From positions 47,175 through 111,174 of the forward strand of contig CACJDW010000001.1 of NCBI GenBank assembly GCA_902592275.1: a stretch of DNA of 64,000 nt. The letters are read 5' to 3'. This document shows positions 1 to 64,000 of the stretch, piece after piece. The number at the start of each line of letters is the position of its first letter. The stretch's first letter is position 1. A program made the position numbers and the translations under genes. Below the pieces are notes generated by a model, which was not told the origin of the DNA, made no database searches, and saw only the letters and a program-made list of their open reading frames with translations. The stretch comes from an uncultured Pelagibacteraceae bacterium. GTDB lineage: Bacteria > Pseudomonadota > Alphaproteobacteria > Pelagibacterales > Pelagibacteraceae.

Positions 1-140
1 ACGTAAGTAATTATTAAAAATAAAAGTAATGGTGCTACAAGAAGAAAGGCTTTGATTTTATTTTTCTTCTCAGCTTTTTTTAAACTGACCTCTAAGGGTA
101 TACCGTCGGTTGTTAGTATTTGTTTTGTTTCAGAGCTCAT
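1..140 (-). CDS. potB: ABC transporter permease, PotB-like (5' part only; runs off window)
   Basis: Read manually on minus strand from ATG at 140: MSSETKQILTTDGIPLEVSLKKAEKKNKIKAFLLVAPLLLFLIITY, a typical PotB N-terminus; lies downstream of potA/potD. Confidence 0.75.
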   Translation of the reverse strand, partial: MSSETKQILTTDGIPLEVSLKKAEKKNKIKAFLLVAPLLLFLIITY

Positions 141-174
141 AAAAAAATAGGGCGGCTAATAAATAACCGCCCTA
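141..174 (-). terminator. Intrinsic terminator-like hairpin between the SBP and permease genes
   Basis: Minus strand TAGGGCGGTTA-TTTAT-TAGCCGCCCTA followed by T7 immediately before the permease ATG. Confidence 0.75.
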
Positions 175-209
175 AATATATTATATAAATTCAGTGTTTA
201 AAACTGAAA

Positions 210-1328
210 TTATAGGCCTGCTTTCATTGCTTCCCACTTTTCACCAATCTCTGTTCCATTGTCTGCCCAGAAGAAAGGATCAACTAAGAAATAGTTCTTA
301 GTGTTTGCAGGAGCTGTTGGCATTTGAGGCATCATCTCTGTTTTACCATCTTTGTACCATGGCTCACCAGCTTTGATTACTTCAAGAGAAGATTTTCTCC
401 ATGGAGCATATGCAATGTACTTCGCACTACCAGCTAACATTTCAGTATTAGTCATCATAGCTAAAGCTTTTTTAGCATTTGCTTCATCTGGACCACCTTT
501 AACAAGTGCGAAATACTCATAGTCTAAACCTTGACCATCCCATACTTGTTTAATTGGAGCACCTTCACCTATTTCAGCGTTAAAGAATCTTCCATTCCAA
601 CCTGTTGCCATTACAACTTCACCTGCAACTAATAATTCAGGCGGTTGAGCACCAGCAGACCAGAATACACATCCACCATTAGGGTCTGTGCAAAGTTTCT
701 TAATTTTGTTCATCGCTCTATCAAGACCACCGTCAGCTTCAAGTTTTCTGTAGATTAATTCTCCACCTTTACCCATTTTTACACCATCAGCAGCTAAAGC
801 GATTTCCAAGTTAGTTAAAGCGCTTTTGTAGATTGCTCTTTTTCCTGGAAATCTTTTTGTGTTAAAGAAGTCCTTAATTGTTTTAGGTTCTTTACCACCA
901 AATGCTCTTGTGTCAAAAGCATAGTTCCAAGAATATAAAATGTTACCTACAGCACATTCACTTGGCATTCCTGTGAAGAAGTCTTCACTTGCAGGAGTTC
1001 CATCTGGTGCAGCTGGGAAGTCTTTGTCAAAATCAAATTTAACAAATAAACCTTCATCACATCCGTTAATAGTATCGAATGCAAATAAGTCTATAATATC
1101 CCAAGTTATAGCACCTGCTTCTTTTTGTGCTTTGATCTCTGATAAACCACCAGAATAGTCAACCCAGTTAATTTCTATTCCAAGCGCTTTAGCAGTAGGA
1201 TCACCATACCCAAGCTTTTGAGACTCTGTATAAGCTCCACCCCATGATGCGACTGTAACTGCAAATGAAGATGTAGTTATTGAAAGAGCAAAAGAAAGAG
1301 CAAGTAATAATTTACTTAGTTTTTTCAT
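210..1328 (-). CDS. potD: ABC substrate-binding protein, PotD/polyamine-osmolyte family
   Basis: Signal peptide; VASWGG motif, FPGKRA, WNGR; GGAGG SD upstream. Confidence 0.85.
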   Translation of the reverse strand: MKKLSKLLLALSFALSITTSSFAVTVASWGGAYTESQKLGYGDPTAKALGIEINWVDYSGGLSEIKAQKEAGAITWDIIDLFAFDTINGCDEGLFVKFDFDKDFPAAPDGTPASEDFFTGMPSECAVGNILYSWNYAFDTRAFGGKEPKTIKDFFNTKRFPGKRAIYKSALTNLEIALAADGVKMGKGGELIYRKLEADGGLDRAMNKIKKLCTDPNGGCVFWSAGAQPPELLVAGEVVMATGWNGRFFNAEIGEGAPIKQVWDGQGLDYEYFALVKGGPDEANAKKALAMMTNTEMLAGSAKYIAYAPWRKSSLEVIKAGEPWYKDGKTEMMPQMPTAPANTKNYFLVDPFFWADNGTEIGEKWEAMKAGL

Positions 1329-1456
1329 TATTCCTCCGTTTAAACGTTAATATAAATTAATTTATATAAGTAAAAGTACAACAAATAGCTAATGTGAAGT
1401 CAACAGCTGATTTTGTCTTTAAAATGTATATTAGATATACATATTGTTAATTGAAA

Positions 1457-2542
1457 TTATTTTGGATCTAATGCTCTGGCGTCAGCACTATTCCAGCCAA
1501 TATTTATATCTTGACTAACTTTTAATTCTAAATTGGATGTACTATTAGGAACTTTAAGAATAAACTCAGAACTTCCTAAAAGATTTAATCTAACTCTTGT
1601 ATGATCACCATGATAAATTACTTCCTCAATCTTCCCAGTAAACATATTATCCATCTTATCAGTTGGGTTTATTAATGCTCTTTCAGGTCTTAATGAGACT
1701 GTTGTTTTCTCACCTTTAGACTTAACAGAAATTGGATTAGCTAATATTTCTGAATTTGCTAATTTAACTTTGCATTTATCTTTAGCGATATCAACCACCT
1801 CTCCATTAAAAGTATTATTTTCACCAATGAACTCAGCAACAAAAGAATTTACTGGTTTCTCATAAAGTTCTGCTGGATTTGAAAGTTGTTGAACTTTTCC
1901 ATCATTAAATACTGCTATCCTATTTGACATAGTTAATGCCTCACTTTGATCATGAGTTACATATACAACTGTTACACCGATGCTTTCATGAATATGTTTT
2001 ATTTCATATTGCATGCTCTCTCTTAAATTTTTATCTAATGCTCCAAGAGGTTCATCCATTAAAACAACTGCAGGGTCAAATACTAGAGCTCTTGCAACTG
2101 CAACCCTTTGTTGTTGACCACCTGAAAGTTGAGCTGGCATTCTAGTTTCAAATCCATTTAATGAAACCATCGATAAAGCTTTATCAACTTTTTTATCTAT
2201 TTCATCTTTTTCAACTTTTCTTACTCTTAATGGAAAAGCTAAGTTTTCATAAACTGTCATATGTGGAAACAATGCATAGTTCTGAAAAACCATTCCGATA
2301 CCTCTTTTATGAGGAGGAATATTCGAAATTATGTTTCCATCTAATAATATCTCACCATGAGTTGGTGTTTCAAAACCAGCTAACATCATTAAACAAGTTG
2401 TCTTACCTGAACCAGATGGACCAAGCATTGTTATGAATTCGCCTTCTGCAATATCTAATTGAAGATCTTTGACGACAAGAACTTTACCGTCATAACTTTT
2501 ATCCACTTTATCGAACTTTACAAATTCAGGATTTTTAGACAT
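1457..2542 (-). CDS. potA: ABC ATP-binding protein, PotA family
   Basis: Walker A GPSGSGKT, FQNYALFPHM, LSGGQQQR, Walker B MDEPLGALD, C-terminal TOBE-like region. Confidence 0.9.
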   Translation of the reverse strand: MSKNPEFVKFDKVDKSYDGKVLVVKDLQLDIAEGEFITMLGPSGSGKTTCLMMLAGFETPTHGEILLDGNIISNIPPHKRGIGMVFQNYALFPHMTVYENLAFPLRVRKVEKDEIDKKVDKALSMVSLNGFETRMPAQLSGGQQQRVAVARALVFDPAVVLMDEPLGALDKNLRESMQYEIKHIHESIGVTVVYVTHDQSEALTMSNRIAVFNDGKVQQLSNPAELYEKPVNSFVAEFIGENNTFNGEVVDIAKDKCKVKLANSEILANPISVKSKGEKTTVSLRPERALINPTDKMDNMFTGKIEEVIYHGDHTRVRLNLLGSSEFILKVPNSTSNLELKVSQDINIGWNSADARALDPK

Positions 2543-2587
2543 AAAGATGAATATAAAACATTTGTATAAATAGATTTCAATAGCTAA

Positions 2588-3757
2588 TTAACTCTTTATA
2601 TGGAGCTCTTTTGGAAAATTACAAAACAATTCTGATCCATTCTCTGTAACTCTAATAGCCTCTGAAGCTTCAACCCCCCAATCTCCAAACTGCATCACCG
2701 CAATCATGTGAAAACAAACATTGGGCTCAAGAACCGTCATGTCTCCTTTATAAATATTAAGTGTATGCTCACCCCAGTCAGGAGGATAACCAATTCCAAT
2801 CGAATAACCTGTTCTAGATTTTTTTTCTATTCCATATTTATCTAAAACTTTCCAAAAAGACTGAGCAACATCATCTGCGGTATTACCTGGTTTGATTGCA
2901 CTAATTCCAGCATTCAATGCTTCTATTGTTTTGTTCATTGTATCAATTTTTAATTGATTGGGTTTTCCAAGCAGAACTGTTCTAGCCATTGGAGCATGAT
3001 ATCGCTTATAAACTCCAGATAATTCAATAATTGTAGCCTCTCCTTCTACAAACTTGTCTTGTGTTGCTGTTAAGTGTGATGCTGAAGTTCCTTTTCCAGT
3101 TGGAAGTAAAGTTGCAATACTAGAGTATTCTCCTCCAAATTCCTCTGTACCATAAAATAAAGTCTTTTGAATTTCCCCTACTGCATCACACTGTCTAACA
3201 CCTGGTTTAATAACCTCCATTGCCGTCTTCATTCCTCTTTCAGAAATTTTTGCTGCAGATTTCATAAAACCAATTTCAGCATCTGATTTAACTAATCTTG
3301 CCCAGTTAACTAAACGATCGCTATCTTTAATTTTTGCATTAGGTAATCCTTGTTTTATTTTTTCATAACAGAATGCAGTAAAATAATGCGCATCCATTTC
3401 AACACCTATATTTAGCTTATCCCACTTTCGCTCTTTAATTATCTCAACTAAATAATCATAGGGATGTTTTGGCCATGTATGAATATAGTTTTCGTCATAC
3501 ACTAAAATATTTTCATCTTTTAAATAAGTTTTAATGTACGCACCACCTGCATCTTGAGCTCTAACAAAACACAAAGGTTCATCTGCATTTGCATGAACAA
3601 TAGCACATTGCGCGTAATAAAAAGACCAAGCATCATAGCCTGTTAGGTAATTCATATTATTTGTGTCATGTGAAATTAAAAGCTCGATGCCTTTTTCTTG
3701 CATCATTTTTTGAACTTTTGTTAATCTTTCTTTATATTCTTCTTTAGTGAATAGCAT
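2588..3757 (-). CDS. doeA: M24-family ectoine hydrolase DoeA/EutD-like
   Basis: GYDAWSFY and GYSIGIGYPPDWGE motifs typical of DoeA/EutD; adjacent to an eutA-like gene. Confidence 0.75.
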   Translation of the reverse strand: MLFTKEEYKERLTKVQKMMQEKGIELLISHDTNNMNYLTGYDAWSFYYAQCAIVHANADEPLCFVRAQDAGGAYIKTYLKDENILVYDENYIHTWPKHPYDYLVEIIKERKWDKLNIGVEMDAHYFTAFCYEKIKQGLPNAKIKDSDRLVNWARLVKSDAEIGFMKSAAKISERGMKTAMEVIKPGVRQCDAVGEIQKTLFYGTEEFGGEYSSIATLLPTGKGTSASHLTATQDKFVEGEATIIELSGVYKRYHAPMARTVLLGKPNQLKIDTMNKTIEALNAGISAIKPGNTADDVAQSFWKVLDKYGIEKKSRTGYSIGIGYPPDWGEHTLNIYKGDMTVLEPNVCFHMIAVMQFGDWGVEASEAIRVTENGSELFCNFPKELHIKS

Positions 3758-4503
3758 TAATTAACTTGGAACAATTTTCCAAACCCTTCTACTGAATTAT
3801 TTTTTTTTATTTTTACAAGGGTATCCCAAATTAAAGCCTGATTACTAGATAAAACTATTGTATTTAATTTTTTTTCTAATTTATCGATAATTTCTAGAAC
3901 TGGTAAAGCGGTACATGAAACAAATAAAGCATCTGCTCCATTCAAATCTATTTTTGATAATACTTCATACAAATAATCTTGATCAACTTTTCCAATGTCA
4001 TAATCATCCTGAATATCAAAGTATGAATTTGAAGTAACTTCAAAACCTTCGCTTTTAAAATAATCTAAAACATCATCATTTAATTTTTTGCTATATGGTG
4101 TAAAAATTGAAACTTTCTTAATCTTTAATTTCTTTAACGCTTTAATAGCTGCAGTGCTAGGAGTTGAAACTTCAGCCATAGGTTTTGCAACTTTGACCTT
4201 TTTTTCTATTGAGTTATGACCAGCTGCAATAGTTCCCGAAGTACATCCATAAACTACACAATCCAAATCTTGATCTGGCAGAATGTCTTTAGTGACTTCC
4301 GTAACTTTATTAGCCATTTTGATCAGGTTTTCTTTCGTGAGAGGGTTGTAGCATTCAATACGATTAACAAAAAAATCTATTTTCCTATTTTTAATCACAT
4401 TAATAAAATCTTTTTCAATCATAAAGTCACTTGCAAGTGCAATTAAGCCAACTCTTGGATTGGCTTGGCCAATAAATTTTGGATCTATTTTTGTTGAATT
4501 CAT
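3757..4503 (-). CDS. eutA: Asp/Glu racemase/maleate-isomerase family protein, ectoine utilization EutA-like
   Basis: GLIALASD, YGCTSG, FTPY, FVSCTAL, SSNQA motifs with two catalytic-type Cys. Confidence 0.7.
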   Translation of the reverse strand: MNSTKIDPKFIGQANPRVGLIALASDFMIEKDFINVIKNRKIDFFVNRIECYNPLTKENLIKMANKVTEVTKDILPDQDLDCVVYGCTSGTIAAGHNSIEKKVKVAKPMAEVSTPSTAAIKALKKLKIKKVSIFTPYSKKLNDDVLDYFKSEGFEVTSNSYFDIQDDYDIGKVDQDYLYEVLSKIDLNGADALFVSCTALPVLEIIDKLEKKLNTIVLSSNQALIWDTLVKIKKNNSVEGFGKLFQVN

Positions 4504-4560
4504 ATTTTAAAAAGTGAATATATCACAAGTTCTTTAATAATCATTAATATTAAAATAGGC

Positions 4561-5433
4561 ATGAATATAAAAGATACTTTTGTAGCTTCCTTGGTGCCTA
4601 TATTTTTAGGCTTTGGTTTTGTAATTGCAAAACCTGCTTTTGAATCTTTCCCACCTATACTTTTAATGGGCATAAGGTTTACATTTGCTGCATCATTATT
4701 AATTTGGTGGTTTCCAATACCAAAAGGGTATTTAAAAAGAATATTTGCTGCATCATTAGTGGCTAACACTTTGCAATATAGTATTACATATACTGGTTTA
4801 GATTTAATTGATGCATCTGCTGCTGTTCTTTTAGTCCAAACAGAAGTTCCTTTTGGAGTTATTTTTGCCTACTTCATATTGAGAGAAAAACCAACTATTA
4901 GAGCTTTGATAGGAATAGCAATCGCCTTTGTAGGTGTGTATATTTTGACTGGATCTCCTAACTTGGATGGAAAATTTATTGGAATTGGTCTTACAATTTT
5001 AGGCTCTGCCGTATGGGCTCTTGGACAAGTTATGGTTAAACCTTTAAGCAAAGAAATAAATCCTTTAGCTTTAGTTGCTTGGTTAGCATTTTTCTCTGGG
5101 CCAATTTTAATAATGCTTTCATCAATAATTGATGGAAATACAATTAATTATTTAACAACTGCAAAATTTGATCATTGGATCATTGCAATTTATATTGGCT
5201 TCATTATGCAACCAATTACTTACGGTTGTTTCTATTATGTTTTAAAAAACAACCCACTTTATAAAGTACTTCCTATTGTTACTATGGGTATACCACCAAC
5301 AGGCTTATTAGCTGCAATTTTTCTTTTAGGAGAAAAACCAACTCCAGAACTATTTATAGGTGGTGCAATAATTATAGTAGGGGTAATTTTGATTGTATTT
5401 ACAAAAAATAAAAAAGAAGAGGAAATAAAATGA
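4561..5433 (+). CDS. EamA/DMT family transporter
   Basis: About 10 hydrophobic segments; repeated EamA signatures (ILREK, LLGEK). Confidence 0.85.
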   Translation: MNIKDTFVASLVPIFLGFGFVIAKPAFESFPPILLMGIRFTFAASLLIWWFPIPKGYLKRIFAASLVANTLQYSITYTGLDLIDASAAVLLVQTEVPFGVIFAYFILREKPTIRALIGIAIAFVGVYILTGSPNLDGKFIGIGLTILGSAVWALGQVMVKPLSKEINPLALVAWLAFFSGPILIMLSSIIDGNTINYLTTAKFDHWIIAIYIGFIMQPITYGCFYYVLKNNPLYKVLPIVTMGIPPTGLLAAIFLLGEKPTPELFIGGAIIIVGVILIVFTKNKKEEEIK

Positions 5434-6371
5434 AAATAGGTTTTATTGGTTTAGGAAATGTAGGCGGTAAACTAGCTGGAAGCTTAATAAGAAATAATTT
5501 TGATGTTACTGTTAGAGAAATAGATGAAAGTTTAACAAATGAATTTAAAATGCTAGGTGCTAAAGTTGCAAAGTCTCCTAAAGAATTGGCAGAACAAACT
5601 GATCTAATTATTACTTCGCTTCCTTCACCTGAAGTTTCTGCGGAAGTTATGGAAAGTGAAGATGGAATTCTAAATGGTTTATCAGAAAATAAAATTTGGT
5701 TAGAAATGAGCACAACAGATGAGGAAGAGGTTAAAAGACTTGGAAATAAAGTAATATCAAAAAAAGCTATCCCACTAGATGGACCTGTTAGTGGAGGATG
5801 TCATAGAGCGGCCACAGGTAATATTACAATATTTGTAGGTGGAGACAGAAAAGCTTTCGAAAAAATTTTACCAGCCTTAACTGTAATGGGTAGAAACATA
5901 TTACATACTGGTGAATTAGGTAGTGCATCAGTTCTTAAAGTCATAACAAATTATTTAGCATCAGTTCATTTGGTAGCATTAGGTGAGGCATGGACTGTTG
6001 CAAAAAAATCAAATTTAGATCTAGCTAAAACATTTAAGGGTATTGCAGTTTCATCAGGAAACTCATTTGTCCATGAAACAGAAAGCCAGGTTATTTTAAA
6101 TGGTTCTTATAATATTAATTTCACAATGGATCTTGTTCTAAAAGATACTGGGTTATTCGATAATCTAGCAAAGAAATTAAATGCTCCTTTAGAAATTTCT
6201 CCAAAAATAGTTGAGATATTTAAAGATGGACAAAAAAAATATGGTTCAAGAGCATGGTCATCAATGATTGTCAAAAGAATGGAAGATTTAAATAAAATTG
6301 ATTTTAGAGCTAAGGGTTTTCCAGAAGAGTTAACAGATAATGAGCCCGAGGAAAAAGGTTATGAAATATAA
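5430..6371 (+). CDS. NAD(P)-dependent oxidoreductase, 3-hydroxyisobutyrate dehydrogenase family
   Basis: IGFIGLGNVG Rossmann motif, DGPVSGG, catalytic K in LKVITNYL. Confidence 0.85.
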   Translation: MKIGFIGLGNVGGKLAGSLIRNNFDVTVREIDESLTNEFKMLGAKVAKSPKELAEQTDLIITSLPSPEVSAEVMESEDGILNGLSENKIWLEMSTTDEEEVKRLGNKVISKKAIPLDGPVSGGCHRAATGNITIFVGGDRKAFEKILPALTVMGRNILHTGELGSASVLKVITNYLASVHLVALGEAWTVAKKSNLDLAKTFKGIAVSSGNSFVHETESQVILNGSYNINFTMDLVLKDTGLFDNLAKKLNAPLEISPKIVEIFKDGQKKYGSRAWSSMIVKRMEDLNKIDFRAKGFPEELTDNEPEEKGYEI

Positions 6372-6392
6372 AAAGTATGATAAAATACTAAT

Positions 6393-7823
6393 ATGCTAGA
6401 TAAAAGAAAGTTCTACATAGATGGTAAATGGGTTGATCCTATTAAAAAAAATGACTTTGAGGTAATTAATCCATGTAATGAGGATGCTTGTGCAATTATC
6501 TCATTAGGTTCAAAAGAAGATACAGATAATGCTGTAAGAGCTGCAAAAAAAGCGTTTGATAGCTTTAAAGAAACAAGCAAAGAAGAAAGATTAGATTTAC
6601 TAGAAAGATTATTAGCTGTTTATAAAAAAAGATTTGGAGAAATGGCAGAAGCTATTTCACTAGAAATGGGAGCACCTATGGATTGGGCTACAGATGTACA
6701 AACTGCATCAGGACAAGCTCACTTAGAAGATTTTATAATTAGACTTAAAGAATTTAAGTTTGATGAGCATTTTGATGAAAAATCAAACAACCATATCTAC
6801 TATGAACCAATTGGTGTTTGTGGATTAATAACTCCATGGAACTGGCCAATTAATCAAATAGCTCTAAAAGTAGTTCCAGCGATTGCAACTGGATGCACAA
6901 TGATTTTAAAGCCATCTGAAATAGCACCAATATCTGCAATGTTATTTGCAGAAATGATTGATGAAGTTGGATTTCCAAAAGGTGTTTTCAACCTAGTGAA
7001 CGGAGATGGTGCTGGAGTTGGAACTCAAATTTCAAGTCATCCTGATATTGATATGGTTTCATTTACGGGTTCAACAAGAGCTGGAAGATTGATTTCAAAA
7101 AACGCTGCAGAAACAATAAAGAGAGTCTGTTTAGAACTTGGAGGAAAAGGTGGAAATATAGTTTTTGCAGATAGTTATAAAAATGCAGTTCGCGATGGCA
7201 TAAGAAACGTAATGAGTAACTCAGGTCAATCCTGTGATGCACCTACAAGAATGCTAGTTGAAAAATCAATTTATCAAAGAGCTGTAGATGATGCGGTTGA
7301 TGAGGCAAATAAAATAGGAGTCGACCAAGCATCTAAAAAAGGAGATCATATAGGACCTGTTATTTCAAAAACTCAGTACGATAAAATAATTGGTTTGATT
7401 GAAAGTGGAATTAAAGAGGGTGCAACATTAGCAGCAGGAGGCCCTGAATTGCCTAATGGGTTGAACAAAGGTTATTTTATTAAACCGACAATTTTCACAG
7501 ATGTTACAAATGAAATGAGAATAGCAAAAGAAGAAATATTTGGTCCAGTTTTATCAATTATTCCATTTGAAACTGAAGATGAGGCAGTTAATATTGTTAA
7601 TGATACTTCATATGGTTTAGGAAATTATTTACAAACTGAAGATAGAGAAAAGGCTCATAGAGTTGCAAAAAAACTAAGATCAGGCTGCGTTTATATAAAT
7701 GGAAATGCTGCAGACGCAGGAACTCCATTTGGAGGATATAGGCAATCAGGAAACGGAAGAGAGGGAGGTGTTTGGGGTCTTGAAGAATATCTAGAGGTAA
7801 AAACTGTAACTGGCTGGAATTAA
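6393..7823 (+). CDS. Aldehyde dehydrogenase
   Basis: ITPWNWP, FTGSTRAG, LELGGKG, GQSC catalytic Cys, EEIFGP, PFGGYRQSG. Confidence 0.92.
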   Translation: MLDKRKFYIDGKWVDPIKKNDFEVINPCNEDACAIISLGSKEDTDNAVRAAKKAFDSFKETSKEERLDLLERLLAVYKKRFGEMAEAISLEMGAPMDWATDVQTASGQAHLEDFIIRLKEFKFDEHFDEKSNNHIYYEPIGVCGLITPWNWPINQIALKVVPAIATGCTMILKPSEIAPISAMLFAEMIDEVGFPKGVFNLVNGDGAGVGTQISSHPDIDMVSFTGSTRAGRLISKNAAETIKRVCLELGGKGGNIVFADSYKNAVRDGIRNVMSNSGQSCDAPTRMLVEKSIYQRAVDDAVDEANKIGVDQASKKGDHIGPVISKTQYDKIIGLIESGIKEGATLAAGGPELPNGLNKGYFIKPTIFTDVTNEMRIAKEEIFGPVLSIIPFETEDEAVNIVNDTSYGLGNYLQTEDREKAHRVAKKLRSGCVYINGNAADAGTPFGGYRQSGNGREGGVWGLEEYLEVKTVTGWN

Positions 7824-7835
7824 TTTCATTAATTT

Positions 7836-8468
7836 ATGCACCTAATCCATCGTGGGATCATCAATAAAAATCACAAAGAAAACTTACTAAAATCTTTTCT
7901 ACAATCATTTAAAAAAGGATATGGAATTGAAACAGATATTCATGCAACAAAAGATGAAAAATTTATTTGTTTTCACGACTTTACTCTAAAGAGAATTTTT
8001 AAAGATAAATCTAGTATAAAAAATTTAAATTATTCAGATATTGAAAAAATAACTAAAAAAAAAATACCACTATTAAATGATATTCTTAAAGCATCAAAAA
8101 ATAAGTATTTTTTGTTTATTGAAATAAAACCATTTTTTTCGAAAAAAATCTTAAAAAAACTAGTAAGTGAAACTTCTGATTATTCTAAATGTGTATTTAT
8201 TTCTTTTAAACACAAAAATATTTATGACCTTTTAAAAATTAATAAAAAAATTAAAGTTGGACTTTCTTTTCATCCACCATCAAGTATTAAATCAATCATC
8301 AAAAAATCATTAAATAAAAATATAAATTGCTTAGTTTTAGATAAATCATATTTAGAAAATAAAAGTATAAAGAAGATTAATAAGGATAAGTATTTTTATA
8401 CAATCAAAACTAAATCTGAGTTTAAAAAATATAATAAAGAAAATAATCTTATTTTTGAAAATTTATAA
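7836..8468 (+). CDS. Glycerophosphodiester phosphodiesterase (GDPD) family protein
   Basis: IHRG, EN, IETD, HD and IEIK motifs of the GDPD domain. Confidence 0.8.
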   Translation: MHLIHRGIINKNHKENLLKSFLQSFKKGYGIETDIHATKDEKFICFHDFTLKRIFKDKSSIKNLNYSDIEKITKKKIPLLNDILKASKNKYFLFIEIKPFFSKKILKKLVSETSDYSKCVFISFKHKNIYDLLKINKKIKVGLSFHPPSSIKSIIKKSLNKNINCLVLDKSYLENKSIKKINKDKYFYTIKTKSEFKKYNKENNLIFENL

Positions 8469-9593
8469 TTATCTTTTTAGATAATTTAATCTGCCAACTA
8501 TTTCGTCTCGATCCATATAATAACCTTGCAGATGCCTATGACCAGAATTTGGATTAAATTCAGTTCTACCATGAAGAACTCTTCTATTGTTAAATGAAAA
8601 AATATCACCAGGCTCTAATCTGAAATTAATTTGATATTTTGGATCGTGAAGAAGATTTCCAAATCTATGATGAGCTTTGTAAGCTTTTTCCATAACTTCA
8701 GGGCTACAATCTAATACATCCATAGTTGCAACACTAAATCTTACATCATTAAAATCTCCATCTTTAGTTAAAGTTATTGCTGGAGCATGAAAATGTCTGT
8801 GCGCTTCTTGCGTATAATCCTTATCTTTAAACTTAAAAGGAACATTAACTAACGTATCAAATATTTCTTTTTCATTTTCTCTTAAATAATCGGCAACTTT
8901 AAACGCATCTATTGCTGAAGAATTTCCCCCTTCTGCAGAATTTATAAGACAATGAAGAAACTGATACCCTGGAGGATTTTCAAACCAAGGAAGATCCATG
9001 TGATTTCTCAATGCATGAGCTGTATAAGCAGAATTATTTGGTTTTGGAATATTAATTACTTCAAACGGAGTTTTAAAAAAAGTTTCTCGTGTATGACTTA
9101 TACGATTTAAAACTTTTAATGCGGAGTTTGTTTCAACAGGTGCATTTTTAACAATTGAAATGCCTGTATGATGTAAGAGCTCTAGCCATTTAATCAATCC
9201 TTCTTCAGAATTCATTATTTCATCATGATCAATTTGAATAGAAGCTAAATTGTTTTCTAATGAATTATCCCAAAGTGTGTATGGAGATAGATATTTTTTT
9301 TTATTATTAATTGTGTAGCAATTTTCTCTTAACCATTTAGGATCATAATGACTTGTGTGATCTCCCTCACTCCATTCGATTTCTAGTTTGCCATCTGAAC
9401 TCACTGAATAATTTTTAGGATTAATATTTTGGGAAACATTCAAAATATTAAACATTCTATGTCTTGAATCTTTATCATGTGCAGTTGGGCAATTATCTCT
9501 TAACCAAAGATAATTAAATTTGCTTTCTTCTCCATCGTTCCAAATAACTTTTAAATATGTAGAATTTTTCTCAAGCTTTGAAATTTCACTCAT
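8469..9593 (-). CDS. Gamma-butyrobetaine hydroxylase-like Fe(II)/2OG dioxygenase (TauD superfamily with N-terminal GBBH-like domain)
   Basis: WLRDNC N-terminal motif, HMD (HxD), QFLHC, NRRVLHGR, RHLQGYYMDRD. Confidence 0.8.
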   Translation of the reverse strand: MSEISKLEKNSTYLKVIWNDGEESKFNYLWLRDNCPTAHDKDSRHRMFNILNVSQNINPKNYSVSSDGKLEIEWSEGDHTSHYDPKWLRENCYTINNKKKYLSPYTLWDNSLENNLASIQIDHDEIMNSEEGLIKWLELLHHTGISIVKNAPVETNSALKVLNRISHTRETFFKTPFEVINIPKPNNSAYTAHALRNHMDLPWFENPPGYQFLHCLINSAEGGNSSAIDAFKVADYLRENEKEIFDTLVNVPFKFKDKDYTQEAHRHFHAPAITLTKDGDFNDVRFSVATMDVLDCSPEVMEKAYKAHHRFGNLLHDPKYQINFRLEPGDIFSFNNRRVLHGRTEFNPNSGHRHLQGYYMDRDEIVGRLNYLKR

Positions 9594-9721
9594 AATTAAT
9601 CTTTATATAAACGAGTAACCAAATCAACTCAATTAATAGTTGTATTACAAATTGACTTGTTTTTTTCCTTTAATCATTATTAAATCTCCATATTAAAACT
9701 TAACCTTAAGGAGATAATTTA

Positions 9722-10738
9722 ATGAAGTTTTTAAAAAGATTAACTATCTCAATTTTCCTTTTATCATCTTTAGTTGTTAGTACTGCTAATGCAGGTGACT
9801 GTAAGGCTAGATTGGGAGATTTCGACTGGAGTAGTGCGAACATCCATACTGCAATCACACAGTTTATTCTTGAAAAAGGATATGGTTGTGAGGTTTCAGT
9901 AACTAAAGGAAGTACTACACCTATCATGGCTGCACACTACGATAAACAATTAGATGTTATTACTGAAGTTTGGTACGACAATATTATTGCTAACTATGAA
10001 CCACATGAACAAGCTGGTACAATTCAAAATATTGGAGTGAACACACCAGACTCGCAACAAGCGTTTTATGTTGATAAGGCAACAGCTGATAAATACAACT
10101 TAAAATCTGTAGAGGATATGAAAGATCCAAAAATAGCGGCGCTATTTAAAGATCCAGAAGATCCATCTAAAGGTAGAATGACTAGCTGTATTTCTGGCTG
10201 GACTTGTTACACAGTTAATATGGTTAAACAAATAGAGTATGGTTTAGACAAATACTATACTAACTTTGATCCAGGTTCTGGTGGTGCATTGGATGCTGCT
10301 ATCGCTGGTGCTTTCGCTAAGAAAAAACCTATCTTTACTTACTACTGGGCACCAACAGGTTTAATGGGAAAAGTTGAACTTGTTAGACTAAAAGAACCTG
10401 CTTTTGATGCTGATTGCTGGAATAAAATGTCTGCAGTTGTAGAAGACATTAAAGCAAACGGTCCTGATGCTTATAAAAAAAGTTGTGCTTGTGAATATAG
10501 AGATATGGCTTTAACAAAGTCTGTTTTAACTGATTGGGCAAAAGCGCACCCAGCAGAAACTGAGTTTTTAAAGAAATACACTATTCCAACAGCTACTGTT
10601 AACAAAATGTTAGCGTTCTACGAAGATGAGTCGGATGGTGACATGGAATTAACTGCTAAGGAGTTTTTAAAAACAGAATCAATGTGGAAAAGCTGGGTTC
10701 CAGCTGATGTAGCTTCTAAAGTTACTGCTGCATTGTAA
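9722..10738 (+). CDS. proX: Glycine betaine/choline/carnitine-type ABC substrate-binding protein
   Basis: Signal peptide; DWSS, GYGC, EVW, CISGWTC, YYWAPT motifs of the OpuAC/ProX family. Confidence 0.8.
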   Translation: MKFLKRLTISIFLLSSLVVSTANAGDCKARLGDFDWSSANIHTAITQFILEKGYGCEVSVTKGSTTPIMAAHYDKQLDVITEVWYDNIIANYEPHEQAGTIQNIGVNTPDSQQAFYVDKATADKYNLKSVEDMKDPKIAALFKDPEDPSKGRMTSCISGWTCYTVNMVKQIEYGLDKYYTNFDPGSGGALDAAIAGAFAKKKPIFTYYWAPTGLMGKVELVRLKEPAFDADCWNKMSAVVEDIKANGPDAYKKSCACEYRDMALTKSVLTDWAKAHPAETEFLKKYTIPTATVNKMLAFYEDESDGDMELTAKEFLKTESMWKSWVPADVASKVTAAL

Positions 10739-10755
10739 TCTATAATTAAATTTTG

Positions 10756-10782
10756 AAAGAGCCCTTTTGCGAGGGCTCTTTT
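10756..10782 (+). terminator. Hairpin/terminator between the SBP and permease genes
   Basis: AAAGAGCCCT-loop-AGGGCTCTTT followed by a T-rich tail. Confidence 0.75.
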
Positions 10783-10807
10783 ATTATTAGGATTAAAAAT
10801 TCATTTA

Positions 10808-11833
10808 ATGGATATAAAAAGAAATAAAAAACTATTTTTTAATATAGGTCTTCTAGTCTTCTTTGTTTGGCTACTAATAATTAGTTATAGCTCTTCAAAA
10901 AGAAAACCTGATAACATTGGTGAATTACTAAACGATTTTTCTTGGCTACAAAAATGGCCCAAATGGTTAGACCTTCCATTAATGAAGTGGATAAATATTG
11001 GTTTTAAAAAATTAAATGAAACTTATGGTTTTATTTTTGAAGCAATAAATAATTTTTTACTAGCAATGCTGATGGCTTTAAAAAATTTTTTAATATTAGC
11101 TCCATGGCCAGCTGTAGTGTTAGGGGTTACAGTTATAGCTTATTTTGCAAGTGGAAGAAAAATAAGAACAACTGTATTTGTTGGTTTTTGCACTTTCTTT
11201 ATTGGCTTTTTACATCCAATATTTTGGCAAAAAGCTATAGAAACCACAGCCATAATGTTAATAAGTATTTTTCTTTGTTTGGTATTTGGAATGCCAGTGG
11301 GAATTTTAATGTCTAGAGCTGAAAGGATAAGAAACAAAATACTCCCAGTTCTTGACTTAATGCAAACTATTCCAGCATTTGTATATTTAATTCCTGGAAT
11401 AATGCTTTTTGGATTAGGTGCTGTTCCAGCAATTATTGCTACATTTATTTATGCAGTACCTCCTTTGGTCAGACTAACAGATCTAGGAATAAGACTTGTA
11501 GATAAAGAGGTAATTGAAGCAGCAGATGCTTTTGGTGCAAGTAAAAAACAAAAATTATGGGGTGTGCAAATGCCATTAGCGTTACCCAATATTATGCAAG
11601 GTATAAACCAATGTACAATGATGGCTTTATCTATGGTGGTTATTGCATCAATGATTGGAACAAGGGGTTTAGGTGACGAAGTTCTGCTAGGTTTACAGCA
11701 GCTAAATGTTGGTAGAGCTGCAGAAGCAGGAATTGCGATAGTGCTTTTAGCTATCGTGCTTGATAGAATAACTCAATCTTACGGAGAAACTTTACAAGAA
11801 AGACGAGCTCCAGAAAAAAAGAAAGGTAAATAA
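10808..11833 (+). CDS. proW: Glycine betaine/proline ABC permease
   Basis: LDLMQTIPAFVYLIP, EAADAFGAS (EAA loop), GINQCTMMALSMVV. Confidence 0.9.
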   Translation: MDIKRNKKLFFNIGLLVFFVWLLIISYSSSKRKPDNIGELLNDFSWLQKWPKWLDLPLMKWINIGFKKLNETYGFIFEAINNFLLAMLMALKNFLILAPWPAVVLGVTVIAYFASGRKIRTTVFVGFCTFFIGFLHPIFWQKAIETTAIMLISIFLCLVFGMPVGILMSRAERIRNKILPVLDLMQTIPAFVYLIPGIMLFGLGAVPAIIATFIYAVPPLVRLTDLGIRLVDKEVIEAADAFGASKKQKLWGVQMPLALPNIMQGINQCTMMALSMVVIASMIGTRGLGDEVLLGLQQLNVGRAAEAGIAIVLLAIVLDRITQSYGETLQERRAPEKKKGK

Positions 11834-12858
11834 TGTCTAAAATAGAGATTAAAAATGTTTACAAAATTTTTGGAAACAATCCTCAGTCTGTAATGCCGAT
11901 GGTAAAAGATGGTGCCAACAAAGAAGAGGTTTTAGAACAAACTGGACATACAGTTGGACTTGATAATGTTTCATTGAATATTGAGGAAGGCGAAACGTTT
12001 GTATGTATGGGTCTTTCAGGATCAGGAAAATCTACACTAATTAGACATCTTAACAGACTGATTGATCCAACTGATGGTGAAATTTTAGTTGAAGGAACAA
12101 ATGTAATGTCATTCAACAAAGAACAGCTTATTGATTTTAGAAGACACAAAATGAGCATGGTGTTTCAAAGATTTGGTTTATTTCCTCACAAAACTGTTTT
12201 GCAAAACGTTGGTTATGGTTTGGAAATGCAGGGCAAGCCCGAAGATGAAAGAGACAGAACTGCTATGGAAAAAATTGAAGCTGTTGGCTTAACTGGTTTT
12301 GAAAATCAATTTCCCAATCAATTATCAGGTGGTATGCAACAAAGAGTTGGTTTAGCAAGAGCACTTGCAACCGATAGCGACATCATGTTGATGGATGAAG
12401 CGTTTAGTGCTTTAGATCCTTTAATTAGAAGTGATATGCAAAAACAATTACTTGATCTTCAATCAGAATTGAAAAAAACCATCGTATTTATTACTCATGA
12501 TTTAGATGAGTCATTAAGACTTGGAGATCATATTGGAATATTAAATGCTGGTAAATTAGTTCAAGTTGGAACACCGGTTGATATCATAATGAACCCAGCA
12601 GATGATTATGTAAAAGCATTCGTTAAAGATGTAAATAGAGCAAAAGTAATAAAAGCTAAAGTAGTTATGAAAAAAACTGAAGAAGCAAATGAAATTGATA
12701 AATCTAATTTAATAAAAGTTAATGAAGATCAATTTATAGAAGAATTTTTACCTCAAATTGTTTGTTCAAATTCAAACTGTGAGGTTGTTGATAAAAGTGG
12801 AAATGTAAAAGGTTATATATCAAATAAAGAACTACAGACATCACTAACAAAATCTTAA
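11833..12858 (+). CDS. proV: Glycine betaine/proline ABC ATP-binding protein
   Basis: GLSGSGKS, LSGGMQQRVG, MDEAFSALDPLIR. Confidence 0.9.
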   Translation: MSKIEIKNVYKIFGNNPQSVMPMVKDGANKEEVLEQTGHTVGLDNVSLNIEEGETFVCMGLSGSGKSTLIRHLNRLIDPTDGEILVEGTNVMSFNKEQLIDFRRHKMSMVFQRFGLFPHKTVLQNVGYGLEMQGKPEDERDRTAMEKIEAVGLTGFENQFPNQLSGGMQQRVGLARALATDSDIMLMDEAFSALDPLIRSDMQKQLLDLQSELKKTIVFITHDLDESLRLGDHIGILNAGKLVQVGTPVDIIMNPADDYVKAFVKDVNRAKVIKAKVVMKKTEEANEIDKSNLIKVNEDQFIEEFLPQIVCSNSNCEVVDKSGNVKGYISNKELQTSLTKS

Positions 12859-12861
12859 TTA

Positions 12862-13650
12862 ATGGTTAACCAATCATTAAAGAATAAAAAAATAATAATT
12901 TCTGCAGGAGCATCTGGGATAGGTTTAGCTACAGCTAAAGTATGTCTTGCGCGTGGAGCATATGTTTATCTTTGTGATATTGACACTAAATCTTTAAACA
13001 AACTTAATAAACATCCTTTAAAAAATAAAAGATTGTTCTCATATGCGTGTGATGCCTCAGATGAAAATCAAGTTTCAGATTTATTTAAGAAAATAAACAA
13101 GAAAACAAAAAAAATCGATGCTTTAATAAATAATGTTGGAATTGCTGGACCAACCGGATCACTAGAAAAACTTAAATCTGAAGATTGGGAAAGAACCATA
13201 CAAGTAGATGTTAATAGTCATTTTTATTTTACTAAAAAAGCTATACCTTTAATTAAAAAGTCTAAAAATGGATCAATAATAAATATTTCATCAACAGCTG
13301 GAATATTAGGTTTTCCTTTAAGATCCCCTTATGCGGCAAGCAAATGGGCAATCATTGGAGTTACCAAAACATTGGCAATGGAACTAGGTAAATTCAATAT
13401 AAGAGTTAATGCAGTATGTCCTGGTTCAATAAAAGGCGAAAGAATGAAAAGAGTAATAAGAGATAAAGCAAAGTTTACAAAAGTTTCTTCAAAAAAAGTT
13501 GAAAAAGAATTTATTTCAATGAGTTCTATGAAAAAATGGATCCTAGAGGAAGATATAGGAAAAATGTGTGCTTTTTTAATATCCGATGACTCAAGTAAAG
13601 TTTCAGGGCAGGTAATTTCTGTAGATGGACATACAGAAAGAAACGACTAA
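12862..13650 (+). CDS. Short-chain dehydrogenase/reductase
   Basis: SAGASGIG, NNVG, YAASK (YxxxK). Confidence 0.88.
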   Translation: MVNQSLKNKKIIISAGASGIGLATAKVCLARGAYVYLCDIDTKSLNKLNKHPLKNKRLFSYACDASDENQVSDLFKKINKKTKKIDALINNVGIAGPTGSLEKLKSEDWERTIQVDVNSHFYFTKKAIPLIKKSKNGSIINISSTAGILGFPLRSPYAASKWAIIGVTKTLAMELGKFNIRVNAVCPGSIKGERMKRVIRDKAKFTKVSSKKVEKEFISMSSMKKWILEEDIGKMCAFLISDDSSKVSGQVISVDGHTERND

Positions 13651-14045
13651 TTCGAAAACCTTTTATACTTTGGGAGTTTATCAGTAATTTTATAAAAATC
13701 TGATTTAGTACCAACAAATATATTTCTCATCGTCTTAAGACCTGTTTTTCCATTAAACATACCCGCAGCTATTGATACATTGTCTGTGTTTTTAAATTTA
13801 AAAAAAATACTAGCCCCACATTTATTGCAAAATCCTCTTTTTGCACTACTGGATGATTTAAACCATTTGAGAGTTTTTTTATTTATAAATTTAATATCTT
13901 TATCTTTAACATTAGAATAAGCACCATAAATACCATGGGTTTTTCTACATTGAATACAATGACAATTTGAAACATTTCTATGTTCACCACTAGTTTTAAA
14001 CTTTACTCCTTTACATAAACAACTAGCTGTTAAAGTTTTTTTCAT
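13647..14045 (-). CDS. GFA/CENP-V family Zn protein
   Basis: CLC, CHCIQC and FCNKCG cysteine pattern. Confidence 0.82.
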   Translation of the reverse strand: MKKTLTASCLCKGVKFKTSGEHRNVSNCHCIQCRKTHGIYGAYSNVKDKDIKFINKKTLKWFKSSSSAKRGFCNKCGASIFFKFKNTDNVSIAAGMFNGKTGLKTMRNIFVGTKSDFYKITDKLPKYKRFSN

Positions 14046-14989
14046 TATCTTCTAATTTTATTTTCGTATTTTTTTCTTAATTTTTGAAGATCAACTAAAT
14101 ACTGATCTCTTATATTTGATATCATTGCAACCGATTTACCTTTGGCTTGTTTTGCTGTTCCAGAAATAAGTCTTGATGATAATTTATTTGATAATTTTGG
14201 TGCTTTTAACTTTGTCCAAGGTAACTTTAAAGCAGGTCCAAATTGCTCTAACATATGTTTCATTCCTGCTTTTCCACCTGCAAGGTGAAAAGTTAAAAAT
14301 GTACCCATTAACGACCATCTTAATCCTGGACCATCTTCAATTGCCCTATCTAATTCCTCCGTAGTTGCATACCCCTCATTAATTATATGTAAACCTTCTC
14401 TCCATAATGCTTCTTGCAATCTATCTGATAAATAACCAGGTAATTCATTTTTTACCATAATTGGATTCATAGAAATCGATTCATAAAATTTTTTAGCTAA
14501 ATTTAAATTTTTTCTTAAAGTTCTCTTACCTGGAACAATTTCTACAGCAGGCAATAAATAAACAGGATTAAACGGGTGTCCAATTATACCTCGCTCTGGA
14601 TTTTTGCATTTTGAATAAATTCTTGTTGGGAGCAAACCTGAAGAGCTTGAAGAAATTATAGAATTTGGTTTTGCATGCTTTCCAATTTTATTCATCAGTT
14701 TAGTTTTTAAAGAATAGTTTTCAGTTGCACATTCCTGAATAAAGTCTGCTTCTTTTAACGCCTGTTCTATTGAAGTAAAAAAATAAAAATTTTTAAGATT
14801 TAGTTTTTTTTTGTTAAAAAGTTTTTTTACAAATGGCCATGTTCTTTTTATTTCGGATATTAAATTTTTTTTTAACTTGATATCCTTATCAAATGCATAA
14901 ACAATTTTGTTATGAGCTAAACAACGTATGATCCACCCTGCTCCAATTACACCTGTTCCAATTACAGCAACTTTTTTAATATTTTGCAT
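14045..14989 (-). CDS. lcdH: L-carnitine dehydrogenase (3-hydroxyacyl-CoA dehydrogenase family)
   Basis: GTGVIGAGW, HPFNPVYLLP, DRLQEALWRE, GPGLRW, QFGPALKLPWTKL; next to BKACE and thioesterase genes. Confidence 0.8.
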   Translation of the reverse strand: MQNIKKVAVIGTGVIGAGWIIRCLAHNKIVYAFDKDIKLKKNLISEIKRTWPFVKKLFNKKKLNLKNFYFFTSIEQALKEADFIQECATENYSLKTKLMNKIGKHAKPNSIISSSSSGLLPTRIYSKCKNPERGIIGHPFNPVYLLPAVEIVPGKRTLRKNLNLAKKFYESISMNPIMVKNELPGYLSDRLQEALWREGLHIINEGYATTEELDRAIEDGPGLRWSLMGTFLTFHLAGGKAGMKHMLEQFGPALKLPWTKLKAPKLSNKLSSRLISGTAKQAKGKSVAMISNIRDQYLVDLQKLRKKYENKIRR

Positions 14990-15876
14990 TACTTGTGTTT
15001 AACAAGTTTTAACTTCTCTCTTGTTTCTGCAGGTGTCATTGTTGTTGCACCTAGATCTTCAACAATTCTAAGTGCTTTTTCAACTAGCTGAGCATTTGTT
15101 GCTAGTTTGCCTTTAGATAAATACAAATTATCTTCTAAACCCACTCTTGGATTACCACCCATAATTACTGTTTGTGCTACGAATGGCATCTCATTTTTCG
15201 AAATTGCAAAGCCTGACCACACACCTTCTTTTGGCATAATATCTTTCATTGCTTGCATTGCTAATGGAGTAGCTGGCGCTCCCCATGGAATTCCTAAACA
15301 CATTTGAAACATTGGAGGATCATCTAACAATCCTTCTTTATACAGTTGTGCTCCAAACCACATATTTCCTAAATCAAATGCTTCTATTTCTGGTTTTACT
15401 TTAATTTCTTTTAATCGTTTTGCAGCTTTTCTTAAATCGTTTGGAGTATTAACCGTTATAACTGAACTATCACCAAAATTTAAAGTTCCACAATCTAGTG
15501 TACAAATTTCAGGTAAAAATTGTTCAGCATTAGCAATTCTTTCCATAACATTTGCCATATCAGTCATTGGTCCAAACTCTAACGGGTCTTTGCCTTGACC
15601 AATGTCTAAATCCCCACCCATTCCAGTTGTTAAATTCAAAATAACATCCGTATCACTTGAACGAACTCTATCTACAACTTCTTTATATAATTCTAACCTC
15701 CTGCTTGGTCTTCCATCTTCTTCTCTTACGTGAATATGTGCTATTGCAGCTCCTGCCTTCGCAGCTTCAATTGCCGCTGTTGCAATTTGTTCTGGTGTTT
15801 TTGGTAAATCTGGATGCTTACTTGCTGTGTCTCCTGACCCAGTTACAGCACACGATATGAATACCTTGTTGTTCAT
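14989..15876 (-). CDS. Beta-keto acid cleavage enzyme (BKACE/Kce family), probable 3-dehydrocarnitine cleavage enzyme (CdhC-like)
   Basis: CAVTG, AHIHVR Zn motif, TLDCGTLNFG, RVGLEDN. Confidence 0.82.
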   Translation of the reverse strand: MNNKVFISCAVTGSGDTASKHPDLPKTPEQIATAAIEAAKAGAAIAHIHVREEDGRPSRRLELYKEVVDRVRSSDTDVILNLTTGMGGDLDIGQGKDPLEFGPMTDMANVMERIANAEQFLPEICTLDCGTLNFGDSSVITVNTPNDLRKAAKRLKEIKVKPEIEAFDLGNMWFGAQLYKEGLLDDPPMFQMCLGIPWGAPATPLAMQAMKDIMPKEGVWSGFAISKNEMPFVAQTVIMGGNPRVGLEDNLYLSKGKLATNAQLVEKALRIVEDLGATTMTPAETREKLKLVKHK

Positions 15877-15923
15877 TTTAAGTAAGATTTATACTATTAT
15901 AAAAAGGACGAGGGAATAAAAAA

Positions 15924-16391
15924 ATGTCATTTCACATAACAGATCAAACAATCAAAAAAGAATGGACCGATTACAATAATCACATGAACATGGCTTACTA
16001 TGTCCTGATTTTTGATCAGACTTGGGAGATAATTCTTGAAAAATTTAAGATGGGTGAAAAATCTGCAAAGGATACTCAACGAAGTACTATGGTTGTTGAA
16101 ACCCGAACTACTTATGATGGAGAAGTTAAAGAAGGAGATCAGGTTGAAATTGTTTTAAGCTTTTTTGATCATGATAAAAAGAGACTACATTTCAAAATGG
16201 AAATGATTGAAAAATCATCAAAAAAATTATCTGCAACTATCGAAATGTTAGCTCTCTATATTGATCTTAGTAAAAGAAAAGTTACAGAATTTGAGGAAGA
16301 AAAAATTAAAATTATGGACGACTTTATAAATGAAAATAAAAATGAATTTAATTCTGATAATTTAACAATTATAGGAAAACTTAAAAAATGA
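15924..16391 (+). CDS. Hot-dog thioesterase, probable betainyl-CoA thioesterase (CdhB-like)
   Basis: WTDYNNHMNMAYY and DKKRLH motifs; divergent from the carnitine genes. Confidence 0.72.
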   Translation: MSFHITDQTIKKEWTDYNNHMNMAYYVLIFDQTWEIILEKFKMGEKSAKDTQRSTMVVETRTTYDGEVKEGDQVEIVLSFFDHDKKRLHFKMEMIEKSSKKLSATIEMLALYIDLSKRKVTEFEEEKIKIMDDFINENKNEFNSDNLTIIGKLKK

Positions 16392-17218
16392 TTGATGTAA
16401 AATTATTATCAGGGGCATTAGGTGCAGAAATAAATGGAATTAATTTAACTGATGTTTCAGATGAAAATTTTAAAAAAATAAATGATCTATTGTTAGAACA
16501 CAAAGTTATTTTTTTTAGAGATCAACCTTTAACCACAGAACAGCATATTGCATTAGCTGCAAAGTTTGGCCCATTAGAAACACATGCATATGTTAAAGGC
16601 CGAAGTGAATTTCCTGAAATTGTAAGAATAATTAAAAAACCTGATGAAAAAACACAATGGGGCGAAGGTTGGCACTCAGATGTTAGTTACAATAAAAAGC
16701 CAACAAAGGCAGTTGTTTTAAAATCAATTAAAATTCCTCCAGTTGGAGGGGATACTGTTTTTTCAAATATGGAACTTGCATGGAAAACATTAGATGATGA
16801 GATGAAAAATAAGATTAAAGATAAAAAAGCTGTTCATTCATCAAGGGGTGGAGGGTTTTTCCTAGATAAATATAAAGCGATGGAGAGCAATGGAAATATG
16901 GATGAATACTCAAATACTCATCCAATTTTAAGAACTCATCCCGAAACAGGTAAAAAAATTCTTTTTGTTAACTGGACCTATACAAAAGAAATAGTTGGCA
17001 TGGATAAAAAAGAAAGTGATGAGATATTAAATTATTTATTTGAACATCAAGCTAGATTAGATCTTACTTGTAGATTTAAATGGACAGAAAATGCAATTGC
17101 GATCTGGGATAATAGAAGTGTTCAACACTATGCGATCGCTGATTTTTATCCAAATAAAGGACTTGGTTTTGAAAGAATAATGGATCGTATTGCTATTGAA
17201 GGGGATCATCCACAATAA
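16388..17218 (+). CDS. TauD/TfdA family Fe(II)/2OG dioxygenase
   Basis: LGAEI, VIFFRDQ, WHSD (HxD), GGDT, HPETG, WDNRSVQH. Confidence 0.88.
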   Translation: MIDVKLLSGALGAEINGINLTDVSDENFKKINDLLLEHKVIFFRDQPLTTEQHIALAAKFGPLETHAYVKGRSEFPEIVRIIKKPDEKTQWGEGWHSDVSYNKKPTKAVVLKSIKIPPVGGDTVFSNMELAWKTLDDEMKNKIKDKKAVHSSRGGGFFLDKYKAMESNGNMDEYSNTHPILRTHPETGKKILFVNWTYTKEIVGMDKKESDEILNYLFEHQARLDLTCRFKWTENAIAIWDNRSVQHYAIADFYPNKGLGFERIMDRIAIEGDHPQ

Positions 17219-17221
17219 TAA

Positions 17222-17758
17222 ATGAAAATAATTTATAAAATCATTTCAAATTTTATAAATAACAAATCTTTGTACATTGGTGAAAAAGTGACTATGTCGG
17301 AACATATGATTCAATCCGCCATGCTTGCTGAGAAAGCTAAGTGTAACGATGATTTAATTTGTGCATGTTTACTACATGACTATGGTCATTTTCTTTTAGA
17401 AGATCCTGATGAATTAGTTAAAAATAAATTAGACGGAGAACATGAAAATATTGGATATCAGTATCTTAAAAAATTTTTTGGACAAAAAATTGTTGAGCCA
17501 ATTAAATATCATGTTTTAGCTAAACGTTATTTAGCTAGAGACAAAAAATATTTTGATTATTTATCAAATGCGTCAAAAATTAGCCTTAAGTTACAAGGAG
17601 GAGTTCTAAATGCTAAAGAGAGTAAAGAATTTGAAAATAAATCTTACTTTAAGCCATCAATTCTTCTTCGAAAATTTGATGAGGCTGCAAAAAGAACTGA
17701 CATTAAAATGAAATCTATTCATGACTATGAAAAGTTGTTAAGTTCCAAACTTATATGA
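17222..17758 (+). CDS. HD-domain diiron oxygenase, PhnZ/TmpB-like
   Basis: YIGE..EH, LLHDYGH, EHE, HVLAKRYL, S..SL.LQGG, R.FD..AK, i.e. the PhnZ-type metal/substrate residue pattern. Confidence 0.8.
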   Translation: MKIIYKIISNFINNKSLYIGEKVTMSEHMIQSAMLAEKAKCNDDLICACLLHDYGHFLLEDPDELVKNKLDGEHENIGYQYLKKFFGQKIVEPIKYHVLAKRYLARDKKYFDYLSNASKISLKLQGGVLNAKESKEFENKSYFKPSILLRKFDEAAKRTDIKMKSIHDYEKLLSSKLI

Positions 17759-19338
17759 ATTTCGATTATTTAATAATTGGTGCTGGAAGTGCAGGCTGTG
17801 TACTTGCAAATCGATTAACAGAAAACAATCAAAACAATGTAGCAATATTTGAAGCTGGGAAACCCAGTGATATTTGGAAAGTTAACATGCCACTTGCGAT
17901 TTTATATACAATGCATGATCCAAAATATAACTACAAATATTATTCAGAACCAGAACCTCATTTACATAATAGAAGATTATTTTGTCCAAGAGGAAAAATG
18001 ATTGGTGGATGTTCTGCTCATAATGGAATGGTATTTGTAAGAGGAAACCCAAATGATTATCAAAGGTGGGCATCTTTTGGATTGGATGATTGGTCGTATG
18101 AAAAAGTCCTTCCTTATTTTAAAAAAATTGAAACCTGGTCTGAGGGAGAAAATGAATATCGTGGTGGTACAGGAATATTGCCAGTAAACCAATCTAAAAA
18201 TAAAAATCCTTTATTCAAAGCGTTTGTCGATTCAGCTGGCGAGGCTGGTTATAAAATAAACAACGACATGAATGGTAAAGAACAAGAAGGTTTTGGAATG
18301 TACGATGTTACTATTCATAATGGTGAAAGAGCAAGTGTATCTAAATATTATTTAAATCCTGCCAAAAAAAGAAAAAACCTAAAAGTATTCACAGAAGCTT
18401 TTGTTGAGAGAATTATATTTGATGGAAAAAAAGCAATTGGAATTGAAGTAAAAATCAAAAATAAAATCGAAAAGATTTATGCTAATAAAGAAGTGATTTT
18501 AAGTGGAGGTGCAATTAATTCACCACAATTACTAATGCTTTCTGGAATTGGTCCAAGCCAACACTTAAAAGACAAGGGAATTGATGTTGTTCATAACTTA
18601 GAGGGTGTTGGAAAAAACTTACAAGATCATCTAGAAACCTACGTTCAGCAGGAATGTAAAACCAAAGATACTTTATATTCATACGTTAATAAACTTAATA
18701 TGATAAGGATTGGTATTCAGTGGTTTTTAAATAGAAGTGGTCCCTGCTCTACTTCTTTCTTAGAAGCTGGAGGTTTTTGTAAATCATCTCCAGAAAGAGA
18801 ATATCCAAATATTCAATTTCATTTTTTTCCTGCTTTCGTAATTGATCATGGATTAGTTGATCCAGACAGGCATGGTTACCAATTACATGCGAGTCCAAAC
18901 CATCCAAAAAGTAGAGGTCATATAACTTTAAACAGTTCAGACCCTTATGATTATCCAAAAATTCAATTTAATTATCTAGAACATGAAGATGATTTAAAGC
19001 AAACCATAGAATGTATTCATGTAGCTAGAAAAATTTTGGGGCAAGACTCTCTGAAGCCTTTTGCGGGTAAAGAAATTGGACCAGGAGAACATGCTCAAAC
19101 AAATGAGGTATTTGAAGAATATATTAGATCTAAAGCTGAGACTGCTTATCACCCATCATGCACTTTAAAAATGGGTGTGGATAATATGGCTGTTGTAGAT
19201 CAAAAACTAAAAGTTCATGGTGTTGAAAATCTAAGAATAGTTGATGCGTCTGTAATGCCTGAAATTACAAGTGGAAACCTAAATGCCCCAACATTAATGA
19301 TTGCTGAAAGGGCCTCAGATTTTATTCTTAATTCATGA
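17755..19338 (+). CDS. betA: Choline dehydrogenase (GMC oxidoreductase)
   Basis: GAGSAG FAD motif, PRGKMIGG, GAINSPQLLMLSGIG, NLQDH, AYHPSCT, GNLNAPT. Confidence 0.82.
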   Translation: MNFDYLIIGAGSAGCVLANRLTENNQNNVAIFEAGKPSDIWKVNMPLAILYTMHDPKYNYKYYSEPEPHLHNRRLFCPRGKMIGGCSAHNGMVFVRGNPNDYQRWASFGLDDWSYEKVLPYFKKIETWSEGENEYRGGTGILPVNQSKNKNPLFKAFVDSAGEAGYKINNDMNGKEQEGFGMYDVTIHNGERASVSKYYLNPAKKRKNLKVFTEAFVERIIFDGKKAIGIEVKIKNKIEKIYANKEVILSGGAINSPQLLMLSGIGPSQHLKDKGIDVVHNLEGVGKNLQDHLETYVQQECKTKDTLYSYVNKLNMIRIGIQWFLNRSGPCSTSFLEAGGFCKSSPEREYPNIQFHFFPAFVIDHGLVDPDRHGYQLHASPNHPKSRGHITLNSSDPYDYPKIQFNYLEHEDDLKQTIECIHVARKILGQDSLKPFAGKEIGPGEHAQTNEVFEEYIRSKAETAYHPSCTLKMGVDNMAVVDQKLKVHGVENLRIVDASVMPEITSGNLNAPTLMIAERASDFILNS

Positions 19339-20285
19339 CACAATCCCAAAATAACCCTAGGGGTATTGTCTTTATTTTATTAGGAATGGCAACTTTTTCC
19401 ATTCAAGATGCTTTAATTAAATTTATCTATGAAGATGTAGCTTTATATGAATTATATTTTGGGAGAACACTTGTAGCTTGCATCTTGTTAATAATTTATC
19501 TCAAAATTACTAATCAAAAAATAAATTTAAAAAGTCATTATCCTTTTTTAACAATTTTAAGAGTAATATGTTTCTTTTTTGGGTTCAGTTTTTTTTATAT
19601 CTCTCTTACTTACATGTCTCTGGCAATGGCGAATGCACTTTTCTTTTCCAGTCCTTTTTTCATATCCATATTGGCAACTATTTTTTTAAAAGAGAAAGTT
19701 GGTATAAGAAGATGGATTGCAATTTTTGCTGGTTTTTTTGGAGTGTATATTGTTTTAAATCCAGATTTTAATGATTTTGATTATATGAAATTAGCACCTG
19801 TTGCCTGTGCTTTATGCTACGCAATTTCAATGACAATTACTAAAGTAACCTCCGATAAAGATAATGTTTATACTCAAATGTTACATTTATATTTTGGTGC
19901 ACTATTAATTAGTATTTTGTTTTTTATTTTCACAGGGAAAGGTCAATTCAATAATTTTAGCGATGAAACTTTTCAGTTTATTTTTAGAGAATGGTTTACA
20001 AATCCTTCATATTCATGGCCTTTTATAATTGCCATGGGCTGCATTGGTGCATTTGCATTTTATTTTGTTTTTAATGCCTACAGTATAGCTTCCCCATCTG
20101 TAGTCTCGCTATATGAGTATTCATTAATAATATGGTCAATTATCACTGGATATTTAATATTTGATAACATTCCAACTGTTAGAACTTTTATAGGTGTTTC
20201 GATAATTATAGGTGCTGGTGTGTATATTTATTTTAGGGAAAAGGTCAAAGATCAACTGATTGTGACAGACACTCCAAATAGATGA
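19335..20285 (+). CDS. DMT/EamA family transporter
   Basis: Multi-TM; FSSPFF..LKEKVGIRRW signature. Confidence 0.85.
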   Translation: MTQSQNNPRGIVFILLGMATFSIQDALIKFIYEDVALYELYFGRTLVACILLIIYLKITNQKINLKSHYPFLTILRVICFFFGFSFFYISLTYMSLAMANALFFSSPFFISILATIFLKEKVGIRRWIAIFAGFFGVYIVLNPDFNDFDYMKLAPVACALCYAISMTITKVTSDKDNVYTQMLHLYFGALLISILFFIFTGKGQFNNFSDETFQFIFREWFTNPSYSWPFIIAMGCIGAFAFYFVFNAYSIASPSVVSLYEYSLIIWSIITGYLIFDNIPTVRTFIGVSIIIGAGVYIYFREKVKDQLIVTDTPNR

Positions 20286-21247
20286 AAAACTATATCCCAA
20301 CAATCAATATTTCAGCATTAATCAAAAATAATTTTAATACAAAAAAAGCCAATCAAACAATTAAACAAATAGAAAAAGCTTGTGTCAATGTTGGTTTTTT
20401 CCAGATAACAGGTCACGGTATCAATTTAAAAGAAATAAAAAAAACTTGTGATGTTGGCAATAAATTTTTTAATTCTTCTAAAATTAATAAGCAAAAATTA
20501 TCCCCTAAGAAATGGAATAAAAAAAATAAAAATCTTTATAGAGGATACTTTCCAAATGACGTGAATGGTAAAGAAGGTTTAGATATTGGTGATTTAAAAG
20601 TTACAAAAAATTATTCAGCAAAAATTAAAAACCAATATATTGAACACTTAGATCTAAGCAAAAGTATTGATAAATCATCGATAAAAATTTTAGAAAAATA
20701 TTTTGATAATTTATTTTCATTAAGTGAAACTTTATTCAAAAGTATAATTAAACTTTATAAAAAAAATCCTGATATTTCTAAAATGGCTTTCTCAAGATTA
20801 AAAACATTAAGCACTTTAAGATTTAATTATTATCCAAACCAGACAAAGCCAGTTGAAATATCAAAACAAGATGGGGTTGCTCTTGGATGTGAAACTCATG
20901 TTGATAGTGGAGTGTTTACTGTACTTTATCAAGATAGAAAAGGTGGGCTACAGGTGCAAAATAGAAAAACAAAAAAATGGTATGATGTTCCATTTAATAA
21001 AAAGGCTTTGGTTGTAAATACTGGAAGAGCATTAGAATTTCTTAGTAAAGGTAAATTTAAAGCAACAAATCATAGAGTACTATGGAATAAAACTAAGAGA
21101 CTCTCTGTTCCTTTTTTCTTTGAACCTTCCTATAATTTCAAAATGAACCAATCATTTTTAAATGGAAGTAAATGCAAAAATAATGGTCTAATTTATGAGA
21201 AATTTCTTAACAAATCCTTAAAGAAATTTATTGAATATCAACGTTAG
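20282..21247 (+). CDS. Isopenicillin-N-synthase-like Fe(II)/2OG oxygenase
   Basis: IPTINI, GFFQITGHG, YRGY, LRFNYYP, HVD (HxD), HRV, RLSVPFF (RxS). Confidence 0.85.
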   Translation: MKNYIPTINISALIKNNFNTKKANQTIKQIEKACVNVGFFQITGHGINLKEIKKTCDVGNKFFNSSKINKQKLSPKKWNKKNKNLYRGYFPNDVNGKEGLDIGDLKVTKNYSAKIKNQYIEHLDLSKSIDKSSIKILEKYFDNLFSLSETLFKSIIKLYKKNPDISKMAFSRLKTLSTLRFNYYPNQTKPVEISKQDGVALGCETHVDSGVFTVLYQDRKGGLQVQNRKTKKWYDVPFNKKALVVNTGRALEFLSKGKFKATNHRVLWNKTKRLSVPFFFEPSYNFKMNQSFLNGSKCKNNGLIYEKFLNKSLKKFIEYQR

Positions 21248-21280
21248 TAATAATAAGGTTTGAATATAAAGCGATACATA

Positions 21281-21349
21281 ACTCGTCGTTAAATTCAAAA
21301 ATTTACGAAAGTGGGATCGGTCGTCTTTAAATTAATTTTTAAAGGAGGC
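21281..21349 (+). promoter_or_regulatory. Candidate structured 5' leader with SD-sequestering hairpin
   Basis: Two hairpins foldable by eye: 21281-21312 and 21320-21349; the second pairs GTCGTCTTTAAA with TTTAAAGGAGGC, covering the GGAGG SD. Confidence 0.35.
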
Positions 21350-21352
21350 TTT

Positions 21353-22519
21353 ATGAACTTTGGATATTTTTGTAACACTACTAATTGGGATAAAAAACCT
21401 TATACGCAACTTTTAGATGAAGCTAGAGAGATCACTGAATATTGTGATCAAAATAATTGGAATTCTATTTGGTATACCGAACATCATTTTAATCATGAAG
21501 GAATGGAGTCGTGCACCAATCCACTAATGATGTGCACTGATGCTGCTGCAAGAACTAGAAATATTCGTTTAGGGCAGGCTTGTAACGTAATTACATTTCA
21601 TAATCCTATAAGACTTGCAGAAGATATTGCTACCCTTGATCAAATGTCAAAAGGAAGAGTTGAAGTGGGTATTGGTAGAGGAGTTTATGGTAGAGAAGCA
21701 ATCAACATGAATAAAGAAGCTGACTTAAAAGACCAAGCAAAAAATTTTAGACTATTTTCAGAAACATTAGACATAATGAAAAAAGCATGGTCTGAAGACT
21801 TTTTTTCTCATCAAGGAGAATTTTATACCTACCCATCTCCTAATTTTATTTGGCAACACGACATGAGTCCTCCAAAAGAAAATGTTGTCGATTTAAAAAC
21901 AAATGAATTAAAACAAATATCTGTATTACCAAAACCTTATCAAAAACCTTTTCCACCAATTTCTCAAGTAGTTGATGGAGAAAGATCAATTCAGTGGGCA
22001 GCAGAAAATGGGCTTAATACAATTATGTGGATACCAACTGTAAAAGCTTTGAAAAAAAGATTTGAAATTTATAAAGATGCAAAATCTAAAGCTGAAAATA
22101 GAGATGTACCACTAGGGGAAGGTATTAGTTTGGTTAGAGATATGTTTGTTGCAGAAACTATGGAAGAGGCTGAAAAAATGGCTGGAGAACATATTGTAAA
22201 TTATATGAGATGGGTTTGTCATTGGAGAGGATTGGGAAATCATATGGATCCAGATGAAAAATTACCAGAGACAAAAAATAAATTGGATTTATTAAATTAT
22301 GAATTTCTTCATAAAAGAAATCTATTGTTTGGAACACCTGAGTTTGTAATTGAAAAAATAAAAGAACTTCAACAAGAATTAAATCTTCAAAATTTACAAG
22401 TCTGGTCTAACTTTCCAGGTATTAAACACGAAGATTGTATGAGAAGCATCAAATTATTTACAGAAGAAGTAATTCCAAATATAAAACCGATAGACACAAA
22501 CATTCAAAGAGCTAGTTAG
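21353..22519 (+). CDS. Luciferase-like (LLM) flavin-dependent monooxygenase
   Basis: WYTEHHF, IRLGQ, NPIRLAED..LDQMSKGRVEVGIGRG, PKPYQKP; start moved to ATG 21353 after the GGAGG SD. Confidence 0.88.
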   Translation: MNFGYFCNTTNWDKKPYTQLLDEAREITEYCDQNNWNSIWYTEHHFNHEGMESCTNPLMMCTDAAARTRNIRLGQACNVITFHNPIRLAEDIATLDQMSKGRVEVGIGRGVYGREAINMNKEADLKDQAKNFRLFSETLDIMKKAWSEDFFSHQGEFYTYPSPNFIWQHDMSPPKENVVDLKTNELKQISVLPKPYQKPFPPISQVVDGERSIQWAAENGLNTIMWIPTVKALKKRFEIYKDAKSKAENRDVPLGEGISLVRDMFVAETMEEAEKMAGEHIVNYMRWVCHWRGLGNHMDPDEKLPETKNKLDLLNYEFLHKRNLLFGTPEFVIEKIKELQQELNLQNLQVWSNFPGIKHEDCMRSIKLFTEEVIPNIKPIDTNIQRAS

Positions 22520-22522
22520 TAA

Positions 22523-23107
22523 ATGAATTTAAAACTTAGAAAATTTGCAAAATTTGTTGATAAAACTTTTATTGAAGGTGGAAAAAAAGCTAAAGAACCT
22601 GTTCTGTTAGTTTCTGTTGCAGCTGTTATAGAAAATCCTTGGGCCGGAAAAGGTTTTGTAGAAGATTTAAAACCAGAAATATTAGATCTTGCGCCTCAAT
22701 TAGGAGATATTTTGGTTCCAGAGTTAACAAAAGAAATTGGATCGGGTGAAAAAATTTTAGCCTATGGAAAAGCTGCTATGGTTGGATTAAATGGTGAGAT
22801 AGAACACGCGTCTGCATTTATTCATACTTTAAGATTTGGAAATAAATTTAGAGATGCTGTTGGGGGAACTTCCTATTTAAGTTTTACAAATACCAGAGGT
22901 CCTGCAGGTGCAAAAATTTCAATTCCCATGATGCACAAAACTGATGCTGGATTAAGACCTTTTTATCTTACTCATGAATTTACAATTCATGATGCCCCTA
23001 ATGAAGATGAAATAGTTGTTGCTATTGGAGGCGCTCCAACTGGACGAGCTCATGCAAGAACGGGTGATAGATATCAAGACATGAAAGAGATGGGCATTGA
23101 TAACTAA
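22523..23107 (+). CDS. DUF1185 / 'amino acid synthesis' family protein (TgnF-like)
   Basis: NPWAG.GFVEDL, YGKAAMVG..GEIEH, DAP..DEI, GRAHAR.GDR. Confidence 0.75.
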   Translation: MNLKLRKFAKFVDKTFIEGGKKAKEPVLLVSVAAVIENPWAGKGFVEDLKPEILDLAPQLGDILVPELTKEIGSGEKILAYGKAAMVGLNGEIEHASAFIHTLRFGNKFRDAVGGTSYLSFTNTRGPAGAKISIPMMHKTDAGLRPFYLTHEFTIHDAPNEDEIVVAIGGAPTGRAHARTGDRYQDMKEMGIDN

Positions 23108-23110
23108 TTG

Positions 23111-23896
23111 ATGTCTTATAATTTTGATACAGATCAAAATCATTATTATTTTAATAACAAAAATTCTTTACCAATAATTTTTATTCATGGCGTTGGTTTA
23201 AATCAGCAAATGTGGAAACCACAAATTGAATTTTTTAAGGACAATTCATTTTTAACTTACGATCTATTAGGACATGGAAAAACACCTTTTAAAGAGCCAA
23301 ATTTATCAATGGAAAATTTTACTGATCAATTATCAAATTTAGTAACTAACCTAAAGATAGAGAAATTTAATTTAATTGGCTTTTCTATCGGATCTTTGAT
23401 TGCAATTGAATTTGCCTCAAAATATGAAAATTACTTAAATTCCTTAACTCTAATATCCACTACATATCAAAGGACAGCTGAAGAAAGACAAAATGTAATT
23501 GATAGAGTAAATTTAGCAAAAAAAAATATGCCAATATCTCAAATGGCAATGAAGAGATGGTTTTCAGATGAGTACCTTGAGCAAAACCCTGAATTATACG
23601 ATGAGTTTATGAAAATTCTTAATAAGAAAGGAATTGATCAAGAAAATTTTATAAAAGCTTATGAAGTATTTGCAAACTATGAGGACAATCTTGAAAACAT
23701 AAAAAATATTAAAACAAATACTTTGATAATAACTGGATCAGATGATCCAGGATCTACACCTGATATGTCAAAAAATTTAAATAAAGATATACAAAATTCA
23801 ACATATCTTGAAATAAAAAATGGAAAACATTTATGCACTATTGAATATGCAGAAGAAGTAAATAATGCAATAATGAAACATATAAATAATGCCTGA
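23111..23896 (+). CDS. Alpha/beta hydrolase (TgnD-like)
   Basis: HGVGL, YDLLGHG, GFSIG nucleophile elbow, Asp and His (GKHL) of the triad. Confidence 0.85.
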   Translation: MSYNFDTDQNHYYFNNKNSLPIIFIHGVGLNQQMWKPQIEFFKDNSFLTYDLLGHGKTPFKEPNLSMENFTDQLSNLVTNLKIEKFNLIGFSIGSLIAIEFASKYENYLNSLTLISTTYQRTAEERQNVIDRVNLAKKNMPISQMAMKRWFSDEYLEQNPELYDEFMKILNKKGIDQENFIKAYEVFANYEDNLENIKNIKTNTLIITGSDDPGSTPDMSKNLNKDIQNSTYLEIKNGKHLCTIEYAEEVNNAIMKHINNA

Positions 23897-25370
23897 GTTA
23901 GAAAAATATCAAATGTTTATAAATGGTCAGTGGGTAGACTCTGATACAAAAAAAACTTTTGAAACTTTAAATCCAGAAAATAATAAGCCTTGGGCTGTAG
24001 TTCCTGAAGCTAGTGCAAAAGATGTTGATAGAGCTGTAAAAGCTGCACAAAAAGCTTTTGAAGGTGAATGGCCAAAAATGCTTGCAAGAGATAGAGCAAA
24101 ATATTTAAGAGCGATTGGAAATAAGCTCAGAGAAAATTCTGAATTATTAGGAAAGATTGAAACGATTGATACAGGAAAACTGTATAGAGAAACTTATCAA
24201 CAAGCAAAATATATTGCAGAATATTATGATTACTACGCAGGTTTAGCTGACAAAGTTGAAGGAACAGTTCTTCCAATAGATAAACCAAATATTCAAGCAA
24301 TCACAACAAGAATTCCAATAGGTGTTATAGCTGCTATCATTCCTTGGAATTCTCAAATGTTTTTAACTGCAACAAAAGTTGCTCCTGCTTTAGCTATGGG
24401 TAATACCGTAGTAATTAAATGTTCTGAATTAGCACCAGCAACTATGTTTGAGTTTGCAAAGTTAGTTGAAGAAACTGGAATACCAAAAGGGGTAATAAAT
24501 GTAGTTTCTGGTTTTGGTGATCCATGTGGTAAAGCTTTAACTACTCACAACTTAGTTGAGAAAGTAGCTTTTACAGGAGGTCCAGAAACAGCAAGACATA
24601 TAATTAGAAATTCTGCAGAAAATTTATCTGAGGTAAGTTTAGAGTTAGGTGGAAAAAGTCCTGTAGCTGTTTTTGATGATGCTAAACAAGAAAATGCAAT
24701 TAATGGAATAACTGCTGGAATATTCGGAGCAAGTGGTCAAAGTTGTATAGCAGGTTCAAGGCTGTACTTACAAAAAGGAATTTATAATGAGTTTCTAGAT
24801 AAATTAGCATCAAGAGCAGAAAAAATTAAAATAGGTGCACCAATGGATACTGATACTGAAATGGGTCCCTTAAGTAACTTCAAACAATTAGAAGTAATAG
24901 AAAAAAATATTAAATTAACAGTTGAACAAGGTGGAAAAATTAAATGTGGTGGTAAAAGACATCCATTTTCAAATGAAGGTTATTATTTTCCTCCAACAAT
25001 TATTGAGTGTGAAAATCATAATTTACCAGCTGCTGAGAATGAACTTTTCGGTCCTGTATTATCGGTCATGAAATTTGATACTGAAAAAGAGGTAATAGAA
25101 TTAATGAACGACAACCAATATGGGCTTTCTTCAGGTGTTTATACTAGTGATCTAGCAAGAGGAATGAGAGTATCTAATGCTATCCGAGCAGGAATAACAT
25201 TTGTAAATACTTATAGATTAATTTCTCCTTCAGCTCCATTTGGAGGTATCAAGGATAGTGGATATGGAAAAGAGGCTGGAATTGACTCTATAAAAGACTA
25301 CACTAGGGTAAAAACAACTTGGTTTTACACTTCAGATGAGCCAACGCTTGATCCTTTTTCAATAAGATAA
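23889..25370 (+). CDS. Aldehyde dehydrogenase (TgnC-like)
   Basis: IIPWNSQ, FTGGPETA, LELGGKSP, GQSCIAGSR, ELFGP. Confidence 0.9.
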   Translation: MPELEKYQMFINGQWVDSDTKKTFETLNPENNKPWAVVPEASAKDVDRAVKAAQKAFEGEWPKMLARDRAKYLRAIGNKLRENSELLGKIETIDTGKLYRETYQQAKYIAEYYDYYAGLADKVEGTVLPIDKPNIQAITTRIPIGVIAAIIPWNSQMFLTATKVAPALAMGNTVVIKCSELAPATMFEFAKLVEETGIPKGVINVVSGFGDPCGKALTTHNLVEKVAFTGGPETARHIIRNSAENLSEVSLELGGKSPVAVFDDAKQENAINGITAGIFGASGQSCIAGSRLYLQKGIYNEFLDKLASRAEKIKIGAPMDTDTEMGPLSNFKQLEVIEKNIKLTVEQGGKIKCGGKRHPFSNEGYYFPPTIIECENHNLPAAENELFGPVLSVMKFDTEKEVIELMNDNQYGLSSGVYTSDLARGMRVSNAIRAGITFVNTYRLISPSAPFGGIKDSGYGKEAGIDSIKDYTRVKTTWFYTSDEPTLDPFSIR

Positions 25371-25381
25371 ATTTATTTTAA

Positions 25382-26152
25382 TTAATAAGAATATTTTTTT
25401 GACGGAAATTGCGCTTTTCTAACCTCTTTTGAATAATTTGATACAGCTTTTTTAATTTGATTATGAATATTTGCATATTTTTTTACAAATCTAGCATTAA
25501 TTGGGTTAAGTCCAATAAGATCATCAAAAACTAATATTTGTCCATCACAGTTATTTGAAGCTCCTATTCCAATAGTTGGAATATTGATTTGTTTAGTTAC
25601 ATGGTTAGCTAATGACGTTGCAACACATTCTAATACAATAGAAAATACACCTGCTCTTTCTAATAATTTTGCATCTTTTAAAATATTTTCTCTTTCTGAT
25701 TTTTTTTTACCTTTGAATTTAAATGTTTTATCTGACTGAGGAAGCAATCCTAAATGTCCCATCACAGGAATTTTATTTTTTACTAGAGTTTTAATAGAGT
25801 TATAAATTTTTTTCCCACCTTCCAATTTAACAGCATCGCATTTCGTCTTTGATATTATTTTTTTAGCATTTTTTAGCGCTTCTTTTGGATTTCTGTAAGT
25901 GTTGTGAGGCATATCAACAACCATTAAAGCTTTTTTAATTCCCATTCTTACACTCCTTGAATGTTCAATCATCATATCCAAAGTTACCTGTCGAGTAGAT
26001 TTATAATTATATAAAACAGAACCAAGAGAGTCTCCAACAAGAACAATATCACAATAGTTATCTAAGATTGACGCTATATTTTTAGAGTAAGCTGTTAAGC
26101 TAACAATTTTACTTTTGTTTTTTTTTGATAATAATTTTTTAATTTTATTCAT
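25382..26152 (-). CDS. panB: 3-methyl-2-oxobutanoate hydroxymethyltransferase
   Basis: LTAY, LVGDSLG, VVDMP, VKLEGG, GHLGL, TIGIGA, DGQILV. Confidence 0.92.
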   Translation of the reverse strand: MNKIKKLLSKKNKSKIVSLTAYSKNIASILDNYCDIVLVGDSLGSVLYNYKSTRQVTLDMMIEHSRSVRMGIKKALMVVDMPHNTYRNPKEALKNAKKIISKTKCDAVKLEGGKKIYNSIKTLVKNKIPVMGHLGLLPQSDKTFKFKGKKKSERENILKDAKLLERAGVFSIVLECVATSLANHVTKQINIPTIGIGASNNCDGQILVFDDLIGLNPINARFVKKYANIHNQIKKAVSNYSKEVRKAQFPSKKYSY

Positions 26153-26546
26153 TTATTGATTCTTGGCTTTTATATGCTTTCAAAAGCTTTTTAGATATAG
26201 TTAGTTTTTTTGCAATAGTAGATTTCTCATCAATAATTCTCCAAAAAGGAAGTTTGGGTTTTTTTAATTTTTTTTTACTTTGCTCTTCTAAAGAGGCTTC
26301 TATTGCAATTCTCAAAAAAATTCCTGTAGAAACAGGGCATGTTTTGTCAGCTTTAGCTTTTTTGGCTAGAGCTTCTCTCATTTCATTAACAGTCTTTTTT
26401 TTTCCTTTGGGAATTTTTTTAATATACTTTGCAATTGAAACTGGAGATGAAACCAACATTGTTTCTCCCTTTTTAATATCTGCAAAATTTATAGTTAATT
26501 TTTTAATTTTCTCTTTATATTGTCTATTGAACTTCTCAGTCCACAT
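26145..26546 (-). CDS. MGMT/alkyltransferase-like DNA-binding protein
   Basis: IPKGK..T, TCPVSTGIF, PFWRII (resembles the PCHRV/PWWRV motif but lacks the acceptor Cys). Confidence 0.55.
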   Translation of the reverse strand: MWTEKFNRQYKEKIKKLTINFADIKKGETMLVSSPVSIAKYIKKIPKGKKKTVNEMREALAKKAKADKTCPVSTGIFLRIAIEASLEEQSKKKLKKPKLPFWRIIDEKSTIAKKLTISKKLLKAYKSQESINE

Positions 26547-26555
26547 TCGAAAATT

Positions 26556-26975
26556 TTACCAAATACCAGTATTTTCCATTGAGGCCCAAGGTTCTTGGGG
26601 GTCTAAATATCCATCTTGAAGTAATTCAATTGAAATTTTATCAGGCGATCTAACAAAAGCCATATGCCCGTCTCTTGGAGGTCTATTAATTGTATAACCC
26701 ATGTCCATAAGTTTTTGGCAAGTTTCATAAATATTATCTACTCTGTAAGCTAAATGGCCAAAATTTCTAGAACCCTCTCCTAGCTCGTCGCCATCCCAGT
26801 TGTATGTTAATTCAATTTCTGTCTTTTCATCATTTGGTGGAGCAAGAAAAATTAAAGTGTATCTTCCTTTTTCACTATCTTTCCTTCTTGTTTCTTTAAG
26901 TCCAAGACCCTCACAAAAAAATTTAAGAGATGCATCAACATCACTAATTCTAATCATTGTATGTAAATATTTCAT
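26556..26975 (-). CDS. gloA: Lactoylglutathione lyase (glyoxalase I)
   Basis: YLHTMIR, ELTYNWD, FGHLA, FVRSPD.ISIEL. Confidence 0.88.
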
Positions 26976-26996
26976 AGCAATACTTATAGTTAAAAA

Positions 26997-28559
26997 TTAC
27001 TCTAATTCAATAGTACTTGGTGGCTTTGATGTAACATCATATACAACCCTATTTATTCCTCTAATACTATTTACAATTTTATTAGATATGTTTTGCATAA
27101 AGCTCTTATTAAATTCATAATAATCTGCTGTCATACCATCTTCAGAAGTAATTGCTCTCAACAAACACAAATATTCATAAGTACGATTATCTCCCATGAC
27201 CCCAACAGTTTTAACTGGGAGCAAAGCTGCATAGGCTTGCCAAATCTTATGGTAAAGACCATGATCTTTTAAAGCTTGGATAAAATAATAATCTGCTTCC
27301 TTTAAAATTTTAATTTTGTCATTTGTAATTATCCCTGGCATTCGAATGGCTAACCCAGGTCCTGGGAATGGATGTCTTGAAATAATTTCTTTACTTAAAT
27401 TTAATGCCAATCCTAATTTTCTTACTTCATCTTTAAATAAGAACTTTAGCGGTTCTACTAATTTTAAATTCATTTTTTTGGGCAAACCACCAACATTGTG
27501 ATGGGATTTTATTTTTGAAGTTTGGCTACCAGTAACAGATTTGCTCTCAATTAAATCAGGATAAAGAGTTCCTTGAGCTAAAAATTTAACATTTTTAATT
27601 TTCTTAGCATATCGCTCAAATATTTTAATAAATAAATTACCAATTATTTTTCTTTTTTTCTCAGGATCGGAAACATTTTTTAATTTTTTTAAAAATTCTT
27701 TTTCAGCATTTACATAAATTAAATTCATTTTTAAACGCTTCTTAAAAGTTTGAACTACTTGTACTTCCTCATTTTTTCTTAGAAGGCCAGTGTTTACAAA
27801 AATACAATAAAGTTTTTTACCAATAGCTTTATTCAGTAATTGAGCGACCACACTACTATCCACACCTCCTGATAATGCACAAATAACTTTATTATTCCCA
27901 ACTTGTTTTCGAACATCTTTAATGAGCTGATTTTTTTGATCTCTAGAGGACCAATTTCGTTTAATTTTACAAATTAAAAAAATAAAATTACTTATTAATT
28001 TTTTTCCGTTTTCTGTGTGTGTCACCTCTGGATGAAATTGTACCCCATAATATTTTTTTATTTTATTTTCAACAATTGCAAATTTTGAATTTGTGCTTGA
28101 TGCAACAATTTTAAAATTCTTAGGAAGTTTTGAAACTTGATCAGCATGACTCATCCAAACTTGTTTGGATTTTTTATTTCCAAAAAAATTAGTTGTTAAA
28201 AGACTATTATTTTTTTTATAAACATTAGCTAGACCAAATTCTCTATGTTTTGATTGTTTTACTCTTCCACCATTAAGTTTTGACAAAATTTGATGCCCAA
28301 AACATATTCCAAGAACAGGTACATCAAGCTGTAGAATTTTTTTATCAAATGAATATTTATTTATTTGATAAACATTTAATGGACCACCAGATAATACTAT
28401 TCCTTTAATGCTGTGATTTATGTCTTTTAGTTTTATTTTTTTGTGACTAACTATTTCTGAAAACACACCTAATTCTCTTACTCTTCTTGCAATTAATTGA
28501 GTAAATTGAGAACCAAAATCTATTATTAAGATTTTATTAAGGTTTTGATCAAGACTCAT
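26997..28559 (-). CDS. guaA: GMP synthase (glutamine-hydrolyzing)
   Basis: [48 protein letters not shown]. Confidence 0.97.
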
Positions 28560-28989
28560 TATTTTCAGGTTCAATATTTTTTAATGACTCTTGAATATCT
28601 TTGTTTTCATCACATAAATTTTTACAAACTTTCACAAATTTATCAGAAAGATCTTTGACTTTTTCATAATTCGATTTTTCTAATGCAATTTTCATTAACA
28701 TTAATAAAGCGTCCTCATTATCTGGCTCAATTAAAAGTGTTGTTTCTAAATTGTATTCTTCTTTTCTTTGATTTTCTTCTTGGTTATAAATTTTTGCTAA
28801 ATATAAATATGACTTTGCGTCTTTTGGATTAAAAACTATATTTCTTTCAAATAAAAAACGCGCATCTTCATATTTTTCTTTTTTAAACAACTTTAAAGCT
28901 TCATTAAAAAAATTTTCTTTGCTAAAAGACGCGCTGTTAAAAGAAACTGTTAAAAGTATTAACCCTATTAATTTAAAAAATTTGCTCAT
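28549..28989 (-). CDS. Exported TPR-repeat protein
   Basis: Signal peptide plus TPR-like helices ([21 protein letters not shown]). Confidence 0.7.
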
Positions 28990-30065
28990 TAATATTTACT
29001 ATCGTTTTTTACCACATCTACATTATGAACCATACTTTCATAAAATCCAGCTTTTGTAATTTTCACAAATTGTGGTTTATTTCTTAATTTGATGATTGTT
29101 TTTGACCCAAGATAACCCATGGAAGATTTCAATCCACCAATTAATTTATAAATAATACTTCCAACATCTCCTTTATATTTTACAAAACCTTCAACGCCCT
29201 CAGGTACATATTTTGAGGAATCTTTTTGTTTTTTTTGAAAGTATCTATCAGCCGACCCTTTGTTCATAGCACCTACAGAACCCATTCCTCTAAAGCTTTT
29301 GAAAAGTTGTCCATTTTTTTTAATTAATTTTCCTGGAGTTTCATTAGTACCTGCAAATAATGAACCAATCATTACAGCATCTGCACCTGCCGCGAATGCT
29401 TTGGCCAAATCACCAGAATATTTTATTCCCCCATCTGAAATTATTTTAACATTTTTATTTTTTAAACCACTTCTTACTGCTAAAATTGCGCTTAATTGAG
29501 GAACTCCTATTCCAGCAACTAATCTTGTCGTGCAAATAGAACCTGGCCCTATACCAATTTTAATTATATCTACTCCTAATTTTATTAGGAATTTTGCAGC
29601 TTCTGGTGTTGCAATATTTCCTGCACACAACGCAATTTTTTTAGATTTATTTTTTTTAATATATTTTATTATTTCAGAAACTTTTTTTGTATGACCGTGC
29701 GCTGTGTCTACTACGATTAAATCTACACCTTCTTTAATTATTTCTTTAGCTCTAATAAATTCACTAGCTGATGCACCTACAGCCGCTCCAACAATTAGTT
29801 TTTCTTTTTTTACTTTTTTTATTTCTGATAATTGTTTTTTTATATCAAGGTTTCTATGAATTACTCCAATACCACCAGCTTTTGCCATGGCTATTGCCAT
29901 TCTACTTTCTGTTACAGTATCCATTGCAGATGATAATATAGGAATTTTAAGTTTTAAATGCTTTGTTAAAGACACACTTGTGTCTGCATCAGAGGGTAAT
30001 ATTTCTGAATACTTTGGAGCTAGTGTAACATCGTCAAAGGTAAGTGCTTCTTTTATGGGAACCAT
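28989..30065 (-). CDS. guaB: IMP dehydrogenase (short form without CBS domains)
   Basis: [49 protein letters not shown]; 358 aa. Confidence 0.95.
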
Positions 30066-30102
30066 AATCTTTTATATATGATTCCTTTTAAATTAAAAGT
30101 CT

Positions 30103-30714
30103 CTATCGAATTTTTCTACAAATTATAAAACTTTCTTTAGAATCTTTTCTGCTAGATTTTGGTTTAAAAACCTTAACTTCTTTAAAATATTTTTTTCCCT
30201 CTGCGACGATTTCGTTAAATGTGCCGCCCATAAAAATTTTTGAGATAAAATATGCATTTTCTTTCATAAGATCTTTAGCAAAGTACATCGCTTCTTTACA
30301 TAGTTCTCCGGTTTGAATTGAGTCAATATTTTTAATTCCGGTTGTATCTACAGCCATATCAGACATTACAACATCTACTTTACCACTGATGTTTTTCTTA
30401 ATTTCTTCTTGAGTTTTTTCTTCAGTAAAATCTCCTTGAATTTGAATACTATTACCTATGGGTTCCATTTTTTTAAGATCTATAGATATTAACTTGCCAC
30501 TTTTGGCTGTTTTCATAGCATATTGTGACCAGGAACCAGGAGCAGCACCAATATCAATAACTGACAAACCTCCTTTAAATATTTTAAACTTTTCATCAAT
30601 TTCCATTAATTTGTAAGCTGATCTTGCTCTATAACCATCAACTTTAGATTGTCTAACATAGATATCTCTACGCTGCTTATTTACCCAGTTTTTAGAGATT
30701 TTATTTTTTTTCAA
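30103..30714 (-). CDS. rlmE: 23S rRNA Um2552 methyltransferase
   Basis: YRARSAYKL, DIGAAPGSWSQ, SDMA, KPKSSR.DSKE. Confidence 0.93.
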   Translation of the reverse strand: MKKNKISKNWVNKQRRDIYVRQSKVDGYRARSAYKLMEIDEKFKIFKGGLSVIDIGAAPGSWSQYAMKTAKSGKLISIDLKKMEPIGNSIQIQGDFTEEKTQEEIKKNISGKVDVVMSDMAVDTTGIKNIDSIQTGELCKEAMYFAKDLMKENAYFISKIFMGGTFNEIVAEGKKYFKEVKVFKPKSSRKDSKESFIICRKIR

Positions 30715-31626
30715 TTAATTACTGTATCTTAAACTTTTGAGTATTTTTTTATCTTGTAAAGTTTTAATTTCAATTTTAATGCTTTTGTCAATTCTCATGT
30801 CTTTACCATCTTTCCAAATCCCTGCAGCTAAGTGCATAATTCCAATTTTATAATTTGGAAGAAATGGTTCAACAAAAGTATCATTGTTCTCGTCATATTT
30901 TGGTAAAAGGTTGCTTGTAATCCAATTGCAATTTAATGGTAAAAACTCTGTTTCTAAATCATCAATATAAACAGACATATTAATTGCAAGTCCTTCACTC
31001 CCAAAAATATTTCCAGCTTTTAACGCTTGAGATAAATTCTTCTGCCATGAAGCCCACCCTGGAGAATTATTTTCTAATGAAAATACACCTATGTTAATAT
31101 GAGGAGCAAAAGCTAACTTCCTAGCTTTCTCATAACCAATATTTGATTTCACTGCATGTTTAAAATTTTGTGATTTAATTATAGCAAGTTTGCCAAATAA
31201 CCAATTAACTCTTGAAGTAATTTTATATCCAGGTCCTATAGTTTGGGTAATACCTAATTTCCCTTTATCACAAGCTTTAAAATAAAGCTCTATACACTCC
31301 CAATCATTTACCCATGCATCACAATCAATCCATAAATACTTTTCATAATCAGGAAAATATTTAGGTAGAAATGCTCTAGATACCTGGCTTTTTAACCACT
31401 CTTTACCTTTAACTTTATATCCAGGAACTTCTATATCCCACTCAGCAGATTTAATTTCATCAACCTTTTTAAGTAAAATTTCTTTTTGATCATCGGTTAA
31501 TCCTGCATCTAAAATACAAATTGCAACATTCTTACTTTCGTCAAAACTTTTTATTGAATCTACTAGTTCATTTAATAAAGGAAAATAATTTGCGTCAGCT
31601 AAAGATACAATGACATTTTTTTTCAT
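30715..31626 (-). CDS. GT-A fold glycosyltransferase (GT8-like)
   Basis: ADANYF, LWIDCD (DxD), INIGVF, CNW, IMHLA. Confidence 0.65.
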   Translation of the reverse strand: MKKNVIVSLADANYFPLLNELVDSIKSFDESKNVAICILDAGLTDDQKEILLKKVDEIKSAEWDIEVPGYKVKGKEWLKSQVSRAFLPKYFPDYEKYLWIDCDAWVNDWECIELYFKACDKGKLGITQTIGPGYKITSRVNWLFGKLAIIKSQNFKHAVKSNIGYEKARKLAFAPHINIGVFSLENNSPGWASWQKNLSQALKAGNIFGSEGLAINMSVYIDDLETEFLPLNCNWITSNLLPKYDENNDTFVEPFLPNYKIGIMHLAAGIWKDGKDMRIDKSIKIEIKTLQDKKILKSLRYSN

Positions 31627-32429
31627 TAAAGTACGTCTTCAAGATCATCTTCATCTTGAATTTTGTCATTTTCATGAATTTTTTTCATTTTTTGATAGTG
31701 AAAAAAACTAATTGGTATCAAACTTAGGTAAATTATGCTGCTTATAGCAATAACATTAAATGTATAAATTAATAAAAGTCCAAAAAATAGAACAATTGTA
31801 AATAATAAAAAAATTGTTGCTTTTCTTTGGATCACTATTTTTTTAAAAGAATAGGTTGGAAATTTACTTATTAATAAAAATGATGTTGCTATAAAAAAAA
31901 CTGGAACGATTATGTCGTAATTAATTTTTATATAATCAAATCCACTTAAACTTATAATTAAAGGTGTTAAAACTAATATGCCACCAGCAGGTGATGGAAC
32001 CCCTTCAAAGAAATTATCTTTCCAAGAAGGCTCTTGATTAGAACTAATATTAAATCTTGCAAGTCTTAAAGCTACACAAATCACATATACCAAACATAAT
32101 AACCAGCCAAATCTACCAAAAGTATTTAATTTCCAAAAATACATTATAAATGCTGGAGCAACACCAAAACTTATCATATCAGTAAGTGAGTCTAATTCCT
32201 TACCCACTTTTGAGGTTCCTTTTATCAATCTTGCAATTCTTCCATCTAAGCCATCTATTAATGCAGCAAATATTATTGCAATGATTGCTAAATGAAACTC
32301 TCCACTTAATGCAAATCTAATTGAAGTTAAACCTATGCAAACTCCTATTAATGTAAGCATGTTTGGAAGAAGCATTCTTGCATTCTTTTTGTCTGTCACT
32401 AATTTAAAATTATTCTTTGGCTGTTCCAT
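31626..32429 (-). CDS. pssA: CDP-diacylglycerol--serine O-phosphatidyltransferase
   Basis: PNMLT, DGLDGRIAR, ELDSLTD.ISFGVAPA, RLARFN; adjacent to psd. Confidence 0.92.
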   Translation of the reverse strand: MEQPKNNFKLVTDKKNARMLLPNMLTLIGVCIGLTSIRFALSGEFHLAIIAIIFAALIDGLDGRIARLIKGTSKVGKELDSLTDMISFGVAPAFIMYFWKLNTFGRFGWLLCLVYVICVALRLARFNISSNQEPSWKDNFFEGVPSPAGGILVLTPLIISLSGFDYIKINYDIIVPVFFIATSFLLISKFPTYSFKKIVIQRKATIFLLFTIVLFFGLLLIYTFNVIAISSIIYLSLIPISFFHYQKMKKIHENDKIQDEDDLEDVL

Positions 32430-32432
32430 AAA

Positions 32433-33080
32433 TTAATTTTTAGCCAGCAGTGTTTCTCCTGAAATTGCTGTTTGACCAACTTTAACTAGTGGTTCATAAT
32501 TTTCATAATAAACGTCTGCTCTACTACCAAATCTAATCATACCAATTCTATCGCCTTGACTTAATTCCTGATTTTTATTTGTCTCGCAAACTATTCTTCT
32601 TGCAACTAGTCCAGCTATTTGAACGACTACAATATCATTCCCATGTTTATCTTTAATTTTATAATAATTTCTCTCATTGTCTTCGCTTGCTTTATCTAAA
32701 GATGCATTTAAAAATTTTCCTGGTTTGTACAAAATATCTTCAACAATACCTGAACATGGGGTTCTATTCACATGACAGTCAAAGACGTTCATAAAAATAC
32801 TTATTTTTTTAAATTTTTTATTTTCTAGTCCAAGTTCTTTTGGACCATCTACCTCTTCAACTTTAATCACTTCTCCATCTGCAGGGCTTACTAGGTAACT
32901 ATCATCTCCTATAATTGTTCTTTCTGGATCTCTAAAAAAATAATAAACCCAAACAGTCAGTAATATTCCTATTAATCCTAAAAAATTATTAATAATTAGA
33001 AAAATGATAGTTATGAATACAGCTATGACTATAAACTTGTATCCTTCAGTGTGAATTTTTGGAAATATCTTACTAAACAT
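32433..33080 (-). CDS. psd: Phosphatidylserine decarboxylase
   Basis: FFRDPER, SPADG, HVNR, NERN, IRFGSR (autocleavage GS). Confidence 0.93.
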   Translation of the reverse strand: MFSKIFPKIHTEGYKFIVIAVFITIIFLIINNFLGLIGILLTVWVYYFFRDPERTIIGDDSYLVSPADGEVIKVEEVDGPKELGLENKKFKKISIFMNVFDCHVNRTPCSGIVEDILYKPGKFLNASLDKASEDNERNYYKIKDKHGNDIVVVQIAGLVARRIVCETNKNQELSQGDRIGMIRFGSRADVYYENYEPLVKVGQTAISGETLLAKN

Positions 33081-33156
33081 ATTCTTCTATTTGCTAATTT
33101 TCGATTAATATGTATATAAAACGATCAAATTCAATTAATAAGATAATTTTTATTTA

Positions 33157-34371
33157 ATGAGCAAAATCAAGGTAAAAAACCCAGTTGTCGAGCTGGATGG
33201 TGATGAAATGACTCGTATTATATGGGAGTTCATCAAAAATAAATTAATCCTCCCATATTTAGATCTTGGTATTGAATATTACGATTTAGGCATGAAAAGC
33301 AGAGATAATACCGATGATCAGATTACGATCGACTCTGCAAATGCTATTAAAAAAATTGGTGTTGGAATTAAGTGTGCAACAATTACCCCTGATGAAGCGA
33401 GAGTAGAAGAATTTGATTTAAAAAAAATGTGGAGATCTCCAAACGGAACTATAAGAAATATAATTGGAGGAACAGTATTTAGAGAACCAATTATTTGTAA
33501 AAATATTCCAAAACTTGTTCCCTCTTGGACTGATCCAGTGATTATTGGAAGACATGCATTTGGTGATCAATATAGAGCAACTGATTTTAAAGTTCCTGGA
33601 AAAGGAAAAATGGAAGTGAAGTGGACATCTGAAGATGGAAAAGATGAAATTAAATATGAAGTATTTAATTTTACAGGCCCTGGTGTGGCTTTATCAATGT
33701 ACAATTTAGATAAATCTATAGAAGACTTTGCAAGATCTTGTTTCAGTTATGGATTGATAAAAAAATGGCCTGTTTATATGTCTACAAAAAATACAATTCT
33801 AAAGCAATACGATGGAAGATTTAAAGATATTTTCCAAGAAATTTTTGACAAAGAATATAAAAATGAATTTGAAAAAAATAATTTGACTTACGAACACAGA
33901 TTAATTGATGACATGGTTGCATGTGCAATGAAATGGAGTGGAAAATATATTTGGGCTTGTAAAAATTATGATGGAGATGTGCAATCAGATACTATGGCAC
34001 AAGGTTATGGGTCTTTGGGATTGATGACGAGTACCTTATTAACTCCAGATGGAAAAGTAATGGAAGCAGAAGCTGCACACGGAACAGTAACAAGACATTA
34101 TAGAATGCATCAACAAGGAAAAGAAACTTCAACAAACCCAATCGCATCAATTTTTGCTTGGACAAGAGGATTAGCTCACAGAGGTAAATTAGATGGTAAT
34201 GAAGAATTGATCAAATTTGCACAAACTTTAGAAAAAGTTTGTATTGAATGTGTTGAAAGTGGATCTATGACAAAAGACTTAGCAATTCTTGTAGGTCCAA
34301 ATAGTAAATTCTTAACTACAAATCAATTTTTAGATGAAATTGATGGTAATTTAAAAAAGAAATTAAACTAA
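33157..34371 (+). CDS. icd: NADP-dependent isocitrate dehydrogenase
   Basis: [43 protein letters not shown]. Confidence 0.97.
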
Positions 34372-37029
34372 ATTCTTAAGCTTTTCAAAAGCTTCCTCAA
34401 TTTTTGATTCATCCTGTCCACCAGCTTGAGCAAAGTCTTTTCTTCCTCCACCGCCTTTACCACCAATTATTTCCGATCCAACTTTAACAAATTGAACTGC
34501 ATCATACTTGCTGGTTAAATTATTAGTTACTCCAACTGCTAATCCAACTTTGTCATCTTTATTTGCAAATACAACCACGATACCTTCACCTAAATCTTTT
34601 TTACCTTTATCTACAAGTTTTCTTAATTCTTTTGGAGGCAATCCTTCTATTTTTTGAAGTCTTAACTTAACTCTATTAATTTCCTCATCTTTAATAATAT
34701 TTTTTGATTTATCTTCTAAAATTGAATTTACTGAAATTGTCTCTAATTGTTTAGTTAAGTTTTTAATTAAAGTTTTTTGATCTGTTTCATCTAAACTTGG
34801 TTTTCCTCCTAATTTAATAATTTGCTGACTTAAATCTTTAATTGTTTCTTCATCTTTTTCTGCAGACAAGTTTGATAATTTCTCCTTATTTTTTAAATAT
34901 TCCTCTAATTGCTTGTCTCTTAAAGCCTCAATTCTTCTTACTCCTGCAGCAATAGAAGATTGGCTTACAATCTTAAATTTACCAATATCACCAGTATTTT
35001 TTACGTGTGTTCCACCACATAATTCAGTAGAAAAATACTTACCATCCTCATCTCCCATCGAGAGGACTCTTACTTCATCTCCGTATTTTTCACCAAATAA
35101 TGCTAAAGCACCATTTTCAACTGCCTCATCAGGTGTCATTAATCTAGTTTTTACATCAGATTTCTTAGAAACCATTGTGTTTACAAATTCCTCTATTTTA
35201 TTGATTTCTTCATTCAAAATTGGTTTCATATGGCTGAAATCAAATCTTAATCTGCTTGGTTCTACTAAAGATCCTTTCTGAGTGACATGGGTTCCTAGAA
35301 CTCTTCGCAAAGATTCATGTAGCAGATGGGTTGCTGAGTGATAAGCACGAGTATTATCTCTTCTTTCTACATTAATTTTTAACTCTACACTTTCCTGAAG
35401 TTTTATAGATCCGCTCTTAACCTTCCCATAATGGACAAATAAATCTCCAAGTTTTTTTTGAACATCGGTTACTTCAAATTTAAAATTATTTGATACTATT
35501 TCACCAGTATCACCGACCTGACCCCCAGACTCGCCATAGAAAGGAGTTTGATTTACTATAATCATTCCTTCATCATTTTCTTTTAAATGATCTACCTCTT
35601 TGTTATCTTTTAAAAGAGATAAGATGATACCTTCGGCTTGGTTAGTTTCGTAGCCTAAGAATTCAGTTGGCTCAATTTTATCTTTTATTCCAAACCAAAT
35701 ATCTTCAACAGCTGCATCACCAGAACCTTTCCAATTTTTCTTAGCAAGCTCTCTACTTTCCTTCATTAAAGATTGAAACTTTTCAGTATCAATTGACATT
35801 GATTTGTTTCTTAAAATATCTTCTGTAAGATCTAATGGAAAACCATAAGTATCATATAATTTAAAAGCTACTTCACCTGGTAATACTTTATCTATTTTAG
35901 ATATTTCATCATTTAAAATTTTTATTCCTCTATCTAAGAGAACCAAGAATTTTTCCTCTTCCATTTTTAAAGTTTCTTTAATTAAAGACTCGGCTCTTAC
36001 TAACTCCGGATAGTTTCCAGACATTTCATTTTTAAGAGTGTCAAACAAATTATAAAAAACAGGTTCTTTAGATCCTAGTAAATGGGAATGTCTCATCCCT
36101 CTTCTCATAATTCTTCTAAGAACATATCCTCTTCCTTCGTTGGATGGTAAAACTCCTTCAGCAATTAAAAACGAACTTGCTCTTAAGTGATCTGCTATTA
36201 CTCTAAAACTTGCTAGATTAGATTTATCCGATTTAACTTTTGTAATTTCAGATGCAGCACCAATTATTTTTTTAAAATGATCAGTTTCATAATTATCATG
36301 TGAACCTTGTAATAAAGCAGCTATTCTCTCAAGTCCCATTCCTGTATCAACAGATGGTTTTGGAAGATTAATTCTTTTATCTTTAGTAACTTGTTCGAAC
36401 TGCATAAAGACCAAGTTCCAAATTTCTATAAATCTATCTCCATCCTCATCTTTAGAACCAGGTAAACCTCCTGGTAAATGATCTCCGTGGTCAAAAAAGA
36501 TTTCAGAGCAAGGGCCACATGGACCTGTCTCACCCATAGACCAAAAATTATCTGATGTAGCAATTCTAATTATTCTATCATCGCTAAAACCCGCTATTTT
36601 CTTCCAAAAATTGAAGGCTTCATCATCTTCATGGAACACGGTTACATAAAGTCTATTTTTATCTATTCCAAAATCTTTGGTTATTAAATTCCAAGCATAA
36701 TGAATTGCTTGTTCTTTAAAATAATCTCCAAAAGAAAAGTTTCCTAGCATCTCAAAGAATGTATGGTGACGAGGCGTGTAACCAACATTCTCTAAATCGT
36801 TATGCTTTCCACCTGCCCTTACACATTTTTGTGAAGTTGTGGCTCTGACATAATCTCGTTTTTCTAATCCAGTAAATACATTTTTAAACTGAACCATTCC
36901 AGAATTAGCAAACATCAATGTAGGATCATTGTTGGGAACTAAATTACTAGATTCCACAATCTTATGATCGTTCTTTTCAAAATACTTTAAGAAAGTATTT
37001 CTTATTTCATTGAGTGTTTTGTGTGCCAT
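34363..37029 (-). CDS. alaS: Alanine--tRNA ligase
   Basis: [65 protein letters not shown]. Confidence 0.98.
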
Positions 37030-37075
37030 ATTTTTAAAATACAGCTTTTTTATTCTATGTCTAGATATCGAAGGG

Positions 37076-37104
37076 AAAAAAGGCGCTTAATTTAAGCGCC
37101 TTTT
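37076..37104 (-). terminator. Intrinsic terminator downstream of recA (symmetric, potentially bidirectional)
   Basis: AAAAGGCGCTTAA-T-TTAAGCGCCTTTT inverted repeat with A/T tails. Confidence 0.8.
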
Positions 37105-37122
37105 ATTAATAAAGATGACCTA

Positions 37123-38277
37123 TTAATTCTTCTTAGATGGAGGAGTAGCTTCTGCTTTTTCAGCTTCTTCTTTTTCAGCTACTTTCTTTTCTTTTTCCAA
37201 TTTTTCAGGATCAATTGGATTTCCTTCAATTTTCTTAGAAATCACACCTGCTTTTTCTCTAATTGCCATTTCAATCTCTGCAGCAACTTTAGAGTTTTGA
37301 GCTAAATAAGTCTTAGCATTCTCTCTGCCTTGACCAATCTTCTCACCTTTGTAAGCATACCATGCACCTGATTTTTCAATTATATCTGCTTTAGAACCAA
37401 GATCGACTAATTCACCCATCTTGCTAATTCCTCTTCCATACATCAAATCAAATTCAACAACTTTAAATGGTGGTGCTACTTTATTCTTAACTACCTTCAC
37501 TCTTGTAGAGTTACCAATAATTTCGTCTTTATCTTTAATGGCACCAATTCTTCTAATATCCATTCTCACAGATGAGTAAAATTTAAGTGCATTACCACCT
37601 GATGTTGTCTCTGGACTTCCAAACATAACACCAATTTTCATTCTGATTTGGTTAATGAAAATCATCATTGTATTTGTATTTGAAATTGAGCTTGTTAATT
37701 TTCTTAAAGCCTGACTCATTAATCTTGATTGAAGACCAACATGATGATCTCCCATTTCGCCATCAATTTCAGCTTTTGGTGTTAAAGCTGCAACAGAGTC
37801 GATAACGATTACTGAAATAGAGCCTGATTTTACTAGTGTATCAGCAATTTCTAATGCTTGTTCACCAGTATCTGGTTGTGAAATTAAAAGTTCTTCGGTG
37901 TTCACACCTAATTTTTTTGCGTAAACTGGATCTAATGCGTGTTCTGCATCAACGAATGCACAAATTCCACCAGATTTTTGTGCCTCAGCAACAACTTGTA
38001 ATGCTAAAGTTGTTTTTCCAGATGACTCAGGTCCGTAAACTTCAATAATTCTTCCTTTTGGTAATCCACCTATACCTAAAGCTAAATCAAGACTTAAAGA
38101 ACCTGTTGAAACAGACTCGATATCCATCGCTCTTTTTTCACCAAGCTTCATTACAGAGCCTTTTCCAAAATTATCTGTAATTTGAGCTATCGCAGCGTCT
38201 AACGCTTTGTTCTTTTCTTTAACGTCCATTTCTTGATCTTTAGTAGATTTAACTACTTTTAGGTTATTTTTCGTCAT
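37123..38277 (-). CDS. recA: Recombinase A
   Basis: [50 protein letters not shown]. Confidence 0.98.
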
Positions 38278-38326
38278 TTTTTGCCTCTTTTTTTAAATTT
38301 TTTAACACTCGAATCATGAAATAAAT

Positions 38327-38341
38327 GTACACATTTTGTTC
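38327..38341 (-). promoter_or_regulatory. LexA (SOS) box upstream of recA
   Basis: Minus strand GAAC-AAAATGT-GTAC = GAAC-N7-GTAC, the alphaproteobacterial LexA direct-repeat variant, about 50 nt upstream of recA. Confidence 0.75.
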
Positions 38342-38384
38342 TCATTAGCAATATATTTATTTTTTAGGCTTAAAAATCAAATAA

Positions 38385-39677
38385 TTACTTAAGTTTTAGA
38401 TATTGGCTGTTTAGCAAGCCTACTGCCTTAAGCAAATTGTATTGAGCCATTAGATAGTTTTTCTCAGAGCTTGCTAAAGAAATTTGAGCTGAAAGTAATA
38501 ATGCATTTGATTGGATAACATCTAAAGTAGTTCTGGAACCTCTTTCATATTCTGCAGCAATTCCTTCATTAGCTATTTCAGCAGCATTTACTTGAACTCT
38601 AACTGAATTTAAAAAACTTTCAGAGGACTCTAGACTAGACCAAGCACTTGCTACATTTGTATCGTTTGTTCTTACAGCATCATCTAACAATAATCTTTTT
38701 CTTGTAGTCAAATTTGAATTTTTTGAGATAGTTGATCTTTTTTTTCCACCTGAGTAGAAAGGCCAACTAACAGTTGCTTTTAATACATCTTTTTCTCTCT
38801 CATCATAAGTTGAGCTCAGATCATCTGTATAAGATCTTTCTAATGATACAGATGCAGTTGGTTTCAAGTCTGACTCTGAAATTGCTAATTCTTTTTCAGC
38901 TTTAGCTAAATCTAATTTAGCTATTTGAATATCAGGATTATTTTGTTTTGAAATATTGATTGCTTCATTTAAAGATTTTGGAATACTAACTACTGCATTT
39001 GAATTTTTCTGAAGTTGGTTTGGATCGCTTATTTTACCAATAATATTTTCATAATTAAGTTTACTAATTAATAAATCACTTTTAGCTTTTGCAAGCTGAG
39101 CTTGTGCACCTGCAAGAGAAGACTCGGATTGTGCTAAGTCAGTATTTGTAATTTGACCTCTATCTCTTCTAATTTTATCGTTTTCAACTTGTCTAATTAA
39201 TAAATTTAAATTTTTTCTATTAATATCTAAAGTTTCTCTAGATAAAATTAAGCTTGTAAATGCATTAATTGCATTATGTAAAATATCTTGTTCTTTTTTA
39301 ATTAACTGTGCTTTAGCTAAATCTAATGCAGTAATGTTTTTCTGAAGGGTTAAATCTCTTCCAAAATCTAACAAAGTTTGTTCTAATTTAATTGAAGTGG
39401 TGAATGGATCTACATCAGTTACACTTGCATCACCTCCGCTTTGGTTGGTAAGTTTATTAGTATCCTCAATACTTTTTGATCCACTTAATGTTAATGAAGG
39501 TTTATAGTCAGCCTTTGCAATATTCACATCTTCCTCTGATGCTTTAATATTTTCTCTTTCAGCATTTAATTGAATATTGTTTTTGTAAGTTTGATTTAAT
39601 GCATCAAGAAGAGTAACTGCAAAAGCGTTACTAAAATAAAATGTTGATGCGATTACTATTAAAAATATTTTTTTCAT
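38385..39677 (-). CDS. tolC: TolC family outer membrane protein
   Basis: Signal peptide, two OEP repeats, WPFYSGG, YERGSRTTLDV, LLKAVG. Confidence 0.88.
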   Translation of the reverse strand: MKKIFLIVIASTFYFSNAFAVTLLDALNQTYKNNIQLNAERENIKASEEDVNIAKADYKPSLTLSGSKSIEDTNKLTNQSGGDASVTDVDPFTTSIKLEQTLLDFGRDLTLQKNITALDLAKAQLIKKEQDILHNAINAFTSLILSRETLDINRKNLNLLIRQVENDKIRRDRGQITNTDLAQSESSLAGAQAQLAKAKSDLLISKLNYENIIGKISDPNQLQKNSNAVVSIPKSLNEAINISKQNNPDIQIAKLDLAKAEKELAISESDLKPTASVSLERSYTDDLSSTYDEREKDVLKATVSWPFYSGGKKRSTISKNSNLTTRKRLLLDDAVRTNDTNVASAWSSLESSESFLNSVRVQVNAAEIANEGIAAEYERGSRTTLDVIQSNALLLSAQISLASSEKNYLMAQYNLLKAVGLLNSQYLKLK

Positions 39678-40603
39678 TTCGGTTTATATACAGCAGTTTT
39701 AATTTGATGGTTACTGTTTAAATTTAAGATTATAGAGGCATATTTTGCCATATTTTTGAACATGTTCTGAGTAATTCTTTGATAAGTTTGCATAAAATTA
39801 ATTACATCACCCTTACTCATTATTTTATGTCCACCTTTCTTCTTTGTTTTTAACCATAGTTTTTGTTCCTGCTTTAATCTCCACTTTTGTAACAAACTAA
39901 AGTTTTTTGCTTTTAAGTAAATCATGCAATTTAACTGAGAATATAACTTTTTATACTTAGTTTTTAATTGCTGATTAACATATTTTCTCCAAATGAGTTT
40001 GTGATCTTTTGCTTTTTCGAGAGAATTAACGGATTTTTTCAGTGTCTTATTAGTTTCTGCTCTTGCACCAACACACCAACCTTCAAAAATAATAACATCT
40101 GGTCTTTTATTAATTTTGTTCCATTTATTTTTAGGAAATCTGTCATCAATTGCCTTATTAAAATTTGGTAATTTTAATTTTTTGAATTTTTTACTTTTTG
40201 ATTTTTTAAAGAAATCTAACATCATATTAATATCATGTGTACCTGGAACACCTCTAGTTAATAACATTGGGTGTACTTTTTTTGATAAAGCTATCCTTTC
40301 TTTTCTAGTTTTATAAAAATCATCAATAGAAATCTTGAATACTTTCAATTTAAAATACTTTTCTAATATTATCTTTATTATTGAACTTATTGTTGTTTTA
40401 CCTGTCCCTTGTCCTCCAGCTAGACCAACAAAATAGGGCTTTTTGTTATCAGCTTTTTTTGCAATCCAAAAACATATTGGGATTAAAAAATTCTTAATCA
40501 TCCCCTCTTTATTGCCAAACTTTTCAGTTGAAGTTTCTTGTGATTTAATAAACTTAAAACAATCCTTTTTAACTTTCTTAAAACACTCTTCAGATAATTT
40601 CAT
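39674..40603 (-). CDS. P-loop kinase, D-glycerate 3-kinase/PRK-uridine kinase-like
   Basis: GGQGTGKT, SIDDFY, RGVPGTHD, FEGWCVG, WRLKQE; start placed at ATG 40603 to avoid overlap with the upstream gene. Confidence 0.75.
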   Translation of the reverse strand: MKLSEECFKKVKKDCFKFIKSQETSTEKFGNKEGMIKNFLIPICFWIAKKADNKKPYFVGLAGGQGTGKTTISSIIKIILEKYFKLKVFKISIDDFYKTRKERIALSKKVHPMLLTRGVPGTHDINMMLDFFKKSKSKKFKKLKLPNFNKAIDDRFPKNKWNKINKRPDVIIFEGWCVGARAETNKTLKKSVNSLEKAKDHKLIWRKYVNQQLKTKYKKLYSQLNCMIYLKAKNFSLLQKWRLKQEQKLWLKTKKKGGHKIMSKGDVINFMQTYQRITQNMFKNMAKYASIILNLNSNHQIKTAVYKPK

Positions 40604-40610
40604 TGGACTT

Positions 40611-40976
40611 TTATTTTTCTTGATCCATTGGATGGTTAAGGCCATCAAAGAAAGCTACTTCTTTTAAATCTTCTACTTTAACTTCATCAACACAACCTAA
40701 ATTAAAACCAGTCATAGCTGGAGCACTTCTAGGATTGTGATGAGTATAAATTCCACATTCAGTACAAAAGTAATGGTTAGCAACTTTAGTATGGTACTGA
40801 TAAAGTTTTAATTTATCTTGTCCTTTAGATACTTTAAAATCTTCATTTTTAACCATTCCCATTGTTGCATTTTTTCTTTTACAAATAGAGCAATTACATC
40901 TTACAATTTTTGCTAATTCGTTAACTGTAGCATTAATTTCTGCTTCAACGGCACCACAATGACAATTTAATTTCAT
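40611..40976 (-). CDS. GFA/CENP-V family Zn protein
   Basis: CHCG, CNCSIC, HYFCTECGI. Confidence 0.85.
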   Translation of the reverse strand: MKLNCHCGAVEAEINATVNELAKIVRCNCSICKRKNATMGMVKNEDFKVSKGQDKLKLYQYHTKVANHYFCTECGIYTHHNPRSAPAMTGFNLGCVDEVKVEDLKEVAFFDGLNHPMDQEK

Positions 40977-40988
40977 ATATCTCCTTTT

Positions 40989-41372
40989 TTATTTTAAATT
41001 ACTTTTAGCTGCAATCTTATTTCCATCAAAGTCACGGATATAAGCATAATAATTTCCATCACTTCTTGCTCCTGGTCCTCCTTCGTCAGTCGCACCTTTT
41101 GAAATTGCAATTTCATAAAATTTTTCTACTGCTTCTTTGGAGTCTGCTAATAAAGTTATTTGCGTTCCATTACCAAAGGTTGCTGGTTCACCATTCACTG
41201 GGTTTGTTACATAGAATATAGTTTTGTCAGGATCACTTGAATGAGAGTAACCTATATATTTTTCTGTTATTACGGTTTTTTTTAATTTTAAAGGTTCGAG
41301 AATAGCATCATAGAACTCACTCGATTTTTTATAATCATTAGAGCCAACCATTACAAAATCTAAAATATTCAT
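40989..41372 (-). CDS. VOC/glyoxalase family protein
   Basis: FYDAIL, GNGT, GATDEGGPGAR, YYAYIRDFDGNKI. Confidence 0.85.
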   Translation of the reverse strand: MNILDFVMVGSNDYKKSSEFYDAILEPLKLKKTVITEKYIGYSHSSDPDKTIFYVTNPVNGEPATFGNGTQITLLADSKEAVEKFYEIAISKGATDEGGPGARSDGNYYAYIRDFDGNKIAAKSNLK

Positions 41373-41381
41373 AATTTTTTT

Positions 41382-41579
41382 TTATTTACTATTATATACC
41401 TCGTAAACTTTTTCTCTTTCACTTTTGTTCATTCCCTTGGTTTCTTCTATAAACTTATTTCTTAATTCTCTTGTTTTTAATATGAAGAAACAAACAGTAT
41501 CTTTGCTATGGTAAACTGCTTTTAATTCATCATCTATTTCGTTTAACTCTTTTGGAATATCGGCTTTAATACAAATCAT
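41382..41579 (-). CDS. Small hypothetical protein
   Basis: 65-aa ATG ORF, tightly packed and co-oriented with the downstream genes. Confidence 0.6.
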   Translation of the reverse strand: MICIKADIPKELNEIDDELKAVYHSKDTVCFFILKTRELRNKFIEETKGMNKSEREKVYEVYNSK

Positions 41580-41622
41580 AAATTTCTTTTATAAATTACT
41601 TTAAGACTACTTATTGTAAAAG

Positions 41623-41631
41623 TTATCCACA
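41623..41631 (+). promoter_or_regulatory. Perfect DnaA box
   Basis: TTATCCACA in the divergent intergenic region. Confidence 0.4.
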
Positions 41632-41739
41632 TGTCCACCAAATGTTGTTTTGGATGTTCACGTTTTGATTCACTTTTGATTCAGTTACAGACTCAAAATA
41701 CAACCTCTTGAGTGTATTGTATAAATGGTCTATAAAGTA

Positions 41740-41754
41740 GAACAAAACAAGAAC
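41740..41754 (+). promoter_or_regulatory. LexA (SOS) box abutting the umuD start
   Basis: GAAC-AAAACAA-GAAC = perfect GAAC-N7-GAAC alphaproteobacterial LexA site directly before ATG 41755. Confidence 0.82.
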
Positions 41755-42150
41755 ATGAAACTAACAATCCCTTATTATCTACATAAAGCAGGCGCTGGCT
41801 TTCCTTCCCCTGCTACTGATTATATCGAAGAAGATATTGATCTGAACATGCATTTAATAAGAAATGTTCCAGCAACTTTCATCATCAGAGTTCAAGGTAA
41901 ATCCATGGTCGACGTTGGAATTAATGATGGTGACTTATTGGTGGTGGATAAAAGTTTAAAACCAAAAAACTTTTCAACGGTGATTGCTAATGTTCATGAT
42001 GAACTTGTAGTTAAAACTTTAGTTCAAGAACGAGATAAAAAATTTTTAACTTCTGGATCTAAAGAATTTTCTGACAGAATTTTAATTAATGAAGAACAAG
42101 ATATTTTTATTTGGGGGGTTGTTACTTATGTCATCCATTCAACGTACTAA
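41755..42150 (+). CDS. umuD: DNA polymerase V subunit UmuD (S24 peptidase)
   Basis: AGFPSPA cleavage region, GKSM catalytic Ser, VVK catalytic Lys; no DNA-binding HTH. Confidence 0.9.
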
Positions 42151-43405
42151 AAAAATAGCATTAATTGATTGTAATTCTTTTTATGTCTCATGTGAAAGAT
42201 TATTTAATCCAAAAATAAGAAGAAAACCTGTTGTCGTTTTATCTAATAATGATGGCTGTATCATCTCAAGATCAAATGAAGCAAAAGCTTTAGGGATTAA
42301 AATGGGTGAGCCTTACTTTAAAGCAAAGGATATTATTCTTAAAAATAAAGTCGAAGTATTTTCTTCAAACTATTCTTTATACGGAGATTTATCGAGAAGA
42401 GTGATGCGAACTCTTAAAAGATTTAATTCAGAAATAGAAGTTTACTCTATTGATGAAGCTTTTTTAGATTTATCAAACTTTCCTGATAGTGAAGTAGAAA
42501 AAGTTGGAAAAGAAATTAGAGAAACAGTTTTACAATGGACTGGTATTCCAACCAGTATTGGAATAGCCAATACAAAAACTTTAAGTAAGATTGCAAACCA
42601 TATTGCTAAGAAAAAACAATCAGGGGTGACAAGTTTAATTGGTATTGAAAACTTAGATCCTATTTTAGAAAAAGTTGAAATTAATGATGTTTGGGGTGTT
42701 GGTAGACAATTAACCAAATTTTATCAAAAGCATGGAATTTACAATGCTAAACAACTTAAGAATAAATCTAATACCTGGATCAAAAAATCTTCTAATGTTC
42801 TAAGTTCAAGAACCGCAATGGAGCTTAGAGGAGTTTCTTGTATTGGATTAGAGACAACTACTACTAAAAGAAAGAGCTGTGTAGTTTCAAGATCATTTGG
42901 AAAAAGAATTGAAACTTTTCAAGAATTAAAAGAAGCGGTTGCTAACTATTGTTTAAACGCATCTGAAAAAATTAGATCAGAATCTTTAGTTGCAAAAGCA
43001 ATTACTGTATTTGTTAGAACGAGTCCTTTTCAAAGAAACTTTGGTTACTATTCAAATGCGAAGACAGTTGATTTTCCAATTGCAACAAACAATAGTATTG
43101 AAACAGTTAAGACAGCAGTCTCAATTTTGGAAAGTATATTTAAAAATGGTTACCGTTATCAAAAAGCAGGTGTGATGCTTGCAGGACTTTCTAATGCAAG
43201 TGACAAAACAAATTTATTTACTTCTGAAAAAGATGAAAAAATAAATAGCTTAATGAGATCAATTGATAATACTAATCATCGATACGGAAGATCTACCTTG
43301 AGTGTTGCAAGTGCAGGCGTTCATAAGAAATGGAATATGCGAAGACAGTATTCTTCTAAAATTGATACAGCTGATTTCTATTGCTTGCCAACAATTAGAG
43401 CATAG
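42128..43405 (+). CDS. umuC: DNA polymerase V catalytic subunit UmuC (Y family)
   Basis: [52 protein letters not shown]. Confidence 0.92.
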
Positions 43406-43414
43406 ATCAAAACT

Positions 43415-44026
43415 CTATAGTCCACCTGATGAAAATAAGAATTTAGCAACATCTTCAACACCAATTTGCTTTTTCATCTGGCAAAAAACATAAGGTAAGC
43501 CATTTCGGGCCTTTTTTACGTCTTCTTTCATGGTTTCGAGATTAACTTCTACATGAGGAGCTAAATCAGTCTTATTGATAATTAACAAGTCTGACTTTTG
43601 AATAGCAGGACCACCTTTTCTAGGGATATCTCCACCCATTCCAACATCAATAACATAAATAGATAGATCGACTAGTTCTGGACTAAAAGTTGCTGCTAAA
43701 TTGTCTCCACCAGATTCGATTAAAATCAAGTCAAGATCAGGAAATTTTTTTTTCATATTTTCTACAGCAAGCATATTAATTGAAGCATCTTCACGAATTG
43801 CCGTATGTGGACATCCTCCTGTTTCAACTCCTTTAATTCTCTCTAAAGGTAAGGCTTGGACTTTCATTAAAAATTCTGCATCTTCTTTTGTATAAATATC
43901 ATTTGATATTACAGCCATAGAAATTTTCTTTGATAAAAATTTACACAATTCAGCTGTTAAACTTGTCTTCCCTGCACCAACGGGTCCACCTATTCCAACT
44001 TTTAATGGTCCATTTATATTTTTCAT
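43415..44026 (-). CDS. ureG: Urease accessory GTPase
   Basis: [27 protein letters not shown]. Confidence 0.96.
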
Positions 44027-44707
44027 GTCTTATAAATTCGCGTTTTCAGATTTTCATGCTTAATACTGTAGATATCACTATTAAAACAAATTCCACCTAA
44101 ATCTTCTAAATTTAAATTTTGATTTTCTTTTTCTATTTCTCTTATTAATTCGTAAGTTTTAATTATACAATCCTGTCCAATTTTTTGCCCAATTGGTATA
44201 TGTTTAATGCAAACATTTATTAGATTTGATACAAAGGATTGTAGATAAGATACTATTGTTAAGTTAAGTGGTATATCAAAATGTTTAGCTGCTTTAGCAA
44301 CTGCAATTGGATAAGCAGTATTTTCAAGAATTTTAAAATCCCAACTATCAGCTAACACTTTTCTAAAAGCATTACCCATTTCAATAGACTCAATTTTTCT
44401 TTCTTTCTTTGGATGGACAAAGAGATAAGGCCAGTTCATTTAACTCTTCTCCCTGATAGGTATATTTCATTAAAATTATATCATTTCTACCAGTTCCATA
44501 TTTTAAGATACATTTTAAATAATCCAAAATATCTTCTTTTGACTTAATTAAATTATCATTAATCATCGCTTCTAAACCATGAGAATATGAAAAACTTCCA
44601 ATAGGAAATGATGGTGAAAACCAAGTTTGAAGAATTTGCAAAGACTCTTTCAAATCTTTTTTATTTTTTAATTTAGTGTTTATGGCTATGGGTTCTACCA
44701 ATTCCAT
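44023..44707 (-). pseudogene. ureF: Urease accessory protein UreF, frameshifted
   Basis: N-part (SPSFPIGSFSYSHGLE) and C-part (IPIGQ, HE..RIYKT) are in different frames; removing one AAAG of the (AAAG)3 at 44399-44410 restores CPSKERKIESIEMG. Confidence 0.85.
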
Positions 44708-45116
44708 ATGCTCCTCCCTCTGGTTTAAAAGGTCTTAAAACTTTCTTAACCTTTCCACCTAATTTTAATATCATTTTTTTTATTACTTCATCATACTGTA
44801 TAAAAATTCTATCTTTTTCAATTTGACATGGCATATGCCTATTTCCAATATGCCAAATAAGTTGCATTAAATTTTTTCCTTTTATTTCTAATAAACTTTC
44901 CTTTTTGTTTTTTATTAAAATCAAATTTCCACTTTGAAGCCTAAACGCTTGATTTTCTGAAAGTGATTTTGTCTCTGGTAAATTTACTAAAAATTCAAAA
45001 CCATTGTCTGAAACAAGTTTTTTTCTTCTTAAAAATCGCTCATCATAAGATAAAGATATGTGATCTTTTGCTTTATTTTTGGCAATTTTATTAACTATTA
45101 AAAAACAATTATCCAT
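44673..45116 (-). CDS. ureE: Urease accessory Ni chaperone
   Basis: L.YDER..RR, WHIGNRH, FKPEGGAYG, short His tail. Confidence 0.92.
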   Translation of the reverse strand: MDNCFLIVNKIAKNKAKDHISLSYDERFLRRKKLVSDNGFEFLVNLPETKSLSENQAFRLQSGNLILIKNKKESLLEIKGKNLMQLIWHIGNRHMPCQIEKDRIFIQYDEVIKKMILKLGGKVKKVLRPFKPEGGAYGIGRTHSHKH

Positions 45117-45119
45117 AAG

Positions 45120-46827
45120 CTAAAACATAAAATATCTTTGTGCCAAAGGGAGTTCTTTAGCTGGTTCACAGGTAATTATCTCACCATCAGCCTTTACTTC
45201 ATAAGTTTCAGGATTAACTTCAATCTTTGGACACTTATTGTTTAAAATCATATCCTTTTTAGAAATGGCTCTTGTGTTTTCTACAGGTAATAAGTTTTTT
45301 TCTAATACTTGCATCTTTTAAAGAATTTTTTTCAAGAGCTAGTTTGCTTGTGAAAATTACTGAGGATTTCTCTAAAGAAGTTCCAAATGATGAAAACATT
45401 GGTCTAGTGTATACTGGTTGCGGAGTTGGAATTGATGCATTTGGGTCTCCCATTTGTGCACAGGCTATACTTCCTCCTATTAGTATCATTTCTGGCTTTG
45501 CACCAAAAAATGCTGGGTCCCATAAAACTAAATCTGCACGTTTATTTTTTTCAATACTTCCAATATGTTTTGAAATCCCATGAGCAATTGCAGGATTAAT
45601 TGTATATTTTGCTAAATATCTTTTAACTCTAAAGTTATCATTGTCTCCTTTTTCCTCTGGTAAACTTCCTCTTTGAACTTTCATTTTATGTGCTGTTTGC
45701 CAAGTTCTAATTATAACTTCTCCAACTCTACCCATAGCCTGACTATCTGAAGCAATAATTGAAAAAGCACCCATATCATGAAGAATATCTTCTGCTGCGA
45801 TTGTTTCTCTTCTTATTCTACTTTCTGCAAATGCTACATCCTCTGGAATAGATTTATCAAGATGGTGACAAACCATTAGCATATCTAAATGTTCTTCTAT
45901 TGTATTAACCGTATATGGTCTGGTTGGATTTGTTGAGGAAGGAATAACATACTCTTCTCCACAAACTTTAATTATATCTGGTGCATGTCCACCGCCAGCA
46001 CCTTCTGTATGAAAAGCATGAATGGTTCTTTTGTTAATTACTTTGATAGTATTTTCTACAAACCCACTTTCATTTAAAGTGTCTGTATGAATCATTACTT
46101 GCACATCGTTTTTGTCAGCAATATTTAAACAATTATCAATTGCTCCAGGAGTGGTTCCCCAATCCTCATGTAATTTTAAAGCTGAAGCTCCTGCTAGAAT
46201 TTGTTCTTCAAGACCTTCTGGTAATGAAGAATTTCCTTTCCCAGCAAAAGCTAAATTCATAGAAAAACCATCGGCAGATTGAATCATTCTTTGTATGTGC
46301 CATGGTCCGGGTGTACACGTTGTTGCAAGTGTTCCATGAGCAGGCCCAGTCCCTCCTCCTAGCATAGTTGTGATACCTGAGTGCAATGCATCATCAATTT
46401 GTTGGGGACATATATAATGAATATGACTATCAAAACCTCCTGCTGTTAAAATTTTTCCTTCACCTGCAATAATCTCTGTTCCTGGACCAATAATTATATT
46501 TACTTTAGATTGAGTGTCGGGATTACCAGCTTTACCAATTTCAAATATTTTTCCGTCCTTTAAACCAACATCAGCTTTATAAATTCCATTTACATCAACT
46601 ATTAAAGCGTTGGTAATAACTGTATCTGCAGCTCCTTTTTTTCTACTAATTTGAGATTGACCCATCCCATCTCTAATTACTTTTCCACCACCAAACTTTA
46701 CCTCTTCACCATAAGTTGTTAGATCGTTTTCAACCTCAATAATTAATTCAGTATCTGCGAGCCTTACTTTGTCTCCTGTTGTAGGCCCATACATATCCGC
46801 ATAAGCTGCTCTAGAAATTTTAGCCAT
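45120..46827 (-). pseudogene. ureC: Urease alpha subunit, frameshifted near the 3' end
   Basis: [40 protein letters not shown] are intact; one extra A in the A7 run (plus strand T 45295-45301) moves the last ~58 codons (NLLPVENTR...[10 protein letters not shown]) out of frame. Confidence 0.88.
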
Positions 46828-47133
46828 TATAAATTACCCATAACTTTCTTATTGAACCCGTATATTTTTTTTGATCCATTAATTTCTATAAGCTCAACAT
46901 CTTTAGATTGACCTGGCTCAAATCTTACAGCAGTTCCTGAAGGAATATTTAATCTCTTTCCATATGCTAATTCTCGATCAAAAACTAAATACTCATTTGT
47001 TTCAAAAAAATGATAATGGCTTCCTACTTGCACAGGTCTATCTCCGGAATTTGAAATTTTTATCTTAGTAACTTTGGAGTCTTTATTTAGGTCGATTTCC
47101 TCTTTTTTTTGTAATTACTTCACCTGGCTTCAT
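46827..47133 (-). pseudogene. ureB: Urease beta subunit, frameshifted near the 5' end
   Basis: ATG at 47133 gives MKPGEVIT; the A8 run (plus strand T 47103-47110) is one base too long and causes an early stop; A7 restores ...EEIDLN...[15 protein letters not shown]. Confidence 0.88.
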
Positions 47134-47141
47134 AATAATTA

Positions 47142-47444
47142 TCACCTAATAGGTTTGTGCACTGTTACTAATTTAGTTCCATCAGGAAAAGTAGCCTCTA
47201 CTTGAACTTCCTTAACCATTTCTGGAATGCCTTCCATACAATCCTTTTTTTTAATAACATGAGCTCCTGCCTCCATCAGTTCTGCAACACTTTTACCTTC
47301 TCTAGCTCCCTCTACTACAAAATCTGTTATTAAAGCTATTGCTTCTGGATAATTTAATTTTATACCTTTTGATAGTCTGTTTTTAGCAACAATTGCTGCA
47401 AGACTTATTAGAAGTTTATCTTTTTCTCTAGGAGTTAGTTTCAT
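47142..47444 (-). CDS. ureA: Urease gamma subunit
   Basis: [31 protein letters not shown]. Confidence 0.97.
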
Positions 47445-48254
47445 TTATATATTCCATATTTTAGGTATTTTTGAACCTTCAAAAAAATAAGTCAAAATTT
47501 TATCAATTGCAAATTTAAGATTATAACTATCTTTAGATAAAAGCCTTACGATCAATTTGTTATCCCATTGAGAAAAATTGGAAGTTGTAATTTCATTGTT
47601 TGTTAGAGTTTCAGATAGATTATTCACATTATTTAAAAATTTATTTCCTACAATAATAATTGTCGCAACTGCAGAATTATTATTTAATGTTGAGAAACTA
47701 TTCAAATATTTTTTCTCAAATAAATTTGTATTTATTGCTTCTGTATGAATTAGTTTATTATCTATATTAATGTTCCAAAAATCTGAAAAATAACCTTTTT
47801 CAAATACCTCATTCATGGAAGTTCGTCCAAAAATAATATTTTCACAAAGTAGTAAATTTGAATCTTTAGATAAATTAAAATTAATTTTTCGTTTTAAGTT
47901 ACAATTATTAAATAAAATTAATTCTTTAGGTAACCAAAACAAATTAGAATTGTTTAATAAATTTAAATTAATTTCTAAATTGGCTGGATTACCAAACCCA
48001 CTATAAATTTTTTCTGCCGCCTGTGTTGAAATACAAAGATCCGAACTATCAATTTCAAATTCGTAGTCGTATTCATCTCCAGAAGTAATTCCACCAGCAG
48101 TATTGATAAGCATCAATTGTTTTAAATTTTCATGAAAATCTGGCATCAAAGCTTTTAAAGATCCTTGTTGATAAAATTTTTTTAAATTTTGATCTTTTAT
48201 TTTTATTTCTAATCTGCCTTTAGATTTTTCTAATTTTTTTTGACTTATATTCAT
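47445..48254 (-). CDS. ureD: Urease accessory protein UreD
   Basis: INTAGGITSGD, STQAAEKIY, WLP.E.I.F, FGR, P.IW. Confidence 0.9.
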   Translation of the reverse strand: MNISQKKLEKSKGRLEIKIKDQNLKKFYQQGSLKALMPDFHENLKQLMLINTAGGITSGDEYDYEFEIDSSDLCISTQAAEKIYSGFGNPANLEINLNLLNNSNLFWLPKELILFNNCNLKRKINFNLSKDSNLLLCENIIFGRTSMNEVFEKGYFSDFWNINIDNKLIHTEAINTNLFEKKYLNSFSTLNNNSAVATIIIVGNKFLNNVNNLSETLTNNEITTSNFSQWDNKLIVRLLSKDSYNLKFAIDKILTYFFEGSKIPKIWNI

Positions 48255-48311
48255 GACATCATCCTAGCACAAAAAAAACCTATTTATAGTTTTCCAATTT
48301 TAATAGCTAAA

Positions 48312-49463
48312 TTAAACTTTAAAAAGTTTATCAGATAAATTTGGTAGATTTTCTCCCCAGAAAACTTCTTTAGTAATTTTCTTAAAATCTACATCAAAAA
48401 CTGTAGACATTGCTGAAGCATAAATCGCTCTGGAGTCTATTGTAGAATTTAAGTCTCTTCCTTCAAATAATTCCTTTTTCTTTAATCCTGGCCAATCCGT
48501 GTGAACTTGTGCTTTTTTAACAAGTCCTCCTACCATTAGAATGGCTGAACCATAACCATGCTCTGTTCCATTGCTACTGTTCTGCTTAATTGTTCTTCCA
48601 AACTCTGTGAGTGTTAAAACTAAAGTATTATTAAATGCCTCTTCAGACATTGAAGATTTTAAAGATCTAACAATATTGTCATAATCTGATAGGCAATCTG
48701 CATGAGCTCCATCTGTTGCTCCTTGAGCTGCATGCGTATCAAAACCATCCACTTCAAAAACTGCAACTTTTGGACCATTAGGTTTTGATAGCTCAGTACC
48801 AGCACTCGAAGCTAAAATCCAAGCATCATCTCTTGATCTATTATTAAAATCTCTTGTTAAAATTATTTCTAAATTATCACTTAATAATTTTTCATCGTAC
48901 TCTTTGTATGCTTGTTTTATTAATTCTAGAGTAGCAGGATATGGCAAGCTACGACCGACAGGAAAATAATTATTGTTCATTGGAACACCTCTAATTAATA
49001 AAGGCATTGGTAACGCTAAAGCTAATCCTTGCCCTGTTAACCCAGCTGTTTTCATTCCTCTTCCAAGCCAACCAGTTTTTTCTTGGTAAGGTATTTTACC
49101 ACCTGACTCCATTAAATTTTGGCCATCAAAATGTGATCTACCTGTGTAAGGGATATTTGTTGCATGGACAGCTGCACTTAAGTTTTGATCCCAAAGACTT
49201 TTGAATGTTTTTAATGCTGGATGTAAATCAAAATCTGTCGTTAATTTTAAAGTTCTATCAAGATTGATTTTACTTCTCAATTTCTCAAAATTTTTGTCAC
49301 CTTTAACTGGAATAGCACATAGACCATCCATTCCTCCACGTAACATTATTATTACCAAATTTTTCTTTTTGCCTGAATTTGCATAACTATGAGCACTGAA
49401 ACCAGCAAAATATAGCGAGGTTAAAGCTGTAGTTTTTAAAAAATCTCTTCTTGATATCTTCAT
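48312..49463 (-). CDS. DUF1501 family protein with Tat signal
   Basis: SRRDFLK twin-arginine signal; LRGGMDGL, LHP, RSHFDGQ, GWLGR, FDTH, EFGRT, GTEHG. Confidence 0.8.
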   Translation of the reverse strand: MKISRRDFLKTTALTSLYFAGFSAHSYANSGKKKNLVIIMLRGGMDGLCAIPVKGDKNFEKLRSKINLDRTLKLTTDFDLHPALKTFKSLWDQNLSAAVHATNIPYTGRSHFDGQNLMESGGKIPYQEKTGWLGRGMKTAGLTGQGLALALPMPLLIRGVPMNNNYFPVGRSLPYPATLELIKQAYKEYDEKLLSDNLEIILTRDFNNRSRDDAWILASSAGTELSKPNGPKVAVFEVDGFDTHAAQGATDGAHADCLSDYDNIVRSLKSSMSEEAFNNTLVLTLTEFGRTIKQNSSNGTEHGYGSAILMVGGLVKKAQVHTDWPGLKKKELFEGRDLNSTIDSRAIYASAMSTVFDVDFKKITKEVFWGENLPNLSDKLFKV

Positions 49464-50896
49464 GCTTTTAAAAACTCCGGGTGGTTAAAAAGTAAAGTAT
49501 GTTTTTCAACAGCTCTATTTTTTTGGTTTATATATTTCATTATTTTACTTGGATTATCAAAATTTTTTTCAACAATACTTTCATAATATGCAGCATTTTT
49601 ATTATTTTCCATTTTAGAAAAATTATAACTTGCTTTAGCATATACAAGTCTTCTGATTAATAACTCTGGCGAAATCCAATCATCGGAATGGTCTGACCAA
49701 CCATTTGGTTGTTTTGCTCTATATGGATGGTGACCAATATTTTGTAAAATCCACTCTGGTTCTCGTTGAGAATCAAAAGGTCTCTGACCAAGCTCATACT
49801 TATCCATTAGTTCAGGTGATGGTGGCCAATTTAGATCTGCGATTTTAGCAACTTGAATAAGCCAATTCTCAGGTGTCTGAAATTTTTTATATTTATCGTT
49901 ATAATCAAATGCCACCTTTATTGCTGCTTTGTGTATCTCTGGTAAATGTCCATCAGATTTTTTGAAAGCATCTATAATAGGTTGTTTCATATCTTTTGTA
50001 GGTTCATCTGTGATTAAATATCTACAAAGTCTTTCAGCAACAAAATCTCTGCAATTAGGATGATTTACCAGATCCTTGATCACAGCTGCTAAAGCTTTTT
50101 TTCCTCTCTTATATTCTTTTCCTAAAACAGTTTTTTTTCCTCTTTGATGATACTCAGAATTAAACCAAACATTCCCTGTTTCTAAATTTTGTTTGCTCCA
50201 TCTATGTTGCCAACCTGTCATAATATATGCTAATTGAATAACATCTTCTTGAGTGTATCCAGCTTTCGGTGAAACTGTATGTAATTCTAAGAGCTCTCTT
50301 CCGTGATTTTCGTTAATTGTTGCAGGTTCTTTTTTTCTACGTCTCCACTCTTCACCAGCAGTAACACTCTTTGGTCCAGCACTTTCGCTATTATCTAAAT
50401 GATGGATCATTGCCCAAGAAGTCGTTACATCATAAACCATTTTTTCAAATGATTGATTTAAATTTGGTCGAATAATTTCTCTTTGATATGCGCCTGTTGA
50501 ATAATTTGCTAAAAAATCTTTTTCGCTAATTGCAAAAAAATTTCCCCAAAACATCCAGAGTTTCGCTAATACAGGATGGTTACTATTGATACCTTCATTA
50601 TGTCTGATTGATATTTCTAGTGACTCCCAAAATTTTTGACCAGTCTTGTGTCTTAAAATATCTTTGTGTGTTTTATAAAGAGTTTTATTGTCTTTATATT
50701 TTTTTCTTAAAACTTTTCTATCGCCATAAACCCAATCTCTATAATGTTTTCTAAGTTCTTTTTCGGAGTATATTTTTCCTTTCCACGAAAAGTCTGGAAT
50801 TTCATCAACTTGATTGAGTGCCCAATTTAATGGATCTGATGGAACTTCCTCGTTAGGGCTAATACCAAATGCAACTTTTCTAAAAAAGTTTTTCAT
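49460..50896 (-). CDS. DUF1800 family protein
   Basis: FW.N.F, LDN, NENHGRELLELHT, YTQEDV, MTGW, PNGW; canonical partner of DUF1501. Confidence 0.8.
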   Translation of the reverse strand: MKNFFRKVAFGISPNEEVPSDPLNWALNQVDEIPDFSWKGKIYSEKELRKHYRDWVYGDRKVLRKKYKDNKTLYKTHKDILRHKTGQKFWESLEISIRHNEGINSNHPVLAKLWMFWGNFFAISEKDFLANYSTGAYQREIIRPNLNQSFEKMVYDVTTSWAMIHHLDNSESAGPKSVTAGEEWRRRKKEPATINENHGRELLELHTVSPKAGYTQEDVIQLAYIMTGWQHRWSKQNLETGNVWFNSEYHQRGKKTVLGKEYKRGKKALAAVIKDLVNHPNCRDFVAERLCRYLITDEPTKDMKQPIIDAFKKSDGHLPEIHKAAIKVAFDYNDKYKKFQTPENWLIQVAKIADLNWPPSPELMDKYELGQRPFDSQREPEWILQNIGHHPYRAKQPNGWSDHSDDWISPELLIRRLVYAKASYNFSKMENNKNAAYYESIVEKNFDNPSKIMKYINQKNRAVEKHTLLFNHPEFLKA

Positions 50897-50899
50897 AAT

Positions 50900-51769
50900 T
50901 TATTTAATCTTATCAATATCGTGAATATTTGTTAAACAATTATTAAATTCTTCAATATTTTCTCTCAAAGCTAAACTAGAAATTGAATAAATCATTATTA
51001 ACAAGAAAACTAAAGGTAACGATGTAATTACCGATGCATAACTTTTAATAAGTAAAATATAAAAAATTATAAATAAAGCTGACCGAATAAGAACAGTTTT
51101 TCTGAATACACTAATTATTGAAAGTGAATGTTTTAACAAATTAAAGAAGCTCATTTGAGATGGTCCAAAATATCTTTTGCCTCTTATGGATGGAATAGAA
51201 ATTAAATCTTTTTCTATTTTTTTTAATGAGCCAGAAAAACTATTCCAGGTAGCCTTTTCATCTAAGAGTTTTTTTACAGTTGATTTTGACAAACAAGTAA
51301 AGTTGCCAAATTTAATTGATTTTCCTGTAAATGCTAAAGTTAAGAACTTGTGAAATTTATAACACAATTGAAAAAATAAACCTTCAGATCTCCTAACTCT
51401 TTCTCCAATAATTGACTTTTCGCCTGATTGTTCAGAAAGTTGAATAAAATTTTTAATTTCTTCAGGTCTATCTTCTCCATCACCATCCATTGGAATTACA
51501 AAATCAAAATCTTTCTTTTCAAATATATACTTTAAGCCAGAAGCAATACATCTTGCATGGCCTCTATTTTCTTTCATATTTATTATTTCTATAGAGCTAA
51601 TATTTTCTGTATTTAGATAAGTATCAATTATCTGTTGGGATGACGCATCATTTATAACCACTAATGAAATATCATGATTTAAATTATTTATTTCATTGTT
51701 AATATTCTCAATCAGAAGTTTTAATGACTCTCTATCATTATAAATTGGAATTAATATTACATATTTCAT
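50900..51769 (-). CDS. Glycosyltransferase family 2 (GtrB/ArnC-like)
   Basis: IPIYND, INDAS, NRGH, MDGDGED.PE, C-terminal TM segments. Confidence 0.85.
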   Translation of the reverse strand: MKYVILIPIYNDRESLKLLIENINNEINNLNHDISLVVINDASSQQIIDTYLNTENISSIEIINMKENRGHARCIASGLKYIFEKKDFDFVIPMDGDGEDRPEEIKNFIQLSEQSGEKSIIGERVRRSEGLFFQLCYKFHKFLTLAFTGKSIKFGNFTCLSKSTVKKLLDEKATWNSFSGSLKKIEKDLISIPSIRGKRYFGPSQMSFFNLLKHSLSIISVFRKTVLIRSALFIIFYILLIKSYASVITSLPLVFLLIMIYSISSLALRENIEEFNNCLTNIHDIDKIK

Positions 51770-53092
51770 CTATCTTGATCCTACACAAACATTATCAAGG
51801 CACATGTAATCTTTCAATTGATCAAGTTTTTCTCTTTCAACAAAACCATCCCAAACTGGTCTGGATTTTAAATGATAAGATAAGTTTCCAGCACTCCACT
51901 CATCACCTAAAACTACATTAATTTTTGAATTAAATTGTTGATCCCAGGCATATTGTGTTTTAACAGCAATTTCTTTTCCTGGATAATCAGTTCTCTTATC
52001 ATCTTTTGATATCGAAACATAAGCGTAAAGCACAGGTGATAAAAAAAAGAAGAAAATAAATCCAGCCATGAATGGTTTTAACTTCTTAAGATTAATTTGA
52101 GCTTGAAACAAATAAACAGTTAATGTGCCAAAAAATAAATAGAATGGTGTCATCCACATCGTTCTTATTTTTGATCCAGTAATTAATGATGTTAAAAACA
52201 TTAAAATAATTGGCAAGATATTAATTGCTAATAAAAATAGTAATTTTTTATCTTTAAACTTTAAATTTAATTTAATTTTTTTAACTAATAACCACGATAA
52301 TATTAAAAAAGGAATTAATATCCCTACTTGTTTTAACAAAAAGATTATCGGAAATTTAATATGATCTATAAAGCTAGATTGTTCTAAACCAGTTCTGGCT
52401 AATCCATATGTAATAGTAATAAAATCGTTGTTATATAACCATATAAAATGTGGAACTAAAACTACTAAAAAAACCTCAACAGTGATTAGATATTTAAAAT
52501 CAAATTTTCTCTCTTTTTTGAAAAAAATTAAATAAATAAATAAAAAATCGATAGATGCTAACAAATAAATAAACAAATATTTTGATAGAAAGCCAAAAGC
52601 AGCAAATAGACCTACTAAAAAACAATCTAAAAACTTTATTTCTTTACTGCTATAAATTTTCCATGAATAATAAATTGTTAAAGACCAGAAAGGTAACTGG
52701 CAAACATTTACATTAAATTCTGGAGTGGTGAAATTATAAAAATAAATAGCTTCGATTAATAAAACAGAAACTAAACCTAATAATTTATTATTAAATATTT
52801 CATTTGAAAATTTAAAAACATAATAAAAAGAAATAATTACAAAAATTTGACTTAATAAATAATAAACCCAATCTTGAGATCCAAAAATTTTAAAAAATAC
52901 TTCTGGAAAGAAAGCACTCATGGGTGGATGCTTATTAAAACCCCAATCTAAATTACTCCCCCAAGCTAAAGCCTCAATAGTATCTAATGGTAAATTATGA
53001 TTTGTAAGTGATGGAATCAAAGTCCAAAAAATTAGATGAGCTGTAACAAAAATATAAAAAACATTATTGATATTTTTGTTATTAACGGTCAT
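51770..53092 (-). CDS. GT-C membrane glycosyltransferase (ArnT/PMT-like)
   Basis: DTIEALAWG...KHPP motif, LSKY, many TM helices. Confidence 0.8.
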   Translation of the reverse strand: MTVNNKNINNVFYIFVTAHLIFWTLIPSLTNHNLPLDTIEALAWGSNLDWGFNKHPPMSAFFPEVFFKIFGSQDWVYYLLSQIFVIISFYYVFKFSNEIFNNKLLGLVSVLLIEAIYFYNFTTPEFNVNVCQLPFWSLTIYYSWKIYSSKEIKFLDCFLVGLFAAFGFLSKYLFIYLLASIDFLFIYLIFFKKERKFDFKYLITVEVFLVVLVPHFIWLYNNDFITITYGLARTGLEQSSFIDHIKFPIIFLLKQVGILIPFLILSWLLVKKIKLNLKFKDKKLLFLLAINILPIILMFLTSLITGSKIRTMWMTPFYLFFGTLTVYLFQAQINLKKLKPFMAGFIFFFFLSPVLYAYVSISKDDKRTDYPGKEIAVKTQYAWDQQFNSKINVVLGDEWSAGNLSYHLKSRPVWDGFVEREKLDQLKDYMCLDNVCVGSR

Positions 53093-53121
53093 TTATAAAT
53101 ATTTATATCAATTAAGCTTGC

Positions 53122-53149
53122 TTGACACCCCTAATTTGCTGAATATACT
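53122..53149 (+). promoter_or_regulatory. Sigma70 promoter of dksA
   Basis: TTGACA-N16-TATACT followed by the GC-rich discriminator GCGAGCG. Confidence 0.65.
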
Positions 53150-53170
53150 GCGAGCGATTAAAATTACGCT

Positions 53171-53686
53171 ATGCCAAAGACTGCTAAAGCAAAGAAAAAA
53201 GTATCAAAACCAAAAACTAAAGTTGTAATTAAAGCAAAACCAACTACAGCTAAAGTTGCGCCCAAAGGTCCTGTAAAAATTTCAAAAACTTATGTTCCAA
53301 AAGATACTGAAAAATATATGTGTGAAAAACATAAAGTATATTTCAGAATAAGACTAACTGAATGGAAAAAAGAATTAATTAAAGCGAATAACGAGGCTCT
53401 TTATAATGGTGGTATGGATGATAATAATATTTCTGCTGATATTGTTGATCAAGCAAACTCCTACATTGATAGCAATGTAGAAATGAAAGCAATTAATAGA
53501 CAAATTAAATTAATTTCAGAAATTGATAAAGCGTTAAGAAGAATTAGAGAAGATACTTATGGATACTGTCTTGATACAGCAGAGCCAATTGGATTAAAAA
53601 GGTTAATGGCAAGACCTGTTGCTAAATATACTATTGCTGCACAAGAAAAGCATGAAAAAGAAGAAAAAGTTCATGCAGATGATTAA
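53171..53686 (+). CDS. dksA: RNA polymerase-binding transcription factor DksA
   Basis: DIVDQA (DxxDxA) coiled-coil tip, YGYC..T.EPIG..RL.ARP. Confidence 0.92.
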   Translation: MPKTAKAKKKVSKPKTKVVIKAKPTTAKVAPKGPVKISKTYVPKDTEKYMCEKHKVYFRIRLTEWKKELIKANNEALYNGGMDDNNISADIVDQANSYIDSNVEMKAINRQIKLISEIDKALRRIREDTYGYCLDTAEPIGLKRLMARPVAKYTIAAQEKHEKEEKVHADD

Positions 53687-53688
53687 AA

Positions 53689-53805
53689 ATGAAAAAGAAA
53701 TCATCTAAGCAAAATTCAATCTCATTTCTATTTGCTAAGAAATATATTTATTTTTACTATCCTTTCTTTTGGATTGTGCTGTTGCTATATTTGTTTTTAA
53801 AATGA
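53689..53805 (+). CDS. Putative 38-aa membrane microprotein
   Basis: Manual translation MKKKSSKQNSISFLFAKKYIYFYYPFFWIVLLLYLFLK; starts 2 nt after the dksA stop. Confidence 0.5.
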   Translation: MKKKSSKQNSISFLFAKKYIYFYYPFFWIVLLLYLFLK

Positions 53806-53897
53806 ATAAAAAATTAGTTTTAATAATTATAATTATTGTTGCTATTGAATTTTCAGGTTATGGAATTCTTAGCACTCTTTATAGGTTATTTGGATAA
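53802..53897 (+). CDS. Putative 31-aa membrane microprotein
   Basis: Manual translation MNKKLVLIIIIIVAIEFSGYGILSTLYRLFG; ATGA overlap with the previous ORF. Confidence 0.5.
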   Translation: MNKKLVLIIIIIVAIEFSGYGILSTLYRLFG

Positions 53898-53901
53898 ATC
53901 T

Positions 53902-54528
53902 TTAAGGTTTAGGAATTTTGGCTTCCTTATCCATGAAAGCATAACCTTTAATAACAGCTTCTCTGTCAGCTATTTCTAAATACCATCTAGATAAATTTTT
54001 ATAATTTTTTAAACCAATATCATGCCATTCATGTCTTGCCATCCATGGCCACGTTGCAATATCTGCAATTGTATAATCGTTCCCTGCGAGAAATTTGGAC
54101 TCCTTTAATCTGGCATCTAGTTCTCCATAAATTCTTTTGGTGATTTTAAAATATCTTTCCTCACCAAACTCACTTTTACCTGGGTTGTAGTGATGGAACT
54201 GATGATGTTGACCTATCATGGGTCCTACTGTTCCCATTTGAGCCATCAACCATTGATTAATTACAAGTCTATCATTTTTATTGTAAAGTTTTCCACTTAT
54301 ATCACCTAAATACATTAAGATCGCACCAGACTCGAAGATGCTTTTATTGTTCTCATGATCAATGATGACAGGAATTTTTCCAAATGGACTAATTTTTATA
54401 TACTCTGGTTTAAACTGTTCATCTTTACCTAAATCAACTTTGGTTACTTTGTACTCATAACCAATTTCTTCAAGCATAATGCTTATTTTCCATCCATTAG
54501 GAGTATTAGCAGAAAAAAGTTCTATCAT
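53902..54528 (-). CDS. Glutathione S-transferase (YfcG/YghU-like)
   Basis: TPNG.K, KIPVI, FESGAIL, YTIADIA.WPW. Confidence 0.9.
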   Translation of the reverse strand: MIELFSANTPNGWKISIMLEEIGYEYKVTKVDLGKDEQFKPEYIKISPFGKIPVIIDHENNKSIFESGAILMYLGDISGKLYNKNDRLVINQWLMAQMGTVGPMIGQHHQFHHYNPGKSEFGEERYFKITKRIYGELDARLKESKFLAGNDYTIADIATWPWMARHEWHDIGLKNYKNLSRWYLEIADREAVIKGYAFMDKEAKIPKP

Positions 54529-55541
54529 TTTTTAATTCCAAGTCTTTCTTGTGCAGCTTTAGAAGTTGTTGTGAATTCAAATCTTAATTTTTCATCTGGT
54601 TTGGCATATTTAAAACAGCCTCTTGCTGCCAATGCACCCTCATGGAAACCTGAAAGAATTAATTTTAATTTTCCTGGATAAGAACAAATATCACCTATTG
54701 CAAAAATTCCACTTACATTCGTTTCAAAGTTTTCAGTATTTACCTGAACAGTTTTTTTATCAATATTTAATCCCCAATCTAAAATAGGGCCAAGTTGCAT
54801 AATCAAACCAAAAAAACCTAATACATAATCAGATTTAATCTCTTTAATTTCACCTTCATCATGTTTTATTTTTACAGATTTAATTTTTTTGTCTCCTACA
54901 ACTGAATCCATTTGATACTTTGTATATAAATTTAATTTTCCTTGATCATCAAGCTCTTTTACTTTTTGAACACTAGATTCTGCTCCACTAAATCCATCTC
55001 TTCTATGAATTAAATTCACTTTAGAAATGTTTGATAATTCTATAGCCCAATCTAAAGCAGAATCTCCTCCTCCAAAAATTGAAATAGTTTTATCTTTAAA
55101 TATTGATTTATCTTTAATTGAGTAAAATAAAGAATTTCCCTCAAATTTTTCACATTCTTTTACTGAAAATTTTCTAGGCTCAAAAGAACCAACACCACCG
55201 GCTATTACAATTGCTGCAACATCAAACTCTACTCCACCAGAAGTTTTGACATTCCATCTATTTTGATTTTTTTTTAATTCCTCTACTCTTTCATTTAAAT
55301 GAAATTTGACATTGAAAGGTTTAATTTGTTTTAAAAGATTATTAGTTAGCTCCTCTCCAGTACACTCAGGCACAGCTGGGATATCATAAATTGGTTTATC
55401 TGGGTAAAGCTCGATACATTGACCTCCTGCTTTATCAAGATTGTCTACTATCTCACAACTCAATCCTATAATTCCAAGTTGATGAGCACAAAACAAACCG
55501 GTGGGCCCTGCTCCAATAATTAATACATCTGTTTTATTCAT
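54525..55541 (-). CDS. Ferredoxin--NADP+ reductase (thioredoxin-reductase-like)
   Basis: GAGPTG, GGQC..LYP.K.IYD, GGGDSA.DW, GD...YPGK.KLI..GF.E; no redox CxxC. Confidence 0.88.
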   Translation of the reverse strand: MNKTDVLIIGAGPTGLFCAHQLGIIGLSCEIVDNLDKAGGQCIELYPDKPIYDIPAVPECTGEELTNNLLKQIKPFNVKFHLNERVEELKKNQNRWNVKTSGGVEFDVAAIVIAGGVGSFEPRKFSVKECEKFEGNSLFYSIKDKSIFKDKTISIFGGGDSALDWAIELSNISKVNLIHRRDGFSGAESSVQKVKELDDQGKLNLYTKYQMDSVVGDKKIKSVKIKHDEGEIKEIKSDYVLGFFGLIMQLGPILDWGLNIDKKTVQVNTENFETNVSGIFAIGDICSYPGKLKLILSGFHEGALAARGCFKYAKPDEKLRFEFTTTSKAAQERLGIKK

Positions 55542-55862
55542 TTAACCTTGCTTTGATGGAATATTAACTTCTAAACCATCCAAATCATCTGAAACAATCA
55601 ACTGACAACTTAGTCTACTATTATTTTTTGGTTCAAAAGCCATATCAAGCATATCTTCTTCACCATCCTCTTTTGCTGGAAGCTTATCTAACCATTCTTC
55701 TTTGACATAAACGTGGCATGTAGCACACGCCATTCCTCCTCCACAATCTGCATCAATGCCTGGAATATCATTTTGAACAGCCCCTTCCATTACAGTTAAA
55801 CCGTTTTGAACATCGATTGTGTGAGTTTTATTGTCGTGGGTGTGATAAGTAATTTTTGCCAT
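55542..55862 (-). CDS. fdx: 2Fe-2S ferredoxin (adrenodoxin type)
   Basis: CGG.MAC.TCH and SRLSCQ. Confidence 0.93.
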
Positions 55863-55923
55863 GCGTTATATATAGTTTCTTATCTAAATAGGACAAGTAA
55901 GTAAAATCATACTTAGTATATTT

Positions 55924-56925
55924 TTAAATATTTTGAGGTTCAGGTAGTTCTTTTTTAATAAAATAGCTTTTATCTTCTTTTTGTTTCATTAAGGCAGGAA
56001 TAATCTCTTTATAAGCATCAATTAATCCATCATTTGGTTTTGGTAGCTGATCTTTAATATGGTGATGTAATTTATCTAAATTATATGATGGAACCGTTGG
56101 AAACATATGATGAGTTAAATGATATTCCATTTTCCAATATAAAAAACTTAATATTGGATTTAAATACATTTCACGCGATGTAACTCTATGATCTTTGACG
56201 TTTCTTGCTAAACCAGCATGCTGAGTGAATGCAACAATTTTATGTAAAGTTTTTCCATAAAATTGTGGTAATATAAAAAATAATAAAGGCATCCAAGAAG
56301 AAACTAATATAGACCACAAAATAATTGATAGCCAAATAGCTACATAAATTCTTGAAATTAAAATTGCTTTTGCTTGTGCATTTTCTGGAATGCTATCTTG
56401 CATTACTTTTGTTTTAATTCCAAGCGCATGCTGAATAATTTCAAATGAAATATGTTTTTTAAAAAAAATAAGATCTAAAAATGGAATAATATTTATAATT
56501 AATCTTTTTGGTGTTTCTTTTAAATCATTGCCATATTCAATTTCATGATCAAAAGGATTTTCTGTTGAATAAGTATTTCCGTGGTGAACAAAGTGTGTGT
56601 ATCTCCATCTTGTTGGTTCAAAATTTGCCATGTATGAAGAGATATAGTAAAAAAATTCATTTAAAAATTTTGATTGAAATGCAGTTTTGTGACCCGTTTC
56701 ATGCCATAATGGATTAGAAAAAGAATAAATATTTCCATAAACTAAAAACCAAAATACTGACCACCATGTGCCCCAAGTTTGATATGCAAGAATTCCTGTT
56801 ACTAACAGTAGTCCAAAAAAAACTGAGACATGTTGAAATCCTTTTATATCTGATTTCTTAGAAAGCTCTTTAAGAACTTCTTTATCAACTTGGCATTTGT
56901 GCCATTTTTCTAATTTAACATCCAT
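55924..56925 (-). CDS. Fatty-acid-desaturase family membrane diiron enzyme (MocD-like)
   Basis: Three His boxes HETGH, HFVHH and HLTHH, plus TQHAGL; TM segments. Confidence 0.85.
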   Translation of the reverse strand: MDVKLEKWHKCQVDKEVLKELSKKSDIKGFQHVSVFFGLLLVTGILAYQTWGTWWSVFWFLVYGNIYSFSNPLWHETGHKTAFQSKFLNEFFYYISSYMANFEPTRWRYTHFVHHGNTYSTENPFDHEIEYGNDLKETPKRLIINIIPFLDLIFFKKHISFEIIQHALGIKTKVMQDSIPENAQAKAILISRIYVAIWLSIILWSILVSSWMPLLFFILPQFYGKTLHKIVAFTQHAGLARNVKDHRVTSREMYLNPILSFLYWKMEYHLTHHMFPTVPSYNLDKLHHHIKDQLPKPNDGLIDAYKEIIPALMKQKEDKSYFIKKELPEPQNI

Positions 56926-56970
56926 AGATAAAAATTATGTATAGTTATTATACATAATTTTAATAAAGGT

Positions 56971-57008
56971 AAAAAAAAAGGGCAAGTACAAAAATTGTAC
57001 CTGCCCTT
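56971..57008 (-). terminator. Intrinsic terminator of proteorhodopsin
   Basis: Minus strand AAGGGCAGGTACAA-loop-TTGTACTTGCCC followed by T9. Confidence 0.85.
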
Positions 57009-57026
57009 AATTTAAATTTTAGCTAA

Positions 57027-57800
57027 TTACTTAGCTCTTCTTCCCGCAGAACTAGTTGCAGCAGCCCAAATTACTAGACCAAATGCAATTTTGTTAATGA
57101 AGTCAGCTAAGTTGTAAACGACGTTAAGTGAGTTAGCGTCTACTCCACCAGTTAAGTAACCAAATACATAACCTAATGGGTAAATTGCCCAACCTACTGT
57201 AACGATCATTCTCATTGCACCAAAAGCAGTTACAAGAGCCTTGTTACCACTTTTCGCTGCAGCTTTACCAGCTTCACCTGAGAATACTTCATAAAGAATG
57301 TATACCCAACCTGCCATTCCGATGATGAAACCTAGTGTAGCATTAATGTATCCTGCTTCACCTAAGTATCCACCGATTAGCATTACTAATGAACCAATTA
57401 ACAATCTCCAGAACATTCCAGAGTTTGCTTTATTGATAGCTGCTAGAATTAAATAGAATTCTACCATCTGTAATGGCACAGTGATTAACCAGTCAATGTA
57501 TCTGTAAACAGTTGGCGAGTCTCCAGTAGCAACCCATACTTCTCTCATGTACATGTAGTGTATGAATGCAATACCAGTTACTAGACCAGCAACAATAACT
57601 GATGTTCTCCAGCCTGATGCAACATTGCCTGCTTCCATGAAAAAGAAAGCAGTAGCTGCTAACATTCCCATAGAGATAACCCAGAATGAAATTCCGACGA
57701 AGTCATCTTGCATCAACATCGTTGCGTCTGCTGCAATAGCTATACCTGAAAATCCAATCAGAGCCATAGCTGCTAAAGCAAACAATTTAAGTTTTTTCAT
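57027..57800 (-). CDS. Proteorhodopsin, blue-absorbing type
   Basis: YRYIDWLITVPLQMVEF (D97, T101, Q105, E108 in GPR numbering), HY in helix B, retinal Lys in DFINK; signal peptide. Confidence 0.96.
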   Translation of the reverse strand: MKKLKLFALAAMALIGFSGIAIAADATMLMQDDFVGISFWVISMGMLAATAFFFMEAGNVASGWRTSVIVAGLVTGIAFIHYMYMREVWVATGDSPTVYRYIDWLITVPLQMVEFYLILAAINKANSGMFWRLLIGSLVMLIGGYLGEAGYINATLGFIIGMAGWVYILYEVFSGEAGKAAAKSGNKALVTAFGAMRMIVTVGWAIYPLGYVFGYLTGGVDANSLNVVYNLADFINKIAFGLVIWAAATSSAGRRAK

Positions 57801-58011
57801 AAAAAACTCCCTCTTCGTTAGTTTTTATTTTTAGTTTATATAAACTAGACTTGAGTTACCCCAAGCCAAAGTTGTGGTTAAATAACAAATTAAATTAGTT
57901 TTATGAAGAATTAATTGTCACTAATAAGCATTGATTTTACTTAATTTTTAAAATTAAATACAATTTATAAGTTAAAAACCAAAAAAAATAAGGAAATCGA
58001 ATCAAATCTTT

Positions 58012-59913
58012 ATGTCTTCTAAGTTTAATGAAATTTACCAAAATTCTATAAAAAATCCTGAAAAATTTTGGCAAGAAGCCTCGGAAGATATCTTTTGGTT
58101 TAAAAAACCAACAAAAATTTTAAATAAATCTAACCCACCATTCTATAAATGGTTCGAGGATGGGGTTACAAACACATGTTATAATGCTTTAGACCTCCAT
58201 ATTGATCAAGGAAGAGGTCAAAAGACAGCTTTAATATACGATAGTCCTATCACAGGTAACAAAAGTAAGTTCACTTATGAAGAATTAAGGTCAAAGGTCT
58301 CTAGGTTTGCGGGAGCATTGAAATCTCAAGGGGCTAATAAAGGCGATCGGGTTATCATTTATATGCCTATGATCCCTGAAGCAGTGGTTGCTATGCTTGC
58401 TTGTGCAAGAATTGGTGCAATTCACTCTGTGGTCTTTGGTGGATTTGCCTCTAATGAGCTTGCAAGTAGAATAGATGACAGCAAAGCAAAGATATTGGTA
58501 ACTGCTTCATGTGGTTTTGAACCAGGAAGAACAGTTGAATACAAGCCCCTTGTCGATGAGGCGATAAAAATAGCTAATCATAAAATTGAAAAAATGATTT
58601 TATTCCAAAGGCCTGGTCACGAGGTTAAATTAAATGCCCCAAATGAGGTCAGCTGGGAGGAAGTAGTTTCAAATGCTAAAGATGCTGATTGTGTTGAGAT
58701 GAACTCGAATGAGTTTGCCTATATTTTGTACACATCTGGTACCACTGGAACCCCCAAAGGTATAGTTAGAGACATTGGGGGTCACATTGTTGCTCTCAAA
58801 TGGACTATGAAAAATATTTATAACATTAATACTGATGATATTTGGTGGTCTGCTAGTGACATTGGTTGGATTGTGGGGCACTCTTATATTGTCTACGCTC
58901 CTTTATTCAAAGGATGTACTACAGTACTGTTTGAAGGTAAGCCTGTCGGAACACCAGATGCAGGAGCTTTTTGGAAAATAATCTCAGATTACAAAGTTAA
59001 ATCTCTTTTTACAGCTCCAACAGCTTTTAGAGCAATTAAGAAAGAAGATCCTGAAGGTAAATTTTTCTCAAAATATGATTTGAGTAGTTTTGAAAGCTTA
59101 TTTCTTGCTGGAGAAAGAGCTGATCCGGATACTATAAAGTGGGCTGAGAATTTGCTTAAAGTTCCAGTTATTGATCATTGGTGGCAAACAGAGACTAGTT
59201 GGGCAATTAGCTCAAATTGTACTGGAATAGAAATGATGGAAACAAAATATGGTTCAGCTTGCAAAGCTGTTCCTGGATACGATGTAAAAATCATCAAACC
59301 AGATCAATCTTTAGCAAAACCAAATGAAATGGGAGACATTGTTGTGAAACTACCTTTGCCTCCTGGCACTTTTCCAACATTATGGAATGCAGATCAAAGA
59401 TACAAAGAAAATTATATGTCTAATTATCAGGGATACTATCAAACATATGATGCAGGTCACATCGATGATGATGGTTATATATGGATAATGTCTAGAACAG
59501 ATGACATCATTAATGTAGCAGGTCATAGATTATCTACCGGAGCCATAGAGGAAGTTTTATCAGAACATCAATCTGTTGCTGAATGTGCAGTTCTAGGGAT
59601 TGCAGATAAATTAAAAGGTCAATTACCTATTGGATTAGTAGTTCTAAAATCTGGTGTGGATAAAGATAATGAAACTATTTCAAAAGAGTGTGTACAAATG
59701 GTAAGAGATAAAATAGGCCCAGTAGCTGCATTTAAAGTAGTGATTGTTATTAAAAGGTTGCCAAAAACAAGATCGGGTAAAATATTAAGAGGAACAATTA
59801 GAAAAATTGCAGATAATGTGGAATATAAAGTGCCTCCTACAATTGATGATCCTGCAATATTAACAGAAATAAAAGAAGATTTAATTCAACACAAAATTTT
59901 AAACAATGGTTAA
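58012..59913 (+). CDS. prpE: Propionate--CoA ligase
   Basis: YILYTSGTTGTPKG, SDIGW.VGHSY, DHWWQTET, RTDDIINVAGHRLS, LPKTRSGK. Confidence 0.88.
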   Translation: MSSKFNEIYQNSIKNPEKFWQEASEDIFWFKKPTKILNKSNPPFYKWFEDGVTNTCYNALDLHIDQGRGQKTALIYDSPITGNKSKFTYEELRSKVSRFAGALKSQGANKGDRVIIYMPMIPEAVVAMLACARIGAIHSVVFGGFASNELASRIDDSKAKILVTASCGFEPGRTVEYKPLVDEAIKIANHKIEKMILFQRPGHEVKLNAPNEVSWEEVVSNAKDADCVEMNSNEFAYILYTSGTTGTPKGIVRDIGGHIVALKWTMKNIYNINTDDIWWSASDIGWIVGHSYIVYAPLFKGCTTVLFEGKPVGTPDAGAFWKIISDYKVKSLFTAPTAFRAIKKEDPEGKFFSKYDLSSFESLFLAGERADPDTIKWAENLLKVPVIDHWWQTETSWAISSNCTGIEMMETKYGSACKAVPGYDVKIIKPDQSLAKPNEMGDIVVKLPLPPGTFPTLWNADQRYKENYMSNYQGYYQTYDAGHIDDDGYIWIMSRTDDIINVAGHRLSTGAIEEVLSEHQSVAECAVLGIADKLKGQLPIGLVVLKSGVDKDNETISKECVQMVRDKIGPVAAFKVVIVIKRLPKTRSGKILRGTIRKIADNVEYKVPPTIDDPAILTEIKEDLIQHKILNNG

Positions 59914-60238
59914 AACATATTTATTTCTTGCAGGTGCAGTATTTTTTGAAGTTGCTGGTACAATGTTATTACCTATAACTCAAAATTTTACAAAACTAAT
60001 CCCAACAGCTGCTCTTGCATTCTTTTATCTTTGTGCTTTCTATCTTTTAACTTTTGTAGCAGACAAGATTCCTATCGCTATTATGTATGCAACATGGAGT
60101 GGTCTTGGAATTTTTACAATTGCAATTCTCGGCTATATATTCTTTAAACAAACTTTAGCCTGGCAAGCAATATTAGGATTATTCTTAATAGTAATAGGTG
60201 TAATTTTAGTAAATAGTTTCACTGTAAAGCTTAGCTAA
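59906..60238 (+). CDS. SMR (EmrE-like) small multidrug/cation transporter
   Basis: 110 aa, 4 TM, membrane Glu in FFEVAGT, YATWSGLG. Confidence 0.85.
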   Translation: MVKTYLFLAGAVFFEVAGTMLLPITQNFTKLIPTAALAFFYLCAFYLLTFVADKIPIAIMYATWSGLGIFTIAILGYIFFKQTLAWQAILGLFLIVIGVILVNSFTVKLS

Positions 60239-61538
60239 ACTGTAAAGGCGTTCCATCAGGATCACCTAAAATTTTTCCATACTGCATTTTAATTTTTCCT
60301 GCAATAATTGTATGAGTGGGTGTTCCTTTAAATTTGAAACCATTAAATGGTGACCATTTACATTTACTTTCTATATTTTCATTTTTAATCTCAATAATTT
60401 TGTTCATATCAACAATAGTAAAATCTGCATCATAACCCTCTTTAATAAATCCTTTATTTTTAATTCCAAAAATCTTTACTGGATTTTCACAAACAAAATT
60501 CATCAATTGGTTTAGAGATAATTTTCCATCATTTATGTGATTTAGCATTACAGGCATTAAAGTTTGAACTCCTGGCATTCCTGAAGGTGTGTTTGGATAT
60601 ATCTTGTCTTTATTTTCTTTTAAATGAGGAGCATGATCAGATCCAATCGTATCATTAAAGTTATTTCTCACTCCATACCATAATCGATCATAATGAGATT
60701 TATCTCTTAATGGTGGGTTCATTTGAGCGTAAGTTCCAAGCTTGTCATAACAATCTGGAGCATAAAGAGTTAAATGCTGAGGAGTAATCTCAAATGTAAT
60801 GTTCCCCTTATGTTGGGATAGAAAATCTATTTCTTCTTTTGTTGTAATATGAAGTACATGAGCTTTTTTATTATGCTTTTCTGCAATTCGAACAATTCTT
60901 CTTGTAGATGCTATTGCACATTCCGCACTTCTCCATACAGGATGCGTATGAACATCACCCTCTTTTATTAATTTCTTGTTTACATTTAAAATTGCCTCAT
61001 CTTCAGAATGGACAGCAACTACTTTTGAAGCATTTTGAAAAACCTTGTCTATGTCGTCCTCTTCAGCCACTAATAAATTTCCAGTTGATGATCCTGCAAA
61101 CAGTTTAATTCCACAACAACCTTCTAAACCTTCTAGGCTCGCTAAATCATCCGCATTGTCTGCTGTTGCTCCAAAATAAAAAGCATAATTGCAATACATT
61201 CTATTTTTAGCGAGATCTAATTTTCTTTGAAATTCTTTCATGTTTGAAGTTGGTGGATTTGTGTTTGGCATTTCAAATACACTGGTTATTCCGCCTGCTA
61301 TTGCTGCTCTACTTCCTGAATGAAGATCCTCTGTATCCGTTGATCCTGGTTCTCTAAAATGTGTTTGAGTATCTATGCAACCAGGCAATACTGTTTGGCC
61401 TTCTGCATTAATTGTCAATTTTGCTTCTTCTGAAATTTGTCCAATCTGTTGAATTTTTCCATCTTTTATAGCAACATCTTCATCTTTTAATTCACCATCG
61501 ATGTAACATTGTCCATTTTTAATTATAACATCTAACAT
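60231..61538 (-). CDS. pyrC: Dihydroorotase
   Basis: PGCIDTQTHFREPG, EMPNT.P, VHSED, MNPPLR, SDHAPH. Confidence 0.85.
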   Translation of the reverse strand: MLDVIIKNGQCYIDGELKDEDVAIKDGKIQQIGQISEEAKLTINAEGQTVLPGCIDTQTHFREPGSTDTEDLHSGSRAAIAGGITSVFEMPNTNPPTSNMKEFQRKLDLAKNRMYCNYAFYFGATADNADDLASLEGLEGCCGIKLFAGSSTGNLLVAEEDDIDKVFQNASKVVAVHSEDEAILNVNKKLIKEGDVHTHPVWRSAECAIASTRRIVRIAEKHNKKAHVLHITTKEEIDFLSQHKGNITFEITPQHLTLYAPDCYDKLGTYAQMNPPLRDKSHYDRLWYGVRNNFNDTIGSDHAPHLKENKDKIYPNTPSGMPGVQTLMPVMLNHINDGKLSLNQLMNFVCENPVKIFGIKNKGFIKEGYDADFTIVDMNKIIEIKNENIESKCKWSPFNGFKFKGTPTHTIIAGKIKMQYGKILGDPDGTPLQFS

Positions 61539-61581
61539 TTTAAGAAATTGTTATTATATTACAATCTATAATTAATCAATT

Positions 61582-62472
61582 ATGAATATAAAAAATGTTT
61601 ATATTTTAGATGACAGAGCAATTCTTTATATTAATGGAGAAGATGCAAAAGAATTTCTTCAAAATCTAATTAGCAACGACATAAACAAAGTAAGCGATGT
61701 AAATAGTTGTTTTAGTTCATTACTTACACCTCAAGGTAAATTTTTATATGAATTTATAATCGTAAAACATAAGTCTGGATATCTTTTGGATTGTGAAAAA
61801 CCTCAGGCAGAGGAGTTATTCAAACAATTATCCTTGTATAAACTTAGATCAAAAGTTGAAATTCTAAATTTAAGTAATGAATTTGTTGTAGCAGCATTTT
61901 CTCATGAAAAATTCTTAACTTTTGATGAAGCAAAAGATCAACCTGGATACACAATTAAATATAGAGAAGATCCAATATTTTTAGATCCAAGAAACAAGTA
62001 TTTGGGTGCTAGATTAATTATTAATTTAGAAAAACTTTATTTATCTTTAAAAAAACTAGATCTTCAGGATGCAAACCTGAATGAATATTATTCATTAAGT
62101 CATAGCCTTGGAATAGTTCCAAAAGATTTAAATAAATTGAAAGACAAATTGTTTGGTATTGAATGTAATTTTGAGGAATTAAATGGAATTGATTTTAAGA
62201 AAGGCTGTTATGTTGGACAAGAAAATACAGCGAGAATTAAATTAAAGAACAAGCTTTCAAAAAGATTGTTTCCAATAAATGTAATTAATGGAAAACTACA
62301 CGAAGGTGAAAGTATTTATAATAATGAAATTGAAATAGGTAAGGTTTTGATTGATAGCGACTACCCTTTTGCATTAATTAAATACTTAAGCGAAAACTTT
62401 GATGAAAAAGCAAATTTTAAAACTAAAGGAGCTTCAATAAATATTAAAAAACCGGATTGGATAAAAAACTAA
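61582..62472 (+). CDS. ygfZ: Folate-binding Fe-S cluster repair protein YgfZ
   Basis: FLQ.L.SND, LTPQGK, YKLRSKV, KGCYVGQE. Confidence 0.9.
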   Translation: MNIKNVYILDDRAILYINGEDAKEFLQNLISNDINKVSDVNSCFSSLLTPQGKFLYEFIIVKHKSGYLLDCEKPQAEELFKQLSLYKLRSKVEILNLSNEFVVAAFSHEKFLTFDEAKDQPGYTIKYREDPIFLDPRNKYLGARLIINLEKLYLSLKKLDLQDANLNEYYSLSHSLGIVPKDLNKLKDKLFGIECNFEELNGIDFKKGCYVGQENTARIKLKNKLSKRLFPINVINGKLHEGESIYNNEIEIGKVLIDSDYPFALIKYLSENFDEKANFKTKGASINIKKPDWIKN

Positions 62473-62477
62473 TTTTC

Positions 62478-62639
62478 TTATTTAAATAAATAAACAACCA
62501 TTAAAATTATTAAAACTATAATAATCCAAATACTGAGATTTTTAAGAAATTGCTTTAAATGAGAATTTGATTGTAAAAAACTTGGAAGAACTAAAAGCAA
62601 AACCCCAACCATAAATATTACTGAAAGTAATTTATCCAT
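62478..62639 (-). CDS. Small two-TM membrane protein (53 aa)
   Basis: Manual translation MDKLLSVIFMVGVLLLVLPSFLQSNSHLKQFLKNLSIWIIIVLIILMVVYLFK; AGGAG SD upstream; lies just downstream of the tRNA. Confidence 0.65.
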   Translation of the reverse strand: MDKLLSVIFMVGVLLLVLPSFLQSNSHLKQFLKNLSIWIIIVLIILMVVYLFK

Positions 62640-62665
62640 CAAAAACTCCTATATAAAATTCATTT

Positions 62666-62751
62666 TGGTGCGGTCGGAGAGACTCGAACTCTCATGGACT
62701 AAGTCCACACGGCCCTCAACCGTGCCTGTCTACCAATTTCAGCACGACCGC
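62666..62751 (-). tRNA. tRNA-Leu(GAG)
   Basis: GCGGTCG acceptor stem, D-loop TGGTAGAC, anticodon arm CACGG-TTGAGGG-CCGTG, long variable arm, GTTCGAG T-loop, encoded CCA. Confidence 0.95.
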
Positions 62752-62806
62752 GATATGTCCCATAATAAATGAATGACAATCATGATTCAAATTGGTAAAA
62801 ATCCTT

Positions 62807-63796
62807 ATGGAATTTACACAAGAAGTGCGTAAAGCAACAGATCCTATTTATCAAAAAATTTCTAAGGTCATACCTGAAATTGAATGGTCTGTGCATGCTC
62901 CATACATTCATAAAATTAATAAATTAAAAAAAGAGAAGAATGCTGTAATTCTAGCTCACAATTATCAAACTCCAGAAATTTATCATGGAGTTGCAGATTT
63001 TTCCGCAGACTCTCTTGCATTAGCAATTGAAGCCTCAAAAACTTCAGCTGATATTATTTTAATGGCTGGGGTACATTTCATGGCAGAAACTGCAAAATTA
63101 ATGAGCCCTAATAAAAAAGTTATTCTACCAGACATGGATGCTGGTTGTTCTCTATCATCATCAATTACTGGTAAAGATGTTAGGCTATTAAAAGAGAAAT
63201 ACCCAGGAGTACCTGTTGTATCTTATGTAAATACTTCTGCTGAAGTAAAAGCTGAAACAGATGTTTGTTGTACATCAGCAAATGCAGTTAAAATAGTTAA
63301 ATCACTTGGGGTAAAAAGAGTAATATTTTTACCTGATGATTACTTGGCTAAATATGTAGCTTCTCAAACTGATGTTGAAATTATTTCTTGGAAAGGAATT
63401 TGTGTTGTCCATGATCAATTTAATAAAAAAGAAATAGAGGATATAAGAAAAAATAATCCAGGAATTAAAATTATTGCACATCCAGAATGTCCTCCTGATG
63501 TAATTGAAGCAAGTGATTTTGCAGGATCAACATCTGGAATGATCAAATATGTAAAAGATAATCAACCAAAAAAAGTAATGATGGTTACTGAGTGCTCAAT
63601 GAGTGACAATATCCAGATAGAAAATCCAAATGTAGACTTTGTTAAACCATGTAATATGTGCCCTCACATGAAAAAAATTACACTTCCAAAGATATTAGAT
63701 TGTTTAGAAAATGAGACTGGTGAAATTATTATGGATAAAGAAACTATTGATAAAGCCAGAATATCTGTAGAAAGAATGGCAGCCATTGGCAGATAA
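62807..63796 (+). CDS. nadA: Quinolinate synthase
   Basis: [39 protein letters not shown]. Confidence 0.95.
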
Positions 63797-63800
63797 TTAA

Positions 63801-64000
63801 GTGTCAAAAATAAAATTAAGCAAAGAATTTATTAAAAGTACTGTTAAGCTAGCTTTAAACGAAGACCTTTATCCCTCAGGAGACATTACTTCGAGTCTAA
63901 TTAATAATGATAAAGTTGTGAATGTTAAATTAATTTCAAATCAAAATGCCATTGTTGGAGGGTTGTTATTTGCCAAACAAGCTTTTGCATTAATTGATGG
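63801..64000 (+). CDS. nadC: Nicotinate-nucleotide pyrophosphorylase (5' part only)
   Basis: GTG start, MSKIKLSKEFIKSTVKLALNEDLYPSGDITS: the AL.ED...GD.T motif; follows nadA. Confidence 0.8.
   Translation, partial: MSKIKLSKEFIKSTVKLALNEDLYPSGDITSSLINNDKVVNVKLISNQNAIVGGLLFAKQAFALID

Follow-up and report, generated by a model that had tools for sequence, protein, structure and literature searches.

A patchy, modular SAR11 gene island with predicted routes to glycine betaine and a conserved PhnZ/TmpB-type oxygenase gene

A 64,000-nucleotide stretch of DNA from an uncultured Pelagibacteraceae bacterium, here called the window, carries a modular SAR11 island whose enzymes likely turn several quaternary amines into glycine betaine, and to which a gene for an HD diiron oxygenase would add a phosphonate branch. 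We put the probability of this reading at about 0.65. SAR11 cells require glycine and methyl donors from outside. A 2015 study of the genomes then available judged choline metabolism absent from the clade; the predicted carnitine and choline branches to glycine betaine are well supported here. The region is a warm-ocean version of an island already in print as the Arctic SAR11 glycine-betaine genomic island (Sadler et al. 2025, mBio, PMC12421898), and what the window adds is the conserved HD gene, a predicted C-P bond cleaver. Gene content, gene order, residue conservation, selection and co-occurrence were observed directly, and from them we infer every substrate and product named below.

Results

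The first-pass annotation had placed GDPD, BBOX-like, proXWV, CDH, BKACE, thioesterase, TauD, HD and betA genes within 11.5 kb, and a scan of open reading frames and family models found all of them intact, with matching families, at 7836-19338. The cluster reaches past this interval both ways. Upstream lie an HIBADH-like dehydrogenase gene and an ALDH gene (5430..7823, + strand), the first two of the published island, in a block closed by a short GDPD-family phosphodiesterase gene (7836..8468, +; Pfam PF03009, 66.7 bits). The gene for a BBOX/TmpA-family Fe/2OG oxygenase (8469..9593, -), a candidate butyrobetaine hydroxylase on the non-TmpA side of its family, diverges across 128 bp from proXWV (9722-12858, +), which encodes an OpuAC-family, ProX-like binding protein (9722..10738; PF04069), a ProW-type permease recognized by family models (10808..11833) and a ProV ATPase (11833..12858; TIGR01186 above cut-off). 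The genes for carnitine dehydrogenase-like CDH (CdhA; 14045..14989, -) and the CdhC-like BKACE, a cleavage enzyme for beta-keto acids (14989..15876, -; PF05853, 313 bits), are followed on the + strand by those for a CdhB-like thioesterase (15924..16391; PF13279), a TauD/AtsK/RdpA-family Fe/2OG oxygenase (16388..17218), the PhnZ/TmpB-type HD oxygenase (17222..17758) and the predicted choline dehydrogenase BetA (17755..19338). Downstream are an EamA/DMT transporter gene (19335..20285, +), which is the last gene of the published island and overlaps betA by 4 bp, and a 2OG oxygenase gene. With its genes in five strand blocks, divergent at two junctions of 128 bp and 47 bp, the island is not one operon, and no regulator gene was found within it. 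A potD-like binding protein and ATPase at 210-2542 of the window are a candidate counterpart of SAR11_1336.

Two genes between proV and CDH were missing from the earlier gene list: an SDR (12862..13650, +; family models), termed 'ADH' in the published island, and a GFA-family gene (13647..14045, -; PF04828) that varies among relatives.

A synteny survey, which the first-pass annotation had proposed, revealed conserved gene order, and 27 of the 301 genomes sampled from the family combine orthologs of HD, tauD, BKACE and BBOX, although such co-occurrence counts overstate the support because kin are not independent. All eleven genes are present in at least 17 of 73 related loci, a lower bound since loci were fetched up to 20 kb and many are incomplete; so frequent a grouping indicates that the clustering is not chance. 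Of the 301 genomes, 51 have BKACE and 32 have the HD gene, in 3 of 19 genera, and the distributions nearly nest: BKACE accompanies tauD in 40 of 41 genomes and HD in 30 of 32. Of the 41 genomes with TauD, 14 have no HD, and of the 32 with HD, 5 have no TauD. The flanks are fixed, gene content between them differs widely, and thioesterase-tauD-HD-betA has been relocated to another site in nine loci. The island is thus a patchy, modular SAR11 trait. Among the close relatives are many single-cell genomes and an isolate of the Hawaiian series.

The CdhCAB set is complete in the island. CDH, which was detected in 49 of the 59 genomes with the island, has the L-carnitine dehydrogenase model NF005471 as its best match (353 bits, below the cut-off of 414), BKACE shows a mean identity of 94% across 55 loci, and the thioesterase matches the C-terminal domain of fused carnitine dehydrogenases (NF005716 positions 346-478). 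Formation of betainyl-CoA by CDH and BKACE, with subsequent release by the thioesterase domain, is established in Pseudomonas and Sinorhizobium. Judging by family and gene set, carnitine would very probably take the same route here, being oxidized by CDH and then cut by BKACE to give betainyl-CoA, from which the thioesterase would free betaine. BetA exceeds the NF002550 cut-off (752 bits against 605), falls under that of TIGR01810 (687 against 732) and best matches choline dehydrogenase 9LQ0 in the PDB; the ALDH, a candidate betaine-aldehyde dehydrogenase, scores 426 bits with TIGR01804 (cut-off 669). In all likelihood BetA would oxidize choline, with either ALDH or BetA completing the aldehyde step. 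GDPD residues H5, R6, E15, E32, D34, H47, E96 and K98 are invariant in 25 of 25 orthologs; its median dN/dS of 0.19 marks the weakest constraint among nine genes measured; the odds are even that it frees choline from glycerophosphocholine. Betaine could then pass to BHMT-like and DMGDH-like enzymes encoded outside the island.

The BBOX-like protein falls short of both TIGR02409 (314 bits, cut-off 415) and the TmpA model (280 bits, cut-off 400). It lies on the HxDL side of the family tree and keeps the iron triad H198, D200, H341, the aromatic cage F173, F177, Y190, Y359, and N187 (the N191 equivalent), with L201, S287, V288 and A289 at anion-binding positions. The second anion-binding Asn (N293 in PMC9296572) is absent from the protein, S287/V288 standing there, and nearly all of 42 orthologs have S, I/V and A at the positions of human N292/N293 and TmpA N287/R288. 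The phosphonate contacts of TmpA are N187, N287 and R288 (PMC9296572); the island protein fits TmpA poorly, since N187 is kept but V/I and A replace N287/R288 and the score stays under the model's cut-off. The earlier suggestion that this enzyme feeds butyrobetaine into the carnitine route is favoured by triad, cage and N187, and weakened by both scores, by the absent Asn and by 24 of 74 BBOX carriers in which BKACE was not found; an enzyme feeding the route from upstream should show the opposite nesting. The nearest relatives in three other Alphaproteobacteria (L144, L145, L147) adjoin carnitine genes. We rate it at slightly under even odds that the BBOX-like enzyme would supply carnitine in this way.

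The notion of a single ProXWV importer is not well supported, as only 32 of the 59 genomes with the island were found to have this binding protein; elsewhere another binding protein is present or proV stands alone (L104-L107, L111, L112, L115, L116, L119-L121), and a Ugp-like ABC system occupies the GDPD slot in 13 of 39 loci. Because proV is often kept alone, it is possibly shared between transporters, and several binding proteins likely share uptake. The window's binding protein best matches 7YLE and E. coli ProX 1R9L in the PDB, retaining W36 and W84 in 44 of 45 orthologs (one not covered) and W160 and W209 in 45 of 45. In SAR11 strain HTCC1062, a ProX annotation did not predict a high-affinity ligand.

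The TauD-family protein belongs to a SAR11-restricted clade: among the best 150 representatives, none outside it was a full-length relative above 47% identity, and the NF007104 score is 231 bits (cut-off 313). H66, H96, D98, H247, R263 and R267 are invariant wherever covered; we take H96/D98/H247 to be the iron triad, R263 the 2OG arginine and H66/R267 the sulfonate His/Arg pair. The taurine amine contacts of TauD, presumably Tyr73, Asn95 and Ser158, correspond to V69, G92 and G/A155. We tentatively propose a cationic, sulfur-linked substrate, for example trimethyltaurine or choline-O-sulfate, in which the enzyme would hydroxylate the carbon adjoining the sulfonate or sulfate ester to yield betaine aldehyde for BetA. 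No sulfatase-family gene was found in the window's genome, so BetC was not found in a genome that is 84% complete.

The HD protein best matches TmpB (6NPA, E 5.7e-32) in the PDB. Invariant in 66 of 66 orthologs are its diiron motif H..HD..H..H..D with the YxxE loop (Y18, E21, H28, H52, D53, H74, H97, D153) and substrate positions H56, K101, S118, S121, Q125 and R150, which we take to match the substrate-binding H62, K108, S126, T129, Q133 and R158 of PhnZ; 13 metal and substrate positions are invariant across the 66. S121 replaces the PhnZ threonine with serine, as in TmpB. The protein scores 153 bits against the TmpB model NF049941 (cut-off 300), and TmpA-adjacent SAR11 orthologs likewise fall below it (154-156 bits). 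With dN/dS at 0.038 the gene is under purifying selection. In the HD tree the tauD-adjacent proteins form a derived clade (support 100/100) inside the TmpA-adjacent ones, and the SAR11 clade does not group with three plasmid TmpB-like proteins. The enzyme probably performs C-P cleavage and would split a 1-hydroxy-phosphonate (hydroxylated trimethylaminoethylphosphonate) into betaine and phosphate. The phosphorus-linked branch drawn in the first-pass annotation stands as to its TmpB-like enzyme; within the island it is incomplete, the BBOX-like protein lacking N287/R288 of TmpA, and that annotation did not address which enzyme would hydroxylate the phosphonate.

Discussion

Which protein would hydroxylate the substrate of the HD enzyme can be narrowed by distribution. 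True TmpA was found in 8 of 301 genomes, all carrying an HD ortholog; the four that were scanned score 532-564 bits against a cut-off of 400, and it adjoins HD in four genomes of deeper lineages (G024, G048, G092, G099). Searches of 86 genomes of the window's genus yielded none, yet 13 of these keep HD, a gene under purifying selection; in the window's own genome (G000) none was found, the best matches being 33% and 27%. We tentatively rank first a TmpA-side paralog encoded at G000:C4:78577-79680, which has Asp at TmpA N187 and scores 348 bits against 400. This type was found in none of the eight TmpA genomes and beside the same eamA slot in two TmpA-less controls; it is also common in genomes without HD, and a single-contig, 99% complete genome (G101) has HD and tauD but neither it nor TmpA. 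Ranked second, and somewhat unlikely, is TauD itself: trimethylaminoethylphosphonate is the phosphonate counterpart of the enzyme's sulfonate substrate, and its hydroxylation at C1 by TauD would replace TmpA and form a new TauD/PhnZ-type C-P cleavage pair. No TauD-family hydroxylase paired with PhnZ was found in the literature searched. The tauD gene ends 3 bp upstream of HD and is its direct upstream neighbour in 66 of 73 loci from genomes and 77 of 80 from metagenomes. Among ten annotated plasmid examples, five have a hydroxylase in that upstream slot (3 TmpA-type, 2 PhyH-type), and G101 yielded no family candidates besides TauD and the island BBOX. Yet four genomes (G085, G154, G112, G144) hold tauD-HD-betA plus true TmpA, 16-19 kb away in two of them; HD, immediately followed by betA in 79 of 80 metagenome loci, keeps that neighbour in the absence of tauD in two genomes (G201, G251) and in two metagenome loci; and the tauD genes that lack HD often abut betA. 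The TauD anion site has one Arg and one His with no evident extra basic residue. It is unlikely that TauD replaced TmpA in surface-ocean Pelagibacter and opens both sulfur- and phosphorus-linked betaine analogues. Were it so, its sulfonate or sulfate product would fall apart to betaine aldehyde for BetA, the HD enzyme would split its phosphonate product into betaine and phosphate, and a further version of oxidative C-P cleavage would exist in about one in ten sampled Pelagibacteraceae genomes. Equally unlikely, and ranked third, is import of an already hydroxylated substrate; the island BBOX-like enzyme comes last and is very unlikely.

The scores of CDH, BBOX, TauD, HD and ALDH, all under NCBIfam cut-offs, speak against our favoured reading, and other readings of individual genes deserve weight. 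The BBOX-like enzyme might hydroxylate another N-methylated compound that a class II aldolase splits and ALDH oxidizes, leaving the C-linked entry separate. Minimal loci (L105, L107, L119, L120) that pair BBOX with the aldolase, converge on ALDH and lack CDH, BKACE, betA and binding protein in the 20 kb fetched make this a credible alternative, as do the BKACE-less carriers and the altered anion site; the window's island, however, has no aldolase, the retained residues, HxDL placement and carnitine-associated relatives point to butyrobetaine, and where CDH is missing carnitine could serve as a retained osmolyte. Betaine might also be bypassed. A ureohydrolase gene (33 loci) or an amidinotransferase-like gene (11) lies directly 3' of betA in 44 of 64 scoreable loci, and one or the other within 3.5 kb in 49, which suggests guanidino substrates as well: TauD would desulfonate taurocyamine, the GMC oxidase or ALDH would give guanidinoacetate, and the neighbouring enzyme would release glycine, so that tauD-HD-betA would act on guanidino compounds or others that lack a trimethylammonium group. 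In line with this, Y68, W91 and the invariant E93 presumably stand in for the taurine amine contacts. Such a role is quite improbable, given that neither gene occupies that slot in the window (an amidinotransferase-like ortholog is on contig C2), that betA exceeds the cut-off of a choline dehydrogenase subfamily, that in genus g4 (L024, L035, L087, L089) tauD immediately follows genes of BHMT-like and DMGDH-like type, and that two genes swapping in one variable slot may be independent passengers. No more probable is a mere recombination slot by the core osmolyte transporter that collects unrelated catabolic cassettes with no common end product; the variable content, the strand blocks, the lack of an island regulator and the nine relocations fit it, but the near-nesting with BKACE does not, nor do swapped-in cassettes that are themselves betaine-related (a Ugp-like transporter with full-length GDPD, TmpA, BHMT, DMGDH). 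We retain convergence on glycine betaine, for which the carnitine genes, betA, the TmpB-like HD and the BHMT/DMGDH-like genes argue; the butyrobetaine and sulfur-linked branches of the original proposal are less certain.

If the HD enzyme works like TmpB, part of the most abundant cell population in the ocean would gain phosphate and betaine from a methylated phosphonate; marine abundance estimates for the TmpB-type route disagree widely. Finding the absent hydroxylase is a modest problem that can be tested directly on three named candidate proteins.

The island resembles several known systems in part. Like TmpA/TmpB of Leisingera caerulea, whose TmpB produces glycine betaine and phosphate, and like PhnY*/PhnZ, it has the diiron motif, YxxE loop and phosphonate-binding positions in HD; it differs in that a TauD-family gene, rather than TmpA or a PhyH-family gene, adjoins HD. 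Island TauD shares fold, iron triad, 2OG Arg and His/Arg anion site with E. coli TauD, the alkylsulfatase AtsK and RdpA, to whose solved members its identity is about 40% or less, but the taurine amine contacts of E. coli TauD are replaced (V69, G92; W91 and W196 nearby). In the Pseudomonas aeruginosa caiX-cdhCAB-hocS operon with CbcWV, a CDH/BKACE/thioesterase triad likewise lies near a quaternary-amine binding protein, and CbcWV, a core transporter common to several binding proteins, is a precedent for the lone proV; the island triad is instead split over two divergent blocks, with extra oxygenases and without a CdhR-type regulator or HocS.

The closest counterpart is the Arctic island. The first-pass annotation had considered the combination undescribed as one unit, but PMC12421898 describes it, except for the HD gene and any TauD substrate: its 17-gene list includes GDPD, BBOX, proXWV, CDH, BKACE, thioesterase, TauD (there 'BBOX(2)') and betA, does not include HD, and may be extended by up to 3 genes in its Fig. 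4B. Fourteen of the 17 occur in the window in order, and with gene starts matched by eye the two share the succession HADH, ALDH, GDPD, BBOX, proXWV, SDR, CDH, BKACE, thioesterase, TauD, betA, DMT; the window island has GFA and HD in place of the listed VOC, class II aldolase and SMR genes. PMC12421898 assigns TauD no substrate, and 'phosphonate' does not occur in its main text. The Arctic island sits beside a core osmolyte ABC system, to which the potD-like genes of the window are a candidate counterpart, and the role proposed there is likewise betaine uptake and production. PMC12421898 ties the island to polar waters and reads it as polar adaptation, whereas here, with a Hawaiian-series isolate among the window's close relatives, it is patchy and modular across the family.

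Organization and distribution of the island

The genome around the window (1.15 Mb, 84% complete) has its close relatives among the Pelagibacteraceae, and the island at 7836-19338 is real, conserved and mostly known. The genes that the first-pass annotation named here are all intact open reading frames where it placed them, with agreeing family assignments, and the island further contains one SDR and one GFA gene. They form five strand blocks that contain no regulator gene: HIBADH-ALDH-GDPD (+), the BBOX-like gene (8469-9593, -), proX-proW-proV-SDR (+), BKACE-CDH-GFA (-), and thioesterase-tauD-HD-betA-EamA-oxygenase (+), the last with intergenic gaps of -4 to +3 bp. The GC content of the island is unremarkable relative to the remainder of the window, a promoter scan found 73 sites where 92 were expected by chance, and an Rfam search of window positions 1-30000 gave zero matches. 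In three metatranscriptome runs, with no silent control, contigs reach 30, 29 and 26 of the 30 bins; contigs of this kind can reveal neither co-transcription nor level. ESM Atlas matches supplied family names only.

The right flank is conserved and runs in the same direction as the island, encoding a 2OG oxygenase, a luciferase-like monooxygenase, an AA_synth protein, an alpha/beta hydrolase and an ALDH (20282-25370, +), the last four of which resemble trigonelline (Tgn) catabolic genes. On the left flank lie genes for an EutD/DoeA-like hydrolase and an EutA-like racemase (2588-4503, -), both scoring below NCBIfam cut-offs. Between proX and proW, a G+C-rich hairpin followed by a T-rich stretch (10757-10783) is absent from the terminator-scan output; hairpins between binding-protein and permease genes usually make the transcript of the binding protein more stable.

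One sample of 301 family genomes, our own included, was searched five times; many of these genomes are incomplete and kin are non-independent. The island BBOX gene is present in 74, BKACE in 51 and a true TmpA, the hydroxylase partner of TmpB, in 8. TauD gave 109 matches, of which 41 were counted as orthologs (at least 66% identity, some partial), and HD matched in 35 genomes, 32 with an ortholog (at least 54%) and 3 with only a 40-41% protein. BBOX, BKACE, TauD and HD occur together in 27 genomes; 3 of 19 genera yielded HD and BKACE. Among 59 genomes chosen for island genes, CDH is present in 49 and betA in 50. Seventy-nine TauD loci were fetched and 73 kept after 6 distant ones (37-41%) were left out; HD directly follows tauD in 66 of the 73, does not in 5, and could not be scored in 2, and all eleven genes are held in 17. 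HD has 519 confirmed metagenome matches; in the best 80 of these, the upstream gene is tauD in 77 and EamA in 2, with a contig edge in 1, and betA lies downstream in 79; confirmed HD matches in viral contigs numbered zero. BKACE is the most conserved island gene, and between close loci the median dN/dS of eight genes lies in the range 0.03-0.11, that of GDPD being 0.19. One contig labelled Burkholderiaceae (L071), probably a binning error, carries a thioesterase gene 96% and half a tauD 91% identical to those of the window.

The HD gene and its candidate hydroxylases

The best PDB match of HD (17222-17758, +) is TmpB (E 5.7e-32), with PhnZ next. Across 66 of 66 orthologs the diiron motif, the YxxE loop and the phosphonate contacts do not vary. 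The motif and loop are those described for the PhnZ/TmpB type in PMC8177086. All 8 TmpA genomes have an HD ortholog, and in four (G024, G048, G092 and G099) it and a true TmpA are arranged head to head (TmpA scores of 532-564 bits, cut-off 400, all three contacts). TmpA was found in none of 86 genomes of the window's genus, while 13 have HD. In a 24-protein tree the SAR11 HD clade is long-stemmed and apart from plasmid TmpB-like proteins; a 49-row HD tree was of lower resolution. Because the tauD-adjacent HDs form a derived clade within the TmpA-adjacent ones in the smaller tree, we read HD as a putative TmpB-type gene that would have relocated to a position ahead of betA. The long G201 branch (0.32) raised the possibility that selection on HD relaxes once tauD is lost, which is not supported, G201 and G251 differing by a dN of 0.005 and a dS of 0.078. 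A separate HD clade (40-41% identity) is found in L096-L098 (genomes G126, G267 and G291), in the first of which the gene lies near phnX, a phosphonate ABC system and arsenic-related genes.

TauD (16388-17218, +) occupies the usual hydroxylase position before HD. In plasmids, a TmpA-type or PhyH-type gene lies directly upstream of HD in 5 of 10 annotated examples, and the other 5 have no adjacent hydroxylase. TauD is present in 27 of the 32 HD genomes; against its being the partner, HD was not found in 14 of the 41 tauD genomes, four genomes combine tauD-HD with TmpA, and G201, G251 and two metagenome loci have kept HD although tauD is lost. Another candidate is a second BBOX-family gene on contig C4 of the same genome (78577-79680; positions 8578-9681, +, of fetched locus L080), which falls on the TmpA side of the tree and has HxDN, Arg at TmpA R288 and Asp at N187. 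Paralogs of this type were not found in any of the 8 TmpA genomes, two TmpA-less controls carry one in the same slot, and 20 of 24 TmpA-less HD genomes were assigned one by score band instead of direct search; yet none was found in the complete genome G101, and the type is common in the genus without HD. Six PhyH-family genes lie elsewhere in the genome, and an already hydroxylated substrate may be imported, so that no hydroxylase would be needed. Of the four versions of the oxidative pathway listed in PMC10574752, none includes TauD. Full-text literature searches, with most subscription papers outside their scope, including the TmpA/TmpB primary paper, returned no report of a TauD-family gene paired with PhnZ/TmpB or of TmpA/TmpB in SAR11; the genome-neighbourhood analysis in that primary paper may already cover the TauD pairing.

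TauD has no relative outside its clade above 47% full-length identity among the best 150 representatives, and none above 40% in plasmids. Its His/Arg anion site is kept, and the taurine amine contacts are lost. Since tauD lies directly against betA in the absence of HD, and comes after BHMT-DMGDH in genus g4, a TauD product on the betaine route is favoured. Oxidative cleavage of choline-O-sulfate or trimethyltaurine would fit; no sulfatase-family gene was found in the 84%-complete genome, and a literature search for a dioxygenase acting on either compound gave only unrelated papers. A role on guanidino compounds is a real rival, guanidino genes following betA in 49 of 64 loci. An aromatic cage (Y68, W91, W196) was set aside as a weak sign of a trimethylammonium substrate, since roughly one in four of the unrelated full-length representatives has aromatic residues at two of the three positions, and a few have them at all three. 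The AlphaFold model of TauD, built with 23 sequences, has a mean pLDDT of 64 with active-site segments below 50, and Foldseek confirmed the family and nothing further; we therefore make no claim about the pocket. In the slot after betA, a ureohydrolase gene and an amidinotransferase-like gene alternate (L002:12951-13937, L015:13003-14112), neither being in the window; the amidinotransferase-like ortholog of this genome lies on contig C2 (156277-157377) next to a creatinase/EutD-like gene.

Carnitine, choline and import genes

Among PDB entries the BBOX-like protein matches TmpA best (188 bits), more strongly than human BBOX (161), and both identities were therefore tested. PMC9296572 gives the phosphonate contacts of TmpA as N187, N287 and R288, and the BBOX residues as N191 and N293. 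The first Asn is kept, nearly all of 42 orthologs have S-V/I-A at the second site, and a 21-protein tree places the protein on the HxDL side, separate from TmpA (99/97). On residues, model score and tree, the TmpA identity was rejected. Three outside relatives on the HxDL side sit in carnitine clusters; against a carnitine role, BKACE was not found in 24 of the 74 BBOX carriers, and in minimal islands BBOX is accompanied by a class II aldolase and an ALDH. We hold hydroxylation of butyrobetaine as a tentative assignment, a little short of even odds.

CDH scores best against the L-carnitine dehydrogenase model (353 bits, below the cut-off of 414), and the thioesterase aligns with the C-terminal domain of fused carnitine dehydrogenases; a carnitine route with 3-dehydrocarnitine as well as betainyl-CoA as intermediates is given in PMC5806209 and PMC12482172. 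In some genomes (loci L085, L113 and L118) a CitE-like C-C lyase gene lies between BKACE and the thioesterase gene; our guess is a carnitinyl-CoA lyase yielding betaine aldehyde. BetA (17755-19338, +) clears the choline dehydrogenase subfamily model, and contig C15 of the same genome carries BHMT-like and DMGDH-like genes; betaine as a glycine substitute is reported for SAR11. GDPD is short and variable, with an Ugp-like system in its place in 13 of 39 loci, while 25 of 25 orthologs retain the catalytic residues; choline release by this enzyme is plausible. That Ugp-like ABC system stands beside the BBOX-like gene (e.g. L007, L015, L104, L121) and in L104 a full-length GDPD accompanies it, as does a 2H phosphodiesterase.

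The binding protein (9722-10738, +) keeps its aromatic box, so its ligand is likely a quaternary amine or sulfonium. The proposal of one ProXWV importer was not supported: the binding protein is swappable, the window type being found in 32 of the 59 island-gene genomes, and proV is often alone. It occurs at the island site without proX or proW in L104-L107, L111, L112, L115, L116 and L119-L121, and contig C20 of our genome (L081) has a second binding protein and permease with no adjoining ATPase. An ATPase may be shared between transporters. In strain HTCC1062 the protein annotated as ProX is reported to lack a high-affinity ligand, and osmolytes are bound broadly by the potD-annotated SAR11_1336; a potD-like gene flanks the window island.

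Comparison with the published island

The first-pass annotation proposed that parallel routes from C-, O-, P- and S-linked trimethylammonium compounds converge on glycine betaine. For carnitine and choline this is a reasonable idea, whereas the phosphorus branch is incomplete and the sulfur branch tentative. Carnitine genes in offshore SAR11 genera are mentioned in a sentence of PMC12636525. Table S4 of Sadler et al. 2025 (PMC12421898) lists in 17 rows HADH, ALDH, VOC, GDPD, BBOX, proXWV, SDR, CDH, BKACE, class II aldolase, thioesterase, SMR, a second TauD-family gene, betA and DMT. By eye, the window proteins match its gene starts, the published 'BBOX(2)' being the window TauD, and 14 of the 17 genes are in the window in the same order. 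The unit, also offered as a new combination, is thus already in print, and novelty is left only with HD and with the guesses at substrates. The 17-gene list of Table S4 differs from the window in lacking HD, which could be among up to three extra genes outside that list. This orphan TmpB-like gene is the part of the island worth an experiment.

Follow-up and report, generated by a model that had tools for sequence, protein, structure and literature searches.

What does a TauD-like dioxygenase do when its gene lies between a carnitine-type thioesterase gene and a pair encoding a phosphonate-type HD oxygenase and a choline dehydrogenase? The arrangement occurs in the window, a 64,000-nucleotide stretch of an uncultured Pelagibacteraceae genome. 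An earlier note offered two answers: that the TauD-like protein is a third type of phosphonate hydroxylase coupled to the HD oxygenase, or that it is a sulfonate/sulfate dioxygenase converting trimethyltaurine or choline-O-sulfate to betaine aldehyde. SAR11 bacteria are the most abundant bacteria of the ocean and need glycine betaine as a source of glycine and methyl groups. The second answer fits the evidence best, and we give about an even chance to the reading in which the TauD-like enzyme oxidizes taurine betaine or choline-O-sulfate to betaine aldehyde, with the HD protein as an accessory C-P oxygenase supplying the same pool.

The features, with model scores against cut-offs, are:

6393-8468, forward: aldehyde dehydrogenase (candidate betaine aldehyde dehydrogenase) and glycerophosphodiester phosphodiesterase (TIGR01804, PF03009)
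8469-9593, reverse: BBOX-like dioxygenase, BBOX1 (TIGR02409 313.8 against 280 for the TmpA model, both under cut-off)
9722-12858, forward: proXWV-type betaine ABC transporter (PF04069, TIGR01186 above cut-off)
14045-15876, reverse: carnitine dehydrogenase (cdhA-like) and beta-keto acid cleavage enzyme (cdhC-like) (NF005471 352.6 against 414; PF05853 313 bits)
15924-16391, forward: CdhB-like thioesterase, opening the unit (PF13279; also matches carnitine dehydrogenase PRK07531 in its C-terminal part)
16388-17218, forward: tauD-like gene, 276 aa, a SAR11-clade Fe(II)/2-oxoglutarate dioxygenase with the TauD/RdpA fold (PF02668 206.6 bits against 27; structure model; orthologue conservation)
17222-17758, forward: HD oxygenase gene, 178 aa, a PhnZ/TmpB-type HD diiron oxygenase and optional cassette gene (PDB matches TmpB 114 bits, PhnZ 95 bits)
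17755-19338, forward: betA, 527 aa, a betA-type choline dehydrogenase (GMC flavoprotein; PRK02106 751.6 against 605; TIGR01810 687 against 732)
19335-20285, forward: EamA/DMT transporter (PF00892; overlap with betA read from the sequence)
G000:C4:78577-79680, another contig of the same genome: BBOX2, a TmpA-like BBOX paralogue

The gene unit and its island

The open reading frames match the earlier description exactly, with a 3-nt gap between the tauD-like and HD genes and an ATGA overlap from HD into betA. The unit extends further than had been drawn: the thioesterase and tauD-like genes share an ATGA at 16388-16391, betA overlaps the EamA gene at 19335-19338, and the latter overlaps a DIOX_N 2OG oxygenase gene at 20282-20285. 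Four RNA libraries gave contigs over these genes, two of them bridging the tauD-HD junction; because such contigs reveal neither strand nor a single transcript, we gave them no weight. The luciferase-like cluster downstream showed no match to homABCD as presented in the accessible parts of its published descriptions, and plasmid searches returned nothing but distant homologues of the TauD-like and HD proteins.

The surroundings speak of betaine. PDB matches of the transporter are glycine betaine-binding proteins, and the candidate betaine aldehyde dehydrogenase has TIGR01804 as its best match (425.9, cut-off 668.6). The constant neighbour of tauD is betA, present at full length in 43 of 44 tauD carriers and cut by a contig end in the 44th; two loci (L085 and L096) have the order BHMT-DMG dehydrogenase-tauD-(HD)-betA. 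The assembly (84% complete) contains xsc, a taurine gene, and no BetC-type sulfatase; the known route for choline-O-sulfate uses the hydrolase BetC (PMC4744692, in part).

A TauD-type fold with an altered amine site

The TauD-like protein belongs to the TauD/TfdA family and scores under the taurine dioxygenase cut-off (NF007104, 230.8 against 313). Across 111 orthologues, the H96-x-D98...H247 triad and the 2-oxoglutarate arginine R263 are invariant. E. coli TauD binds the sulfonate through H70 and R270 and the amine through D94, N95 and S158 (PMC9304159, PMC12951627). By alignment, the anion site here comprises H66, V99 and R267, and W91, G92, Y68, Y101, F158 and Y198 lie near the pocket. All four motifs named earlier (ETHAY, QWGEGWHSD, FVNWTY, RIMDR) are found, and the proposed retention of an anion-binding histidine and C-terminal arginine holds in every orthologue (H66 and R267, 111/111). 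The amine network is not kept: D94/N95 are replaced by W91/G92 in 111/111 orthologues, S158 by Phe or Ala in 107/111, and Y73 by V69. The aligned sequences thus show the primary-amine residues of TauD exchanged for Trp/Gly/Phe and its sulfonate-binding His/Arg retained.

A cation cage built from the extra tryptophans of QWGEGWHSD and FVNWTY did not stand up. W196 of FVNWTY is variable (Ser in 10/72 HD-linked and 16/25 HD-less proteins), and W95 is an ordinary family tryptophan equivalent to W98 of E. coli TauD. Among the tryptophans discussed, only W91 is both invariant in the orthologues and absent from E. coli TauD. Invariant R80 was considered as a phosphonate ligand; because its counterpart in the alignment is a gap or V84 rather than the pocket residue I83, it was given no weight.

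In the preferred reading, the enzyme would act on a sulfonate or sulfate with a trimethylammonio-ethyl group, hydroxylating the carbon that adjoins the sulfur. Hydroxylated taurine betaine or choline-O-sulfate would then collapse spontaneously to betaine aldehyde, as with TauD and AtsK, and BetA or the island aldehyde dehydrogenase may convert the aldehyde to glycine betaine. The HD protein would cleave a 1-hydroxyphosphonate, supplying the same betaine pool. BetA also acts on the aldehyde; because choline is its main substrate, adjacency is no proof that it takes the product of the TauD-like enzyme.

The genomic context leans to a sulfate ester, choline-O-sulfate, whereas pocket geometry leans to a sulfonate, taurine betaine. 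In the sister family, 9/10 loci have an SdsA-type alkyl sulfatase two genes away from the tauD orthologue; the sulfatase is transcribed divergently and the genomes concerned are kin. One sister-clade locus (L288) reads proV-proWX-TPP enzyme-methyltransferase-tauD-alkyl sulfatase-Fe ADH-GMC oxidoreductase, and a betA-like gene occurs in just 2/80 sister-clade loci. This rarity, and the divergence and kinship in the sister family, count against the sulfonate/sulfate reading. Particles from the North Pacific gyre contained standard-matched choline sulfate and putative taurine betaine (bioRxiv 2024.07.18.604132, in part).

The HD gene and its possible partners

The HD protein carries Y18-x-x-E21 and H28, H52, D53, H74, H97 and D153; among 25 sequences, all are invariant except Y18, which is nearly so. 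An H...HD...H...H...D diiron motif and a YxxE loop mark PhnZ/TmpB HD oxygenases (PMC8177086, in part), and the PhnZ-type motif set claimed earlier is borne out by both fold and motifs. Foldseek returned 10 matches at E 0.001 or better, all PhnZ or TmpB (TM 0.86-0.91). H56, K101, S118 and R150 are the same in PhnZ and TmpB alignments and invariant in the 25 sequences; we take them to be the phosphonate-binding His/Lys/Ser/Arg (PhnZ numbering). The protein scores below the cut-offs of TIGR03276 (169 against 214.6) and of the TmpB equivalog NF049941 (153.4 against 300), and an adjacent tmpA is absent. Motifs and predicted fold make it likely a C-P oxygenase of PhnZ/TmpB type. The phnCDE-linked PhnZ-like proteins of SAR11 form a separate branch at about 40% identity.

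The earlier note had stated that no PhnY* was present. This stood as far as PhnY goes, as the five PhyH proteins of the genome reach at most 31 bits against the Gimesia PhnY model (cut-off 500), but TmpA-like BBOX2 lies on another contig, outside the sequence available to the note. The marker residues of TmpA are N187, N287 and R288 (PMC9296572, in part). In line with the note, the 8469-9593 protein does not resemble TmpA at the phosphonate site: it has RFSVAT for RFNNR there, keeping N187 with Val/Ala for N287/R288, scores 280 against 400 on NF049936, and groups with cdhC-linked BBOX proteins (support 0.95). Its probable role is to hydroxylate butyrobetaine in the carnitine route, and not that of TmpA.

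Could the HD protein be a TmpB fed in trans by BBOX2, or act without a partner on natural 1-hydroxyphosphonates, the tauD gene being unrelated? We regard this as a real possibility that falls short of even. With the TmpA model BBOX2 reaches 348, and with the BBOX model 273; it keeps HTDNPYR and R288 and is present in 23/27 HD carriers, and in one genome (G022) the HD gene is one gene away from it. Another (G083) has a canonical TmpA (514 against a cut-off of 400) and the betA-linked HD gene as its only PhnZ-type gene, and the HD protein's nearest outside relative is encoded behind a TmpA above cut-off. Against this, BBOX2 remains under the TmpA cut-off of 400, has Pro for N287, and occurs in 113 of 151 genomes, most of them without the unit's HD gene. 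It tracks a different HD protein, one that lacks equivalents of K101 and R150 (both in 104 of 151 genomes, neither in 19), whereas its co-occurrence with betA-linked HD gives p 0.22; this distribution weakens BBOX2 as a general partner. The single-contig genome G182 has tauD-HD-betA without BBOX2, any other TmpA-like gene or a second HD protein.

That genome and the distribution of BBOX2 favour a bifunctional enzyme, which we rate as tentative, a little below the reading just discussed, and which is compatible with the preferred reading. TMAEP is the phosphonate isostere of taurine betaine. The TauD-like enzyme would also hydroxylate TMAEP and, because the hydroxyphosphonate is stable, HD-carrying strains would cleave it to glycine betaine and phosphate. 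In practice, phosphonate hydroxylases would then include a third fold. Put more generally, and held just as tentatively, the enzyme may hydroxylate trimethylammonio-ethyl oxyanions regardless of heteroatom, with the HD protein as a plug-in for the stable TMAEP product. An intact, split or contig-end-cut tauD lies directly upstream in 24/27 HD carriers, and in two genomes (G161 and G170) HD is inserted precisely behind a resident tauD. The 24/27 figure and the arrangement in G182 also count against the sulfonate/sulfate reading.

Co-occurrence counts from an even draw of 151 Pelagibacter genomes do not bear out an obligate pair, as "directly coupled" had implied. The 44 tauD carriers comprise 22 with the HD gene and 22 without, and in all of the latter tauD abuts betA. 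The HD gene in turn stands without tauD in three genomes of the draw and in G011, and thioesterase-HD-betA without tauD is seen in G011, G085, G137 and G191. Of five genomes that seemed to have HD without tauD, two proved to be artefacts: in G187 a contig ends there, and in G076 the gene is split. Joint inheritance, as in an obligate hydroxylase-HD cascade of the PhnYZ, TmpAB or SmaOX type, was not found. HD follows tauD in 66/73 loci at 60% identity or more, a set biased to near relatives; among island carriers the two genes are weakly associated (p 0.10, odds ratio 3.0), in a sample where related genomes are not independent. HD-linked and HD-less TauD proteins reach 97-99.6% identity, no alignment column separates the two groups, and the TauD tree has no fewer than 10 switches in HD presence. 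The two families are never paired in 29 alphaproteobacterial HD loci or 80 sister-TauD loci. The assumption that PhnZ-type genes require a hydroxylase next door is itself weak, as 12 of those 29 HD loci have none within 1.5 kb.

The HD gene appears as a clean gene-sized indel of about 550 nt between flanks 96-99% identical. It is an optional add-on, absent from many close relatives, and has probably come and gone on its own in the slot ahead of betA. Because this slot takes genes singly, position alone explains the tauD-HD adjacency.

An RdpA-like ether cleavage, in which alpha-carbon hydroxylation of an O-alkyl choline carboxylate would release choline for BetA, is unlikely. DGCC is a betaine lipid with such a head group. 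RdpA/AAD-1 are the best matches in sequence (191 bits, against 162 for TauD and 114-116 for AtsK) and in structure (model pLDDT 92.5; Foldseek TM 0.89, against 0.88 for TauD), which counts against the sulfonate/sulfate reading. Y198 (110/111 orthologues) aligns with RdpA Tyr221, presumably a carboxylate-binding residue; choline is the normal substrate of BetA, and the island encodes a glycerophosphodiester phosphodiesterase. Yet H66 is invariant and RdpA has no histidine there, identity to RdpA is just 34-36%, and alkyl sulfatase neighbours indicate sulfur.

Obligate coupling to the HD oxygenase, with the TauD-like protein as a dedicated phosphonate hydroxylase, is largely refuted and very improbable. 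The 3-nt spacing and frequent adjacency in near relatives favour it; however, 13 of the 22 HD-less carriers keep tauD intact and have no PhnZ-type match at all at E 1e-15, including single-contig G096, G118 and G157, and the sister family has tauD in 10/24 genomes, never beside an HD gene. As a main job, phosphonate hydroxylation is unsupported and survives solely as a second activity. An ordinary taurine dioxygenase with the 8469-9593 protein as TmpA (a dispersed tmpAB), which the earlier note had named as its refutation, is hardly credible, for although H66 and R267 are kept and the best PDB match of that protein is TmpA (187 bits) over human BBOX (161), the changed amine network, the sub-threshold TauD score, the presence of xsc, and that protein's lost N287/R288, cdhC-linked grouping and occurrence in HD-less islands all oppose it.

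Significance and relation to known systems

If the preferred reading is true, 44/151 Pelagibacter genomes would take in choline-O-sulfate or taurine betaine by oxidation, which would be a sink for little-studied marine osmolytes, and the labels "taurine dioxygenase" and "BBOX(2)" would need correcting. If the enzyme is indifferent to the heteroatom, about 30% of sampled Pelagibacter genomes would encode a phosphonate hydroxylase of a third family and, with it, a new way to obtain glycine betaine, sulfur and phosphate. One survey attributes 45% of marine phnZ sequences to Pelagibacterales and reads them as 2-AEP catabolism (PMC9381506, in part); the betA-linked HD branch, without PhnY, probably acts on another substrate.

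The literature searched, which included few subscription papers, yielded no description of a TauD-type phosphonate hydroxylase with PhnZ, nor of choline-O-sulfate or taurine betaine being catabolized oxidatively; the network analyses of Rajakovich 2019, Worsdorfer 2013 and van Staalduinen 2014 may already mention tauD-HD neighbours.

The closest counterpart is the glycine betaine genomic island of Arctic SAR11 (PMC12421898, in part), which is the same island with the same gene order and is not confined to that Arctic clade. Its gene 15, BBOX(2), of 834 nt, matches tauD by eye over the visible 5' part, and Table S4 places it directly before choline dehydrogenase. The 17 listed genes include no HD gene (up to three extra genes of some genomes are unlisted), and the accessible text proposes no substrate for BBOX(2). 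The protein lacks the BBOX N-terminal domain.

With E. coli TauD and the oxidative alkyl sulfatases AtsK/Rv3406, the TauD-like protein shares the fold, HxD...H triad, 2OG Arg, anion His/Arg and predicted collapse to an aldehyde. It is 33% identical to TauD, with D94/N95/S158/Y73 replaced and an invariant insertion before R263, and its relationship to AtsK/Rv3406 (112-116 bits) ranks below those to RdpA and TauD. Its gene lies in a betaine catabolic island, whereas those of TauD and AtsK lie in a sulfur-starvation operon.

TmpA/TmpB of Leisingera caerulea convert TMAEP to glycine betaine and phosphate (PMC10574752, PMC8177086, PMC9296572, each in part). The HD protein shares the TmpB/PhnZ fold, YxxE loop, diiron ligands and betaine context, but its neighbouring oxygenase is of TauD/RdpA type rather than BBOX type, its score stays below the TmpB cut-off, and the aromatic loop of TmpB is missing. 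PhnY*/PhnZ and Gimesia PhnY/PhnZ1 have the HD motif set and fold in common with this unit, which differs in having no PhnY-like gene nearby or detected in the genome. The ether-cleaving aryloxyalkanoate dioxygenases RdpA/AAD-1, finally, are the closest solved structures to the TauD-like protein (TM 0.87-0.89) and share the tyrosine at position 198, whereas His66 sets the SAR11 protein apart from RdpA.

Gene unit and its island

The earlier note described three open reading frames, a 3-nt gap between tauD and the HD gene and an ATGA overlap into betA, all of which are present in the window sequence, at the centre of a more extended overlapping series (thioesterase, tauD, HD, betA, EamA, DIOX_N oxygenase).

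Features in the window
210-4503: ABC transporter genes with doeA-like and eutA-like genes, both below their model cut-offs
8469-9593, minus strand: BBOX-like gene
16388-17218, plus strand: tauD (TauD protein, 276 aa)
17222-17758, plus strand: HD gene, PhnZ/TmpB-type (178 aa)
17755-19338, plus strand: betA
20282-25370: DIOX_N 2OG oxygenase, luciferase-like monooxygenase, PF06684 protein, alpha/beta hydrolase and aldehyde dehydrogenase in a row

The row at 20282-25370 is reminiscent of trigonelline-type (Tgn) ring opening, and comparison with the accessible parts of the literature gave no match to homABCD. The genes at 210-4503 may form an ectoine-type unit for uptake and hydrolysis.

A sequence search found proteins 96-100% identical to the TauD protein in Pelagibacter records. 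In the accessible part of PMC12421898, which describes the SAR11 glycine betaine island, gene 15 of Table S4 is labelled BBOX(2), spans 834 nt and is followed by a choline dehydrogenase; compared by eye over its visible 5' part, it matches this tauD. The HD gene is absent from the table's 17 rows; the island has 17-20 genes, the extras being unlisted. Three genomes (G157, G118 and G096) share the gene order of that island as far as the accessible part gives it. Upstream of the thioesterase some loci (L077, L107, L036 and L201-L216) carry, in varying combination, a class II aldolase and/or an HpcH/CitE-like lyase, which makes this position another single-gene slot of the island. The split tauD of G076 (L218) and split betA of G118 (L232) could be sequencing errors or decay.

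The TauD protein and its predicted substrate

The TauD protein shares 33% identity with E. coli TauD and scores below the cut-off of the taurine dioxygenase TauD model. Among solved structures RdpA/AAD-1 come nearest, followed by PlaO1 and TauD, and the best full-length representatives beyond its clade are 42-47% identical. We aligned 111 distinct orthologues (20 duplicates dropped), which are followed by the HD gene in 72 cases, by betA in 25 and by neither in 14. According to the accessible parts of PMC9304159 and PMC12951627, E. coli TauD binds the sulfonate through His70 and Arg270 and holds the amine with Asp94, Asn95 and Ser158. The anion-binding His and C-terminal Arg noticed earlier are kept, their equivalents H66 and R267 being invariant in all 111 orthologues. 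Asp94/Asn95 become Trp91/Gly92 throughout, and 107 of 111 have Phe or Ala in place of Ser158, the change that we infer would be expected for a methylated ammonium group. W196, one of the extra tryptophans (FVNWTY) once proposed to form a cation cage, is not constant: it is Ser in 28 of 111, co-varying with F157A and T197M. The two variants, F157/W196/T197 and A157/S196/M197, each occur in HD-linked and HD-less genomes and may mark two pocket sizes.

The best reading, to which we give about an even chance, is a dioxygenase that removes a sulfur group and yields betaine aldehyde, with an optional HD C-P oxygenase alongside. The TauD protein would hydroxylate the carbon next to the sulfur group, the product would collapse to betaine aldehyde and sulfite or sulfate, and BetA or an island aldehyde dehydrogenase would convert betaine aldehyde to glycine betaine; BetA-type enzymes oxidise betaine aldehyde as well. 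The HD protein would be an optional C-P oxygenase encoded in the same slot. This reading takes up the earlier proposal of a sulfonate/sulfate dioxygenase for trimethyltaurine or choline-O-sulfate: the fold, the kept anion residues and replaced amine residues, the linkage to betA and the independence from the HD gene are observed, and substrate, collapse and oxidation of the aldehyde are predicted.

One North Pacific sample is reported to contain choline sulfate and, putatively, taurine betaine (bioRxiv 2024.07.18.604132, as far as accessible), and Ruegeria degrades choline-O-sulfate via BetC (PMC4744692, likewise). BHMT and DMG dehydrogenase genes lie upstream of tauD at L085 and L096, and a divergently oriented SdsA-type alkyl sulfatase gene lies two genes from the tauD orthologue in 9 of 10 sister-family loci. 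At L288, a sister-clade metagenome locus, a tauD-like gene is flanked on one side by a proVWX transporter and on the other by genes for an alkyl sulfatase, Fe ADH and GMC oxidoreductase. Among 80 sister-clade loci, many of them short, 2 have a betA-like gene and none the HD gene. The own assembly (84% complete) contains xsc and no PF00884 sulfatase.

The HD protein and candidate hydroxylases

Against PDB sequences the HD protein matches solely TmpB (114 bits) and PhnZ (95), and its predicted structure (pLDDT 91.2) matches only these two at E 0.001 or better. The phosphonate-site His, Lys, Ser and Arg of PhnZ are invariant across 25 aligned HD sequences. The protein also has the YxxE loop and the diiron motif that the accessible part of PMC8177086 gives for PhnZ/TmpB-type HD oxygenases. 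These matches, fold and residues bear out the PhnZ-type motif set first claimed, and because of them the protein likely cleaves C-P bonds. It scores below the TIGR03276 and TmpB model cut-offs and, in contrast to TmpB, has no aromatic loop.

The 8469-9593 protein lacks N287 and R288, which are among the TmpA phosphonate-site residues in the accessible part of PMC9296572, scores higher on the BBOX than on the TmpA model, and in a midpoint-rooted tree falls among proteins linked to cdhC (support 0.95). It is probably nearer to true BBOX than to TmpA, as had been suggested, though its top PDB match is TmpA. Two further genes lie elsewhere in the own genome (G000).

Features on other contigs
G000:C4:78577-79680 (L142:1144-2247): BBOX2, a TmpA-like hydroxylase
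G000:C2:180249-180806 (L152:1222-1779): atypical 185-aa HD protein without the PhnZ Lys/Arg equivalents

BBOX2 scores 348 on the TmpA model versus 273 on BBOX, keeps R288, and in G022 lies one gene from this HD gene. It occurs in 113 of 151 Pelagibacter genomes and co-occurs with the 185-aa protein (both in 104, neither in 19; 13 and 11 in the 24 genomes seen with at most three contigs). Both are near-core in the genus. Their genes overlap or abut in all four sister-family loci holding them and are unlinked in G000; G096 has a broken 185-aa HD gene and no BBOX2. They are likely an uncharacterised two-step oxygenase pair. Of the 151 genomes only G083 has a canonical TmpA (L362:1450-2592; 514 against a cut-off of 400); its gene neighbours an EamA gene but no tmpB, and G083 gives no BBOX2 match. 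Five of six PhyH proteins, scanned at a lower threshold, were all far from the Gimesia PhnY model, on which this comparison rests rather than on the original PhnY* model. G191 and G137 (L360, L361) carry a further BBOX-family paralogue, whose highest score (258, cut-off 268) is on the model for trimethyllysine dioxygenase.

HD homologues occur in 73 of 400 Alphaproteobacteria. Of the 29 best of these loci, 17 have a BBOX-type gene next door (the four that were scored all pass the TmpA cut-off), the other 12 lack one within 1.5 kb, and a TauD-type gene is found in none. At L250 and L261, tmpA-tmpB lies directly upstream of BBOX and cdhC, inside a carnitine operon.

An HD protein fed in trans, or acting without a partner, is compatible with the best reading and plausible, if short of probable. 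Equally compatible, and somewhat unlikely, is a bifunctional TauD protein that also hydroxylates TMAEP, the phosphonate isostere of taurine betaine, for the HD enzyme; in its favour, single-contig G182 has tauD-HD-betA and no BBOX2, canonical TmpA or 185-aa-type HD protein. Ether cleavage releasing choline we consider improbable.

Separability of tauD and the HD gene

Our even draw comprised 151 Pelagibacter genomes, all at least 85% complete except the own genome, which is among them at 84%. Among the 151, betA occurs in 63, tauD in 44, HD in 27 and tauD with HD in 22. The other 22 tauD genomes lack HD, and by coordinates tauD abuts betA in every one. Thirteen of these lack any PhnZ-type match at E 1e-15, and the single-contig genomes G096, G118 and G157 show no TIGR03276 match; the other nine hold an unlinked PhnZ-like gene of about 40% identity. 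In the two of the nine whose loci were retrieved, G183 and G067, it lies beside arsC and arsK, as does such a gene in G095 and G018 (phnCDE in three of the four). At L047, L234, L235 and L236 a gene of this kind has arsC on one side and an ArsK-like exporter on the other, with phnCDE and often phnX close by, and no hydroxylase is seen next to it. HD without tauD appears in five genomes, two being artefacts and three real thioesterase-HD-betA units of a single lineage, to which G011 adds another.

DNA comparison reveals HD as a gene-sized indel between 96-99% identical flanks (G170 versus G159, G161 versus G154), tauD alone as an indel in G156 versus G081, and HD alone in G085 versus G081. The TauD tree requires at least 10 changes in HD presence; since the shuffled mean is 22, HD also clusters among kin. 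Genomes that carry the island show a weak association of the two genes (odds ratio 3.0, p 0.10), and in the sister family a tauD orthologue at 65-70% occurs in 10 of 24 genomes, none with an adjoining HD gene. Against independence, 66 of the 73 loci from near relatives keep the pair, as do 24 of the 27 HD carriers. The HD gene, a putative C-P oxygenase gene by sequence and model, is an optional occupant of the slot before betA, independent of tauD. The direct coupling claimed earlier is not obligate, and the single-gene indels and HD-less genomes make a strict tauD-HD pair, with the TauD protein as a dedicated phosphonate hydroxylase of a third type, very improbable. A plain taurine dioxygenase with a dispersed tmpAB is the least credible alternative.

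Our literature search, beyond whose reach the original TmpAB and PhnZ papers lay, found nothing on this dioxygenase clade or the plug-in HD gene. While the island has been published and its classes of enzyme are familiar, the novelty lies in a SAR11 dioxygenase clade, so far uncharacterised and mislabelled, for which a testable substrate can be predicted, and in a PhnZ/TmpB-type gene that acts as a plug-in.
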